A program made the position numbers and the translations under genes. Below the pieces are notes generated by a model that worked only from the letters and a program-made list of their open reading frames with translations, ran no database searches and was not told the DNA's origin. Positions 1 through 49,189 of a DNA stretch of 49,189 nucleotides are shown here, piece by piece. The first letter of the stretch is position 1. Each line of letters begins with the position of its first letter. Location of the stretch: sequence record DRR723986_5537; one strand, written 5' to 3'.

Positions 1-191
1 CCCCATATTGCCGCATCGATTTGCAAATCGGGAGCCAGCCCGGGCGCTTCAGCAGCCAGTGTTCGGTGAGCTGCGACAATGACTTCGCTTGCCGCGCGCG
101 AATCGTCGGTTGTCAACTCATCGTGCCAATCCGGCACTACCGCGCGGCCATCGGCGAAAACGCCGCTTAGGAAACTTGCAAAGTTGGTCAT
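1..191 (-). CDS. Partial CDS (5' end; runs off left edge), probable bpX4-like component of a MoxR-vWA-beta-propeller ternary system
   Basis: Hand translation from ATG at 191 gives MTNFASFLSGVFADGRAVVPDWHDELTTDDSRAASEVIVAAHRTLAAEAPGLAPDLQIDAAIW, open to the window edge. The FLxxxFxxGRxxV...PGxAPxxxxxAAxW pattern resembles bpX4 N-termini as I recall them. Confidence 0.55.
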   Translation of the reverse strand, partial: MTNFASFLSGVFADGRAVVPDWHDELTTDDSRAASEVIVAAHRTLAAEAPGLAPDLQIDAAIW

Positions 192-455
192 CGATCGTCT
201 GTGGTTATGGCACTAAATCAAAGCCCCTCAGTTGTACAAGACATTTGACGCGACGTCGATCGATTCAGCGGTTGTCGCGCTAGAGTCAGAGTTTCAAGCT
301 GCGCGTTTGTTGACTGTGGACAACGCCACCGATTCGACCGGAAGACGCCTCGAATGAGTGTTGGTCCAAGCTCTGTTCGGTACGAAAGTGAGCCATATTC
401 TGCTCTCGCGAAGCCATCAGCGCGATCAATGGATCGCATGGGGGTAATGCACAGT

Positions 456-902
456 TTACGATGCGGCGGCCGTTTGGAACTTGCGAGCGTAGGCTTCAAC
501 GCCAGCTTGGATTTCTTGATCAGTGATTCCATAGCGTTTGAGGACGGCGACCATGGCTGCTCCCATTCGCACTGGAGCACCATATCGTTGTCCGCGGCGG
601 ACCGATTCCAGATTTACCGTCGGTGTTTCCACAGGAGCCTGCGCGGCTGTTGCCAAAGCAGCCGGTTCTGAGCCTTGGTGGTCAGCTATCGAGATCTTCT
701 TCAGGACTCGAATCCGTTTCTCATCCGACGTCGCATGCTTCTTGGCAGCAGGTCCTTTGACCGAATCTTCGCGGCTCGAATCATCGTTGTTGGGCTCACA
801 GTTGGGCTCATTGGCGAAGTCGAAGCAGAGCTGCTTGGCCTTGATCGTTCGCTCGAGCTTGGTAATTTCCGAGAGGGCTGGGACGAGGGCTGCGAGTTGC
901 AT
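456..902 (-). CDS. Hypothetical protein (low-complexity middle, helical C-terminus)
   Basis: Within ORF 456..959; ATG at 902 (MQLAALVP...) preferred. Fills the gap between neighbouring genes. Confidence 0.6.
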   Translation of the reverse strand: MQLAALVPALSEITKLERTIKAKQLCFDFANEPNCEPNNDDSSREDSVKGPAAKKHATSDEKRIRVLKKISIADHQGSEPAALATAAQAPVETPTVNLESVRRGQRYGAPVRMGAAMVAVLKRYGITDQEIQAGVEAYARKFQTAAAS

Positions 903-1301
903 GTGAGCTGCCTTATGACTGCATAAACAGGTGGAAATGGCCCTCCCTGGCCAACACATTCACAGTTTCGCAGCGGTCCGGACACCTTCGGTCACACACA
1001 TTCCAAACAAAGTCATCGCATCAAAATTTCTCCCGGCCACGCCGCCATTTGCCCTTCAAAGCACTGCCGCTGAAGCAAAAGAATGCCAACCATTGAAGTT
1101 TTCCGGAACCGGGAAATGAACTAGAAATTTTGGCTGACGGATAGTCAAATCCGTCTACTATATGTGTGGTAGCGTACATCCGAGCGTCTGTCCTTTTTCT
1201 GAAGCGTGAACGTGCAGGTCGGAGAGAAATCCAGTCCACCCCACTCGGCCCCAGCAAATGGTGCCGATTCGCGTGGACAGTTGCGCGGTGCGACGGATCC
1301 T

Positions 1302-2387
1302 ATGACGCCGAAGTTGGCTTTCGAGTTGCTTGCCCCCGAGGAGCTCTCCGAAGAGGATTTTGAGCACTGGGAGCTGATTCGCGGGTCGAGCAGTATTTAC
1401 CGAAGCCCATACTTCGGTCACCGATTCACGACCGCGGTCGCAAGCTGCCAGGACGATTGCTACGTCGCTATTGCTCGCTCTGAAGGGAAGTTGACGGCAG
1501 CTCTGCCGATCCAAGTTGGTCAAGGGCGACACGCGCGACCTGTTGGCTTGGGCATCAACGACGCTCACGGGATTATCAAACCGGAATCGCTTGAGTTGTC
1601 GGCAGTCGATCTCTGTCGAAATGTCGGACTATCGTCCTACACCTTTCACGCATCGCCCCCTGAGCTTCCCGATAGTGAGAAGTTCGCAACCGAGGAACAC
1701 CCTGCCTTCATTGCAGATTTCTCGATCTGCCCCGACGGTTACGAAGCGGATTTGCGATCGCGTAGCACGACGGTGGATCGACAAGATCAAAAGACTCGGC
1801 GACTTGCCCGCGAAGCCGGAGAGCTGCTTTTTGAATTCGACTGCCGAAGCACCGACATGTTAGAACGGTTGATTGACTGGAAACGACAGCAATATCAGCG
1901 AACACATACGTTTGACATTTTCAGCCAAGCGTGGATTCGAAAATTGTTGCGAACGCTCCACAAGTTAGATCGCGATGGAATGCACGGATTGCTGAGCGTT
2001 TTGTTCGCCGGCGAAACACCAGTTGCGATGCACTTCGGCTTGTACGAAAGCAACTTTTTGCACTACTGGTTCCCGGTTTTCGATCCTACGTACGGATATG
2101 GCTCTCCAGGAACTGAGTTGTTCTTGCAGGTCGTTCGCCAGTGTCAGCAGATCGGGGTGCACGCAATTGATTTCGGTTACGGTGAGCAGCCCTATAAACA
2201 CAAGCTGACCAATGCTCGCTACCAGATGAGCGGCGGTCTGGCTGACAAGAGTGTCGTGCGACGGACTGCATACCGATACAAGAATCAGGCTCGGCAGCTT
2301 GCCAAGAAAGCGCCGGGTAAAGGACAGCTTAAGCCCTTGTTTCGCGCCGTTCTACCGCGTTTCGGCGGAAGTGCATATGAGAACTGA
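1302..2387 (+). CDS. GNAT family N-acetyltransferase, CelD/BcsL (Acetyltransf_6) type
   Basis: ORF 1206..2387, probable start 1302. Motifs SPYFGHRF, LHYWFPVFDP..YGYGSPGTELF and IDFGYGEQPYK. Confidence 0.85.
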   Translation: MTPKLAFELLAPEELSEEDFEHWELIRGSSSIYRSPYFGHRFTTAVASCQDDCYVAIARSEGKLTAALPIQVGQGRHARPVGLGINDAHGIIKPESLELSAVDLCRNVGLSSYTFHASPPELPDSEKFATEEHPAFIADFSICPDGYEADLRSRSTTVDRQDQKTRRLAREAGELLFEFDCRSTDMLERLIDWKRQQYQRTHTFDIFSQAWIRKLLRTLHKLDRDGMHGLLSVLFAGETPVAMHFGLYESNFLHYWFPVFDPTYGYGSPGTELFLQVVRQCQQIGVHAIDFGYGEQPYKHKLTNARYQMSGGLADKSVVRRTAYRYKNQARQLAKKAPGKGQLKPLFRAVLPRFGGSAYEN

Positions 2388-2497
2388 TCAAAACCCCTCT
2401 CGGCAGTGACCGGACTCTCAGTGAAGAAAGTTGCACAAGCCGCTGCCGAGAAGAGGCACGCCCGATTCAACTGGATCGTGGCCATTCGAAAAACACT

Positions 2498-3034
2498 CTA
2501 ACGCAAACCTGCACCGCGGACACTCTGTCGTTGGTTTTGCTTGACACCATCACGACTTACTAGCGATAGCTTGCCTGCAGTTCCATCCTTGAGCAACCAT
2601 GCTGCTTGATTTATCGGATCTCTGCGGTTCACCAGGCGGATGAAGAGCTCGAGTTGTCCCTCGTCCGCCTTGCCCATAGAAAACACCTCGCCAGAGAAGC
2701 TCCCCAGTTTCGTTTGAAACTTAACCGGAGTGCCGATAGCTCCGCGGGCGGAAACTTTGAGATCCGATGCGTCAACTCGAACAAGCAGGTGCTTCAAAGG
2801 GGAGCGGTCGAGCAGTCGTTGGTTGTTCTCGGCGACGCTCTTTTCTGGATCGAAAATCACTGGAGGCGATGCCGCACGGTGAATGCTCGCCACAGCGGTA
2901 ATGCCAGGCAGTTGTTGGTCCGCGGCGGGGCGAGTCTCAACATTATCCGTTGCGGCAGCTTGGCCAGCCGTCGTTGTTGACACTGACGATACTGAAAGGA
3001 AACAAACCGCGATGCAAGTCGCACAAAATCTCAT
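2498..3034 (-). CDS. Secreted hypothetical protein
   Basis: 178 aa ORF with signal-peptide-like N-terminus; GGAG upstream of the ATG. Confidence 0.7.
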   Translation of the reverse strand: MRFCATCIAVCFLSVSSVSTTTAGQAAATDNVETRPAADQQLPGITAVASIHRAASPPVIFDPEKSVAENNQRLLDRSPLKHLLVRVDASDLKVSARGAIGTPVKFQTKLGSFSGEVFSMGKADEGQLELFIRLVNRRDPINQAAWLLKDGTAGKLSLVSRDGVKQNQRQSVRGAGLR

Positions 3035-3546
3035 GGTGTAGCTCCGGGGGGAAAATCTCGGCCATCTGAAACCTACGTCGATTTCCCTCGTGAGGAGACC
3101 AAATTTTTTGCGATTTCCCGATTGAGCTTCAATCTCTGCTCAATTCCCATGCTTCACTGCATCCAAAGCCGACCTCTGGCTCGCTTCCTGGTACTCCGGA
3201 AATCGTACGCATTTTGTCGAGCTAAGGCAAAGATGCACCTCGCAATTTGCCTTCGGCCCACTCGCGTGCGGGGGTTTTTATCTTAGACCTGCGGGGTTTA
3301 CCGTAGGGAAGGTCGCGTTGCTCCCCCTTAGACGCGATGGAAACCGGTTTCTTTAGGGGGTATGGGTAGGTTTCGGTAACTCACAACCAGCGCAATCGCG
3401 CACAACCGCTACTGGGGGGCTTTGCGAGAACAGTCACCTGGTGTTTTGCGTGCACGATTCCTCGTGGAGTGTCGAAATTTACCCCTATGCGGAAGTTGTT
3501 GCATTCCGCCAAAGCAAATGATCGCCCCGTCATTGAAGCCTACACC

Positions 3547-4200
3547 ATGAACCACCAAATTATGCGGCGTGAAGCCGTTGATACTGACGTCGTATACCTT
3601 GTTGACGATCGCCCAACTGACATGCTGATGATCCGTCGGTTGTGTGAGAGCGTCAACATCGAAGCCCGAGTCTTTCACAGCCCGATAACTTTCCTCGAAG
3701 AAGCTCCTCGCGATGCGACGGGCTGTCTAATCGTCGATCTGTTGATGCCAGAGATGAGCGGCCTTGAGCTCTTTGATCAGCTTAAACGCCGCCACATCGA
3801 ACTAACAACCGTCATCATTACTGGTTTCGCAGATGCGACCTCTTGTCGGACGGGCTTCCAAGCCGGTGTGTTCGACTTTATTGAGAAGGACTTTAGTCCC
3901 GAAGAATTGCTTAGCGTGATTCGGCAAGCACTGGATCACAATCGGACGACCGTCCGCGATCGCCAAATCCGTGATGCCCGCTGGAAACGAATCGAAGACC
4001 TAACGACTCGTGAAATGGATGTTGCCAAGCTGCTTAGCGAAGGCAACGTCTTGAAGGAGATCGGTGCCAAACTGAATATTTCAGTCCAAACGGCATCGAA
4101 GCATCGAAGTAGCATCTTCGACAAATTGGAAGTCAGCAACGAGGTGGAGCTGCACCAAACTTTTGCTGACTGCATGAATCTAATTGACCAGGCAATGTAG
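3547..4200 (+). CDS. FixJ/NarL-family response regulator (REC + LuxR HTH)
   Basis: YLVDD, CLIVDLLMPEMSG (phospho-Asp), IITG, DFIEK, then LTTREMDV...KEIGAKLNISVQTASKHRSSIFDKL. ATG 3547 preferred over GTG 3469. Confidence 0.92.
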   Translation: MNHQIMRREAVDTDVVYLVDDRPTDMLMIRRLCESVNIEARVFHSPITFLEEAPRDATGCLIVDLLMPEMSGLELFDQLKRRHIELTTVIITGFADATSCRTGFQAGVFDFIEKDFSPEELLSVIRQALDHNRTTVRDRQIRDARWKRIEDLTTREMDVAKLLSEGNVLKEIGAKLNISVQTASKHRSSIFDKLEVSNEVELHQTFADCMNLIDQAM

Positions 4201-4277
4201 CAAGAGTGATGTAACGCGGGCAAAGCAGCATCGATTGCTGCAGAGCTGATTACTTCACACTCGCCCGTCGCTGTTGG

Positions 4278-4314
4278 AATTAGCGTCCGTAGATAATTAG
4301 CGTCCGTAGATAAT
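4278..4314. repeat. 17-bp tandem duplication (aattagcgtccgtagat x2 + aat)
   Basis: Read directly; overlaps the stop codon of the 4297..4950 gene. Confidence 0.9.
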
Positions 4315-4950
4315 CGGTGCAGGTGTTGGCTGTCGACTCGGAAGCGTGTTTGACGGCAGAACACCTGACCGCCGCGGAGCAACAGGTCGTGCACCGCTGG
4401 CCGGTTGTACCGTTCCAGTAGGTGCCTTCTCTACGAGCTTCCAGCGCTTGCGACCAAGTGATTCGGACGATTGCCAGTCCAGTCCTGGCACAAACAGCAA
4501 GTTGCCAATTGCATCACCGTTAATCTTGGCACTTCCCCAAGTCGTCTCGACGCTGATGAATTTAAGGTCCGTTGCACCGGTGATTGAATCGCCGTTGAGC
4601 ATGACGACCGTCGTGCCGCTGTCATCGCCAGTTGGAAAACGAATCCCAGCGACTTCAGAAAGCGGCAATGAAGCCTCTCCGAATGCGGTGCGAATGTTCA
4701 GGCTCGTTGAGTCGAGCAACGTTCCAGTGATCAGTGACTTGTCAGTCAGGCTTGCTGAAACCGTCAGCGGTCGAGCCGAACGTTCAGCTCGCGCCACTCC
4801 AGGGGCATCCCCGACTGCTTGCTGAGGCACTTCGACATTCCCACTTGGTACTGCCTCTGCGATCGCCTCCTCTTGGGCAATTGCTGGGCCGGCACACAAA
4901 ATCAACATTGCCAAAACGAGGCCTCGCCCGGTCAGACGTTGGTAATTCAT
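4297..4950 (-). CDS. Secreted hypothetical protein
   Basis: Signal peptide ending AIA-Q; GGAGAG upstream of ATG 4950; internal repeated xLxNGDxITG-like units. Confidence 0.8.
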   Translation of the reverse strand: MNYQRLTGRGLVLAMLILCAGPAIAQEEAIAEAVPSGNVEVPQQAVGDAPGVARAERSARPLTVSASLTDKSLITGTLLDSTSLNIRTAFGEASLPLSEVAGIRFPTGDDSGTTVVMLNGDSITGATDLKFISVETTWGSAKINGDAIGNLLFVPGLDWQSSESLGRKRWKLVEKAPTGTVQPASGARPVAPRRSGVLPSNTLPSRQPTPAPIIYGR

Positions 4951-5220
4951 ACTTCTCTCCACGCCTCGCAATTGGGCGTTACTGGAAACGGGATCGACCT
5001 GCCATTGACCGACAGGCCGGAAACATTCCTGAATGTTCGGTAGAGAGCTCGCAGCTCATCGCCACCGCAGCTCAAACTTCAGAATAATTCCAACTGCCCA
5101 TCGTCCCAACAATTATCGCACTTTCCTAAGGGATTAACGCCGCGCGAGCCATCACAATCCGCACGATCGCACCCTTAGCAAATCAACAGTATCGATATTG
5201 AACGATTGTGTGCGTGCGGC

Positions 5221-6117
5221 TTAGAAACGTCGTGCTTCGGTTGGAGTGCCGGTACGAGTGGGTTGAGGGTTAATAATCTTGTGGATAGGGTCGCCCAATG
5301 CACCTGCACACGCGAGGTCTTGGCCGTGTGACTTCTGGATCCTTGCAAGCTCGGCACTTATGGGGACGCCAAAGCCATCGAATACGTCTGGCGAAAACGC
5401 CTTCAAAGCGACCTGCGCAAGCCGACTGTTTAGTCTTGCGCTGGCGGATCGCCGGTCTATCGACTCGTCATGGTGTAACCAGAGTTGCTGGCGTAGGTGG
5501 ACCAAGTGCCATCGCCTGCTTTCACCCACGTCGTCACCATCGGAGTGAATAGACTCATGAACCTGGGCAACGTCGATCGGATTGAACGCATATGCCTCTA
5601 CCGCATGATTGAATGGCAGGAAGGCCAAGAGTTGATCGCAGTAGCTTTCAAGCTGCTGTCGCAGGCGATTTAGTTTTGCAGCTTGATTGGCCGGAAGCCC
5701 TTGTCCGAAAACGAGCAAATGCAAGCACCGGTTGCGGGCTTCAGTGTGGCTTTGGAACGCAGTGTCGCTAAGCGACGTAAAATCGCTCGGCTCCTGCTCC
5801 GGCAGCGAAGCGTCCTGGCTCTCAAGTTCCACAAGCTTTCCGAAGTACGCCATAACCCTGGCCAGCGGCTCCGCTAGAAGTATTTCCTGAAGCAGCGGAT
5901 TGATCTTGTTCCAGCACTGCAGGCGGTGAGAGACACCTGGCCGCTGACTCTCGATTCGATGCCGTGCCAATTGACCACTCCATTGATCATGACGAAAACG
6001 GGTCGCCAGCCAGTAAGAGTTGGACAGTTCGCGGTTGGGAAATGTCGCCTGAGTAAGCTGGACGGTGGCATTCTGTGCAAAGATAGCCGCCATTTCCGCG
6101 AGATGTATTGCGTGCAT
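5221..6117 (-). CDS. Hypothetical protein (mostly helical)
   Basis: ORF 5221..6228; probable start at MHAIHLAEM (6117). Confidence 0.7.
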   Translation of the reverse strand: MHAIHLAEMAAIFAQNATVQLTQATFPNRELSNSYWLATRFRHDQWSGQLARHRIESQRPGVSHRLQCWNKINPLLQEILLAEPLARVMAYFGKLVELESQDASLPEQEPSDFTSLSDTAFQSHTEARNRCLHLLVFGQGLPANQAAKLNRLRQQLESYCDQLLAFLPFNHAVEAYAFNPIDVAQVHESIHSDGDDVGESRRWHLVHLRQQLWLHHDESIDRRSASARLNSRLAQVALKAFSPDVFDGFGVPISAELARIQKSHGQDLACAGALGDPIHKIINPQPTRTGTPTEARRF

Positions 6118-6575
6118 CGACCCGATTCCAAAGCAGTTTGATTCCAAGAACGTCGAACTGCTGGGGAGCATCGCAAATGGCAAGCCAAAGGAAATCACTA
6201 CGGGGCGGGCAGCTACATCGGCCGCCATAAGGTGCTTGGAGCTAGTGAGTTACGTCGCTCCGGCATATTGGCGATCGCTCTTGACATCGTTGAGTTGATG
6301 TTGACTTTAGGCAACACGCGTTTCGTCCTTGCACCTCAGACCGGTAATCGTTCCGCCGCGGGAGTGGCTGCTGCTCAGTGCTTCAGAAAGCCGATATTGC
6401 AGGGCCGATATGCGCCGTGAGTCAGGTGACTATAGTGGGATCAATGGCGGGAAATCACCCCAGTTTCACCATCCCCAATAAAGCCACACCAGTGAAAACA
6501 ATGCAGTTGCTCCGCATCCGCCCTCAATCCGGACTCAGCCTCAAGGAAGCTTCTCCCTTAAGTTGCTCTGATTCA

Positions 6576-8540
6576 ATGCACTGGAACAGCGCACGTAGCT
6601 TTGGAGCCGTCTTTCTTGCACTGACAATTCTTTCCTGCGCCGCTTCAGCGGAAGAGCCACGAGATGGGAATGGCACCGCCGAACCGATCGAATACAAGAT
6701 CAGCTTCGACCAGGCTTCAAACCACTACGTGCATGTTGAGATGACGCTGGAGAATGCGGCGGAAGACCAGGAAGTCTTCATGCCAGTCTGGACGCCGGGT
6801 TCATATCTAGTCCGCGAATACGCGCGGCACGTAGATTCAGTCGTAGCAACACGGCCAGATGGTGAATCGCTGCCAATCCGCAAGACTCAGAAGAATCGCT
6901 GGCAAGTCTCCTGTGCTGCGGGTGAGACAATTCGTGTTGCCTACCGAGTCTACTGCAACGAACTCACCGTGCGTACCAACTTTGTTGATGAACAGTTCGC
7001 GTTACTTAACGGTGCGGCTCTGTTTCTGACCACTCCCGAGCGCGTCGATTCCGAGCACATTGTGTCAGTTGTCCTTCCGGATCGATGGAATCAAAGCGTA
7101 ACTGCGCTGAAGCGTGATGTTACCAAGGGGCCGAACACATTTGTGGCTTCCGATCTAGACGAACTGGTCGACTCGCCCATCGTTGTCGGCAATCCGGCGG
7201 TGCACCCTTTTGATGTTGGTGGGACAGAGCATTACTTGGTCAACATTGGCGACAACAGTCTTTGGGCCGGAGAAGCTGCTGCGGCGGACGTTGCTAAGAT
7301 CGTTGAAGTGCACCAAAAAATGTGGGGCCTAACTCCTTACCGGAGATACTTCTTCCTCAATGTCATCGCCGAAAGTGGCGGCGGCTTAGAGCACGACAAC
7401 TCAACCGTCATGCTCACCAGCCGTTGGAGCTTTCGCGACCAGCGGCGTTACAAGAGCTGGTTGGGGTTGGTTAGTCACGAGTTCTTTCATACATGGAACG
7501 TCCGACGCCTCCGCCCTCAAGCCTTGGCGACGTACGACTATGCTCAGGAGAACTATTTTGATGAGCTTTGGGTTGCCGAGGGCGTAACCAGCTACTACGA
7601 CGACCTAGCCCTCGCTCGCGCGAAGATAACAGACTCACGCGAGTATCTCGCCGGGCTTTCGCGACAGATCAAGACGCTCCAAACAACGGAAGGGAGACTG
7701 AAGCAGTCGCTTGCGGAGTCTTCATTTGATGCTTGGATCAAACACTATCGGCCGAACGAAAATAGCCGGAATACGTCAATCAGCTACTACAACAAAGGGG
7801 CCGTAGTTGCGTTTCTGCTTGACATCGAGATTCGTCGGCGATCGGAGAACGAGTTATCGCTGGACGACGCAATGCGACGGCTCTACGAATTGTACGCGGA
7901 AAAAGACGGCTATACGACTTCCGACATTGTTCAACAACTTGAGCAGATGACCGATTCGAAATGGAAGCCATGGTTTGACGCGGCAATCTACTCGACAGAA
8001 GAACTTGACTACGCCCCGGCTCTTCAATGGCTGGGGTTGGCCTTCAACCACGAACTTAAGGCAAGCAAGCTCAAAGGCAAAGACAAGGAAGAGGATAAGG
8101 AAAAGACGCAGACTCCTGGAGAGATATGGACGGGCCTGACCACCAAGTCCGAGGATGGCAAGCTGCTGGTGTCTGCAGTTGCAGAGAATAGTCCTGCCTT
8201 CGATGCTGGCCTGAATGTTGACGACGAACTCATCGCAGTCAATCGATATCGGCTCTCAAGCAGCCTAACATCGCGGCTTGATCAGTTCGAAGACGACGGT
8301 GAAGTCGAACTCTTGGTCTCGCGTCGCGGTGCAGTGTTCAATGTTGCCTTCCCAATCGTGAAGCGAATTGAGAAGGATTGGAAGCTTGTCGTCGCCCCGG
8401 ATGCAACGGAAGAACAGAAAAGCAACTTGAACATGTGGCTGCAAATCGAATCCACGCCAGAAGAATTGGACAAGCTGTCAGAATCTTCTGAGCTAAAGAA
8501 GGCTCCGGAGCTTGAGTCGGGCGAGGGGGCAGACCAATAG
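6576..8540 (+). CDS. M61 family glycyl aminopeptidase with C-terminal PDZ domain
   Basis: MPVWTPGSYLVREYAR, GGGLEH, HEFFH zinc motif, LWVAEGVTSYY, SYYNKGA, PDZ-like SPAFDAGLNVDDELIAVN; signal peptide. ORF is open from 6378, so the start is uncertain. Confidence 0.93.
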   Translation: MHWNSARSFGAVFLALTILSCAASAEEPRDGNGTAEPIEYKISFDQASNHYVHVEMTLENAAEDQEVFMPVWTPGSYLVREYARHVDSVVATRPDGESLPIRKTQKNRWQVSCAAGETIRVAYRVYCNELTVRTNFVDEQFALLNGAALFLTTPERVDSEHIVSVVLPDRWNQSVTALKRDVTKGPNTFVASDLDELVDSPIVVGNPAVHPFDVGGTEHYLVNIGDNSLWAGEAAAADVAKIVEVHQKMWGLTPYRRYFFLNVIAESGGGLEHDNSTVMLTSRWSFRDQRRYKSWLGLVSHEFFHTWNVRRLRPQALATYDYAQENYFDELWVAEGVTSYYDDLALARAKITDSREYLAGLSRQIKTLQTTEGRLKQSLAESSFDAWIKHYRPNENSRNTSISYYNKGAVVAFLLDIEIRRRSENELSLDDAMRRLYELYAEKDGYTTSDIVQQLEQMTDSKWKPWFDAAIYSTEELDYAPALQWLGLAFNHELKASKLKGKDKEEDKEKTQTPGEIWTGLTTKSEDGKLLVSAVAENSPAFDAGLNVDDELIAVNRYRLSSSLTSRLDQFEDDGEVELLVSRRGAVFNVAFPIVKRIEKDWKLVVAPDATEEQKSNLNMWLQIESTPEELDKLSESSELKKAPELESGEGADQ

Positions 8541-8643
8541 GGATGCAGCATTGACGATAGTTAACTTTATGACCGTGCGTCTTCGCAAACGAGCCGCCGC
8601 AGTTGTACCGCGCAAGCTCGCTGCCACCGAGTACAACATAGCG

Positions 8644-10134
8644 TCATTCAGGATTCTCAGACGGTCCGTCTTCTAGCCCCGGTTCGCGGCGGGGAAGCCA
8701 TTGGTCGTAGTGGCCCGCTGACTGACTATCCCAGAATGGCGATGAACTCCAAGCAGGTTGGGAGGGCAAGTTGAACTCCCAGCGGCTGAGATCTGCGAGC
8801 ATCGCGTTTGCTCGATCAGGCGACTCGTTTGAAAGCTCGTTAGACTCACCAGCATCAGCAGCAACGTTGTACAGTTCCGGCATCCGGTGACTTAGGCGAA
8901 CGACTTTCTCATCACCGTCCAGCATAGCGGCCTGTCCTTGCAGTCGCCAATAGAGTCGCCTGGGGACTGAGCGTTCGGGGTTGGTCAGGATTGGCAGCAA
9001 GTTCATTCCATCGTACTCTCCCGCGAGCTTGATCATTCTGCGACGGTTCGATTTGTCTTGGTGAGACAATGGCGGATTGAGGGCTAGCGTCTCCGCTTTG
9101 GCGGCGGCCGCGAACGTCGGAAGCAGATCAAGAGCACTGACGACGCAGTCCGTTGTCTTGCCTCCGCCGATACGCGCCGGCCAAGACCAAATCATCGGCA
9201 CACGAATCCCCCCTTCTCGCAGACATCCCTTCACACCCCGTAGCGGTCCGTTCCAGCTTTGATTGTTCGTCGCCCCACCGTTGTCCGACAGAAAGACGCA
9301 TAGAGTATTCTCCCATTGACCGGTCTCTTCCAAGTGCGCTCGAATCCTGCCAATGCCGCGGTCTAGTGCAAACATCATCGCAGCATAAGTGCGACGTTTC
9401 GCGTCCTTAATATGCGCGAAATGCTTCAGGTCTTGCTCAGTTGCATGCATCGGTGTGTGCGGTGCATTGTATGAAGCAAACAAAAACCACGGCTTACTGG
9501 CTGAATCCTCCGCGTGACGCTGAATGAACCCAAGGCACTCATCAGTGAAGAAGTCCGTCAAATAGGGGCTCGAAAATTCAGCAACGGCCTGACCGTTTCG
9601 TTCGATGCTGTGCCCCTCGCCGGGGAAGTATGCGTGACTACCCTTGAGCATTCCGCAGAAGTAGTCGAATCCGCGATCATTTGGGTGAAAGCCGTCGCCA
9701 ATTCCAAGATGCCACTTCCCGACCAGACCAGTCGCATAGCCAGCCGCTGACAAGTGATCCGCTAGCGTATGTTCGTTGGCTGGCAATCCGAGTAGCTCCG
9801 GCCGACCTGTGTATCGCGGCGGCGCCTGATTCAAGTTGGCTTGGTAGCCGAACCGGCGAGGGTCGCGCCCGGTGAGCAGCCCAGCCCGCGACGGCGAACA
9901 GACAGCACTCGTAACATACGCCCTTGTGCACCGAACTCCATCCTCCGCCAGTGCATCCAAGTGAGGAGTCCGGAGAGTCTGGCTTCCCAAACAACCGGCG
10001 TCTGCATACCCCATATCGTCGGCCAGGATCAGAAAGATATTCGGCGGCTGAGCACGAGCAATGGAGGGAAAAAACGCCGCTAGCAAGAGGAGGCTGGCGG
10101 CTTCAAGACATTGGACCCATGAGCGTGCTGCCAT
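8644..10134 (-). CDS. Formylglycine-dependent sulfatase (arylsulfatase-like), secreted
   Basis: PNIFLILADDMGY, CSPSRAGLLTGR, GKWHLG, RGFD, SDNG, EGGIRVP; signal peptide. Start 10134 or 10173. Confidence 0.95.
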   Translation of the reverse strand: MAARSWVQCLEAASLLLLAAFFPSIARAQPPNIFLILADDMGYADAGCLGSQTLRTPHLDALAEDGVRCTRAYVTSAVCSPSRAGLLTGRDPRRFGYQANLNQAPPRYTGRPELLGLPANEHTLADHLSAAGYATGLVGKWHLGIGDGFHPNDRGFDYFCGMLKGSHAYFPGEGHSIERNGQAVAEFSSPYLTDFFTDECLGFIQRHAEDSASKPWFLFASYNAPHTPMHATEQDLKHFAHIKDAKRRTYAAMMFALDRGIGRIRAHLEETGQWENTLCVFLSDNGGATNNQSWNGPLRGVKGCLREGGIRVPMIWSWPARIGGGKTTDCVVSALDLLPTFAAAAKAETLALNPPLSHQDKSNRRRMIKLAGEYDGMNLLPILTNPERSVPRRLYWRLQGQAAMLDGDEKVVRLSHRMPELYNVAADAGESNELSNESPDRANAMLADLSRWEFNLPSQPAWSSSPFWDSQSAGHYDQWLPRREPGLEDGPSENPE

Positions 10135-10217
10135 GATACAAAATACCTTAGAACGAGAGCAGGGACGAGGCATGCGGTTGCGACGCGTCGGCAGTGTGCA
10201 GGAATGAACTCACGTTT

Positions 10218-11720
10218 CTAGCGTGCAAGCCAGCGACCGAGGAAGTAGAGTGCAACAACGACAGTGGACAAGCAAATTGCAGAAACACCGATGTGAACAT
10301 TCTCTAAGACTAGTAGCGGCAGACCAACGGTCAGCATGCCGCCACCGATAAATGGGGATGACAATGGGGCCGCCAATGCGTAGTCTTCCGATGCACCGGA
10401 TTCGAGATCTTTGTCCACAATCTTCAGTAGCGTGAAACCTGTCGCGGTCGTACCTGTCGACATACCGTAATTGAGTATGCCGAGTTGAAACCAGTAGTCG
10501 CTGGGCAGCAGCTTCCGAGCAATAACGAGCAAGCAGAAGCCCGTCCAAACGAATGCCGCGAGCACTAAAATGGCAAGTGGTATCGCTACGCCAGCAATAG
10601 CTTCCAGTCGCAGTGTAGCAATGGCCGCGACGATCAAGAACTCCATTGCGCAGCCGCTGATGCGTTCAATGCTGCCTGGATCTATCAAGTCGCCGATTCG
10701 GAACCAACTGAGTACCTGCCTGACGATCAACCCACCAAATAGCGTGTAGATAAACAGCGGCATGCCTCCAACGGTTCCCGCAAGCGAAACGCGTTTCAGC
10801 AGTTCCCCACTTGCTGCGTCGGCGCCTATTGCCGCACCAACTTCAGACGGGCTAGCTCCTGGAAGACCATCGGTTGCGTCGCCATCGGCATCCTCACCTA
10901 CCATGGCCGCTATCTCTTCAGACTCTTCGGCCGCGACCGTCTCAACTCTAGTAGGCGCAACTGCATAGCTCACCGCCTGCTGCATCGCATACCCCAAGCC
11001 GAAAGCTGAGGCTACGATCAAGAATTGAAAAACAAGCGGATCGACGACCTCCGGGCGAATCCTGCCTAGGGCAATTGGCTGCGGTGCATGCCGAGTCTCA
11101 AGCCCTTGAACCAACTCCACTTTCTCAGCGCGTCCTAACCACCCAAGTCGAATGGCCAAGTTTACATAGATGACACCGCTCACAACACTGAAGACCAGCC
11201 CAACAGTTGCCATGAACAAGCCCAGGTCCAGTCCGTTGTCTAATCCAATCGCGTCACTCTCAAAGACAGTCCCCATTGCAGCGGCCGTACCATGCCCGCC
11301 GGCAAAACCGGTCTCGATCAGCATCGCAAATGAGTTGGGAACGTCAAAAAACGGTTGAATCAGAAGCCATGTGCAGACCAGACCAATCGCAGTCTGGCCG
11401 AGCACGATGATCCATACCACGATCCCTTCGCGGCTGGCAAGCCGTAAGCTCTGACGGAGTGGGCGGCCGGGGCGTTGCAAGAACATGCACGCGAAGACCA
11501 CAGCGATCAATGTGCCCGGCCAAGAACTTAGTTCTTGCAGTACTGCATTACCATCGAACAATGACGCTTCGGTAAACCAATCGGCCTGAGCGACCGCCAA
11601 CCCAACCAATCCGCCAACGATCGACGCCGGGACGAATATCCACTGAAGCGGTTTGAGCGTCACGCGCAGCACGACGCCGATGACGAGCAAGAGGACAGCA
11701 AAAAAGATCGCGATAAGCAT
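10218..11720 (-). CDS. gltS: Sodium/glutamate symporter (GltS family)
   Basis: Multi-TM protein with VPASIVGG, GFAGGHGTAAA and GMSTGTTATG hairpin motifs. Confidence 0.85.
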   Translation of the reverse strand: MLIAIFFAVLLLVIGVVLRVTLKPLQWIFVPASIVGGLVGLAVAQADWFTEASLFDGNAVLQELSSWPGTLIAVVFACMFLQRPGRPLRQSLRLASREGIVVWIIVLGQTAIGLVCTWLLIQPFFDVPNSFAMLIETGFAGGHGTAAAMGTVFESDAIGLDNGLDLGLFMATVGLVFSVVSGVIYVNLAIRLGWLGRAEKVELVQGLETRHAPQPIALGRIRPEVVDPLVFQFLIVASAFGLGYAMQQAVSYAVAPTRVETVAAEESEEIAAMVGEDADGDATDGLPGASPSEVGAAIGADAASGELLKRVSLAGTVGGMPLFIYTLFGGLIVRQVLSWFRIGDLIDPGSIERISGCAMEFLIVAAIATLRLEAIAGVAIPLAILVLAAFVWTGFCLLVIARKLLPSDYWFQLGILNYGMSTGTTATGFTLLKIVDKDLESGASEDYALAAPLSSPFIGGGMLTVGLPLLVLENVHIGVSAICLSTVVVALYFLGRWLAR

Positions 11721-11823
11721 GGACGCGCCGGTTGGCAGAAAGGCTTTTCAGGTCAACATTGACTCGATGCGTTATACACCGATTCTCAATCCGCGGTGAC
11801 CCTCGCTTTCTTAAACCGCCGAA

Positions 11824-12447
11824 CTATTGAGGCATTTCCTCTGACTCACCGGCCTCGATTGATAGACACACGTGGTAGGTATATTCGTCGATAGCGCCAT
11901 CTGGAAAATCGGAATCAACGACTCCAGAATAGAAATACATCAGTTGCAACTCGTCGTTACTCCATCCAATCGATTGGCCGCCGCCATACCCACCGCTGGA
12001 ACCGCGAAAGAACGTGGGATCGCGCTTCAGATAGGCAAGCTGTCCGGCAACATTCATGCCGCCAGCAAAACGCATCGGATTGTCCATCTCCACCTCAGGT
12101 GAATAGTCCCGCAAGTCAACGAGTTGCAAGGCGACACGGACACTGGCAGAAGCGTCTTCAATTCGAAATGCGCCCACCTTAAGCACGGCGTCTGCAGTCT
12201 CACGAGAGATGTTCTCACCAAGATCGATTCGACCGACAGCTCGCCGTATCTCATAAACAAGGACGTCACCTGGCTTCACCGTCGACGGCAAGACCACATC
12301 GTACGACCATTGCTTACCCGCAGGAAGAAGCACATCGTTCTTCGACTCGACTAGCTCAGCCCCCGGTGTGGAGAGACTGCGAGTGTATCGGTTGACAAAA
12401 AAGAACGCACAGAAAAGGAGAAAACCGATGGCGACAATGTAACGCAT
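11824..12447 (-). CDS. Membrane-anchored hypothetical protein
   Basis: N-terminal hydrophobic helix from ATG 12447 within ORF 11824..12480. Confidence 0.7.
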   Translation of the reverse strand: MRYIVAIGFLLFCAFFFVNRYTRSLSTPGAELVESKNDVLLPAGKQWSYDVVLPSTVKPGDVLVYEIRRAVGRIDLGENISRETADAVLKVGAFRIEDASASVRVALQLVDLRDYSPEVEMDNPMRFAGGMNVAGQLAYLKRDPTFFRGSSGGYGGGQSIGWSNDELQLMYFYSGVVDSDFPDGAIDEYTYHVCLSIEAGESEEMPQ

Positions 12448-12555
12448 TGTTGCAACCTGTAACGCGAGCGTGACGGACACAGTGAGTCATCAAATCTACC
12501 AAGCCCCTCATCCATTGTAAAGCATTTCACCAGGTGAGTTACGGTTGCCGGCGGC

Positions 12556-13131
12556 TCAAACTTCTTCAGGCGCCCTCTGTCCTTTTCTGCTCTTAGTATC
12601 GGTTTGTGGGGCCAGCCATCTACCTACGAGCATTCCACATGGCGGGCCAAGCAAAATGGCAAGGGGAATAACCGTCTCCCGGCTATAGTCGATGCAGTCG
12701 CTCGACGCTCCCTTTGACCGATTGAAGGGCTGCTGGTCCGCGGCGAATGCAGCGCCAAGGGTTGCAATGACTGTAACAAAGATCGCTCCCAACAGGCCGA
12801 AGACTGCGTGGCGGATCCAAGGCCCGAATTTCGCCGCTGCGACAAACGGGCCTATTGCGGCAAAAGTAGCAATAAATGCAACGACGGTTGTCTGAGCAAA
12901 GCGTCGAACCGCACGGTGAAACTTGACACTGTCAACGTAGTCCGCCCGTTGTATGACGTAGTCGTCCGTTAGCGCGGCAGCATAGACGCCGACGACCAAC
13001 CCCAGGGCCGTTCTGCTGATCACTCCTACAACAATAGCCCTGACTACAAATGCAACCTCTGCTCGCCAGACGCTGTTTCTCTTGTCAAATGATTCCGCTG
13101 GAGCCATTCTCGAGTTCATGTAACTTGGCAT
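12556..13131 (-). CDS. Hypothetical membrane protein (~4 TM)
   Basis: 191 aa ORF with several hydrophobic segments; start uncertain. Confidence 0.65.
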   Translation of the reverse strand: MPSYMNSRMAPAESFDKRNSVWRAEVAFVVRAIVVGVISRTALGLVVGVYAAALTDDYVIQRADYVDSVKFHRAVRRFAQTTVVAFIATFAAIGPFVAAAKFGPWIRHAVFGLLGAIFVTVIATLGAAFAADQQPFNRSKGASSDCIDYSRETVIPLAILLGPPCGMLVGRWLAPQTDTKSRKGQRAPEEV

Positions 13132-13549
13132 CTATCTGCTCCTGAACCCATTCATCATCGTCGATGTGCACAGTACCTTGCAGAACCGCGCCGTGGAGTA
13201 ACGAATCATCGCTACCAAAGTAAAGGAACTGCCCACCGACATATAGAAGAGAGCAACACTTTCGCTCGCCGTCTAGTAGTTCAACCGTATCGACTTCCGA
13301 GGGAACGGTTGCCAAATACGATCCCCAGTGCGCGTTTCGAAGCACTTGGATGAACCGACGTACTTCGCGCTGCTTTGATATCTCGAGCCCTTCAATCCGT
13401 ACTACATCCACATCACCCAAGCGCTGAAAAAATTCTGGCGTCGCACCTGGCGAACCATTGCTTGAGCTAAGTCCTGGTGAGACGCACCCTCCAAATATGC
13501 TAAAGGAGAGCAAACATAGCAGCTTTAGACATAGGACGTTCAGCTTCAC
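13085..13549 (-). CDS. Hypothetical lipoprotein
   Basis: Signal peptide ending IFGG-C; AAGGA upstream of the GTG. Confidence 0.65.
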   Translation of the reverse strand: MKLNVLCLKLLCLLSFSIFGGCVSPGLSSSNGSPGATPEFFQRLGDVDVVRIEGLEISKQREVRRFIQVLRNAHWGSYLATVPSEVDTVELLDGERKCCSLLYVGGQFLYFGSDDSLLHGAVLQGTVHIDDDEWVQEQIDAKLHELENGSSGII

Positions 13550-13851
13550 CCGAAATGTTCCTTGTACAGTGAAGACTTAGACGAGTGATCCCAAAACCTT
13601 GCGAACGAATCGTAGCTTCTCTTTGACTCGTGGGAATGCACTTCGTTTTTCAAATGATTCATGCCCCCAGCCGGAAATTCTACAGAACTAGTTAGCCTGG
13701 CGTGACTTCATGCAGGCAGGCGACAGGCAACAATTCTCCAAATTTTGCAATTCGGCAGCGAAGATTTCGTCCCGATGGAGAGGTATTCAGTAGAGGGCGA
13801 CGCGTGCGTGCGTTGCGTCGGCAGGCTGAGACCACAAAATTGGTGAACAGA

Positions 13852-16773
13852 ATGAAACGAAGAACCATCGAAGCATGCCTTTCCGCGGGCATCGCATTGC
13901 TCGCATTGACGAGTTGCTTCGCACAGGCAGAACGTCGACTGACTGGCTCAGAACAGCAAGAATTGGTGAAGCGCGTGGCTCACCTTGTCGGCGAACGATA
14001 TGTTTTTGAAGAGCCAGGGCGAAGAATTCAAGAAGCGCTACTTCAGCGCGTTGACACGGGCGACTACCAGTCTCCGCTCTCGCGAAAGGACTTTGCCAAG
14101 GCACTTACCAAAGACTTGCAGTTCGTAAACGGAGACCGGCATTTGATGGTCTGGCCTGTACCGGATTCTCAAAACGAGCAAACACCGTTCGACTTTGGCC
14201 CCACTCATGGAGCACCAGCCAACTTCGGACTGACCACGGCCGAGACAATTGACGGCAACGTTGGCTATCTGAAGTTCTCGAACTTCTCAATGGATGAAAT
14301 GTACCGCGATGCTTGTATCGCCATCGACCGCGCGATGGGCAAGCTCGACACAATAGATGCGTGCATCGTGGACCTGAGAGGAAATCCGGGTGGTGGGGCG
14401 CGCCTGGGAACCTACTTGGCAAGCTATTTCTTCGGCGAAACGCCAGTGTTGCTGAACACTTACAAGTTCCGGCAACGTGACGATATGGAATGCTGGACGT
14501 TAAGTGAGCTTCCCGTGCGTCGACATCCTCAGATTCCCTTGTGCGTTCTCGTTGACGAGGACACGTTCTCGGCCTCCGAGGGATTCGCTTTTCAGTTGAA
14601 GCATCACAATCGCGCGACCATCGTTGGCCAGCCCTCGGGCGGTGGCTCGCACGGCGGTTCCACTGTGCTACTGAACCACGGCTTAGAGGTGTTCATCCCA
14701 TTCTCTCGAAGCGTCCACCCGAAGACCGACGTTGACTTCGAAGGTGTTGGCGTGCAACCCGATATCAGGGTGCCGTCAAGCCAAGCACTTACAGCCGCAC
14801 ATCGGCACTTGATCAATCGACTTCGTCAAGTCGGGAGTCCTGACAAACTCGCAGGCTATGAACTGCCGCTGGCAAAGCCAAATCTGCAGTCCAAAGAGGA
14901 GCTTGAGATCGACACCGCTGCGAGCAACGAGGACGAGATTGCGATCACGTTCGACACCAAAACTCTGCCAGCTCGGATGGAGAAGGCCGCGAATGCGCTA
15001 CTGCGTGAGCAACACTGGCCCGGCCTCGCCGTCGTGGTCGTTCACAAAGGCGAGACTGTATTCAAGAAGGGCTTCGGCTATGCCAATCTTGAGTCGAAGA
15101 AGCCCGTTGATGCAGACAGAACGATATTCCGCATCGGATCGATATCCAAGGCGCTGACACTGCTAACGTTAACGCGACAGATTGACCGAGGTCGAATTAG
15201 CCATGCGACACCGGTAGACAATTGGCATATTGCGTTTGCCGAGAAAGCTCAGGTCGAACAGCCGCTGACAATCGATCACTTGTTGACGCACACAACCGGG
15301 CTGGATCAAATCGGCGTTGACCGGCAGGAGCAAGGCCTTCATCGACCACTGGCCGAACGAATTGCACGCCGCGGCAGCCTGGCTGACTTCCTGACGCCAA
15401 ACAATTTACGGCGGGTCAACGAACCAGGTGTGACGCTTCGATACGACACCTACGGGACGACTCTCGCTGGGCACATTCTCGAGAAGCTGACTGAAAGCGA
15501 GTATGCCGTTGCGATGCAAGCTGAGCTATTCGACGTGCTTGGTATGAATAGCACATCCGTGGAAACTCGCACCGCCGATCGTGGCCGTCTTGCAGTTGGA
15601 TATCAATACAGCGATGGTCAGTTCGGTGCACGTCCTTACGAGGTGTACCGAACCACGCCAGCTTCTTCGATTGACTCCACGGCAGGAGACATGGCGCGGC
15701 TGTTGGAAGCGCTTACCACCGACGGCTCGAACTCAGTCGGACGCTTCCTGTCAAAAAAGATGCTGACGCAAGTTTTCTCACCCCATTTCCGCGTTCATCC
15801 CAAATTCTGCGGAGTCTCCCATGGCTTGTTTGAATCGTGGACGTCGGACGACGGCACAGTTGATGTTCACTTGCGGTCGCTCGGACACGGCGGCTCAATG
15901 GATGGCTATCGCGCCGCCTTGACGATCATCCCCTCCGAGCAGATCGGAGTCTTCGTGGCAACCAATCGTTCTCCAAGCGATAGTAGTTGGCCCGTCGACT
16001 TTCGCCCGTTGATGGATGTGGTTCTGAGTAGCCTGAAGGGTGCTCCGTCGAAGCCGACCATCGCGGTGCCGCCGCCTTCAAAGCGAGACTTAGGGGAATA
16101 TGCAGGCGACTTTTACTATGGAATGTACTGTCACTCAATGACTGCTGCCGATCAAGGGCAGGGAGCTTGGCTCCGCGAGCCAGCGACAAGCGTCAATCCT
16201 GACGCGGGTGGGTTGCGAATTGGTGACGAGCTCTTCCTGCATAAGGGTAACGATTTGTTCGTCGAATCGAACGGGCAACGCATGCTCACATTCAGCCGAG
16301 ATGCTTCCGGAAAAGTGGCATCTTTTACGTACTCAACCAGCCCCGATACCTTCGAGCGTGCGAACTCGCTCTACCGCGAGTACCCTTCTTTGGCCCAGCG
16401 ATTCTACGAACTTGCCGCCGAAGGAGATCTAAAAGCAGCCATGGAGTTCTTCGCTCTACAACGCGACCAAAAAGAGTTCTATCTTCGCGAAGCCGAATTC
16501 AACAACGCCGGGTACGCACTCCTGCGTTCCGACGACACAGCCGCCGCGATCGCCGCCTTCCGAATCAATACTGAGCTCTACCCTGAATCTTGGAACGCCC
16601 ACGATAGCTTGGGGGAAGCTCTGGCAGAAGCTGGAGATATCGCAGCCGCGATCGCCAGCTATACTCGTAGTGTCGACCTGAATCCCAACAACCATGCGGG
16701 CAAGCAGCGATTGATGGAACTCCGCCACTTGAACTCCACCAATGAAGCACCAGACGATCAAGCGGAACGATAG
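13852..16773 (+). CDS. Secreted fusion: S41 (IRBP-like) peptidase + beta-lactamase-family serine hydrolase + TPR
   Basis: S41: VGYLKFSNF, DLRGNPGG, TFSASE, GVGVQPDI. Serine hydrolase: FRIGSISK (SxxK), LLTHTTG, GHGG. TPR: NAHDSLGEALA. Signal peptide from ATG 13852. Confidence 0.9.
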   Translation: MKRRTIEACLSAGIALLALTSCFAQAERRLTGSEQQELVKRVAHLVGERYVFEEPGRRIQEALLQRVDTGDYQSPLSRKDFAKALTKDLQFVNGDRHLMVWPVPDSQNEQTPFDFGPTHGAPANFGLTTAETIDGNVGYLKFSNFSMDEMYRDACIAIDRAMGKLDTIDACIVDLRGNPGGGARLGTYLASYFFGETPVLLNTYKFRQRDDMECWTLSELPVRRHPQIPLCVLVDEDTFSASEGFAFQLKHHNRATIVGQPSGGGSHGGSTVLLNHGLEVFIPFSRSVHPKTDVDFEGVGVQPDIRVPSSQALTAAHRHLINRLRQVGSPDKLAGYELPLAKPNLQSKEELEIDTAASNEDEIAITFDTKTLPARMEKAANALLREQHWPGLAVVVVHKGETVFKKGFGYANLESKKPVDADRTIFRIGSISKALTLLTLTRQIDRGRISHATPVDNWHIAFAEKAQVEQPLTIDHLLTHTTGLDQIGVDRQEQGLHRPLAERIARRGSLADFLTPNNLRRVNEPGVTLRYDTYGTTLAGHILEKLTESEYAVAMQAELFDVLGMNSTSVETRTADRGRLAVGYQYSDGQFGARPYEVYRTTPASSIDSTAGDMARLLEALTTDGSNSVGRFLSKKMLTQVFSPHFRVHPKFCGVSHGLFESWTSDDGTVDVHLRSLGHGGSMDGYRAALTIIPSEQIGVFVATNRSPSDSSWPVDFRPLMDVVLSSLKGAPSKPTIAVPPPSKRDLGEYAGDFYYGMYCHSMTAADQGQGAWLREPATSVNPDAGGLRIGDELFLHKGNDLFVESNGQRMLTFSRDASGKVASFTYSTSPDTFERANSLYREYPSLAQRFYELAAEGDLKAAMEFFALQRDQKEFYLREAEFNNAGYALLRSDDTAAAIAAFRINTELYPESWNAHDSLGEALAEAGDIAAAIASYTRSVDLNPNNHAGKQRLMELRHLNSTNEAPDDQAER

Positions 16774-16864
16774 ATCTGCGGCTCTCGACGTACCACCTCG
16801 CCCGTTGGTTACTTACGCACCATCACACTCGGAAGTCCCTGAGTCGAAAATCTAGTCAGTCACG

Positions 16865-17491
16865 ATGCCAGATCTACCACAAACCCGTCACAGCCTGCTG
16901 GTTCGCCTGACCGACCATAGCCAGGACGCTTGGGTTGAGTTCGTTGACATCTACCAGCAATCGCTGCTGGCGTTCGCACGGTCGAAGGGACTTCAAGATG
17001 CCGACGCGCTCGATCTAACCCAGCAGGTGATGCAAGCGGTGGAAAAGAAGTTGCCGTCGTGGAAGCTAGATCGTCAAAACGGTTCGTTTCGCGGTTGGCT
17101 GTTTCGTGTGGCACGGAACATCGCGATCGATACAACCCGCAGGCAATTTCGATCTCCTGCAACGGGCCGCGACACAGAGCTTCAGCATGCACCCGAGGGC
17201 GCGGATGGCAGCGAGTTTGATCTTGAGTTCGCACGCCAGGTGTTTGCCTGGGCCGTCAAGCAGGCTCGACCTCATTTTGCAGAGTCGACGTGGGCGGCTT
17301 TCGTCATGACCTCAATTGAAAACCAGAAGCCATCGGCCGTCGCAAATGAACTTGGCCTCTCCACCGGGAGGGTCTATGCGGCAAGGTATCGCGTCGTGGC
17401 AAAACTGCAGAAACTGGTATCCGACTTCCAAGAGTCCTGCGAACTTCCATCGCTGACTGACTTCAGGGACAAAGGAGCCGGCACGAAATGA
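16865..17491 (+). CDS. ECF RNA polymerase sigma factor (kinase-associated planctomycete type)
   Basis: TRHSLLVRL, AWVEFVDIY, GSFRGWLFRVARN, region 4 VANELGLSTGRVYAARYRV. Confidence 0.92.
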   Translation: MPDLPQTRHSLLVRLTDHSQDAWVEFVDIYQQSLLAFARSKGLQDADALDLTQQVMQAVEKKLPSWKLDRQNGSFRGWLFRVARNIAIDTTRRQFRSPATGRDTELQHAPEGADGSEFDLEFARQVFAWAVKQARPHFAESTWAAFVMTSIENQKPSAVANELGLSTGRVYAARYRVVAKLQKLVSDFQESCELPSLTDFRDKGAGTK

Positions 17492-17540
17492 GCACTTCGC
17501 AAAACCGCCATCCCTCCAACAACCTTGGGAAGTGGCATCA

Positions 17541-19700
17541 ATGAAGTCGACCACCTGCTTAACGACCGACGCAATTCAAGCGTGGCTTGCCGATTCCCTC
17601 CCGCATGATCAAGCAAACTCTTTTGAAGAACACTTGGGCGACTGTCCCACATGCCAACGAGCGGTAGAGAACGTACTGGCCGACTCAGCGTCGCAACCTG
17701 ATTTCGAACAACAATTGAAACATGTATTCCACTCTGCAGCGGCGCTGACTGACGCGACCGCATCGCAGGAACTTGCTTTCGGAACTGGGCGACAATCTGA
17801 TTCCGAAGCAATGGAGCTGCTGGGGCCAACGGACGATCCGAAGATGCTCGGCCGGCTTGGACGATACGAAGTCTCTGGTGTGATCGGCAGTGGCGCGACC
17901 AGCTATGTTTACAAGGCACTTGATACGGCGCTGAACCGCATTGTTGCGCTCAAGCTGCTCTCACCGTCGCTCGCGCATCTCGGGGCCTCTCGAAAGCGTT
18001 TTCAGCGCGAGGGCCGGGCGATCGCCGCCGTTCGAGATCCGCATGTGGTCGATGTCTACGGCGTGGAGTCACACAATGGGATGCCATTCATTGTAATGCA
18101 GTATGTCTCCGGTGGCTCACTCCAGTCGCGCCTGGACGCTGATGGTGAAATGCGAAACGAGGCAGTGATTAGGATTGGTCTGCAAGTTGCCCGAGGGCTA
18201 GCCGCGGCGCACTCTCAGGGCATTATCCACCGCGACATCAAGCCGTCGAATATCTTGATGGAACCAGGCGGCGATCGGGCAATCGTATCCGACTTCGGAC
18301 TAGCCCACGTTGCTGGCGATGCTCCGATGACACAAACCGGCATGATTGCGGGCACACCACAGTACATGTCCCCGGAGCAAGCGGACGCTCGGACGCTGGA
18401 CGTGCGTACTGATCTGTTCAGCTTGGGTGCTGTCCTTTACGCGGCCTGCACTGGGCAGCCGCCGTTTCGACAGGGCTCAATTCTTGGCATTCTGCGAGCA
18501 GTCACCGAATCCGAGCCACCCGCAATTCGCCAACTCAATCCGCAAGTACCACCCTGGCTCGAAGGCCTGATTAGGAAGCTGATGTCGAAAGAGCCCGACG
18601 CTCGCCTCCAAACCGCAAGTGAAGTGGCACAGGTACTGTCGGAAGAGCTCTCCTATGCTCAGTCTCCCGAACAGTCCGACGCGCCTCAACGTGACTGGTG
18701 GGCTGAATCGCGTCCGGACGCTCCGAAACCAAGCACGGCATTCCGCCCCAGAACGATTGTGGTATTGCTGGGCTTGTCCTGCCTGTTGATTGGGGGCTAC
18801 GCGATTTCCCAATCCGGCTCAACAGCTATCGATTCCAATGGCGGCCGTACAAACAGACCCGACCAACTGCCCCGGGCTGACGGCCTGCGAAGCGATCCAA
18901 TTGGGGCGTCAGACCGTGCGGACTACCTGACGAAGATCACGCCCACGACTGCCGAATTGAATCACGGCGTTGCCAAGGCAGCTTACGATTTGAGCTACGA
19001 AACGCATGTTCAAGAGGCGAGCTTGAGCGGCGATATGCAGGAATCGATTGAGCGTCACATCAAAGCAATGCGTCTGGGCTACGATCCAGCCCGCTCGGCC
19101 TTCAATCTGGCCCGCGCTTACGCTCTGGAGGGGCGAACGATTGAAGCGATCGAGTACCTTAGAATCGCCATCAACGCTGGCTTCTGCGATAGCCAGGCGA
19201 CCGAGACACATCGCGATCTCCGCCGCATCCGCAAGTCGAGCGAATTCCTGAGCCTACTAAAGAAAATTGCAGATTCAGAGAGCGAGCTAGACCAACTCAA
19301 GTCGACATATTTTCTAGATGCGGAGTATTCTGCCGCAGCCGAACTCGCCAAACAACGTCTCGCGAAGTACCCAAACGACGAATTCGCGCAACTCTTGCTC
19401 GCGGGAGCGTTAACGGAAATCGCCTTCCTAGACCGCAGCAAAATCGAGATGGCGAAAATTTGGAACCAGCGGATTCGAGATTCGGTCCGGTACGCCAACT
19501 TTGGCTCATATAATCTCGGATGCATCGCACTGATGGAGGGTAAAATCCAATCAGCCCTGGACCACCTGCACTACGCCGCATCGACTGGATTCACTGACTC
19601 GGAGCATCTCGTCAACGACCCAATGCTAGCCGAACTGCACAACGACCCAAGATTCACTGAGCTTGCCAAAACCATGCTCGGTCGCAGCCAGTCTCGCTAG
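17541..19700 (+). CDS. Membrane Ser/Thr protein kinase with N-terminal zinc anti-sigma (HxxxCxxC) motif and C-terminal TPRs
   Basis: HLGDCPTC; VALK, HRDIKPSN, DFG, GTPQYMSPEQ; TM IVVLLGLSCLLIGGYAI; TPRs FNLARAYA and YNLGCIA. Confidence 0.93.
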   Translation: MKSTTCLTTDAIQAWLADSLPHDQANSFEEHLGDCPTCQRAVENVLADSASQPDFEQQLKHVFHSAAALTDATASQELAFGTGRQSDSEAMELLGPTDDPKMLGRLGRYEVSGVIGSGATSYVYKALDTALNRIVALKLLSPSLAHLGASRKRFQREGRAIAAVRDPHVVDVYGVESHNGMPFIVMQYVSGGSLQSRLDADGEMRNEAVIRIGLQVARGLAAAHSQGIIHRDIKPSNILMEPGGDRAIVSDFGLAHVAGDAPMTQTGMIAGTPQYMSPEQADARTLDVRTDLFSLGAVLYAACTGQPPFRQGSILGILRAVTESEPPAIRQLNPQVPPWLEGLIRKLMSKEPDARLQTASEVAQVLSEELSYAQSPEQSDAPQRDWWAESRPDAPKPSTAFRPRTIVVLLGLSCLLIGGYAISQSGSTAIDSNGGRTNRPDQLPRADGLRSDPIGASDRADYLTKITPTTAELNHGVAKAAYDLSYETHVQEASLSGDMQESIERHIKAMRLGYDPARSAFNLARAYALEGRTIEAIEYLRIAINAGFCDSQATETHRDLRRIRKSSEFLSLLKKIADSESELDQLKSTYFLDAEYSAAAELAKQRLAKYPNDEFAQLLLAGALTEIAFLDRSKIEMAKIWNQRIRDSVRYANFGSYNLGCIALMEGKIQSALDHLHYAASTGFTDSEHLVNDPMLAELHNDPRFTELAKTMLGRSQSR

Positions 19701-19748
19701 CCACAATACACTCACGCCTGCTCAAGTGTTGCCCCGGGTGCTGGTGTA

Positions 19749-20543
19749 TCACTTCGACTGTAGCCACACGGGGTTCGACGATTTCGATGTATTGTTGACC
19801 AGCGTAGTTGTTCCACTGGCTGATACCACAAAGCACTCCAACTTGGTATCGCGAGGCGGAAAACAAAGCGTGTCCAACGCCACAGGCGGACAAACTAGGA
19901 TTGCGACCTTTGAAGAATCCATCTTCATAGGGGCTGTGACATAGCCTCGCTTGGAATCTGGGAACTGCACCTCGAGCGGACTGACAGACGACGCCATACG
20001 CCAAGATTCCGCAATGCCCTCAGGTGTTGGAACGAAAAAGTCATAGCGAAAGTGATCTCTCTTGAGCCCTAGGCGGACACCAGCTTCCGCCCACGACTCG
20101 TTGTACTTCAGCGCAATCCGAAGCGTCGAAAAATCGTGCGAGCTGTTGTAAACAAAAACGCGAATCCTATTCGTCTCTGTCTTCTCAATGCCCGATGGAT
20201 CAAGCAGAAACTCGGGCTCCCCGTGATCAGTCTCTACGATCTTGCTTGGGTACTTCTCCTTCACTGACGCAATTGCCTTGATCAATCTCTCCCGCATCGG
20301 ACCGGAAAGACTGGATAGGTCTAGTTTTTTATATCCTGCGTATCCGCAGAAGGTAGTGCCCATCTCCTCGGGCCGATCGTAGTCGACGGTTGAAAGCTCT
20401 CCACTCTTCAGGGATTTCCATTCGGCTTGATCGATCTCGAAGTAGAAGAACGCGTCGCCGGGAATGAAATAACTGCTGTTTGCGCCGCAGGGCTTGACGA
20501 ACAACAAGCAGAACCCAGCGATAAACAAAATTCGTGATGTCAT
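19749..20543 (-). CDS. Secreted hypothetical protein
   Basis: 264 aa ORF with signal peptide; GAGGGA upstream of the ATG. Confidence 0.75.
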   Translation of the reverse strand: MTSRILFIAGFCLLFVKPCGANSSYFIPGDAFFYFEIDQAEWKSLKSGELSTVDYDRPEEMGTTFCGYAGYKKLDLSSLSGPMRERLIKAIASVKEKYPSKIVETDHGEPEFLLDPSGIEKTETNRIRVFVYNSSHDFSTLRIALKYNESWAEAGVRLGLKRDHFRYDFFVPTPEGIAESWRMASSVSPLEVQFPDSKRGYVTAPMKMDSSKVAILVCPPVALDTLCFPPRDTKLECFVVSASGTTTLVNNTSKSSNPVWLQSK

Positions 20544-20935
20544 TCGAATCCCTCAGTGAGTGAACGTGTAAAAAACTGCCGGTCACGACAAGCTGGCACG
20601 CTGCACTCATCCGTCCAGCGCGCGGAGGGCAGGAACAATCCATTCGCAGCAGGTGGTGTAATGGAAGACTCTCCCGGTGACCTTGGGGCATGAGTTGGTT
20701 ACTCTGGCCCGAAGCCTTTGATTTTGAGAACGCATTCTCGGTTAAGAATCTGATCTCAGTCGACTTCTACTGAATCCAAGTCTACGCTAGCAGCGTTGAA
20801 CAGTAAATCGATAGAAGTTTGATTGAGTAAGTCGTGCAAATCTTCTGTTCGATAGTCGCCATTTACAACACCATGAATTGCACCTCTACACAAAGCAAAG
20901 CCAGCCTTTCTGCAGCGTGTAGTCTCGCGCTACTT

Positions 20936-21310
20936 TCAGGTTGCTTTGTTGGTCTCTCCAGCGTCTTCTCGCTTATCAAACATCGCTCGTCGAGCCCGTT
21001 TCCGTGCACGGTCTAGAATTATGGCTAGTCCAAACGGAAGACCAACAGCAAAGACGTAGAAAGCCGCTTTACGCAAGACTCCCGTAAGCAACCAGTACTT
21101 ATCTGCACATATGAGTGCAACGGTAAGAATGACAACAACAGTTGGGAAAACCACGAATCGACGACCATACTTTTAGCATCTTCACCGGAAAACGAACGCT
21201 TAGTCGTTACGGGCAAGTTGCCTGTGATCATCGCATAGATCCCGAATCCGATGGGAACAACGATGAGTGCTGGATAGATGGGAAACAAAGAGACGCCTTG
21301 CAAACTTGAG
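20936..21310 (-). pseudogene. Frameshifted small membrane-protein gene
   Basis: Two overlapping hydrophobic ORFs (21025..21354, 20936..21154) join as ...GEDAK/KYGRRFVVFPTVV... if one base is added in the T4 run at 21171-21174. The 5' end abuts the REP doublet. Confidence 0.45.
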
Positions 21311-21315
21311 CCAGT

Positions 21316-21418
21316 GTAGCAGGCACGCTCCGCCGTGCCGTCCGCCATCATCAATCAGGTTACGATTGGTGACCACTTAAGTAACATACAGGAACGGCAC
21401 ACGGAGTGTGCCTACTAC
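21316..21418. repeat. GTAG-type REP doublet (inverted pair), copy 1
   Basis: gtagcaggcacgctccgccgtgccgt ... acggcacacggagtgtgcctactac; nearly identical arms recur at 46441-46538. Confidence 0.8.
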
Positions 21419-21475
21419 TTTTAAGCTGACGCCGCGATCGGCCGCCAGCGTCTGGCTGATCCAATCGCTCGGAGG

Positions 21476-22129
21476 TTAGGATTGAGTGTTGGGGTGGGCG
21501 GTTTCCCAGATTTGGCGGATTAGGTTCATTCTGCGTTCAACAGTGCGTTTGGCGGTGCCAAGGCGATCAGCGATCTCGGTGATGCTGTAGCCCTCAATGC
21601 GGAGAAGGGCGACGGTTCGCAATTCGTCGGTGTCCAGTTGCTCAAACAAGTCTTCGCAGTCGCGCAGGAAGTCTTCAACCGATAAGGGGCCGCTGCGGTG
21701 ATCGGGAAGTTCAGCAAGCCCAGAAGAATTATCGCTTTCGGTCGATGCAGACGACTTGGAAACAAAGGCCGACTCGCCAAGCACCTGCCCGCTGCCGCGC
21801 TTGAGCGCTTGGTGATGCCGAACGGACACGCCCGCTTTTCTGGCCGCAATACAGTAAAGCAACTTCCACAGCCCGTCGCGGCCTTCGATGTGACCAAACT
21901 TTCCGGCTTCCGCTCCCATGCACAAACTCTTGAACGCGGAAAGCGCCACGTCCTCTTCGTCCAAGACGCGGAGCAGGCGGGCGGGCAGTTTCTTACGACT
22001 GTAATTTTGCAAGCGCTGGAAACAAAGTTGCCACAACTCTGAGACCGATTCCGTATCCCCAGACTCAACGCCTCGTATCAGAGTGGTGATGTCAGTTTCT
22101 GGAGTTCGTCGATTCAATAGGTTCCTCAC
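21476..22129 (-). CDS. ECF-type sigma factor (kinase-associated)
   Basis: ITTLIRGVESGD..SELW, LDEEDVALSAFKSL, LWKLLYCIAARK, EGYSITEIADRLGTAKRTVERRM. Confidence 0.92.
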   Translation of the reverse strand: MRNLLNRRTPETDITTLIRGVESGDTESVSELWQLCFQRLQNYSRKKLPARLLRVLDEEDVALSAFKSLCMGAEAGKFGHIEGRDGLWKLLYCIAARKAGVSVRHHQALKRGSGQVLGESAFVSKSSASTESDNSSGLAELPDHRSGPLSVEDFLRDCEDLFEQLDTDELRTVALLRIEGYSITEIADRLGTAKRTVERRMNLIRQIWETAHPNTQS

Positions 22130-22268
22130 GCAACGCTTTGGCAGGAATCAGATGTTACGGAATCATTGTATACTTCCGGCCGATGAAGAGAGAAAGAAAC
22201 ATAAGTTGTTAGGCATTGAAACCAAATTTGGGGCACTTACAAACGGCAAATTCTGGATCAGCTATTTG

Positions 22269-24863
22269 CTACCGGGGGGTAGGTATTGGGCTTTGATTCG
22301 GAGAGCGGTCTAAGAACTCCGCTAGTCGGCGTTTAGCGTCCAGCGTGTTTGGATAGTCCTCTCCTCGATCTCGGATCAGCACCGCTACAGTCTCTTTAAG
22401 AGCTTCCTCGGCTTCATCGCGACGCCCAAGCCCTTCCAGCGCTTCGGCGACATTGTGGCGGACGCTGATGGTAACGCTGGTAGCGGCACTAAAGTACTGA
22501 ATGTGCTGTTCTAGGGATTCCTTGACAAAAGGCAGTGCTTCTTTGTATCGCTGCATTGCAATGAGATGCCTGCCGAGTTTGCGCTTGATCGATAGAGTGG
22601 AATCGTGCAGTTCCCCTAGTGCTTCTCTGCGAGAGGCGAGAGCTTCACGAAAATATGCGAGAGCTTCTTCATCGCGGCCTTGCTCCGCATAAAGTATCGC
22701 TAACTTCTTAGTTAGGCTGAGGTAAAGACGAACGCCCTTGGGATCCGTTCGATACTTCTCAATCAGAGTGACGAAAACACGCTCTGCCGTTTTGTAATCC
22801 TTGCGGTCGAATGCGAAGGTTGCCAAGTTGAAACGAGACATGTCGACCGACATCGGATCCCCCTTGCCACTGGCCTCTTCTATAGCAATGGAACGCTCCA
22901 TCAGGGCTTGGGCCTTTTCGTGTTCCTGGAGATTGCTGTAGACGACCGCCAAGTTGTTCATCGCGAGCATGGTGCGATAATCGTCCTCGCCGAACAGTTC
23001 GGTCGCCCGGGCAAGCACGTGTTCGCGGAGTGTGCGTGCCTCCTGGAGCCCTTCCGGTTTACCAAGGTACCTTAGCATGCCAGCGAGGCGATCTTGTGCA
23101 TTCAGCAGTTCGTTTTCATCGAGCGGTTCAACCCGCTTAAGGGCTTTTACGGCGAGGCGAAATTGCTGAAGAGCGACGTCATAAATGCCTAAGCTGCGAT
23201 AGGTAGTGCCGAAAGCGCGGCGCACGAGTCCTTCGACTTTTGGATTGTCGCGGAAACGATCTTCGACCTCGGGTAACATCGTGTCGAGTGCCTCCCGGAT
23301 GGTGACGTCAACTCCCTGCTCTTCCGGTCGCGCTGATGCCAAGAGATCGAGCAAGAAGCCATTCACCTCCTCGGCCGTCTCCGACTCGCGAGATGCGATC
23401 GCGCGGGCTTCTGCTTCTTGTGCCTGCGCGTCGACCGCTGCCTGCTGAGCTTCGATGGCTTCGCTGCGTTGCCAAAGGGCGATGAATGTGCCGATACAGC
23501 TAGCGATGGCCACTAAGCAAGCGGCTATCACTTGCACTCGTCGTCGTCGCGATGACTCGGCCTGCATCACCATCGCCTCGCGGTGATCCAACTCCGCTTG
23601 GCGAGCACGGGTCTCCACCTGAGCAAAGTAGTTGGAGAGCGTTTGGCAGAGTTCGTTGGCGTCGGGACGAGCCGCGGGGGAGGCTGCAAGGCAGCGTTTG
23701 CAAAGCCCTGCAAGTTCGCGATTCACCGATGCTGCGTCAAGCAATGCGAGCGATTCGCCCAGTTCGCCGGTGGCCGTCCGCCGAATTGCCTCCGAAGAGC
23801 TGCGTGCGTCGTGCAGGCGTTTTTCGGTCAGTATTTGGAAGAGGATCGCTCCAAGCGAGAAGACATCGCTCGAAGTGTCTAGTCTCGATTTTTCGCCGCG
23901 TGCTTGTTCAGGCGACATGTATGCGGGCGTGCCCAGGATGTCGCCTTCGGTCGTCAAACTGCTGAGAGAGTCGCTGGACAAGAGCGCACCGGAGTCGTCG
24001 TTCGGCTTGTTGGTGCTGTGCTGACGCTCGACGACAGTGTCGGTCAAAGAAGGGGATGTTTGTGGTAAGGCATCCGTCGGGGCGGGAACTGGTTTGGCCA
24101 TTCCCCAGTCCATCACTTGGACTTCGCCGAAGTCGCCAACCATGATATTGTGCGGTTTCAAGTCGCGATGGATGACTCCTTGAGAATGGGCGTAGGCGAT
24201 GGTTTGCGCGACGCTTTGAAAAATCGTCAGCGTGCGTTGCAGGTCCTCGGACTGTGAGGTGCGCTGCGACAAGAGCGATTCGAGTGTTGCTCCTCCGACG
24301 AGCTTCATTGCAAAGTAAGCTTCGCCGCCAAGCAGTTCGCCTTGGTCGTAGATTGGCGGCACGCCTGGATGCTGAAGTTTGCCAGTGACCAACGCTTCTC
24401 TAAGCAGTCGGTTGCTTGCGTTTGGATCGCCGGCCGAAGACTGCCTCGCCACCTTAACCGCCAACACACGCTGACTGTGCGAGTCCTCGACGCGCCAGAC
24501 ATCTCCGTACGCTCCCTGACCAATATGCTCTAGGAACTGGTAGCGGTTCGACTGTGGTGGAGTCGTTTGCAATTCGCCATCAGACGCAGTGGCATGTTCG
24601 ATTAGCTGACTGAGCTGCGAGGCTGGCAGGCTGACGTCTGTCCGCTCGAGCAACGGGCGATACTCTTCGGCGGCGGGTGTTTGGCCGGCTGCGAAGCGTA
24701 GTTCAGCGTCCAATGCAATCAGTTCGGTTGCCAGTGGAGTTCGATCTGCCGCGTCGACTTCATCAAGTCGAGCCGCTACGTGTTGCGGTCCAAGCTTGCC
24801 CGCGAGCTCAAACTCGGAACAGATCTGTTCAATTCGGCGCAGGGACTGGAGTGTCGTCGTCAC
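22269..24863 (-). CDS. Ser/Thr protein kinase with TM segment and TPR array
   Basis: GQGAYGDV, LAVK, HRDLKPHN, DWG, GTPAYMSPEQ; TM; TPRs (AMNNLAVVY). GTG 24863 follows AAAGGGA; ORF is open to 25025. Confidence 0.93.
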   Translation of the reverse strand: MTTTLQSLRRIEQICSEFELAGKLGPQHVAARLDEVDAADRTPLATELIALDAELRFAAGQTPAAEEYRPLLERTDVSLPASQLSQLIEHATASDGELQTTPPQSNRYQFLEHIGQGAYGDVWRVEDSHSQRVLAVKVARQSSAGDPNASNRLLREALVTGKLQHPGVPPIYDQGELLGGEAYFAMKLVGGATLESLLSQRTSQSEDLQRTLTIFQSVAQTIAYAHSQGVIHRDLKPHNIMVGDFGEVQVMDWGMAKPVPAPTDALPQTSPSLTDTVVERQHSTNKPNDDSGALLSSDSLSSLTTEGDILGTPAYMSPEQARGEKSRLDTSSDVFSLGAILFQILTEKRLHDARSSSEAIRRTATGELGESLALLDAASVNRELAGLCKRCLAASPAARPDANELCQTLSNYFAQVETRARQAELDHREAMVMQAESSRRRRVQVIAACLVAIASCIGTFIALWQRSEAIEAQQAAVDAQAQEAEARAIASRESETAEEVNGFLLDLLASARPEEQGVDVTIREALDTMLPEVEDRFRDNPKVEGLVRRAFGTTYRSLGIYDVALQQFRLAVKALKRVEPLDENELLNAQDRLAGMLRYLGKPEGLQEARTLREHVLARATELFGEDDYRTMLAMNNLAVVYSNLQEHEKAQALMERSIAIEEASGKGDPMSVDMSRFNLATFAFDRKDYKTAERVFVTLIEKYRTDPKGVRLYLSLTKKLAILYAEQGRDEEALAYFREALASRREALGELHDSTLSIKRKLGRHLIAMQRYKEALPFVKESLEQHIQYFSAATSVTISVRHNVAEALEGLGRRDEAEEALKETVAVLIRDRGEDYPNTLDAKRRLAEFLDRSPNQSPIPTPR

Positions 24864-25215
24864 AGGTTTCCCTTTTTGATTCTCATGGCAAACGTGTCGC
24901 CGATGAGGCTTTCTTGGTATCGGCGGACACGGACGAACTCGCCTTGGTGCCGTGGGTGATTTGGGCAAGAGAAACGGGATGCACTTCTGGAGCTTGTTGC
25001 AAGACGCACCGAACGTCCGCCACAACGTTGGAGAAAAAACAGTTTTCTGGTTTTTTCAATTATTTGGCTGAAGTGCGGCGGGCCGCAAGCTTGTTTTAAC
25101 ACAAACCAACTAGGAGTGCGGTAAATGCTGCCTGGGTTGCAACGTGTGTTTCGTGGACTTTTCCTTGCTCCAACCGGCCGAACCTTCAACTTTCCCCCGT
25201 GTTCAAGGCAAGATT

Positions 25216-28200
25216 GTGGCACTCAAGTCAAGAAAATCGCGCATCCAGAAGCGTGACGAAATCGCCAAGCCTCGCCGCCGTTCGCTTCTATCAAGAGCGC
25301 TCCGAGTGGAGACCTTGGAAACGCGGCAGTTGCTGACTGGTAACTTTGAATTTGACAGCCCTGGGACGGACGTGGAGCTGCAGGTTGTCGGCAACGCCGT
25401 TCAGATCATCGACCAAGCCGACGGATCCGTGCTTGCCGAGTCGGAGATTGCCGCCATCGACGAGCGGATCAGTATCACCAGCCGCAGCTTCCGAGCCGAT
25501 TCTCTGCTTGAGCTGGACGGTAATTCGCTGCAGGTGTACGCCGACACAGTTGACTTGACTGGCGCGGTGATTCGCACGACCGACTTCGACGATGCCGAGG
25601 ACGCCGGTGCATTGCTTTTCGAAGCACGCGAGATCGATGTTCTGGCAGGTTCGACGCTTGATACCCAGACGACCGCCAACTCAAATCACGTCGCGGGCCG
25701 CATCACCCTGCGCGCCGTTGACCGCACGTCCGACCTCAATCGCTTCTTCCAAGAGGCGGCTTTGCCAGCAGTCGGCGATGTTCGCTCGTCGCGTTTGGAA
25801 CTTGCGAATTCAACGCTGCTCGGGACCAACATCACGCTCATCGCGGATGGCAATACTCTTTCGCGATACGACGACGTTGCGGTCTACCAGGATTCGATTG
25901 CATCGGGAGTGATTGACGCGCTCGCTCAAACGCCTCAGATCGCGCTGAGTGCCGTTTCGCCGCTTTCTGGTCAAGTGAAAGTTCACGAAGCTACTTCATC
26001 GATCGTCGTTACCAACTCTGGCATCACCAGCAGCGGTTGGATCGACGTGGACGCCACAGCGGTCGCTGATTCGTCGATCAATGCACTGGCGATCAATGGA
26101 ACGAACCAGGCCTTCATGGGGTCGGTTGGCTTCAGCAGCAGCACTTCGTCGGCCACGATCAACCTTCTCGGCAATACCAGCTTTGACGCGGCAAGCTATA
26201 TCGATATCGAGACGAGCGCAGTCAGTACTGCCGAAACGACGACTCGTTCCGAAGGCGGCTCGGATGTCTCGAGCGAGGAGCTGGATGTTGCGTTCAATTT
26301 GGCATTGGCTCTGACGAATGAGGTCTCCACGATTGATGTGGGCCAAGGCGTGACGATCGAGTCAAACGGTCGCGTCAACTTGGACGCTCAGGGCACCGTA
26401 ACGAACAAAGCCAAGGCAGACACGGCAGTCTTTGAGGATGGTAAAGCTGCTTTCTCGGTTGCGGTGGGAGTGGACAATGCTGAGGTGCGTGCGAACGTTG
26501 CGGGTACAATCACAAGCCACGATGCAGGCCAAGTCCGAAAAGTAACGGTCCCCGCCAGTGCGTTTGATGCGGCTACAAACCAGGTGCAGTTGACCGTCCC
26601 CGCGAACGCGCCACTACGAGTTGGTGAGCGCATTCGTTATGGCGCGGCGCCTGCCGCCGACACCGGCTTGATCGACCAAGCTGAGTATATCGTTGCCGAA
26701 GCCACTCAGCCCGAAGCATTGGGCCATGGCCAAGTTTCCCAGCGGGTACGCCTGACCCGAGCGACTAGTTTGCCATTGGATGCCCGGCAAGTGCCCGAGG
26801 ATAGCGAGCATACGCTGGCCAAGTTGGCGGTTGTCGAGTTTCCGGTCTCGGCAATCTCAACCGAGTCGGGAACCGGTGATGGACGGATTGAGTTGACGCT
26901 ACCGGCGGGAGTAGAGCAGGTCACGTACCTCGGGCCAGACACTCCGGAAGAGGACGAGCCTGAGCCTGAGGGGATTCCTGGGCTTGTTCAAAACGACCGT
27001 TACGATGTTGTCCGCGACGGTTCGAACATCAAGTTGCGTTCGATTGACACCGGCGTCATCGTTGACTTCACGGCCCCCGCTGATGGCCCAGATCACGGCT
27101 TCAGCTATCACGAGTCAGTAGTCAGCTTCCGGCCGCGCCAGGCGGTGGATCATGCCACTGGACGCATTACGCTACCAACGGGGCACGGACTGCAGACGGG
27201 CGATTTGCTTGTTTACGGTGTAGATCCAGAACGAAGTATTGCTCGCGAAGTGGGCGCCTTCGACGCAGAAGGAAAGCCGGCGACAAAACTCGGCGATGTC
27301 ACTTTGCCTGACGCACCGATTCAGGGACTAGAAAGCAGCATCGCGTACCGCGTTATCGTGGACGCTCATCGCCCCAACGAAGTCCGCTTGGCCAGGAATC
27401 TGATCCATGCTGAGCTGGCGAAGACGAGCAACCTGTTGCCAGTCAACTCTGGCACTTTTGAATTCGAGCGCCTTGAGCTCCAAGAAGGAATCCGCGTCAA
27501 CGCACATTTGGACGCTACCAATTTTGCTCAAGCGGGCGTCAACTTGGCAAACAGCGAACAGCCCTGGCCATCGTTGGTGCAAGGTGCCAGCAATGGAAGG
27601 CTCGATGACATTGGTCAGCTAGGATTTCGTTTCATTGATCAACTTCGCGATGGAATTCGAGCCAACGGAAAACAGCAAGCCGAGTCGGAGACGTCAACGC
27701 AGAGCGACACAAACCTGGACTTAGCGGGCTCGCTGTCCGTCGCGGTTTTTGAACATCTGGTGCAGGCAGAGATTAGTGATGCAGCCGAGCAGAAGACGTT
27801 AGGCGATCTCACCATCGAGGCGACCACAGAACAAGCGTTGAAGCTAGGCGTTACCGCCGAGTCGACTCGCAATGGTCTCAACGAAACCCATGATGTGGAA
27901 GGTCGTGAGCTGGCGTTGGGAGTTGGAGTCGGTGTCTATTCAACGACAACGCACGCAATCGTTGACGACTCCGCCAAACTGGATGCGGCCGGAAACACCA
28001 ATGTCCACGCCGGTGTGAGCTACCCGCTTTTGACGCAAACCGAAGGCAATCAGCACACTGTTAGCACTGGACTCGCTGGCTTTAACGCCTGGCTTTCCGG
28101 TGACCTAGATTTCACAAACCTGACGAACGTGTATTCCCGATCCCTGGCCAGTGGCGACGGAAACGATGACAGCAAAGTGCTTGCGATCGGTGGGGGCATT

Positions 28201-31200
28201 GCGCTGACCTTCACCAATAATGATGTGCTTGCGCAGGTTGCCAGTGACGCCCAAATCAATCAAGACACTGGGTACTTCAGGCCGGGCAGAGTAGTCGATG
28301 TGACTGCGAGCCTGGACGCTACGATGATCGAAGTCGGGCAGATGATGTCGGTGAACCTGAGCGTGCCCGGCATCATGGAGGCAATTGTCAAAGGCGTCGA
28401 CAAGCAACACGATGTCACAACTTTTCTCTCCGAGTTGGTGAATCCACTGGGCGTAAGTGGTGATAAGGCCTTCGGCGGCACGCTGATTGTCAACACAGCG
28501 ACCGGCAACGTAACCGCCGAGATTGAATCTGGGGTCACGGTGTCTGCCGAGAAATTGGATGTTCTTGCGGACAGCGACACTTACAACTTCGCCGGAGTTC
28601 AGACTGGCACTGGTTCGACCGAAATCGGCTTCTCTGCCGCGATCGCAGCATCCAATCTGAGTTCGACAACCAAGGCTGCTATTCATGAAGGCGCCAAGAT
28701 TAACGCGCCCGTTCTTACGATCGAGGCCAATGATGAACTTGATCGAACCACCTACGCCGGCGCGGTGCTAAAGGGGCAACAAGCTGGCATCGGCACTTCG
28801 ATTGGTGTCAACATTGTTCAGCAAAATGTTGCCGCGTTCATGGGCCGCGAGGATGCAACCGGTGCCACTTCTGCTGCTCAGTCCTATGCGTTGGGAAGTG
28901 CGCGGATTGCTGCTCAAGCGCTGGGAACTGTGGAAACGATCGCAATCTCCGGTGCAGTCCAGGGACTCGGCGGTGCTTCGGCGGATGCCAGCTCGAGGCA
29001 AACTGGACCGCTCGCGATCACCGCGCCCGTTGTGTACAACTCCGTCACTACGGACGTTGACGCCTACTTGGATGGTCCGCAGTTCGCGGAAGTAGGCTCG
29101 CTGGAAATTGCCGCCCACGACGGAACATCCTCAAAGGCCCTGGTGATCGGCGGCTCGTTTGCCTTTCAGACCGCCGCCGGTGCGAACGCAGGCAAACTCA
29201 ACTTGGCGGGCGCTGGCGCAGTAGCGATCAACCACAAGCACCAGACCGTTGACGCAGCGATTCACGACAGTCTGGTAAAGGGAATCAGTGACATAACCGT
29301 TCGCGCGACGGAGTCCTCTGAGGTCGTCGCGGATGCGGGCGGTCTGGCACTGGCCTTTGGCACTGGTCCCAATCGCGGCACAGCACTCTCGTTCGGCACG
29401 AGTGTAGCCATCAATGACGTAAGTGGTCACACGAAGGCAATCGTCGACAACTCAACGATCGACATGCAAGTCTCCTCAGGTGATTTGCTGGTGAGTGCCA
29501 CTTCCATTGGCGGTGCCGATGATGAACCCGCATCTCGGATTCGCGGGCTTGCTTTGGGAGGAGCGGCTAGTGGTTCTACGCTGCCCGCCACGGCCACGCT
29601 GGGTGCACTCGGTGCGGCTGCACGGAATTGGGTAAATCGAACCGTTAGCGCCGAGATCACCAACGATTCCGATGTGCAACTTGCCCAGGGCGGCATCCGT
29701 GTTCTCGCCAAAGACGAAGGCAGCATCGTGGCTGACGTTGGCGGCTTGAGTCTATCTGGCGGTGTGGCGACCAAGATCAACGGCGCTCTCGGAGTTGGGC
29801 TGGCCTTCAACGAAGTCGAAAACGCAACCATCGCTCGCATAGAAAATTCTGACGTTAGTAGCGATGGAGCGATCCTGGTTCAAGCCAATTTGCCGGTCGA
29901 TGATTCAACCGCGAAGCCAGCTACAATCGACGCTCTGTCCGTTGCCGGTTCGCTTGCCGTCGCGGGTAGCCAAGGACTGTCTGCATCTCTGGCTGGCGCC
30001 GGAAGCGGCAGCAACAACCAGATTCGCAATACGATCACTGCAGAGATCATTGATTCGGACGTGGATTCTCATGCCGGTTCGATCGATGTTCAAGCGCACG
30101 ATGCAACTTCGATAGTTGCCACAACAGTCGGTGCGGCCATTGATGCTGCATTTGCATCTGGTTTTAGCGGAGTTGTTTCCGTTGGATTGTCGATCGCTCG
30201 CAATGAAATCGATAACACCACGCTGGCAAAGATCGACGGTGGCAAAGTAAGCACGCGCGAGGACACTGGTACGCAAGTGAACGTCCATGCGGCCGACGAT
30301 GGAAGCATCTCAGCCGTGGCTGTTGCTGCTAGCATCGCCGTTGGTGTTTCCATCGCGCCAGCGTTCTCACTAAGCGGTGGTGGGGCGGAGGCGTCGAATA
30401 TTGTCCTTAGCGACGCGGACACCCTGATTCAGAACGCTGAAATCGCCACAGGAACATTGTCCGTCACAACAGATTCATCAGCGACGATTCGGTCTGATGT
30501 GGTTGGTGTGACCGCTGGGGTGGCCGGGTCTGCGGCAGCGGGAGCTACCGCCTCGATCGGTGCGGCAGTTGCGAACAATTTCGTCGGATATCTAATCGAT
30601 GGCAACAAGGAAGACGCTCGTTCGCACGCTCAAATCTTCGGATCGACCATCGACGCTTCGACGATCGAACTGATCAGCGACTCCTCGCAAGACATCGAGG
30701 CAACGACGTTCGTCGGAGGCTTTGTTGTCGCCGCAACTGGTGGAGCGGCGGCATCGGCGGCGGGTTCTGGATCTCGAACGTCGAATCGCATCGGTTCATC
30801 CACTTTCGCGAATCTAGACGCAGCCTCCGCACCAGCAATCGACGTATCCGATCAGCTTAGGCTGCACGCGACTGATAGATCAACGGTGCATGCCAACACT
30901 ACGGCCACGACCGTGGCAGGTTTCGCAAGTGGCGGTGCCGGTGGTGCCTTCCAGATTGGTTTGTCACTGGCAGAAAATGTGCTCGACAATCGCGTCGAAG
31001 CACTGCTGTCATCCGTCAGCTTCGCAGATCCTAGCTCGCCACCTGTTGTGGATCTCCGTGCGAAGCAGAGCGAAGAATCTGTCATCGATTCCAACTCGGT
31101 CGCTGTCTCGGTTTCGGGCGCTGCGGCGAGTGGCATTGCAGGTGGGATTGGCGTAGCCGGTGCGTCCTCGGTCAACACCGTGTCGAACAAGACTCTGGCA

Positions 31201-34200
31201 GCCATTCGTGATAGTCAAGTCCATGCGTCGACAGTTAGCGTAGTTGCCGACAGCCAATCGAGAATCAATGCTACGATCACCAACGCGTCCATTGCGGCTG
31301 GACTTAGCCTGGGAAGTGGCGGTGGGTTGGGGCTTGGGATCAACGACGCCCGCAACGTCATCGGCGATAGCAGCAGTAATCGTTCTCAGCCCGAGCTTGC
31401 GAACCAAGTCATCGCGTCAATCGAGGGCGATACGACCATAGATGCTAGCGGTTCGGTATCGGTGCTCGCTTCCAACAGCGATTCGATCACCGCGGCAATG
31501 AATGCGAATGCCGTGTCAGCGGCCGGATCGCCAGGTGCCTCGGGTGCAGTCGCCGGTGCAGGGACGGCGGCATACAGCACTGTCGCCAGCGAGGTTGTCG
31601 CACAGATTACTGGACACACTGAAAGTGGAACCGCACGGGCAAGCGTCAACTCTGGGGAAAATGTTCGCGTAACCGCAGCCGATGAGTCCGATGTGAAGAC
31701 AATCGTTGGTAGCGTAACCGTCAGCGCGGTCGTAGGAGTTTACGCTGGCAACGCGTCGATCTCGGTGTCGAAAGCTGAATCAGACGTTGGCAACTTGGTA
31801 AAATCCACGATAGAGAACGCCGATGTCGTCGCGGATCAACACATTGCGGTGCGGGCTGTTGAAAAGTCCGACATCGAGACTTTCTCGTTCACCACCGGTG
31901 TTGGCGCTACGATCGCAATCGGGGGCAATGTCACTGGCGGCGGAGCGATCGCATATGGTCGGATGGACTCAACGGTCCGCTCGAGTGTAGCCGGCAGCAA
32001 ACTCGCCGCAGGCTCAAGCGTGGCCGTTACGTCACAGTCGACCTCGGAAGTGGATTCCGACACCAAACCATTGGGTGTGTCGGTGCTGGGGCTAGCGGCC
32101 GGGGGCAGTGTCCCGACTGCCATCATTAGACCAACCGTAGAGTCGCTGTTTTCGCTGACCGAGATCGTCGCAAACGATTTCCGCGTGGAAGCCGATTTCT
32201 ATCCAATAGCAACCGCTGATGCAGCAGGCTTCCAAATCGCGTTTGGTGCAACCGTGGGAGCGTCAGATGCCACTGTTGAAGTTGGTGGTCGAGTCAATGC
32301 GGCTGTTGCAAGTGGTGACAAGCGCGTCGATGTGGATCGTTTGACTATCGACAGCGCTATGATTCCACGGAGACTCGGGGGCAGCTCGGATATCGCTTCC
32401 TCGGCAACGGCTAACGCGTCGAGCGGAGGCATCTTGTTGGGGACCAACTCAGCTTACTCGGAGTCGATCGACAGCAGTCAAGTGATCGCGCGCATTGGCG
32501 ACCTGTCGAGCAACATTCACGTCGGAACCGCAACCCTCGTAAGGGCCAACTCGTCCAACTTGCAACGCACTGAATCCGATGCCTATTCGGGTGGGGTCAT
32601 CGGCATCGGTGTACCAACTGCCTATATTGAAAACAGCTTGACGACGAAAGCAACCTTGGGAACCGGAGTCAACATCGACGGCGGTTCACTGTCTGTCGTT
32701 GCCGACGGACACTCCAATGCACTTTCGGATGCAAACGCGGGCACCGGTGGCGGTGCCGCCACCAGCATCACGCAAAGCAAGGTAGACAATCGCAGTGTGA
32801 CTGAGGCAGGCGTTGGAGTCTCAGCGGGTCGACCGTTTGCTGCTGGCGCACTGAACGTTGACTCGTTGACGATCGACGCCGATTTCCTCACGCAGACCAA
32901 CGCCGTTCTCGGTGCGGTCGCCGGTGGGCTCGTCTCTGGGCAAGGCGGTTTCGTTTACAACGACGTGCATTCTGACGTGACAGCCACGGTTGGCAATCAG
33001 ACGACCGTAACAGCAAACACGATTGACATTGATGCCAGCCAGCATGTTGCCAAACCTGATCTTGGCAAAGCGGGCAACGTAGATGCGACCACAGGCGGAC
33101 TTGTCACCGGCGGCGGCGTGGGCAGTCACACGACTCTAACTCTCAACACCGTTACCAACGTTGGTGAAGGAGCGACGCTTCGTGCAACCGGCGGCGCCTC
33201 AGCGATTTTGGCTCTGGGCTCGGAAAATTCAATTCGAGCCGCTGATAGAATGACCGTTCGAGCTGGCGGAGTGGGCGCCCAGGCGCATGTAGATGCTTCC
33301 ATCATCTCCGATCAGATGAATGCCCGGGTCAGCGTTGCCGAGAGTGCCATACTCGAAAGTTCCGGTACGATCGAAATTGAGGCCACAGGGACAGCGAACG
33401 TAAAGATTCAATCCAACTCCGATGCTTATGGAGCTGTGACAATCGGTAGTGGGTTCGCAGAAGTTGCACTGCGGCCTAAAAACGAAATCCACGTTCATGA
33501 GAACGCCCGACTGACCGCAGCCAGTGATATCAGCTTGGTTGCAGGAGTCGATACTCGCGACAAAGCCAACTACCAAATTGAATCCAGGATGGAGACTTTC
33601 GGTGGCAGTTTGATTCCACTCGAGTTCATCGACGGCGTTGCATCACTCTTAGAAACCAATCGTATCAAGATCGATTCTGGTTCAACGGTCGAATCCGGCG
33701 GCAACATTGATTTGCTATCCGAACGCATTGGTGAAAACAGTGTGGCTGGAATCGCGAAAGCCACAAACTGGGTCAGTGGTATCGACGACTTGATCAGTGG
33801 GAGGACGGCGGTGGGTGGAATCGAGCAAACCGGCGGCAGCTCTACCACTGCAGCATTCGGTGCTGTCACAGTCGATGGGACAGTAAGAACCGGAACCGAT
33901 CGACTTCGGTCGCTGACCATTACCGGTGTCTCGTTGAAAGACGGTGGCGATCCAACTTCCGCCGATGCTTATGTGGTGAATGCGACGGGCAATATTGAGT
34001 TTGAACAGCGTTTGGAAGTTGTGCGAAGTGCTCTGCACGATGACTTAGAGAGAGCCCTCGAACAACTTGCTGAATACGAAGACAACAATGGCACCAGAAA
34101 TTTTTACAACAGCGAAGTCACTCGCCTACGAGAAGAGTTGCGCAAACAAGGCCTGTTGTCACGTCCAGAACCGTCTGCGCCCGAACTGCCGACGGAACAG

Positions 34201-37200
34201 AATGCAGTCGTCGTTTCGGTTCAAGACGTTTTTGCTCAAGCAGGTGCGATTCGGGTCAGTGGCGATCGACTTGTAGGCAGCGGCCGGATTGAAGCGCCCG
34301 GAGACGCAGGCATTAGCATCGTCAATGAATCGCTTGCGCATATCGAGCTTTCTCAAATCGAGATTGCTGATTCGACTGGCGGCGTACGACTCAACGCAAC
34401 AGGCGTATCAGAAGTGGGTGGCGGTGAGCTTGCTGCAATCAATTCTGCTATTGCAACGGAGAACCTTGGCCGTGGTCTAGTTTCCGACCTCGCATTCTCC
34501 AGCGAACCTGAGTATTTCGCGAGCGCCGAGTTTAGTAGCGTGGTAGGTTCAGCAAGCGCGCCTGTTCCGAAGATCTCTGTGGCGAACACTGCACCTACAA
34601 CAACAATCGACGGCACTACTTATCCATGGCCGAACATTAGTGTCGTGAGTCAGCAGCCGAACGACACGTCGGTTCGCAACCTGAATGGTGAGGTTGAACT
34701 CATCAATCATCCGAGCGGTGCGGGCAGCATCATTATCACCGGACAGATCATTGCGGCTGAACTCGTGACTCGCGCGGGCAGTCAGGGCACCGCAACGATC
34801 AGCTTGCCCGGTGCTACTTCAATCTATGAAGTCGGCGGATCTGAATTCGCAAGCATCCACAAGCAACTTTACGATACTCAGACCTATCCGGGTATCGTCC
34901 CTTTAGATGCGAGGCCAAATTCGAATCCCCGATTCACCGACTATTTAGCAACGGTGCCGACTACACCTAGCATCTCGGCTAGCCGAATCTTCATTGAAGC
35001 AAACTTTATCAACGTAAACGGACTCATTCAGAGTGGTCAATCAGATTTTAGACTGAGTATTGGTAGCGAAGTTGCATCGGAGATTGCCGCCGGGGTTGCT
35101 GCTGGTAAGACGGGCGTTCAAGTCTTGCAAGCGCAGCCGAGCACAGACTTTACGATTAGTTACGACTACGATAGAGAGAGGATCATAGTCAGCGAGTTGG
35201 CTGTAAGCGGCGGTTATGTCGAACTGACGGGAAATGTAGCCAACACCCGGCAAGGTGAGATTCAAGTCTTTGCTGGTTACGCAGACATCATAATTGACAA
35301 CCAAACTGACTATGCCATCGAGCTGAATCGCATCGATGCAGCGCGGCGAGGAGAAGGAACAGTCATTATCAACGACTTAGGTCGTGGTGACGGTACGACT
35401 CCAGAAAGCTACCACTACATCAGAAAGGGAGATCTGATTGAGCAGAGTCGCTTCTTGCTGAACGGAAGTGTAAGTCAGGAACTCTTCGAACTCGACGATT
35501 CCGTGATCTACTTGCCAAAGCCCTTCCTGCGATACGGCTGGGCAGTTGCACAAGATCGGTCCGTGGTGGAGTACAGGACCTATCGATCCTCCAGTTGGCT
35601 CGGTGCCTTCGATGCACTAGCAAGAGACGGAGAGGAAGTTGACCGAACAGTCTACAACGGAACACCTCGAGTTCACGGTTCTGGCGCCTATTTCTTCGAG
35701 CCCAACAACCAAGTCACCAAGCCTCGGTATTCGTACGCAAAGAAAACTTTTACCAATCCAAGTTCAGACCGTGACTGGCGGTACCTCTACGGTTGGGAGG
35801 AGTGGCGTGGGGCATTTCTCTGGGCTGTTAAGGACCATTTTTCCAGATGGAAGAAGACCACAAAGCAGTTGACTCTGCACAGCCACAGCATCCGGGCCGA
35901 TCGCGCCATTGATATCAAGTTCTTTGGACACGATGAAGGCAACCTGGACATCAAGTCAAACGGTGATGTTTACATCGCAGGCGTCTTGGACAACTCATCA
36001 GGCAAGACTTCTATCGCGGCCAACGATTTAACCTCAGTCTACCAGGTGGGAGAACAAGGACTACTGCGGAGCCGTGACATCGCGTTGTCAACGAACTTCT
36101 TTGACACCGGCGAAGTGGGAGGACAGCATTTTGGAACGGAGGCAATGCCACTTAACACGGATTTGCAAAGTCTGAATTTTGACTTTGTTTCAACCGATGC
36201 ACCTGAGACCATTCTCCGCGGACAACGCGTACGCATTGAACCAGGGCACAGTGCAGGTGGCGAGATCGAAGCCGTGTATCGGTTCCTTGGCTTGAGTGAA
36301 GAAATTGATTTTGCGGCCGAGGACTTTACCAACACTGACAACTGGGAACAGGTCGCCCAAACGGCCGGTGTGTATGGTAGGCTCGGCTATCGAAACCAAA
36401 GCGTCCACCTGAACGAAGTCAACGGCGATTTGAAGCTTGGCTATCTGTCTGCAACGTCGATTTCTGCCGCTGCAGACAGGAATATTGTCAGACGCGACGA
36501 CGGGGGCCTGTCTCCTTTCGCCGAATTGATGTCGTTCACTGCAAGAACGGGGAGCATCGGATCTGCGCAGCTTCCACTTACTCTCAACGGCAACGTTGCC
36601 GCCCCGGCCATTAGCGCCTCAGCGGCCAAGGATGTGTATATTGCCTCCGATTTCTCTAATCTCGGTATCGATACGATAGAAGCAGGTGGACATGTCCAGA
36701 TCGATGCAACCGAAGCGGCACGCGTTGAGGACGTCAACTCAGACGCTGTCGAAGATACTCGCGCAATTGAGGAGATTACGCAAGAGGTTTGGATCGACTT
36801 GCAGCTAACGGAGGAGTTCGGAGCCAGTGCTAAGCGACAGGAACGCGTCACTGCGCTTCAAGCCGCACGCTCTCACGACTACCATCGCTATTGGCAGTTT
36901 CGTAACACTCAAGAAGATCCGTCGGTGTATCAACCAGAACACCGGATTGAACTTTCCCAGGCAGAAAAGGACTTCTACCAAGACGAAGACGAGATCACAA
37001 CGCTTGAAAATGCTCGCACGCAACAGTACCACAGTCTGCATTTGTCGGTTGGCTCACTAACATCCGAATACGACGAAGACTACGAGTACCAGGCTTCGGG
37101 CGACGAGCTGTCGGAGATTGACGAGTCGAAGGTGTGGACGATTGACGAACTGACCAATCTGTCGCAACCCTACGGTGTCCTCGGGGTTTCGGATACGGAA

Positions 37201-40200
37201 TTTGTGATCGAGCATCCCAATATCACCGCTGCCAGCGTCACCATCAACGCAGCGAAAGGAATCGGTTCGGTGAAGAACGGCTCCGTCGTTGAACTGAAAC
37301 CTGACGATGCAGACGCCCCAATCAGTCTGCGCGATCGCGCTCTGATCGCCGCCGCTGAACCTGACGATTTCGTCTACCTCAGTAGGGCACCTGTCTTTGT
37401 GCCAGACGTTTTCTTTAATCCAACCGGGCTCCAGCTCCCAAGCCGTGAGCAGTTCTGCCAGGGTGAGTGCCCAAAGTGGAGCGACTATGGGATGGAGGTC
37501 GGTCAAACGATCGTCATCCAGTCGGACAACTTCGCTGTGGAAGAAAGGCTTTTCGAAATCGTCGAATTGGAAGACGACTGGATGCGCGTCAACGCAGACG
37601 ACGTCTTCCCCGGCAAGTACGAGTCGACAAACGCAACGATTGGAGTCGTCATAGATCCTGACCTCCAAGACCAAGCAACCCATTTGCTTATCCGCCGCCG
37701 GGAAGATGTAGACATTAAGAGCCCCGGTCCAATCAATGCGACCAGTGAACACAATATCTTCCTGGGATCTGAAGGCGATTTGCAACTGGAGCGGATCGAA
37801 GCTGGGACCGATGCCTACGACGCTCGCGTCGAGATTCGTGCAACCGGCAACCTTATCAACGCTGCAGAGGACACTGATCAGCCAAACATCGTCGGATCGC
37901 GCGTGCTGCTTGAATCCGCATTGGATAGCATTGGAACCAGCGACCTACCTCTTCGCCTTGCACTAACCGAGAACCATACGCTGATCGCCCGAGCTGATGA
38001 CTTGCTCGCACTGGTGCAGGACAACGCAAACGGCTCTGCTGACTTGCATGTCGATGAACTTTTCTCACGGCGGGAGCCGATCCAGATTCACGCGACTGGC
38101 TCAATCTTAGATGCATTTGCTAGTTCCGTGGCAAACGTCCAAGCACCTGGGATAACACTGACTGCCGGAGGATCAATCGGCACGACGGACAACCCGCTGG
38201 AACTGAATCACACCGGCACCGGGACACTGACAGCCGTTGCTCAGACGGACGTAGTCATCACCGAAACGGCTGGTGACCTGAACCTTCGGCAGGTGTTGGC
38301 ACAGACTGGCGACGTGACCTTGGTTGCCGACTTCTCCATCCTCGATGCGGTCGATGTTGTGGATGCGACGGACTCCGATTCGACGGACTCAGAGCAGATT
38401 ACTGGCCTTCCGCGAACGGACGTTGTTGGTAACTCTGTTACGCTAACCGCAAAATTCGGTACCGTAGGAACGGCAGGCAACGAGGTCGATATCGACTCAA
38501 ACTTCGCTGGCAGCGAGGCAAACCGTGGCAGTGTGAGTAGTTCGAGCGTGGGCAACACCTACATCACCGAAACCACAGGCGACCTGTACCTCGGCCGAAT
38601 TGAGACCGACGACGAAACTGCATTCATTGTGGCACCTGGAGGCGGTATCTATTCGGGCCTGAGGATTGGCGAAGGAAATGTCTTGGGTGGAAAGCTGTGG
38701 GTCTTTGCCGCGGACGACATCGGAACGCCTGACATGCCGCTGGTGAGTTTCGCAACCTCACTTGAAGGTATCTCCACTTCGGGATCAATTTCCTTGGAGC
38801 AGCGCGTACCACTTGAAATCGGTGGAGTAGTCGGCGGTGCTGGTGAAGGTGAAGACAGCAATTTTGCTGACGGGCTCGCTGCTGGGCAGGACGTTACCAT
38901 CCGCGGTGAGCGACTCCGCCTATCGGAGCGCATTGAGGCCGACGGCGACATCGAGTTGGCTCTGAGAGAGTCGTTCACCATGCCTGCCGGGACTTCTATC
39001 GCAGGACGCGGAGGACGCGTTACCATCACTGCCCCGGAGCTGACTGTTGCTAAGGGAGCTGCGATCCACAGCGCTTCTCGCATTCTCATGAGGGCACCGG
39101 CGAAACCAGATGGAACAGGATCAGATGTTTCGCTGGAAGGCAGTCTTCTTGGCGGTGGTATCATCTCGATAAGTAGTTCTCCGCAGGACGATCTGATTCG
39201 TGCGAACATTGAAGAATTCAGTGGAACCCAGTTCATCATTGCCGGCAACGATGGCAACGACGAGATTCACGGGAGTCGTTTCCGCGACTATATCTACGGC
39301 GGTGCCGGTGAAGACACCATTGACGGAGGGCTTGGCTGTGACATTATTCAAGGGCGTGAGGGATTTGATACCTACTTGAACGTCGAGGCCTGCGATAATA
39401 TCGGTACATTGACCGCATCAATCGATCCAGTTGCCGAAGACGCTCCGCGGAACACCGTTGTCGGAACAATTGGCTTTGAAGACCTCGACGAAGAAGATAG
39501 CGTCACCTATCGCCTCGTAGACGAGGATTCTCCCTTTGGAGTTCGTGGCAACGAATTGGTCGTGTTGGATCCCGCCTTACTCAACCGGTCGAGTTCCTAC
39601 AGCATTCCCGTAACGATTGCCGCCGATCACGCTCAGGGCGGAACCACAACGGGGACTTTTGGCATACGCGTGAATGCAGACAACGACACTCCGTTCGGTA
39701 TTCAACTTTCGGGCGACTCGATACCTGAGAATGAATCCGGTGCGGTCATTGGTGATCTGACATTCTCTGACCACGACATCGGCGACGCCCACACCTTCTC
39801 CGTCACTGATGACAGATTTGAAGTTTCAGATGGAATGCTGAAGCTGAAATCAGCAGAGTCGCTTAATCACGAGCTGGAATCTCAGATTGAACTCGGCATC
39901 ACCGTCACCGATCTCGCTGGAGCTTCGACTAGTGCGAACATCGGAATTGACGTACTGAACAGGAACGACATTCCAACTCAGATTGAGTTGCATGATCTGG
40001 CCTTGCTCGAAAACCTCGAGGGCATGCCGATTGGAACCGTTGATGTGATGGACGAGGACGCTGGTGCGGCCTACGACATTCAAGTCGACCATTCACAGCT
40101 TGAGATCGTTGGAAACACAGTTCAGCTCAAGGCCGGCGAATATCTAGATCGCAGCCAAGCCGACCAGTTGACCTTCTCGATCACTGTCATAGATCAATCC

Positions 40201-40623
40201 GAGCCTTCGATTCAATTGACGCAAGAATTCCAGTTCACCATCCAGCCCAACGAAGCCGTTTGGCAAAGCACAACAAACACCCTGGACGTCAATCAAGACG
40301 GATTCATTGCACCGATCGACGTTCTATTGATCGTCAATGCCTTGAACTCCGAAGACGTCCGGGACGCCATACCACTGTCCAACTTTGCATTCCCGAGCAC
40401 TCGAGAATTCGCGTCGCTGAGTCCGTTTTACGACGTTAGCGGCGACAAGTTCCTTACGCCCCTTGATGCACTTCTGGTGATCAACCATCTCAACCGAAAT
40501 GCCGAAGGAGAGCACTCGGGCAGCTTCGCTGGCACACCTGCCGTTCCCGACTTTGCCAAAGACAAGGACCGCCGCGATGAGTACTTCGCCGAGTACCAGG
40601 AGTTCGACACGCCACAGTTCTAA
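25216..40623 (+). CDS. Giant (~5100 aa) extracellular protein/adhesin: planctomycete export motif, long beta-helix-like region, RTX repeats, cadherin-like domains, dockerin
   Basis: LRVETLETRQLL near the N-terminus; long Ala/Gly/Ser/Val-rich repeats; GNDGND/GGAGED/GGLGCD nonapeptides (~39235-39375); cadherin-like units (~39410-40250); DVNQDGFIAPIDVLLIVN...DVSGDKFLTPLDALLVIN dockerin (~40280-40495). ORF is open from 25144. Confidence 0.9.
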   Translation: MALKSRKSRIQKRDEIAKPRRRSLLSRALRVETLETRQLLTGNFEFDSPGTDVELQVVGNAVQIIDQADGSVLAESEIAAIDERISITSRSFRADSLLELDGNSLQVYADTVDLTGAVIRTTDFDDAEDAGALLFEAREIDVLAGSTLDTQTTANSNHVAGRITLRAVDRTSDLNRFFQEAALPAVGDVRSSRLELANSTLLGTNITLIADGNTLSRYDDVAVYQDSIASGVIDALAQTPQIALSAVSPLSGQVKVHEATSSIVVTNSGITSSGWIDVDATAVADSSINALAINGTNQAFMGSVGFSSSTSSATINLLGNTSFDAASYIDIETSAVSTAETTTRSEGGSDVSSEELDVAFNLALALTNEVSTIDVGQGVTIESNGRVNLDAQGTVTNKAKADTAVFEDGKAAFSVAVGVDNAEVRANVAGTITSHDAGQVRKVTVPASAFDAATNQVQLTVPANAPLRVGERIRYGAAPAADTGLIDQAEYIVAEATQPEALGHGQVSQRVRLTRATSLPLDARQVPEDSEHTLAKLAVVEFPVSAISTESGTGDGRIELTLPAGVEQVTYLGPDTPEEDEPEPEGIPGLVQNDRYDVVRDGSNIKLRSIDTGVIVDFTAPADGPDHGFSYHESVVSFRPRQAVDHATGRITLPTGHGLQTGDLLVYGVDPERSIAREVGAFDAEGKPATKLGDVTLPDAPIQGLESSIAYRVIVDAHRPNEVRLARNLIHAELAKTSNLLPVNSGTFEFERLELQEGIRVNAHLDATNFAQAGVNLANSEQPWPSLVQGASNGRLDDIGQLGFRFIDQLRDGIRANGKQQAESETSTQSDTNLDLAGSLSVAVFEHLVQAEISDAAEQKTLGDLTIEATTEQALKLGVTAESTRNGLNETHDVEGRELALGVGVGVYSTTTHAIVDDSAKLDAAGNTNVHAGVSYPLLTQTEGNQHTVSTGLAGFNAWLSGDLDFTNLTNVYSRSLASGDGNDDSKVLAIGGGIALTFTNNDVLAQVASDAQINQDTGYFRPGRVVDVTASLDATMIEVGQMMSVNLSVPGIMEAIVKGVDKQHDVTTFLSELVNPLGVSGDKAFGGTLIVNTATGNVTAEIESGVTVSAEKLDVLADSDTYNFAGVQTGTGSTEIGFSAAIAASNLSSTTKAAIHEGAKINAPVLTIEANDELDRTTYAGAVLKGQQAGIGTSIGVNIVQQNVAAFMGREDATGATSAAQSYALGSARIAAQALGTVETIAISGAVQGLGGASADASSRQTGPLAITAPVVYNSVTTDVDAYLDGPQFAEVGSLEIAAHDGTSSKALVIGGSFAFQTAAGANAGKLNLAGAGAVAINHKHQTVDAAIHDSLVKGISDITVRATESSEVVADAGGLALAFGTGPNRGTALSFGTSVAINDVSGHTKAIVDNSTIDMQVSSGDLLVSATSIGGADDEPASRIRGLALGGAASGSTLPATATLGALGAAARNWVNRTVSAEITNDSDVQLAQGGIRVLAKDEGSIVADVGGLSLSGGVATKINGALGVGLAFNEVENATIARIENSDVSSDGAILVQANLPVDDSTAKPATIDALSVAGSLAVAGSQGLSASLAGAGSGSNNQIRNTITAEIIDSDVDSHAGSIDVQAHDATSIVATTVGAAIDAAFASGFSGVVSVGLSIARNEIDNTTLAKIDGGKVSTREDTGTQVNVHAADDGSISAVAVAASIAVGVSIAPAFSLSGGGAEASNIVLSDADTLIQNAEIATGTLSVTTDSSATIRSDVVGVTAGVAGSAAAGATASIGAAVANNFVGYLIDGNKEDARSHAQIFGSTIDASTIELISDSSQDIEATTFVGGFVVAATGGAAASAAGSGSRTSNRIGSSTFANLDAASAPAIDVSDQLRLHATDRSTVHANTTATTVAGFASGGAGGAFQIGLSLAENVLDNRVEALLSSVSFADPSSPPVVDLRAKQSEESVIDSNSVAVSVSGAAASGIAGGIGVAGASSVNTVSNKTLAAIRDSQVHASTVSVVADSQSRINATITNASIAAGLSLGSGGGLGLGINDARNVIGDSSSNRSQPELANQVIASIEGDTTIDASGSVSVLASNSDSITAAMNANAVSAAGSPGASGAVAGAGTAAYSTVASEVVAQITGHTESGTARASVNSGENVRVTAADESDVKTIVGSVTVSAVVGVYAGNASISVSKAESDVGNLVKSTIENADVVADQHIAVRAVEKSDIETFSFTTGVGATIAIGGNVTGGGAIAYGRMDSTVRSSVAGSKLAAGSSVAVTSQSTSEVDSDTKPLGVSVLGLAAGGSVPTAIIRPTVESLFSLTEIVANDFRVEADFYPIATADAAGFQIAFGATVGASDATVEVGGRVNAAVASGDKRVDVDRLTIDSAMIPRRLGGSSDIASSATANASSGGILLGTNSAYSESIDSSQVIARIGDLSSNIHVGTATLVRANSSNLQRTESDAYSGGVIGIGVPTAYIENSLTTKATLGTGVNIDGGSLSVVADGHSNALSDANAGTGGGAATSITQSKVDNRSVTEAGVGVSAGRPFAAGALNVDSLTIDADFLTQTNAVLGAVAGGLVSGQGGFVYNDVHSDVTATVGNQTTVTANTIDIDASQHVAKPDLGKAGNVDATTGGLVTGGGVGSHTTLTLNTVTNVGEGATLRATGGASAILALGSENSIRAADRMTVRAGGVGAQAHVDASIISDQMNARVSVAESAILESSGTIEIEATGTANVKIQSNSDAYGAVTIGSGFAEVALRPKNEIHVHENARLTAASDISLVAGVDTRDKANYQIESRMETFGGSLIPLEFIDGVASLLETNRIKIDSGSTVESGGNIDLLSERIGENSVAGIAKATNWVSGIDDLISGRTAVGGIEQTGGSSTTAAFGAVTVDGTVRTGTDRLRSLTITGVSLKDGGDPTSADAYVVNATGNIEFEQRLEVVRSALHDDLERALEQLAEYEDNNGTRNFYNSEVTRLREELRKQGLLSRPEPSAPELPTEQNAVVVSVQDVFAQAGAIRVSGDRLVGSGRIEAPGDAGISIVNESLAHIELSQIEIADSTGGVRLNATGVSEVGGGELAAINSAIATENLGRGLVSDLAFSSEPEYFASAEFSSVVGSASAPVPKISVANTAPTTTIDGTTYPWPNISVVSQQPNDTSVRNLNGEVELINHPSGAGSIIITGQIIAAELVTRAGSQGTATISLPGATSIYEVGGSEFASIHKQLYDTQTYPGIVPLDARPNSNPRFTDYLATVPTTPSISASRIFIEANFINVNGLIQSGQSDFRLSIGSEVASEIAAGVAAGKTGVQVLQAQPSTDFTISYDYDRERIIVSELAVSGGYVELTGNVANTRQGEIQVFAGYADIIIDNQTDYAIELNRIDAARRGEGTVIINDLGRGDGTTPESYHYIRKGDLIEQSRFLLNGSVSQELFELDDSVIYLPKPFLRYGWAVAQDRSVVEYRTYRSSSWLGAFDALARDGEEVDRTVYNGTPRVHGSGAYFFEPNNQVTKPRYSYAKKTFTNPSSDRDWRYLYGWEEWRGAFLWAVKDHFSRWKKTTKQLTLHSHSIRADRAIDIKFFGHDEGNLDIKSNGDVYIAGVLDNSSGKTSIAANDLTSVYQVGEQGLLRSRDIALSTNFFDTGEVGGQHFGTEAMPLNTDLQSLNFDFVSTDAPETILRGQRVRIEPGHSAGGEIEAVYRFLGLSEEIDFAAEDFTNTDNWEQVAQTAGVYGRLGYRNQSVHLNEVNGDLKLGYLSATSISAAADRNIVRRDDGGLSPFAELMSFTARTGSIGSAQLPLTLNGNVAAPAISASAAKDVYIASDFSNLGIDTIEAGGHVQIDATEAARVEDVNSDAVEDTRAIEEITQEVWIDLQLTEEFGASAKRQERVTALQAARSHDYHRYWQFRNTQEDPSVYQPEHRIELSQAEKDFYQDEDEITTLENARTQQYHSLHLSVGSLTSEYDEDYEYQASGDELSEIDESKVWTIDELTNLSQPYGVLGVSDTEFVIEHPNITAASVTINAAKGIGSVKNGSVVELKPDDADAPISLRDRALIAAAEPDDFVYLSRAPVFVPDVFFNPTGLQLPSREQFCQGECPKWSDYGMEVGQTIVIQSDNFAVEERLFEIVELEDDWMRVNADDVFPGKYESTNATIGVVIDPDLQDQATHLLIRRREDVDIKSPGPINATSEHNIFLGSEGDLQLERIEAGTDAYDARVEIRATGNLINAAEDTDQPNIVGSRVLLESALDSIGTSDLPLRLALTENHTLIARADDLLALVQDNANGSADLHVDELFSRREPIQIHATGSILDAFASSVANVQAPGITLTAGGSIGTTDNPLELNHTGTGTLTAVAQTDVVITETAGDLNLRQVLAQTGDVTLVADFSILDAVDVVDATDSDSTDSEQITGLPRTDVVGNSVTLTAKFGTVGTAGNEVDIDSNFAGSEANRGSVSSSSVGNTYITETTGDLYLGRIETDDETAFIVAPGGGIYSGLRIGEGNVLGGKLWVFAADDIGTPDMPLVSFATSLEGISTSGSISLEQRVPLEIGGVVGGAGEGEDSNFADGLAAGQDVTIRGERLRLSERIEADGDIELALRESFTMPAGTSIAGRGGRVTITAPELTVAKGAAIHSASRILMRAPAKPDGTGSDVSLEGSLLGGGIISISSSPQDDLIRANIEEFSGTQFIIAGNDGNDEIHGSRFRDYIYGGAGEDTIDGGLGCDIIQGREGFDTYLNVEACDNIGTLTASIDPVAEDAPRNTVVGTIGFEDLDEEDSVTYRLVDEDSPFGVRGNELVVLDPALLNRSSSYSIPVTIAADHAQGGTTTGTFGIRVNADNDTPFGIQLSGDSIPENESGAVIGDLTFSDHDIGDAHTFSVTDDRFEVSDGMLKLKSAESLNHELESQIELGITVTDLAGASTSANIGIDVLNRNDIPTQIELHDLALLENLEGMPIGTVDVMDEDAGAAYDIQVDHSQLEIVGNTVQLKAGEYLDRSQADQLTFSITVIDQSEPSIQLTQEFQFTIQPNEAVWQSTTNTLDVNQDGFIAPIDVLLIVNALNSEDVRDAIPLSNFAFPSTREFASLSPFYDVSGDKFLTPLDALLVINHLNRNAEGEHSGSFAGTPAVPDFAKDKDRRDEYFAEYQEFDTPQF

Positions 40624-40717
40624 ATCGTCTTCCTGAGCGTATTCATAGCAAAGCAGCAGCTTAGGTTGGATGAACCCAACCGAAACAAGCCGCTGGTGGA
40701 TTCTCACGAACAATGCT

Positions 40718-40760
40718 GGTAGCTCACCCCGCGTGCGCGGCGAAGCGTGCCAGCTACTTT
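40718..40760. repeat. Degenerate/collapsed copy of the REP element
   Basis: cggcgaagcgtgccagctac (40738-40757) matches the reverse complement of the 21316 left arm at 18/20; a gtagct partner lies at 40719. Confidence 0.55.
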
Positions 40761-40819
40761 GCCATTTGGCAGATTAAACAATCAGTGTGTGGCAGCGCTG
40801 CTCATTTGATATCGGACGC

Positions 40820-41062
40820 TCAAACGGGGCTGGTGAAGGTAAGGACTAGGACGGCGATGGTGAAGCCGAGGAGTAATAGACCGAGCAGGGAGAAGCCTAT
40901 CCATCGATAGCCCCTCATCCTAGCGATACAACGCTGGCAGTATAAGTCATGCGTTGGGAGAAAACGAAAGGAGTCAAACATCACCTTCTCGGTCAACTCG
41001 GCCTCGCGGCCACACCCATCGCAGATGTCGAAAATCGATTCTTCGTCGTTCCGACTATCCAT
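40820..41062 (-). CDS. Small CxxC-x24-CxxC metal-binding protein with C-terminal TM anchor
   Basis: CDGC...CQRC then WIGFSLLGLLLLGFTIAVLVLTF; ATG 41062 lies just downstream of the fpr stop. Confidence 0.7.
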   Translation of the reverse strand: MDSRNDEESIFDICDGCGREAELTEKVMFDSFRFLPTHDLYCQRCIARMRGYRWIGFSLLGLLLLGFTIAVLVLTFTSPV

Positions 41063-41081
41063 CGCAATCGCTCTCAACAAT

Positions 41082-41819
41082 CTACCAATATCGCTCAACA
41101 ACGATCTGCCCCGGATCTTTTCGACGATGCTTCTTTAGCCCGCGATCGGACAACTGTGCCTGGAGATCATCGAGCATATCAGGATTGCCGCACATCATGA
41201 CGCAAGAACTTGTGTCGATGTTGCTCGCGGCCGTACGTTCGAGCTCTCCCGACTCAAGGCAATGTGTTATCCTGCCGCGAAGCGCCTGATGACCGTCTTC
41301 GCGGGAGACGACGGGAATATAGTGAAACTGATCGGCTCGATCGCGTTGCAAGCCCTCCAGCTCGTCGGTGTACGAAAGATCGCGCTGATAGCGGACTCCG
41401 TGAACGACGACGATTTTCGAGTAGCGCTGCCAAGGGGCTTCGGTCCGAAGCATTGCAATGTAAGGTGCCAGGCCCGTACCAGTTGCAATTAGCCAGAGCG
41501 AGTCGCCATCGGGGCAGTGGTCGAGTGTAAAACTTCCCGCCGCTTTGGCACTGACATCAAATTTGCTGCCGGTATCCATTGCCCAGAGGTGCGGAGTCAG
41601 CTTTCCGTCTTCGACCAGGACGATGTAGAAATCCAGGACCGAACTGTGTGGCGATGCAACGCTGTAAGGCCGATGGAGGTGACCGCTGGGTTGATCAATG
41701 CCGAGTTGCAGAAATTGGCCTGGTGTGAAGGGTTCAACATCTGGGCAATCCACGTGCAAAGTGAATAGCCCCTCGCTCCAAACCGTCTTTCCGCGAACGA
41801 TTCCTTGCGTCCATTTCAT
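41082..41819 (-). CDS. fpr: Ferredoxin/flavodoxin--NADP+ reductase
   Basis: FTPGQF, RPYSVAS, GKLTPHL, ATGTGLAPY, MMCGNPDM, C-terminal ERYW (bacterial FPR). Confidence 0.95.
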   Translation of the reverse strand: MKWTQGIVRGKTVWSEGLFTLHVDCPDVEPFTPGQFLQLGIDQPSGHLHRPYSVASPHSSVLDFYIVLVEDGKLTPHLWAMDTGSKFDVSAKAAGSFTLDHCPDGDSLWLIATGTGLAPYIAMLRTEAPWQRYSKIVVVHGVRYQRDLSYTDELEGLQRDRADQFHYIPVVSREDGHQALRGRITHCLESGELERTAASNIDTSSCVMMCGNPDMLDDLQAQLSDRGLKKHRRKDPGQIVVERYW

Positions 41820-42122
41820 GGTGAGTGCCTGTCGGTTCGCCGCCCGCCGAATCCTTCGATGGTCCGCCGCAAACGAATCCAGAAAAGTTGTTCAAAGTGT
41901 GAAAAGGGTCGGCGGAGAACGCATGGCTGATTCCGAGTACGAAGTACCCCCGCATTGTCCGCCCGAATGCGTTATCCTAGCATCTTGATATCGCTCGTGT
42001 TTGCGCTCGTCGTCGAGACTTTCAAAGTTTCCACGGCGATTCCTCAACGTGATCGGCATCAAATCTACTGATTCAACAAGGTCGCACATGCGTGGACCCC
42101 TTATCGACTTAGGACCATCGTC

Positions 42123-43079
42123 TTGCATAACAATTACCAGACATACGCGTTTACCAGATTTCACGGCCCCCTTCCCTGCCGACGGATCGGACTGTCGACG
42201 TTGACGGCCACGTTGATCCTCGTGTTCATTACCGCTGGCACGACTTTCGCGCAAGCGCCCATGGGGACGGTGCACGATTCCGAGACGATGTATAGCGATA
42301 TCTTAGAGAGCGATAGAAAGTATGCTGTTTATTTGCCGCCGGACTACAAAACGTCGGAGCGCGATTATCCCTGTCTCTACTTATTGCACGGTGCTGGTGA
42401 CGATCAGACGGGCTGGATCCAGTTCGGCGAAGTGCTTCGAATTGCGGACGCAGCAATCCGGGATGGCACTGCAACGCCTATGGTGATCATCATGCCCGAT
42501 GCTGATACCGGAAGACGCGGGTACTTTAATGACGTCCGTGGTGATTGGCGTTACGAAGATTTTTTCTTTGATGAGCTGATGCCAGCGGTTGAGAAGCGTT
42601 ATCGAATCAAGAGCGAGAAGCGGTATCGGGCAATCGCTGGCTTATCGATGGGAGGCGGTGGCTCGTTCATGTACGCACTTCACCGCCCAGACTTGTTCGC
42701 ATCAGCGTGTCCGTTGAGCGCAAGTTGCGGCCCTCTGAATCTGGAGGCTGCCAGGCGTTCGTATTCACGCAGCAAACCCGGAACAGAGCTTCCTCCGCTG
42801 CCTGATGATGAAGTCATCGATGAGTACTTCCGCCGACACAGCGCGGTTGAATTGATTCGCAACATGCCCGACAAAGAAAAGCGGGCTGTGCGTTGGTTCA
42901 TCGACTGCGGTGATGACGATTTTCTGTACGAGGGCAATTCATTGGTGCATATCGAAATGCGAAAGAAGGGTATTCCGCACGAGTATCGAGTCCGCGACGG
43001 TGGCCATAACTGGACCTACTGGAGAGATTCGCTTCCGAATGTACTGCATTTTGTGTCAGAAGGATTCCATCAGCACTAG
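42123..43079 (+). CDS. Secreted esterase, alpha/beta hydrolase (CE1/XynZ-like)
   Basis: YLPPDY, YLLHGAGDD, GLSMGG nucleophile elbow, DCGDDDFL, DGGHNWTYW; start uncertain. Confidence 0.9.
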   Translation: MHNNYQTYAFTRFHGPLPCRRIGLSTLTATLILVFITAGTTFAQAPMGTVHDSETMYSDILESDRKYAVYLPPDYKTSERDYPCLYLLHGAGDDQTGWIQFGEVLRIADAAIRDGTATPMVIIMPDADTGRRGYFNDVRGDWRYEDFFFDELMPAVEKRYRIKSEKRYRAIAGLSMGGGGSFMYALHRPDLFASACPLSASCGPLNLEAARRSYSRSKPGTELPPLPDDEVIDEYFRRHSAVELIRNMPDKEKRAVRWFIDCGDDDFLYEGNSLVHIEMRKKGIPHEYRVRDGGHNWTYWRDSLPNVLHFVSEGFHQH

Positions 43080-43220
43080 TAGCATTAGCGCAGCACACCA
43101 ACCGCTGGGCTACAATGCGTCCTAACTACTTTGCGGTGCAGTCGCGTTACCGCAAAAGTGCATTGTAGTCCTGCGGCAGTCCTGAATTTCGACACTCCTG
43201 AATTAGCTCCGAGAAACAAT

Positions 43221-44165
43221 ATGGATCGCAGATCATTTTTCTGTGCTGGCGCGGCAACGGCCGCCGTGACAAGCCTTGTCCCCAAGAGCGGCAGTGCTGC
43301 GGATCACAAAGATGCTCCCGAGCTGCGATACTGCCTGAACACCAGCACGATCAAGATCGGCAAGCACCCTGTCCGCAAGCAGCTCAAGATTGCTGCCGAC
43401 GCCGGATACGATTCAGTTGAGCTTTGGCTCCGAGATATCGAGACCTTTACGCGGGATGGTGGCAAACTAGCCGACCTGCGTAAGGAGCTAGACGACCTCG
43501 GCCTTCGGCTCGACAGTGCGATAGCGTTTGGCCAGTGGATTGTTGACGACGATTCAAAACGCCAGCAGGGCCTCGAGCAATGCCGCAAGGATATGGCTAT
43601 CGTCGCGGAACTTGGCGGTACACATATCGCTGCACCACCATCTGGGGCGACCAAACTACCCAAGCTGGATCTATCTGCCGCCGCGCAACGATACGCCGCA
43701 CTGCTCGACGTCGGGAAAACTCAGGGAGTTTCCGCACAGATCGAGCTTTGGGGATTCTCTGACAACTTGTCGACGCTTGCCGAAGTCTTATTCGTTGCGG
43801 CGGAGAGTGGGCATCCTGATGCTTGCATCCTGCTGGACGTCTATCATCTCTACAAAGGTGGCAATGATTTTCAAAATGCTGGACTCATTCCCGCACAGAA
43901 GATGCCCTGCTTACACATGAACGACTATCCAGCTGACCCACCGCGGGAAAGCATTAAGGATGAGCACCGTGTCTTCCCGGGCGACGGCGTCGCACCTATT
44001 CCCAGCATCCTTGCCACGCTCTTCCGAGGAGGATTCTCGGGCACGCTTAGCTTGGAGTTGTTCAACCGTGAGTACTGGGAGCGTCCGGCTAGTGACGTCG
44101 CAAAAGAGGGCCTTGAGAAGATGCAACAATCGGTTGCCGCCGCATTAGACAGCATGCAAGCGTAG
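43221..44165 (+). CDS. Sugar phosphate isomerase/epimerase (xylose isomerase-like TIM barrel), Tat-exported
   Basis: MDRRSFF twin-arginine signal; AGYDSVELW, LLDVYHLY, HMND, RVFPGDG, LSLELFN. Confidence 0.9.
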   Translation: MDRRSFFCAGAATAAVTSLVPKSGSAADHKDAPELRYCLNTSTIKIGKHPVRKQLKIAADAGYDSVELWLRDIETFTRDGGKLADLRKELDDLGLRLDSAIAFGQWIVDDDSKRQQGLEQCRKDMAIVAELGGTHIAAPPSGATKLPKLDLSAAAQRYAALLDVGKTQGVSAQIELWGFSDNLSTLAEVLFVAAESGHPDACILLDVYHLYKGGNDFQNAGLIPAQKMPCLHMNDYPADPPRESIKDEHRVFPGDGVAPIPSILATLFRGGFSGTLSLELFNREYWERPASDVAKEGLEKMQQSVAAALDSMQA

Positions 44166-44202
44166 TTAGACGAATTCATTCGCTTTGACCTAGAGGGCTT
44201 CC

Positions 44203-45132
44203 ATGACGCAACTCGCACCAGGACTGGCCTTGCAGCGTTCTGTGATCTTAGCCACGGCTCTCTTGGCGTGCGGTTGCACTGGAGTTAATCAAACCGGTGG
44301 TCAGAATACGAAGGTTGACGATCCGAAGCAGGAATCGTCGCGCTCATTGGTACCGGCCGCGTCACCAGGTCAGCAATCGCCAATGAACACTCACTCCGCG
44401 GAGCAGACTACTGCACCGGATCCAGCACGTGCCACAGATGCACTGCAAGTTGATCAAGATACCGTTGATTCCAATCAATCCACTGACCTTGCAGTTCCGA
44501 AGCCTTCGAGGGCGGCGATTGAGGCGTTGGTCGACCAGTTGGTTTATGTTGATGAGACGCAAGGAAAGAATCCGGTCGTTGAGCCCAACTCTGAAGAACA
44601 CGCTCGCAGATTCAAAGTATGCCAGGATGCGTTTGCAAAGCTAACGGAACTCAAGGACGATGCTTTTGATGTGCTCGTGGAACATCTAGACGATCCACGC
44701 AGCTCGATCCCGTTCCGGAACCACGTCGCACGTCACTCAGTTGGCGCGGCCTGCTACCACATCATCTATTTCCAGTTGCAGGATCGTCCTGTCGGCTACT
44801 CAAAGTACGGTTGGAGCCGTATTGGCAGCGATGGCAAATCGTATCCCAAGCCATATTGGGCAGGGAATCCATTCGAAGAAGCGGGAGGTTTGGAGGCTTG
44901 GTTGACCGCCAATGATTCACTCACTTACACGCAGATGCAGATCAAGTGTTTGGGTTGGCTACTCGATCGCGAGAAGGAGATAGGCGCTGCTGATGCGGAA
45001 AGCTATTTCGTGAATATCTTGCCGCTCGAAGTCAGAATCTTAGAACGACGTCTTGAAGCTGGAGACGCAGTTGAGGTCGAACTTCGGAAGATGCGAGAAA
45101 TCCTGTCGCGGAGGGATCCCACGGCGGAATAA
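44203..45132 (+). CDS. Hypothetical lipoprotein
   Basis: ILATALLACGC lipobox-like signal, low-complexity linker, globular C-terminus. Confidence 0.75.
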   Translation: MTQLAPGLALQRSVILATALLACGCTGVNQTGGQNTKVDDPKQESSRSLVPAASPGQQSPMNTHSAEQTTAPDPARATDALQVDQDTVDSNQSTDLAVPKPSRAAIEALVDQLVYVDETQGKNPVVEPNSEEHARRFKVCQDAFAKLTELKDDAFDVLVEHLDDPRSSIPFRNHVARHSVGAACYHIIYFQLQDRPVGYSKYGWSRIGSDGKSYPKPYWAGNPFEEAGGLEAWLTANDSLTYTQMQIKCLGWLLDREKEIGAADAESYFVNILPLEVRILERRLEAGDAVEVELRKMREILSRRDPTAE

Positions 45133-45678
45133 ACTTGCCTCGCCCTTGCGCGAGTATCGCTCCCACAATCATGAAGAAGAGCCAGATGCCCCAGCGAACA
45201 AAATGATAAAGTGCCCCCTTTAGATTGCTGCAGTCGATCATGTACTCGTCTAAAGTCTCATCTGTCTCAGTCCACGTACAAGCTGAGTGCGGGACCATAC
45301 CGCATTCAACACAGATCTTCATGCCATCCATGAAAAAGTACGGCTCAGAGAGATACCTAGCGCCGGCATCTGAGTGGCGGTACCACAATCCGCATGGGTG
45401 TACACGCGTGGGCATTATCAATGTTTTCGTTCATAGTAAAGGATCAAAGCGTCAGCGTTATGCAATCCGACGCAATAGATGTTCGATGTAAGACTAGTCG
45501 TGGTTCGTCGGCTTCGTATCAACGCTTTGTGCTGCTTCTTTGTTGCGAATGGGAAGTTCAGAACCAATTGGCGGTTTCAGCCGACCGCCCTTTGCTCCCC
45601 ATCCCCAATTATCCGCATTGGCAGGTCGATGCGCTTTGTGTTTTGCAGCGAATTCGCCGATTGTTGAGTCAGTCTTGA

Positions 45679-46056
45679 TTATTTCAAGTGACGCTTGTGG
45701 AATGGCATGATCTCAAACCAGTATTCGCTCTGTAACGCCGCATCGCGAATACGATTAATCTTTTCCGCAGGTGCCCTCAGCATCATGTCAACGCGATTCG
45801 TGTGGGACTTGGTGGCCACAAGTTCAACATCTGTTGCCACACCAACGACTGTGGTTCCCTCATCACTGACGAATCTAACCCCAACCGTAACCTTCTGTCC
45901 GCATTTCCAATTGAATGGCCGCGAGGTCTTTGGTTGGGCAATGATCCGTATTAGCGAGGTTTGGGTTTCTTTGTCCTTGTCGTCGCCGTGCGACGCCATG
46001 CATTGGCTGACAGACACAAGTATCAGGGTAGCCGCCGGGGCATAGAATAGACGCAT
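45679..46056 (-). CDS. Secreted hypothetical protein
   Basis: 125 aa ORF with signal-peptide-like N-terminus. Confidence 0.6.
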   Translation of the reverse strand: MRLFYAPAATLILVSVSQCMASHGDDKDKETQTSLIRIIAQPKTSRPFNWKCGQKVTVGVRFVSDEGTTVVGVATDVELVATKSHTNRVDMMLRAPAEKINRIRDAALQSEYWFEIMPFHKRHLK

Positions 46057-46193
46057 CTGTTAGCTTCAAAAAGCAGAAGAATCCATGTAAGTCGGTGGTT
46101 TTGGGACTGAGTCGTTCCTCTCAGGCTGCTAGCTAAGCGGCAGAGGTTATGACTCACCCACCTCAACGCCCCTTAGCCAACGGAAGACCAAGA

Positions 46194-46423
46194 ATGGTTC
46201 TCGCAATTGATCTAGGTAAATACAACTCGATGTTCTGCTCTTACGATCTGAAAACGCAAAATGCCGAATTCCGGAAAGCGGAAACGACGAAAAGCAACCT
46301 TGCGCGGTACTCCAGAGCCGAAGTATCGCTCTAGTGATTATGGAAGCTCATGGACCAAGCGGTTGGATTTGGGATCGATGCATAGGACTGAACCTGACGT
46401 CTTTCGTTCGAACTACAATCTAG
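46194..46423 (+). mobile_element. IS110-family transposase remnant (N-terminal DEDD/RuvC-like part; frameshifted and truncated)
   Basis: MVLAIDLGKYNSMFCSYD..., then after a frameshift near 46300 ...IALVIMEAHGPSGWIWDRC...; this supplies the first D and the E of the IS110 DEDD motif. Stops at TAG 46421-46423. Confidence 0.8.
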
Positions 46424-46437
46424 CGCGACCGCGAAAC

Positions 46438-46541
46438 AAAGTAGTAGGCACGCTCCGCCGTGCCGTCCGCACCAACCAGATTCCACCCACTACTGCTCAG
46501 TTTATTCGCGGTCACGGCACACGGAGTGTGCCTACTACTTT
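46438..46541. repeat. GTAG-type REP doublet (inverted pair), copy 2
   Basis: aaagtagtaggcacgctccgccgtgccgt ... acggcacacggagtgtgcctactacttt. Confidence 0.8.
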
Positions 46542-46662
46542 CATGCGGGAGCGATCGAGTGCCTCTACCACGTCGACGGCCATCAGCCAAGATCCGATGA
46601 ACAATACAGGCAAGAGGCGTAACTCGAATGCCTGACGAGCCTGAACCACCACCGGCTTCAGT

Positions 46663-46773
46663 AAATAACGACGCAAAATACCGGGGTGCCGCCAGCGACG
46701 TCGGCTTCAGTTTCAGCACGGATAGCCTCCAGTGCACACAGCTGCTACATGCAATTATCTGCGTTCGTTATCC
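46663..46773 (-). other. attC-like recombination site (degenerate, last in array)
   Basis: Minus strand GGATAAC (contains the gene's TAA) gaacgcagataattg ... cggtattttgcgtc GTTATTT; arms are imperfectly complementary. Confidence 0.55.
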
Positions 46774-47406
46774 GATGCTTGTAACGATGCGGTAGCTTTC
46801 CGGCGATTCAAGACCGACCAGTCCAGCCAATCCCTCGCGCCAGATACCCGACACAAACTGATCAAGAGATTCTAGCCATGTGACGTGCACCTTGGAATCA
46901 GGAGTGAGGCGGCGCATCTGGTCGGGGCGATATTCGGCAGGTTCCAACCGGCGGTCATTGTTCCAATCGGTGACACGTTCTAGAACAGGTTCAGCAATCC
47001 CCTGTTCCTTGAGGCTCTCGATCGGCGGCGGCTGTTGACCGTCACCGAATAATCGAACGTACTGTGCGTCCACGGGACCGCCGACAATCACGGTGTGATC
47101 ATGCCATGACGGCAGGTCGAGGTCCGGCAGTGAGATCCATGCGGCATATTTGTCGCTGCCTTCAAAGTTGGCACGGACGTAGTCGTGGACGCCGGGAGAC
47201 AGATCGGCAGGGAGACCTGTATTAAACGGAATGACCGCGTGATCGCCGAAGAAGAGTGACGTTGGCCGTGACCGAACGGGCCACCAACACACGTTCAGAA
47301 TGCCGATGCGTGTCCTTGGGTCCAGCACGCGATCAGCAACGTGCAGCGCGGGTCGCCACCCGTCCGCGTCGCGGTACTCGAGTAGCAGGTTGATATCAGT
47401 AGACAT
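46768..47406 (-). CDS. Gene-cassette ORF, hypothetical protein
   Basis: ATG 47406 (MSTDINLLLEY) with GAAGG upstream, directly after an attC; stop codon lies inside the next AAC box. Confidence 0.75.
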   Translation of the reverse strand: MSTDINLLLEYRDADGWRPALHVADRVLDPRTRIGILNVCWWPVRSRPTSLFFGDHAVIPFNTGLPADLSPGVHDYVRANFEGSDKYAAWISLPDLDLPSWHDHTVIVGGPVDAQYVRLFGDGQQPPPIESLKEQGIAEPVLERVTDWNNDRRLEPAEYRPDQMRRLTPDSKVHVTWLESLDQFVSGIWREGLAGLVGLESPESYRIVTSIG

Positions 47407-47425
47407 GGTGCGGCCTTCGCTTGCG

Positions 47426-47517
47426 AGACAACGCCCACAATAACCGAGTCGCCGAATGTGATAATGAAGTAAAACGCGTCTGGGCTCGGCGACTACAAGT
47501 TTATCGCGTTGTTCTCC
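47426..47517 (-). other. attC-like recombination site (92 bp)
   Basis: Minus strand GGAGAAC...GTTGTCT; inner stem agtcgccga/tcggcgact; closely similar to the site at 47991-48082. Confidence 0.82.
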
Positions 47518-47549
47518 ATCTGATCGGAATGGCTTCCATTGAAAGCCGT

Positions 47550-47873
47550 TCAGTCCAAGTATCTTACGAACAACAAAGTCAGACAAGTGAGAAAAGGAAA
47601 TAGCAGCGGGAGGCCAAAGAGCGACATCCTAACACAATCCCTTGCGTTGCTTTCTCGGTGGTAGTCGGCCGAAGCTCTCAATCGCATTGACAGTGCAAGG
47701 AAAGCAGAAAAAGCTACCATAGCAATACCGACCAGAGCAAACGGAAATGAGACAATGGTCAGGAGAGCAAGAAGCCCAGGATACCAATGAGAAATTGCCG
47801 GAAACAGCGCACACAGGACAGCGAAACCCGTGGTCAGCGAAAAAATGGCGGATATCGAGAATCGAAAATTCAT
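47550..47873 (-). CDS. Gene-cassette ORF, small membrane protein (~3 TM)
   Basis: MNFRFSISAIFSLTTGFAVLCALF N-terminus; lies between two attC-like sites. Confidence 0.72.
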   Translation of the reverse strand: MNFRFSISAIFSLTTGFAVLCALFPAISHWYPGLLALLTIVSFPFALVGIAMVAFSAFLALSMRLRASADYHRESNARDCVRMSLFGLPLLFPFLTCLTLLFVRYLD

Positions 47874-47990
47874 CGCATCATTGATCATTCTCAAATCTAC
47901 CGGACCCAAACAGTGTCAGCTAGCGATCCTATCGAATCCGGTGAAGCCCTACCTACATCGCACCTGTAAGCGAGTCGGTCGCATCAGGAT

Positions 47991-48082
47991 GGAGAACCGT
48001 GGCGATAACCGAGTCGCCGTAGTTGATATTGATGTAAAACTTGTCAGGCCTCGGCGACTTCGAGTTTATCGCGTTGTTCGCC
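47991..48082 (-). other. attC-like recombination site (92 bp)
   Basis: Minus strand GGCGAAC...GTTCTCC; stems gcgata/tatcgc and agtcgccg/cggcgact with extra bases on one arm. Confidence 0.85.
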
Positions 48083-48157
48083 AGTTTCCAGGATCCTGGG
48101 CGCATTGATGCGAGAAGCATGCAGGCTCAGTCTGGTGCAGAATTCTTCCAATGGGGA

Positions 48158-48445
48158 TTAGCCAAAAATCAAGCTGTAGACACTAGAGAGGAAGATCGCT
48201 ACCGACAGGATGAGCAGTCCGACTCCGCCAAATAGGATCATGTAGCCCTTCAGAACTGCAGCGCCTCCTGTCAGGTTCCCAGATTCATTTTTCATAAGCT
48301 TCTCCAATCCCTTTGCGTTCGCCGTTCTGTTACGCACGGAATACCGACCGCTGAATATCATTGCTACGCTAAGGAGCCCAATGACAAGAGCCAATCCAAT
48401 TGAGGCAAGAGGAGAAGGTGGTGATGATTGGGCGAGCAGCAGCAT
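48158..48445 (-). CDS. Gene-cassette ORF, small membrane protein (2 TM)
   Basis: 95 aa, two hydrophobic helices, GAGGA upstream of the ATG; flanked by attC-like sites. Confidence 0.75.
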   Translation of the reverse strand: MLLLAQSSPPSPLASIGLALVIGLLSVAMIFSGRYSVRNRTANAKGLEKLMKNESGNLTGGAAVLKGYMILFGGVGLLILSVAIFLSSVYSLIFG

Positions 48446-48476
48446 GAAGTCTTAGTCCTCACGGGTAAATATGGCT

Positions 48477-48566
48477 GGCGAACGTCTAAAATCAACGGAT
48501 TGCCGACAGCGACGTTGATTTTGAATTCAACCGAACCGGCAACGCCGGTGCAGGCGTCCATTATGC
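48477..48566 (-). other. attC-like recombination site (90 bp, partly degenerate)
   Basis: Minus strand GCATAAT (ankyrin stop codon; AAC->AAT) ... GTTCGCC; inner stem ttgccg/cggcaa. Confidence 0.65.
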
Positions 48567-49091
48567 GGAATCTCTGACGTTAGTGGTAGTAGCATTGTGA
48601 GCTTGCGTAAGTATTTGGCGAACTCCGTCGTGTCCTCGGCTGGCGGCTATTTCTGCGGCTGTTTTCTCTTGTTGGTCCTTAAGTTTGAGGTCCGCGTTGT
48701 GAGCGACAAGTGACTTAACCGCGTCAACGCAACCAAACCAGGCTGCTTGCATTAAAGGGGAATGACCGGCCGGCGTCTGGACGTCAGGCTTTGCACCTGC
48801 ATTTAGCAACGATGTCACGCAAGCCCCTTGCCTGTCAGGCTGGTAGGGCGTTTCACCGACTGCGGCGTGTAAAACGGATTGTCCGTCATTCGCGATAGCG
48901 TTCACGTCGGCCCCCTTCTCGATTAGCCAATCTACGAGTTCAATGCGGTACGAGCGAGCCGCCGACATAAGTGCCGTATAGCCAAGCTCATTCGCAGTAT
49001 CGACGGGGACGCCGGTTGCGAGGTATTCACGAACAGCTTTGGCGTCACCCGAACCTGCAGCACAGAGAATTTCGTGGGCAAGTGTTGTCAT
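48561..49091 (-). CDS. Gene-cassette ORF, ankyrin repeat protein
   Basis: GYTALMSAA, GADVNA, GQSVLHAAV, GHSPLMQAA ankyrin repeats. Confidence 0.93.
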   Translation of the reverse strand: MTTLAHEILCAAGSGDAKAVREYLATGVPVDTANELGYTALMSAARSYRIELVDWLIEKGADVNAIANDGQSVLHAAVGETPYQPDRQGACVTSLLNAGAKPDVQTPAGHSPLMQAAWFGCVDAVKSLVAHNADLKLKDQQEKTAAEIAASRGHDGVRQILTQAHNATTTNVRDSA

Positions 49092-49102
49092 GGTGTCTCG
49101 CG

Positions 49103-49189
49103 GGATAACGCCGCCGTTCAGCGAGTCGCCCTGTTGGGTGGTTTAGTAGAGTGGACAATCTCGGCGACTTCGTTGCAACGCATGGTTCC
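49103..49189 (-). other. attC-like recombination site (truncated by window edge)
   Basis: Minus strand ..GGAAC catgcgttgcaacgaagtcgcc ... ggcgactcgctgaacggcggc GTTATCC; the ankyrin ATG follows 12 nt later. Confidence 0.8.

Follow-up and report, generated by a model that had tools for sequence, protein, structure and literature searches.

Promoter-distal end of a putative chromosomal integron cassette array in a Pirellulaceae planctomycete

Layout of the locus and its genes

The window, that is the whole stretch of 49,189 nucleotides from record DRR723986_5537 that was analysed, carries near its right end four single, co-oriented minus-strand open reading frames (47406–46768, 47909–47550, 48445–48158 and 49091–48561) that alternate with five proposed attC sites. 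This layout, put forward in the original prediction, was reproduced from the letters and the list of open reading frames. A decayed sixth copy at 45444–45535, overlooked at that stage, is the outermost end of the array. The features are listed below, where R' and R'' are the left and right boxes of a site and R1 and R2 are two covariance models of the site family, R1 being built from nine sites in five genomes plus the window.

45444..45535, plus strand: decayed attC (R1 37.5 bits, E 2e-8; R2 37.3 bits, E 7e-9)
45679..46056, minus strand: 125-aa open reading frame from the ORF list; no Pfam or NCBIfam match
46663..46773, plus strand: site 1, probable decayed attC; boxes AAATAAC and GTTATCC
46768..47406, minus strand: gene A, 212 aa, function not assigned; no Pfam or NCBIfam match
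47426..47517, plus strand: site 2, intact; R' AGACAAC, R'' GTTCTCC (R1 82.0 bits; R2 54.0 bits, E 6e-14)
47550..47909, minus strand: gene B, 119 aa, hydrophobic (membrane-like by eye); no Pfam or NCBIfam family
47991..48082, plus strand: site 3, intact; R' GGAGAAC, R'' GTTCGCC (R1 100.8 bits; R2 77.9 bits)
48158..48445, minus strand: gene C, 95 aa, hydrophobic; no Pfam or NCBIfam family
48477..48566, plus strand: site 4; R' GGCGAAC, right box ATTATGC (R1 17.8 bits, E 0.013; R2 19.9 bits, E 0.0014)
48561..49091, minus strand: gene D, 176-aa ankyrin-repeat protein (Pfam Ank_2, E 4.1e-24)
49103..49189, plus strand: site 5; R' GGATAAC (R1 64.5 bits; R2 49.5 bits, E 1e-12)

The cargo agrees with the membrane and ankyrin proteins first proposed, given the Ank_2 match in gene D and the hydrophobic products of genes B and C. 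The gene A protein has only eight homologues (56–84% identity) among 5.8 billion proteins, seven of them encoded on contigs of 1–5 kb. A first metagenome scan found no gene A homologue; a second one recovered two loci, whose neighbours differ from those in the window. At both loci a GTT box lies 26–28 nt upstream of the ATG, the same as in the window; the downstream DNA is unrelated, and a search for the attC family nearby gave one weak site only, 0.7 kb off. The occurrence of gene A homologues beside other neighbours is no more than suggestive of cassette mobility. The 125-aa open reading frame, whose stop lies 144 nt from the decayed attC copy downstream of it, is probably an old cassette gene paired with that copy, as judged by position alone.

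A palindromic repeat of a dispersed family distinct from attC is inserted in the array at 46438–46541. The guess of an IS110-type transposase remnant at 46149–46635 was unsupported, with no Pfam or NCBIfam match. No Rfam match was obtained for 45000–49189 at E up to 1, and a scan for sigma-70-like promoters found one against 2.7 expected, none of them within any attC. No Phage_integrase domain was found among the 31 window open reading frames scanned, which include those in the ∼45 kb left of the array, in accordance with the earlier statement that the window holds no integrase.

A family of attC sites with a common structure

The custom covariance modelling called for in the original prediction placed sites 2, 3 and 5 in one family of ∼91 nt, at 49–101 bits across R1 and R2. 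On the plus strand of the window, R1 gave three strong matches, one decayed and one weak. The claim of five sites thus holds strongly for sites 2, 3 and 5 and weakly for site 4, whereas site 1 was missed by both models (R1 E above 10, R2 E above 5). All five start with a seven-letter box ending in AAC and end with a box starting with GTT, as had been noted, except for the right box of site 4; the end of the window falls inside the R'' box of site 5 (GTTCC..). Two stop codons lie within boxes as described, the TAA at 46768–46770 in GTTATCC and that at 48561–48563 in ATTATGC. The inner stem held in common by sites 2, 3 and 5 was likewise recovered (GAGTCGCC..N29-31..TCGGCGAC, three matches against 0.00 expected), and an alignment of sites 2 and 3 over 79 nt has 85% identity.

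A first pattern scan of the genome collection was too loose and returned at least 120 rows, of which seven loci were kept as true relatives by their flanks; the other 113 among the matches listed are chance occurrences in G+C-rich genomes. R1 detected 98, 21, 9, 4 and 4 attC copies in five Pirellulaceae-type genomes. A set of 109 non-overlapping copies on 18 contigs keeps one orientation per contig throughout, gaps between copies having a median length of 471 nt, and the predicted top strand carries the longest open frame in 68 of 87 inter-site gaps of the relatives. Among 151 genomes sampled from the host's family, 117 contain the attC family, and DNA identity to the closest genome in the collection is just 73–75%.

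A structure written by hand from the alignment has 92.6% paired cells over the nine sites. In an alignment of 92 sites that was fitted to the covariance model, a caveat for all pairing and covariation figures, pairing reaches 92.8% of cells (72.6% after shuffling), the long stem has 97.5% of its cells paired with both partners changing in 15 of 18 pairs, and covariation scores 0.480, compared with 0.133 for shuffled alignments (0/500 shuffles as high) and 0.020–0.065 for slid controls. The family thereby displays the features of attC sites, including an R box, an unpaired spacer, a bulged stem, a variable terminal loop and compensatory changes. The bulged bases occupy the 3' arm of the plus strand at positions 16, 20 (32/92) and 23 from the 3' end of the site, so the placement of the extra unpaired bases proposed for the window extends to the 92-site family. 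Known attC sites carry extrahelical bases on the same arm, named G16, T20 and T24/T23 in the available text of Nivina 2016 (PMC5027507), whose numbering origin may differ from the one used here.

The box ends are conserved, with AAC in 86/92 and GTT in 85/92 sites. None of the 92 family sites, and no site in the window, fits RYYYAAC or GTTRRRY, the extended box consensus given by Nivina 2016 (PMC5027507); the departure from that consensus claimed for the window therefore applies to the whole family. RYYYAAC/GTTRRRY is a consensus of the sites studied and not a defining feature of attC. The term non-canonical is accordingly right for the box letters, whereas the structure is canonical.

The sites had also been described as imperfect inverted repeats of the folded attC type, which folding energy supports for site 3 (z −2.85), the only site to beat its shuffles, and less than claimed for the other four (−0.86, −1.24, −0.39 and +0.14 for sites 2, 4, 5 and 1, values that are not informative for these sites). 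A hairpin downstream of every open reading frame is also what would be expected of transcription terminators or attenuators between small genes. The repeats lack a T-tract, a scan for terminator-like elements gave five against 4.0 expected with one of the five inside a proposed site (47999–48020, the left arm of site 3), and terminators need no conserved 91-nt architecture with bulges and AAC/GTT ends, which makes this explanation extremely improbable.

Sites 2, 3 and 5 look recombination-competent. Decay affects site 1, site 4 and the 45444 copy, in keeping with a place at the distal end of an array. The copy at 45444–45535 has lost AAC and GTT (boxes TCAAAGC and GTGCTGC) and is oriented like the other sites. 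The right half of site 4 is degenerate, its ATTATGC box reading AAT on the minus strand and containing the gene D stop. An alternative that limits site 4 to a 55-nt hairpin (48477–48531) was set aside, and the 90-nt reading was preferred because of the stop within the box and the neighbour rule described below. Both box types of site 1, AAATAAC and GTTATCC, occur repeatedly in the family; its left arm is 74% identical to site 4 over 35 nt, and it can be aligned to sites 3 and 4 across about 95 columns. That alignment suggests a decayed right box near 46739–46745, and the right boundary may lie at 46773, at about 46757 or at about 46745. Site 1 is at best a decayed attC.

Association with integron integrases and a crossover footprint

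Integron integrase genes (intI), called by TIGR02249 over its curated cut-off, were found in 3/5, 2/5 and 70/151 related genomes and in 0/14 controls. In 13 related genomes the attC family adjoins intI with side and strand as predicted. Three of these (G001:C24, G004:C84 and G267:C56) have the sites at 0.6–1.3 kb from a plus-strand intI, on its left and oriented as in the window, and in ten further genomes the family lies within about 11 kb of intI on the same side and strand. The absence of IntI from relatives, which had been named as part of the grounds for abandoning the integron reading, is contradicted by the relatives themselves. The family occurs in 69/71 intI-positive against 48/80 intI-negative genomes (Fisher p 9e-9, counts read from two tables), many of the intI-negative carriers being incomplete assemblies. 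Several intI copies and several arrays are often present in one relative. Candidate attI junctions (GACGAAC), read by eye at L131 ∼2152 and L132 ∼645, appear complementary to the R'' box of the first cassette.

The boxes of neighbouring sites were compared by a rule that sets the four variable R'' letters of one site against the R' letters of the next. Complementarity is perfect in 50 of 62 adjacent pairs, compared with 14/62 in the wrong direction and 18/85 within the same site, and 0 of 5000 within-contig permutations reached the observed mean. Among 15 gaps that break the rule, an undetected intervening site was predicted in four. In the window, the junctions from site 4 to 3 and from site 3 to 2 are perfect: the R' of site 4 (GGCGAAC) is the exact complement of the R'' of site 3 (GTTCGCC), so that the left box of site 4 is predicted exactly, and the R' of site 3 (GGAGAAC) is the exact complement of the R'' of site 2 (GTTCTCC). 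The junction from site 5 to 4 matches at three of four letters and that from site 2 to 1 at two of four. Such one-directional complementarity, as read from the box letters, is the mark expected of IntI crossovers at AA|C.

These data also bear on whether the repeats could be REP/BIME- or MITE-like intergenic palindromes, kept or spread for reasons unrelated to integrons such as mRNA stability or binding of nucleoid proteins. Like REP/BIME elements, the family consists of short imperfect intergenic palindromes in many copies per genome, and a second dispersed palindrome family does exist in this genome. Elements of that kind, however, would not form co-oriented arrays beside intI on a fixed side and strand, as in 13 genomes here, and they have neither invariant AAC/GTT ends (here 86/92 and 85/92) nor ends complementary to the neighbour in one direction (50/62 against 14/62). 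We consider this explanation very improbable.

Interpretation of the array and comparison with known systems

The region 45444–49189 is best explained as the promoter-distal end of a Pirellulaceae chromosomal integron cassette array, with a probability of roughly 0.93. This reading is upheld because of the intI adjacency in 13 relatives, the hybrid R boxes and the covarying stems. It supports the core of the original prediction, a planctomycete chromosomal integron or CALIN array of minus-strand cassettes continuing to the right. The sites belong to one family by structure and covariation, are linked to intI in relatives and bear the footprint of past crossovers. We infer that the array is now, or was formerly, served by an IntI. 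Points that count against an integron are the lack of intI in the window, the failure to detect site 1 and the weakness of site 4, together with fold energies that beat shuffles at site 3 only, two imperfect junctions in the window and box letters outside the textbook RYYYAAC/GTTRRRY.

Each cassette would consist of one minus-strand gene with no promoter of its own and, after it, a ∼91-nt attC. The plus (bottom) strand, when single-stranded, would form a hairpin whose 7-bp R box is separated by a short stretch of unpaired bases from a long stem; this stem has two or three bulged bases on its 3' arm and ends in a loop of ∼30 nt. In the folded plus strand, IntI is predicted to cut the AAC of the left (R') box after its second A, and cassettes would then be inserted or excised singly. 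The gene for the integrase is predicted to lie right of the window on the plus strand.

An array of the same kind might instead be detached from its integrase by rearrangement, insertion at a secondary site or loss of intI. In such a CALIN, attC sites are clustered but an integron integrase is missing (Cury et al. 2016, PMC4889954); the operational requirement is at least two attC and, on both flanks, no intI for 4 kb. The definition draws on both flanks; the window shows the left one, integrase-free over 45 kb. If the array were a CALIN, its cassettes would be immobile or would depend for movement on an IntI from another locus of the genome. Consistent with detachment, the 49 kb of the window hold no integrase, three of six sites are decayed, the dispersed palindrome has inserted within the array, family matches in relatives such as G021, G054 and G041 lie remote from any intI, up to hundreds of kb away on the chromosome, and the family occurs in genomes where intI was not detected. 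The array nevertheless runs off the right edge, the predicted intI side, with no sign of detachment, arrays abut intI in the 13 relatives, and a complete integron would be just as likely to decay at its far end. We therefore regard detachment as quite possible, though less likely than not, and the balance tips modestly towards an intI contiguous with the array on the right.

Six public runs contain 6–37% of sampled window words. In the four runs examined, no contig spans the stretch or continues this copy past 49189, and the sole supported joint lies inside the unrelated palindrome. No supported joint between attC sites was found in the public-run contigs, which cannot reveal rare circles; on cassette excision they are neutral, neither for nor against.

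The classic case of a sedentary chromosomal integron is the Vibrio cholerae superintegron with its VCR repeats. Like such integrons, the Pirellulaceae arrays are long and co-oriented, carry mostly promoterless cassettes of mostly unassigned function, have attC sites with close similarity inside the lineage and, in relatives, an IntI at one end, and share bottom-strand hairpins, extrahelical bases and a predicted AA|C crossover. They differ in host, here a Pirellulaceae planctomycete, in boxes of the GGNKAAC/GTTMNCC-like type in place of RYYYAAC/GTTRRRY, in sites of ∼91 nt with rarer variants of 130 and 150 nt, and in the several intI copies and arrays often found per relative.

Integrons in Planctomycetes have been reported (Cury et al. 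2016, PMC4889954), and a set of 11 taxon-specific covariance models includes one for Planctomycetes attC (Ghaly et al. 2021, PMC8352920). The published sites share with the present ones the phylum, the kind of element and lineage-conserved sequence and structure, a comparison made by description only. According to the available text of Ghaly et al. 2021 (PMC8352920), general tools yielded enough Planctomycetes attCs for a taxon-specific model, which speaks against the earlier suggestion that standard models may miss such sites. The array is best seen as the partly decayed far end of an ordinary chromosomal integron, a type of element that is well described.

Within the sampled family this attC type is near-universal, and Pirellulaceae arrays should therefore be annotated as integrons and not as unexplained repeats. 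With the family covariance models and the neighbour rule, cassette boundaries can be placed to the base, a practical gain that is modest. The locus adds one array, with two small membrane-like proteins, one ankyrin-repeat protein and the 212-aa gene A product, which has few relatives, to the large and little-explored pool of cassette cargo in marine and freshwater planctomycetes; this cargo has no bearing on antibiotic resistance. It seems unlikely that the Pirellulaceae integrons form a separate recombination-specificity group. If box letters and integrase did co-evolve, cassettes would flow freely within the family, in which most sampled genomes carry sites, and a truly separate specificity would mean poor exchange with the clinically studied integron classes. 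The points in its favour are that attC boxes never follow RYYYAAC/GTTRRRY, that the attI-like junctions of Pirellulaceae relatives have the same GTTCGYC-type core as the attC boxes, and that the one Pirellulaceae integrase examined carries about 130 residues, of no assigned fold, ahead of the usual domains.

Sites and cassette genes at the right end of the window

This region is read here as an integron cassette array, with a probability of about 0.93. Four single minus-strand ORFs are separated there by five intervals that the original prediction had named as attC sites, and this alternation was borne out. Each interval starts with a 7-nt box ending in AAC (R') and ends with a GTT.. box (R''; ATT.. 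in site 4), the coordinates agreeing to the base. Two TAA stop codons lie inside right-hand boxes and no integrase domain was found among the ORFs scanned in the window, both as claimed. The sites were scored with two covariance models of the attC family, R2 and R1, the latter built from nine sites in five genomes plus the window.

Features of the array (the attC bottom strand is the window plus strand)
45444-45535: attC copy missed by the original prediction; R1 37.5 bits, R2 37.3 bits (E 7e-9)
46663-46773: site 1; found by neither R1 nor R2
47406-46768, minus: ORF, cassette gene A, 212 aa; no Pfam or NCBIfam match
47426-47517: site 2; R1 82.0 bits, R2 54.0 bits
47909-47550, minus: ORF, cassette gene B, 119 aa; no Pfam or NCBIfam match
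47991-48082: site 3; R1 100.8 bits, R2 77.9 bits
48445-48158, minus: ORF, cassette gene C, 95 aa; no Pfam or NCBIfam match
48477-48566: site 4 (model match 48477-48562); R1 17.8 bits, R2 19.9 bits (E 0.0014)
49091-48561, minus: ORF, cassette gene D, 176 aa; ankyrin repeats (Ank_2, E 4.1e-24)
49103-49189: site 5; R1 64.5 bits, R2 49.5 bits

The claim of five attC sites held for sites 2, 3 and 5, which both models recovered; site 4 scored low, and site 1 was matched by neither model. Sites 2 and 3 share 85% identity across 79 nt, and both arms of the proposed common inner stem are present in sites 2, 3 and 5 (two-arm pattern three times in the window versus 0.00 expected). The left box of site 4 fits the neighbour rule described below and its right half is degenerate; the copy at 45444-45535 has lost both AAC and GTT. 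The left arm of site 1 is 74% identical to that of site 4 over 35 nt, and the site can be aligned to sites 3 and 4 across about 95 columns; on these alignments it is read as a probable decayed attC copy with an uncertain right boundary. Three sites of the array are intact and three are decaying, and its end lies near 45444. Thermodynamic folding by itself is weak evidence for attC sites, as site 3 alone folded better than its shuffles (z -2.85; -0.86, -1.24, -0.39 and +0.14 for the other four). An Rfam search of the array region returned no match. Promoter-like (1 versus 2.7 expected, none within an attC) and terminator-like matches (5 versus 4.0 expected, one at 47999-48020 in the left arm of site 3) were not enriched.

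The predicted ankyrin cargo was recovered in gene D, the sole family-assigned ORF of the four. Among 5.8 billion proteins gene A has only 8 homologues, and 7 of these come from contigs of 1-5 kb; the family (46768-47406 plus P0001-P0008) shows 56-84% identity and 50 invariant columns, including a CWW motif, with no annotated domain. On two metagenome contigs gene A has different flanking genes. A GTT box precedes its start codon by 26-28 nt there, matching the window, and no clear attC-family site adjoins the gene; these contigs lend weak support to cassette mobility.

The remaining 45 kb of the window contains ordinary chromosomal genes (a sulfatase, Ser/Thr kinases, ECF sigma factors and a 5159-aa surface-type protein). 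The last 2159 residues of this giant open frame (25144-40623) match RTX calcium-binding, cadherin and dockerin families; in its first 3000 residues no Pfam match reached E 1e-5. A second palindromic repeat, unrelated to attC, lies inside the array at 46438-46541 and also at 21314-21420 and 40741-40759. The two 20-nt arms of this repeat show 95% complementarity across a 64-nt gap, and their pattern is found five times in the window versus 0.01 expected. Many contigs from four public runs align to these arms alone and then continue into unrelated sequence, as those of a dispersed REP- or MITE-like element would.

Relatives, conserved structure and box letters

Scanning one genome per species with a sequence pattern gave at least 120 loci. 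Seven of those listed were kept as relatives by their flanks (L034, L043, L065, L081, L087, L091 and L099), and the titles of their records all read Pirellulaceae, Aureliella, Roseiconus or Planctomycetota. The remaining 113 are chance matches in G+C-rich genomes. Window DNA reaches at best 73-75% identity to 401 sampled genomes of the family. From this and the relatives' records, the host is a Pirellulaceae planctomycete without a close sampled genome.

In the nine-site alignment the plus strand runs from a 7-nt R' box ending in AAC through 4-5 unpaired letters and an 18-bp stem to a loop of ~32 nt; on the 3' side, three unpaired letters precede the 7-nt R'' box starting with GTT, and the stem bulges on this side only. 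These sites are 92.6% paired (85.0% when shuffled), and eight pairs change on both sides versus 3.9 expected, a number reached in 0 of 500 shuffles. Among 92 sites, which were gathered with R1 and aligned to the model in a way that favours the structure, 92.8% of cells are paired versus 72.6% shuffled, and in 15 of 18 long-stem pairs both partners vary; when the partner is displaced by 1-3 columns, pairing falls to 31-45%.

The extra bases proposed for the plus-strand 3' arm were found as bulges 16, 20 (in 32/92) and 23 letters from the 3' end. Extrahelical bases that direct the integron integrase (IntI) to the bottom strand sit on the R''/L'' arm, as the family's bulges do, and are named G16, T20 and T24/T23 (Nivina et al., 2016; PMC5027507); the match in position is suggestive, although the numbering origin may differ. 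Of the 92 sites, 86 have AAC and 85 have GTT, and none fits RYYYAAC or GTTRRRY. The element's one departure, in its box letters and first noticed in the window, is real and family-wide. The same paper describes the AAC triplet as the sole part conserved in all attC sites; the consensus is drawn from studied sites and is not a defining feature.

Long variants, ~150 nt in an Aureliella-type genome and 130 nt in a Roseiconus genome, have normal outer arms and an enlarged loop containing its own conserved stem.

Long attC variants
L131 (contig 24 of G001): 167-316, 954-1103
L065: 374-523
L167: 1335-1464, 3797-3926
L169: 1777-1926, 2275-2424, 2828-2976, 5102-5251

Integrons have been reported in Planctomycetes in the work that defined CALINs, attC clusters without integrase (Cury et al., 2016; PMC4889954), and a Planctomycetes-specific attC model is one of 11 taxon models (Ghaly et al., 2021; PMC8352920). 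Among the titles and abstracts listed for integrons in Pirellulaceae and Planctomycetes, none was devoted to the attC type of this family.

The footprint of recombination

When IntI inserts a cassette, the cassette brings its own site except for the final six letters of the R' box, which come from the neighbour. Each R'' box is then expected to be complementary to the beginning of the adjacent site towards intI, rather than to the beginning of its own site. Across the 62 of 92 adjacent pairs in which both sites have AAC and GTT (the remaining 30 being excluded), the four variable letters matched the predicted neighbour perfectly in 50/62 (mean 3.61 of 4), versus 14/62 (2.10) in the wrong direction and 18/85 (2.34) within the same site, all three figures being inflated alike by the tandemly duplicated cassettes of L166. 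None of 5000 within-contig permutations reached the observed mean. Of 15 pairs that break the rule, four have both predicted boxes, start and end, in the gap between them at a distance of 90-125 nt; in three of these four the boxes bound a 90-91-nt site that has the family architecture and another inner stem. In L166 (G005 contig 49, 328-5398) attC sites recur at almost exactly 415-nt spacing, nearly all with CGGGAAC / GTTCCCG boxes, which looks like one small cassette tandemly duplicated many times.

Within the window, the junctions of site 4 to site 3 (GTTCGCC / GGCGAAC) and site 3 to site 2 (GTTCTCC / GGAGAAC) are perfect; site 5 to site 4 matches at 3/4 letters and site 2 to site 1 at 2/4. 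In related arrays the longest open frame of the inter-site gap lies on the predicted top strand in 68/87. Six public runs contain 6-37% of the stretch's sampled words; four, with short contigs only, gave no supported joint between sites and no bridging record.

Association with integron integrases

The NCBIfam integron-integrase model TIGR02249 scored above its curated cut-off in 3/5 genomes of the first relatives versus 0/14 control genomes.

Family sites and intI on one contig
G001 contig 24: sites 167-316, 954-1103 and 1575-1666, left of intI 2316-3644, plus
G004 contig 84: site 1-88, left of intI 966-1958, plus
G267 contig 56: site 622-712, left of intI 1990-2940

The attC orientation equals that of the window in all three, so the window's intI is predicted on the plus strand beyond 49189. 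Among 151 sampled genomes of the family, R2 (E threshold 1e-6, up to 28 candidates scored in each genome) finds attC sites in 117, and TIGR02249 exceeds its cut-off in 70. Sites occur in 69 of the 71 genomes whose intI match has an E of 1e-70 or lower (one of the remaining two being inferred from its absence in the match list) versus 48/80 without such a match (odds ratio 23, Fisher p 9e-9).

The original prediction of a planctomycete integron or CALIN continuing rightwards stands as to an integron cassette array in a Pirellulaceae host; between its two forms, the balance tips modestly towards an array contiguous with intI. In ten more genomes (G021, G029, G054, G065, G100, G129, G138, G140, G148 and G149) the sites listed include some no more than about 11 kb from intI, with side and strand as predicted. 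The same chromosomes also carry sites far from any intI, so detached arrays exist, and a detached array is the somewhat less probable form here.

Five genomes (G082, G048, G031, G094 and G123) have 3 to 6 separate integron-integrase matches each, over or near the cut-off, and their attC sites are spread over several widely separated parts of a single chromosome; in this family it thus seems common for a genome to have more than one integron or detached array. The intI of G001 is a 442-aa open frame with SAM-like and catalytic domains from residue 132 and no Pfam match in its ~130 N-terminal residues; elsewhere in the family, too, the intI match commonly lies in an open frame of 430-630 aa.
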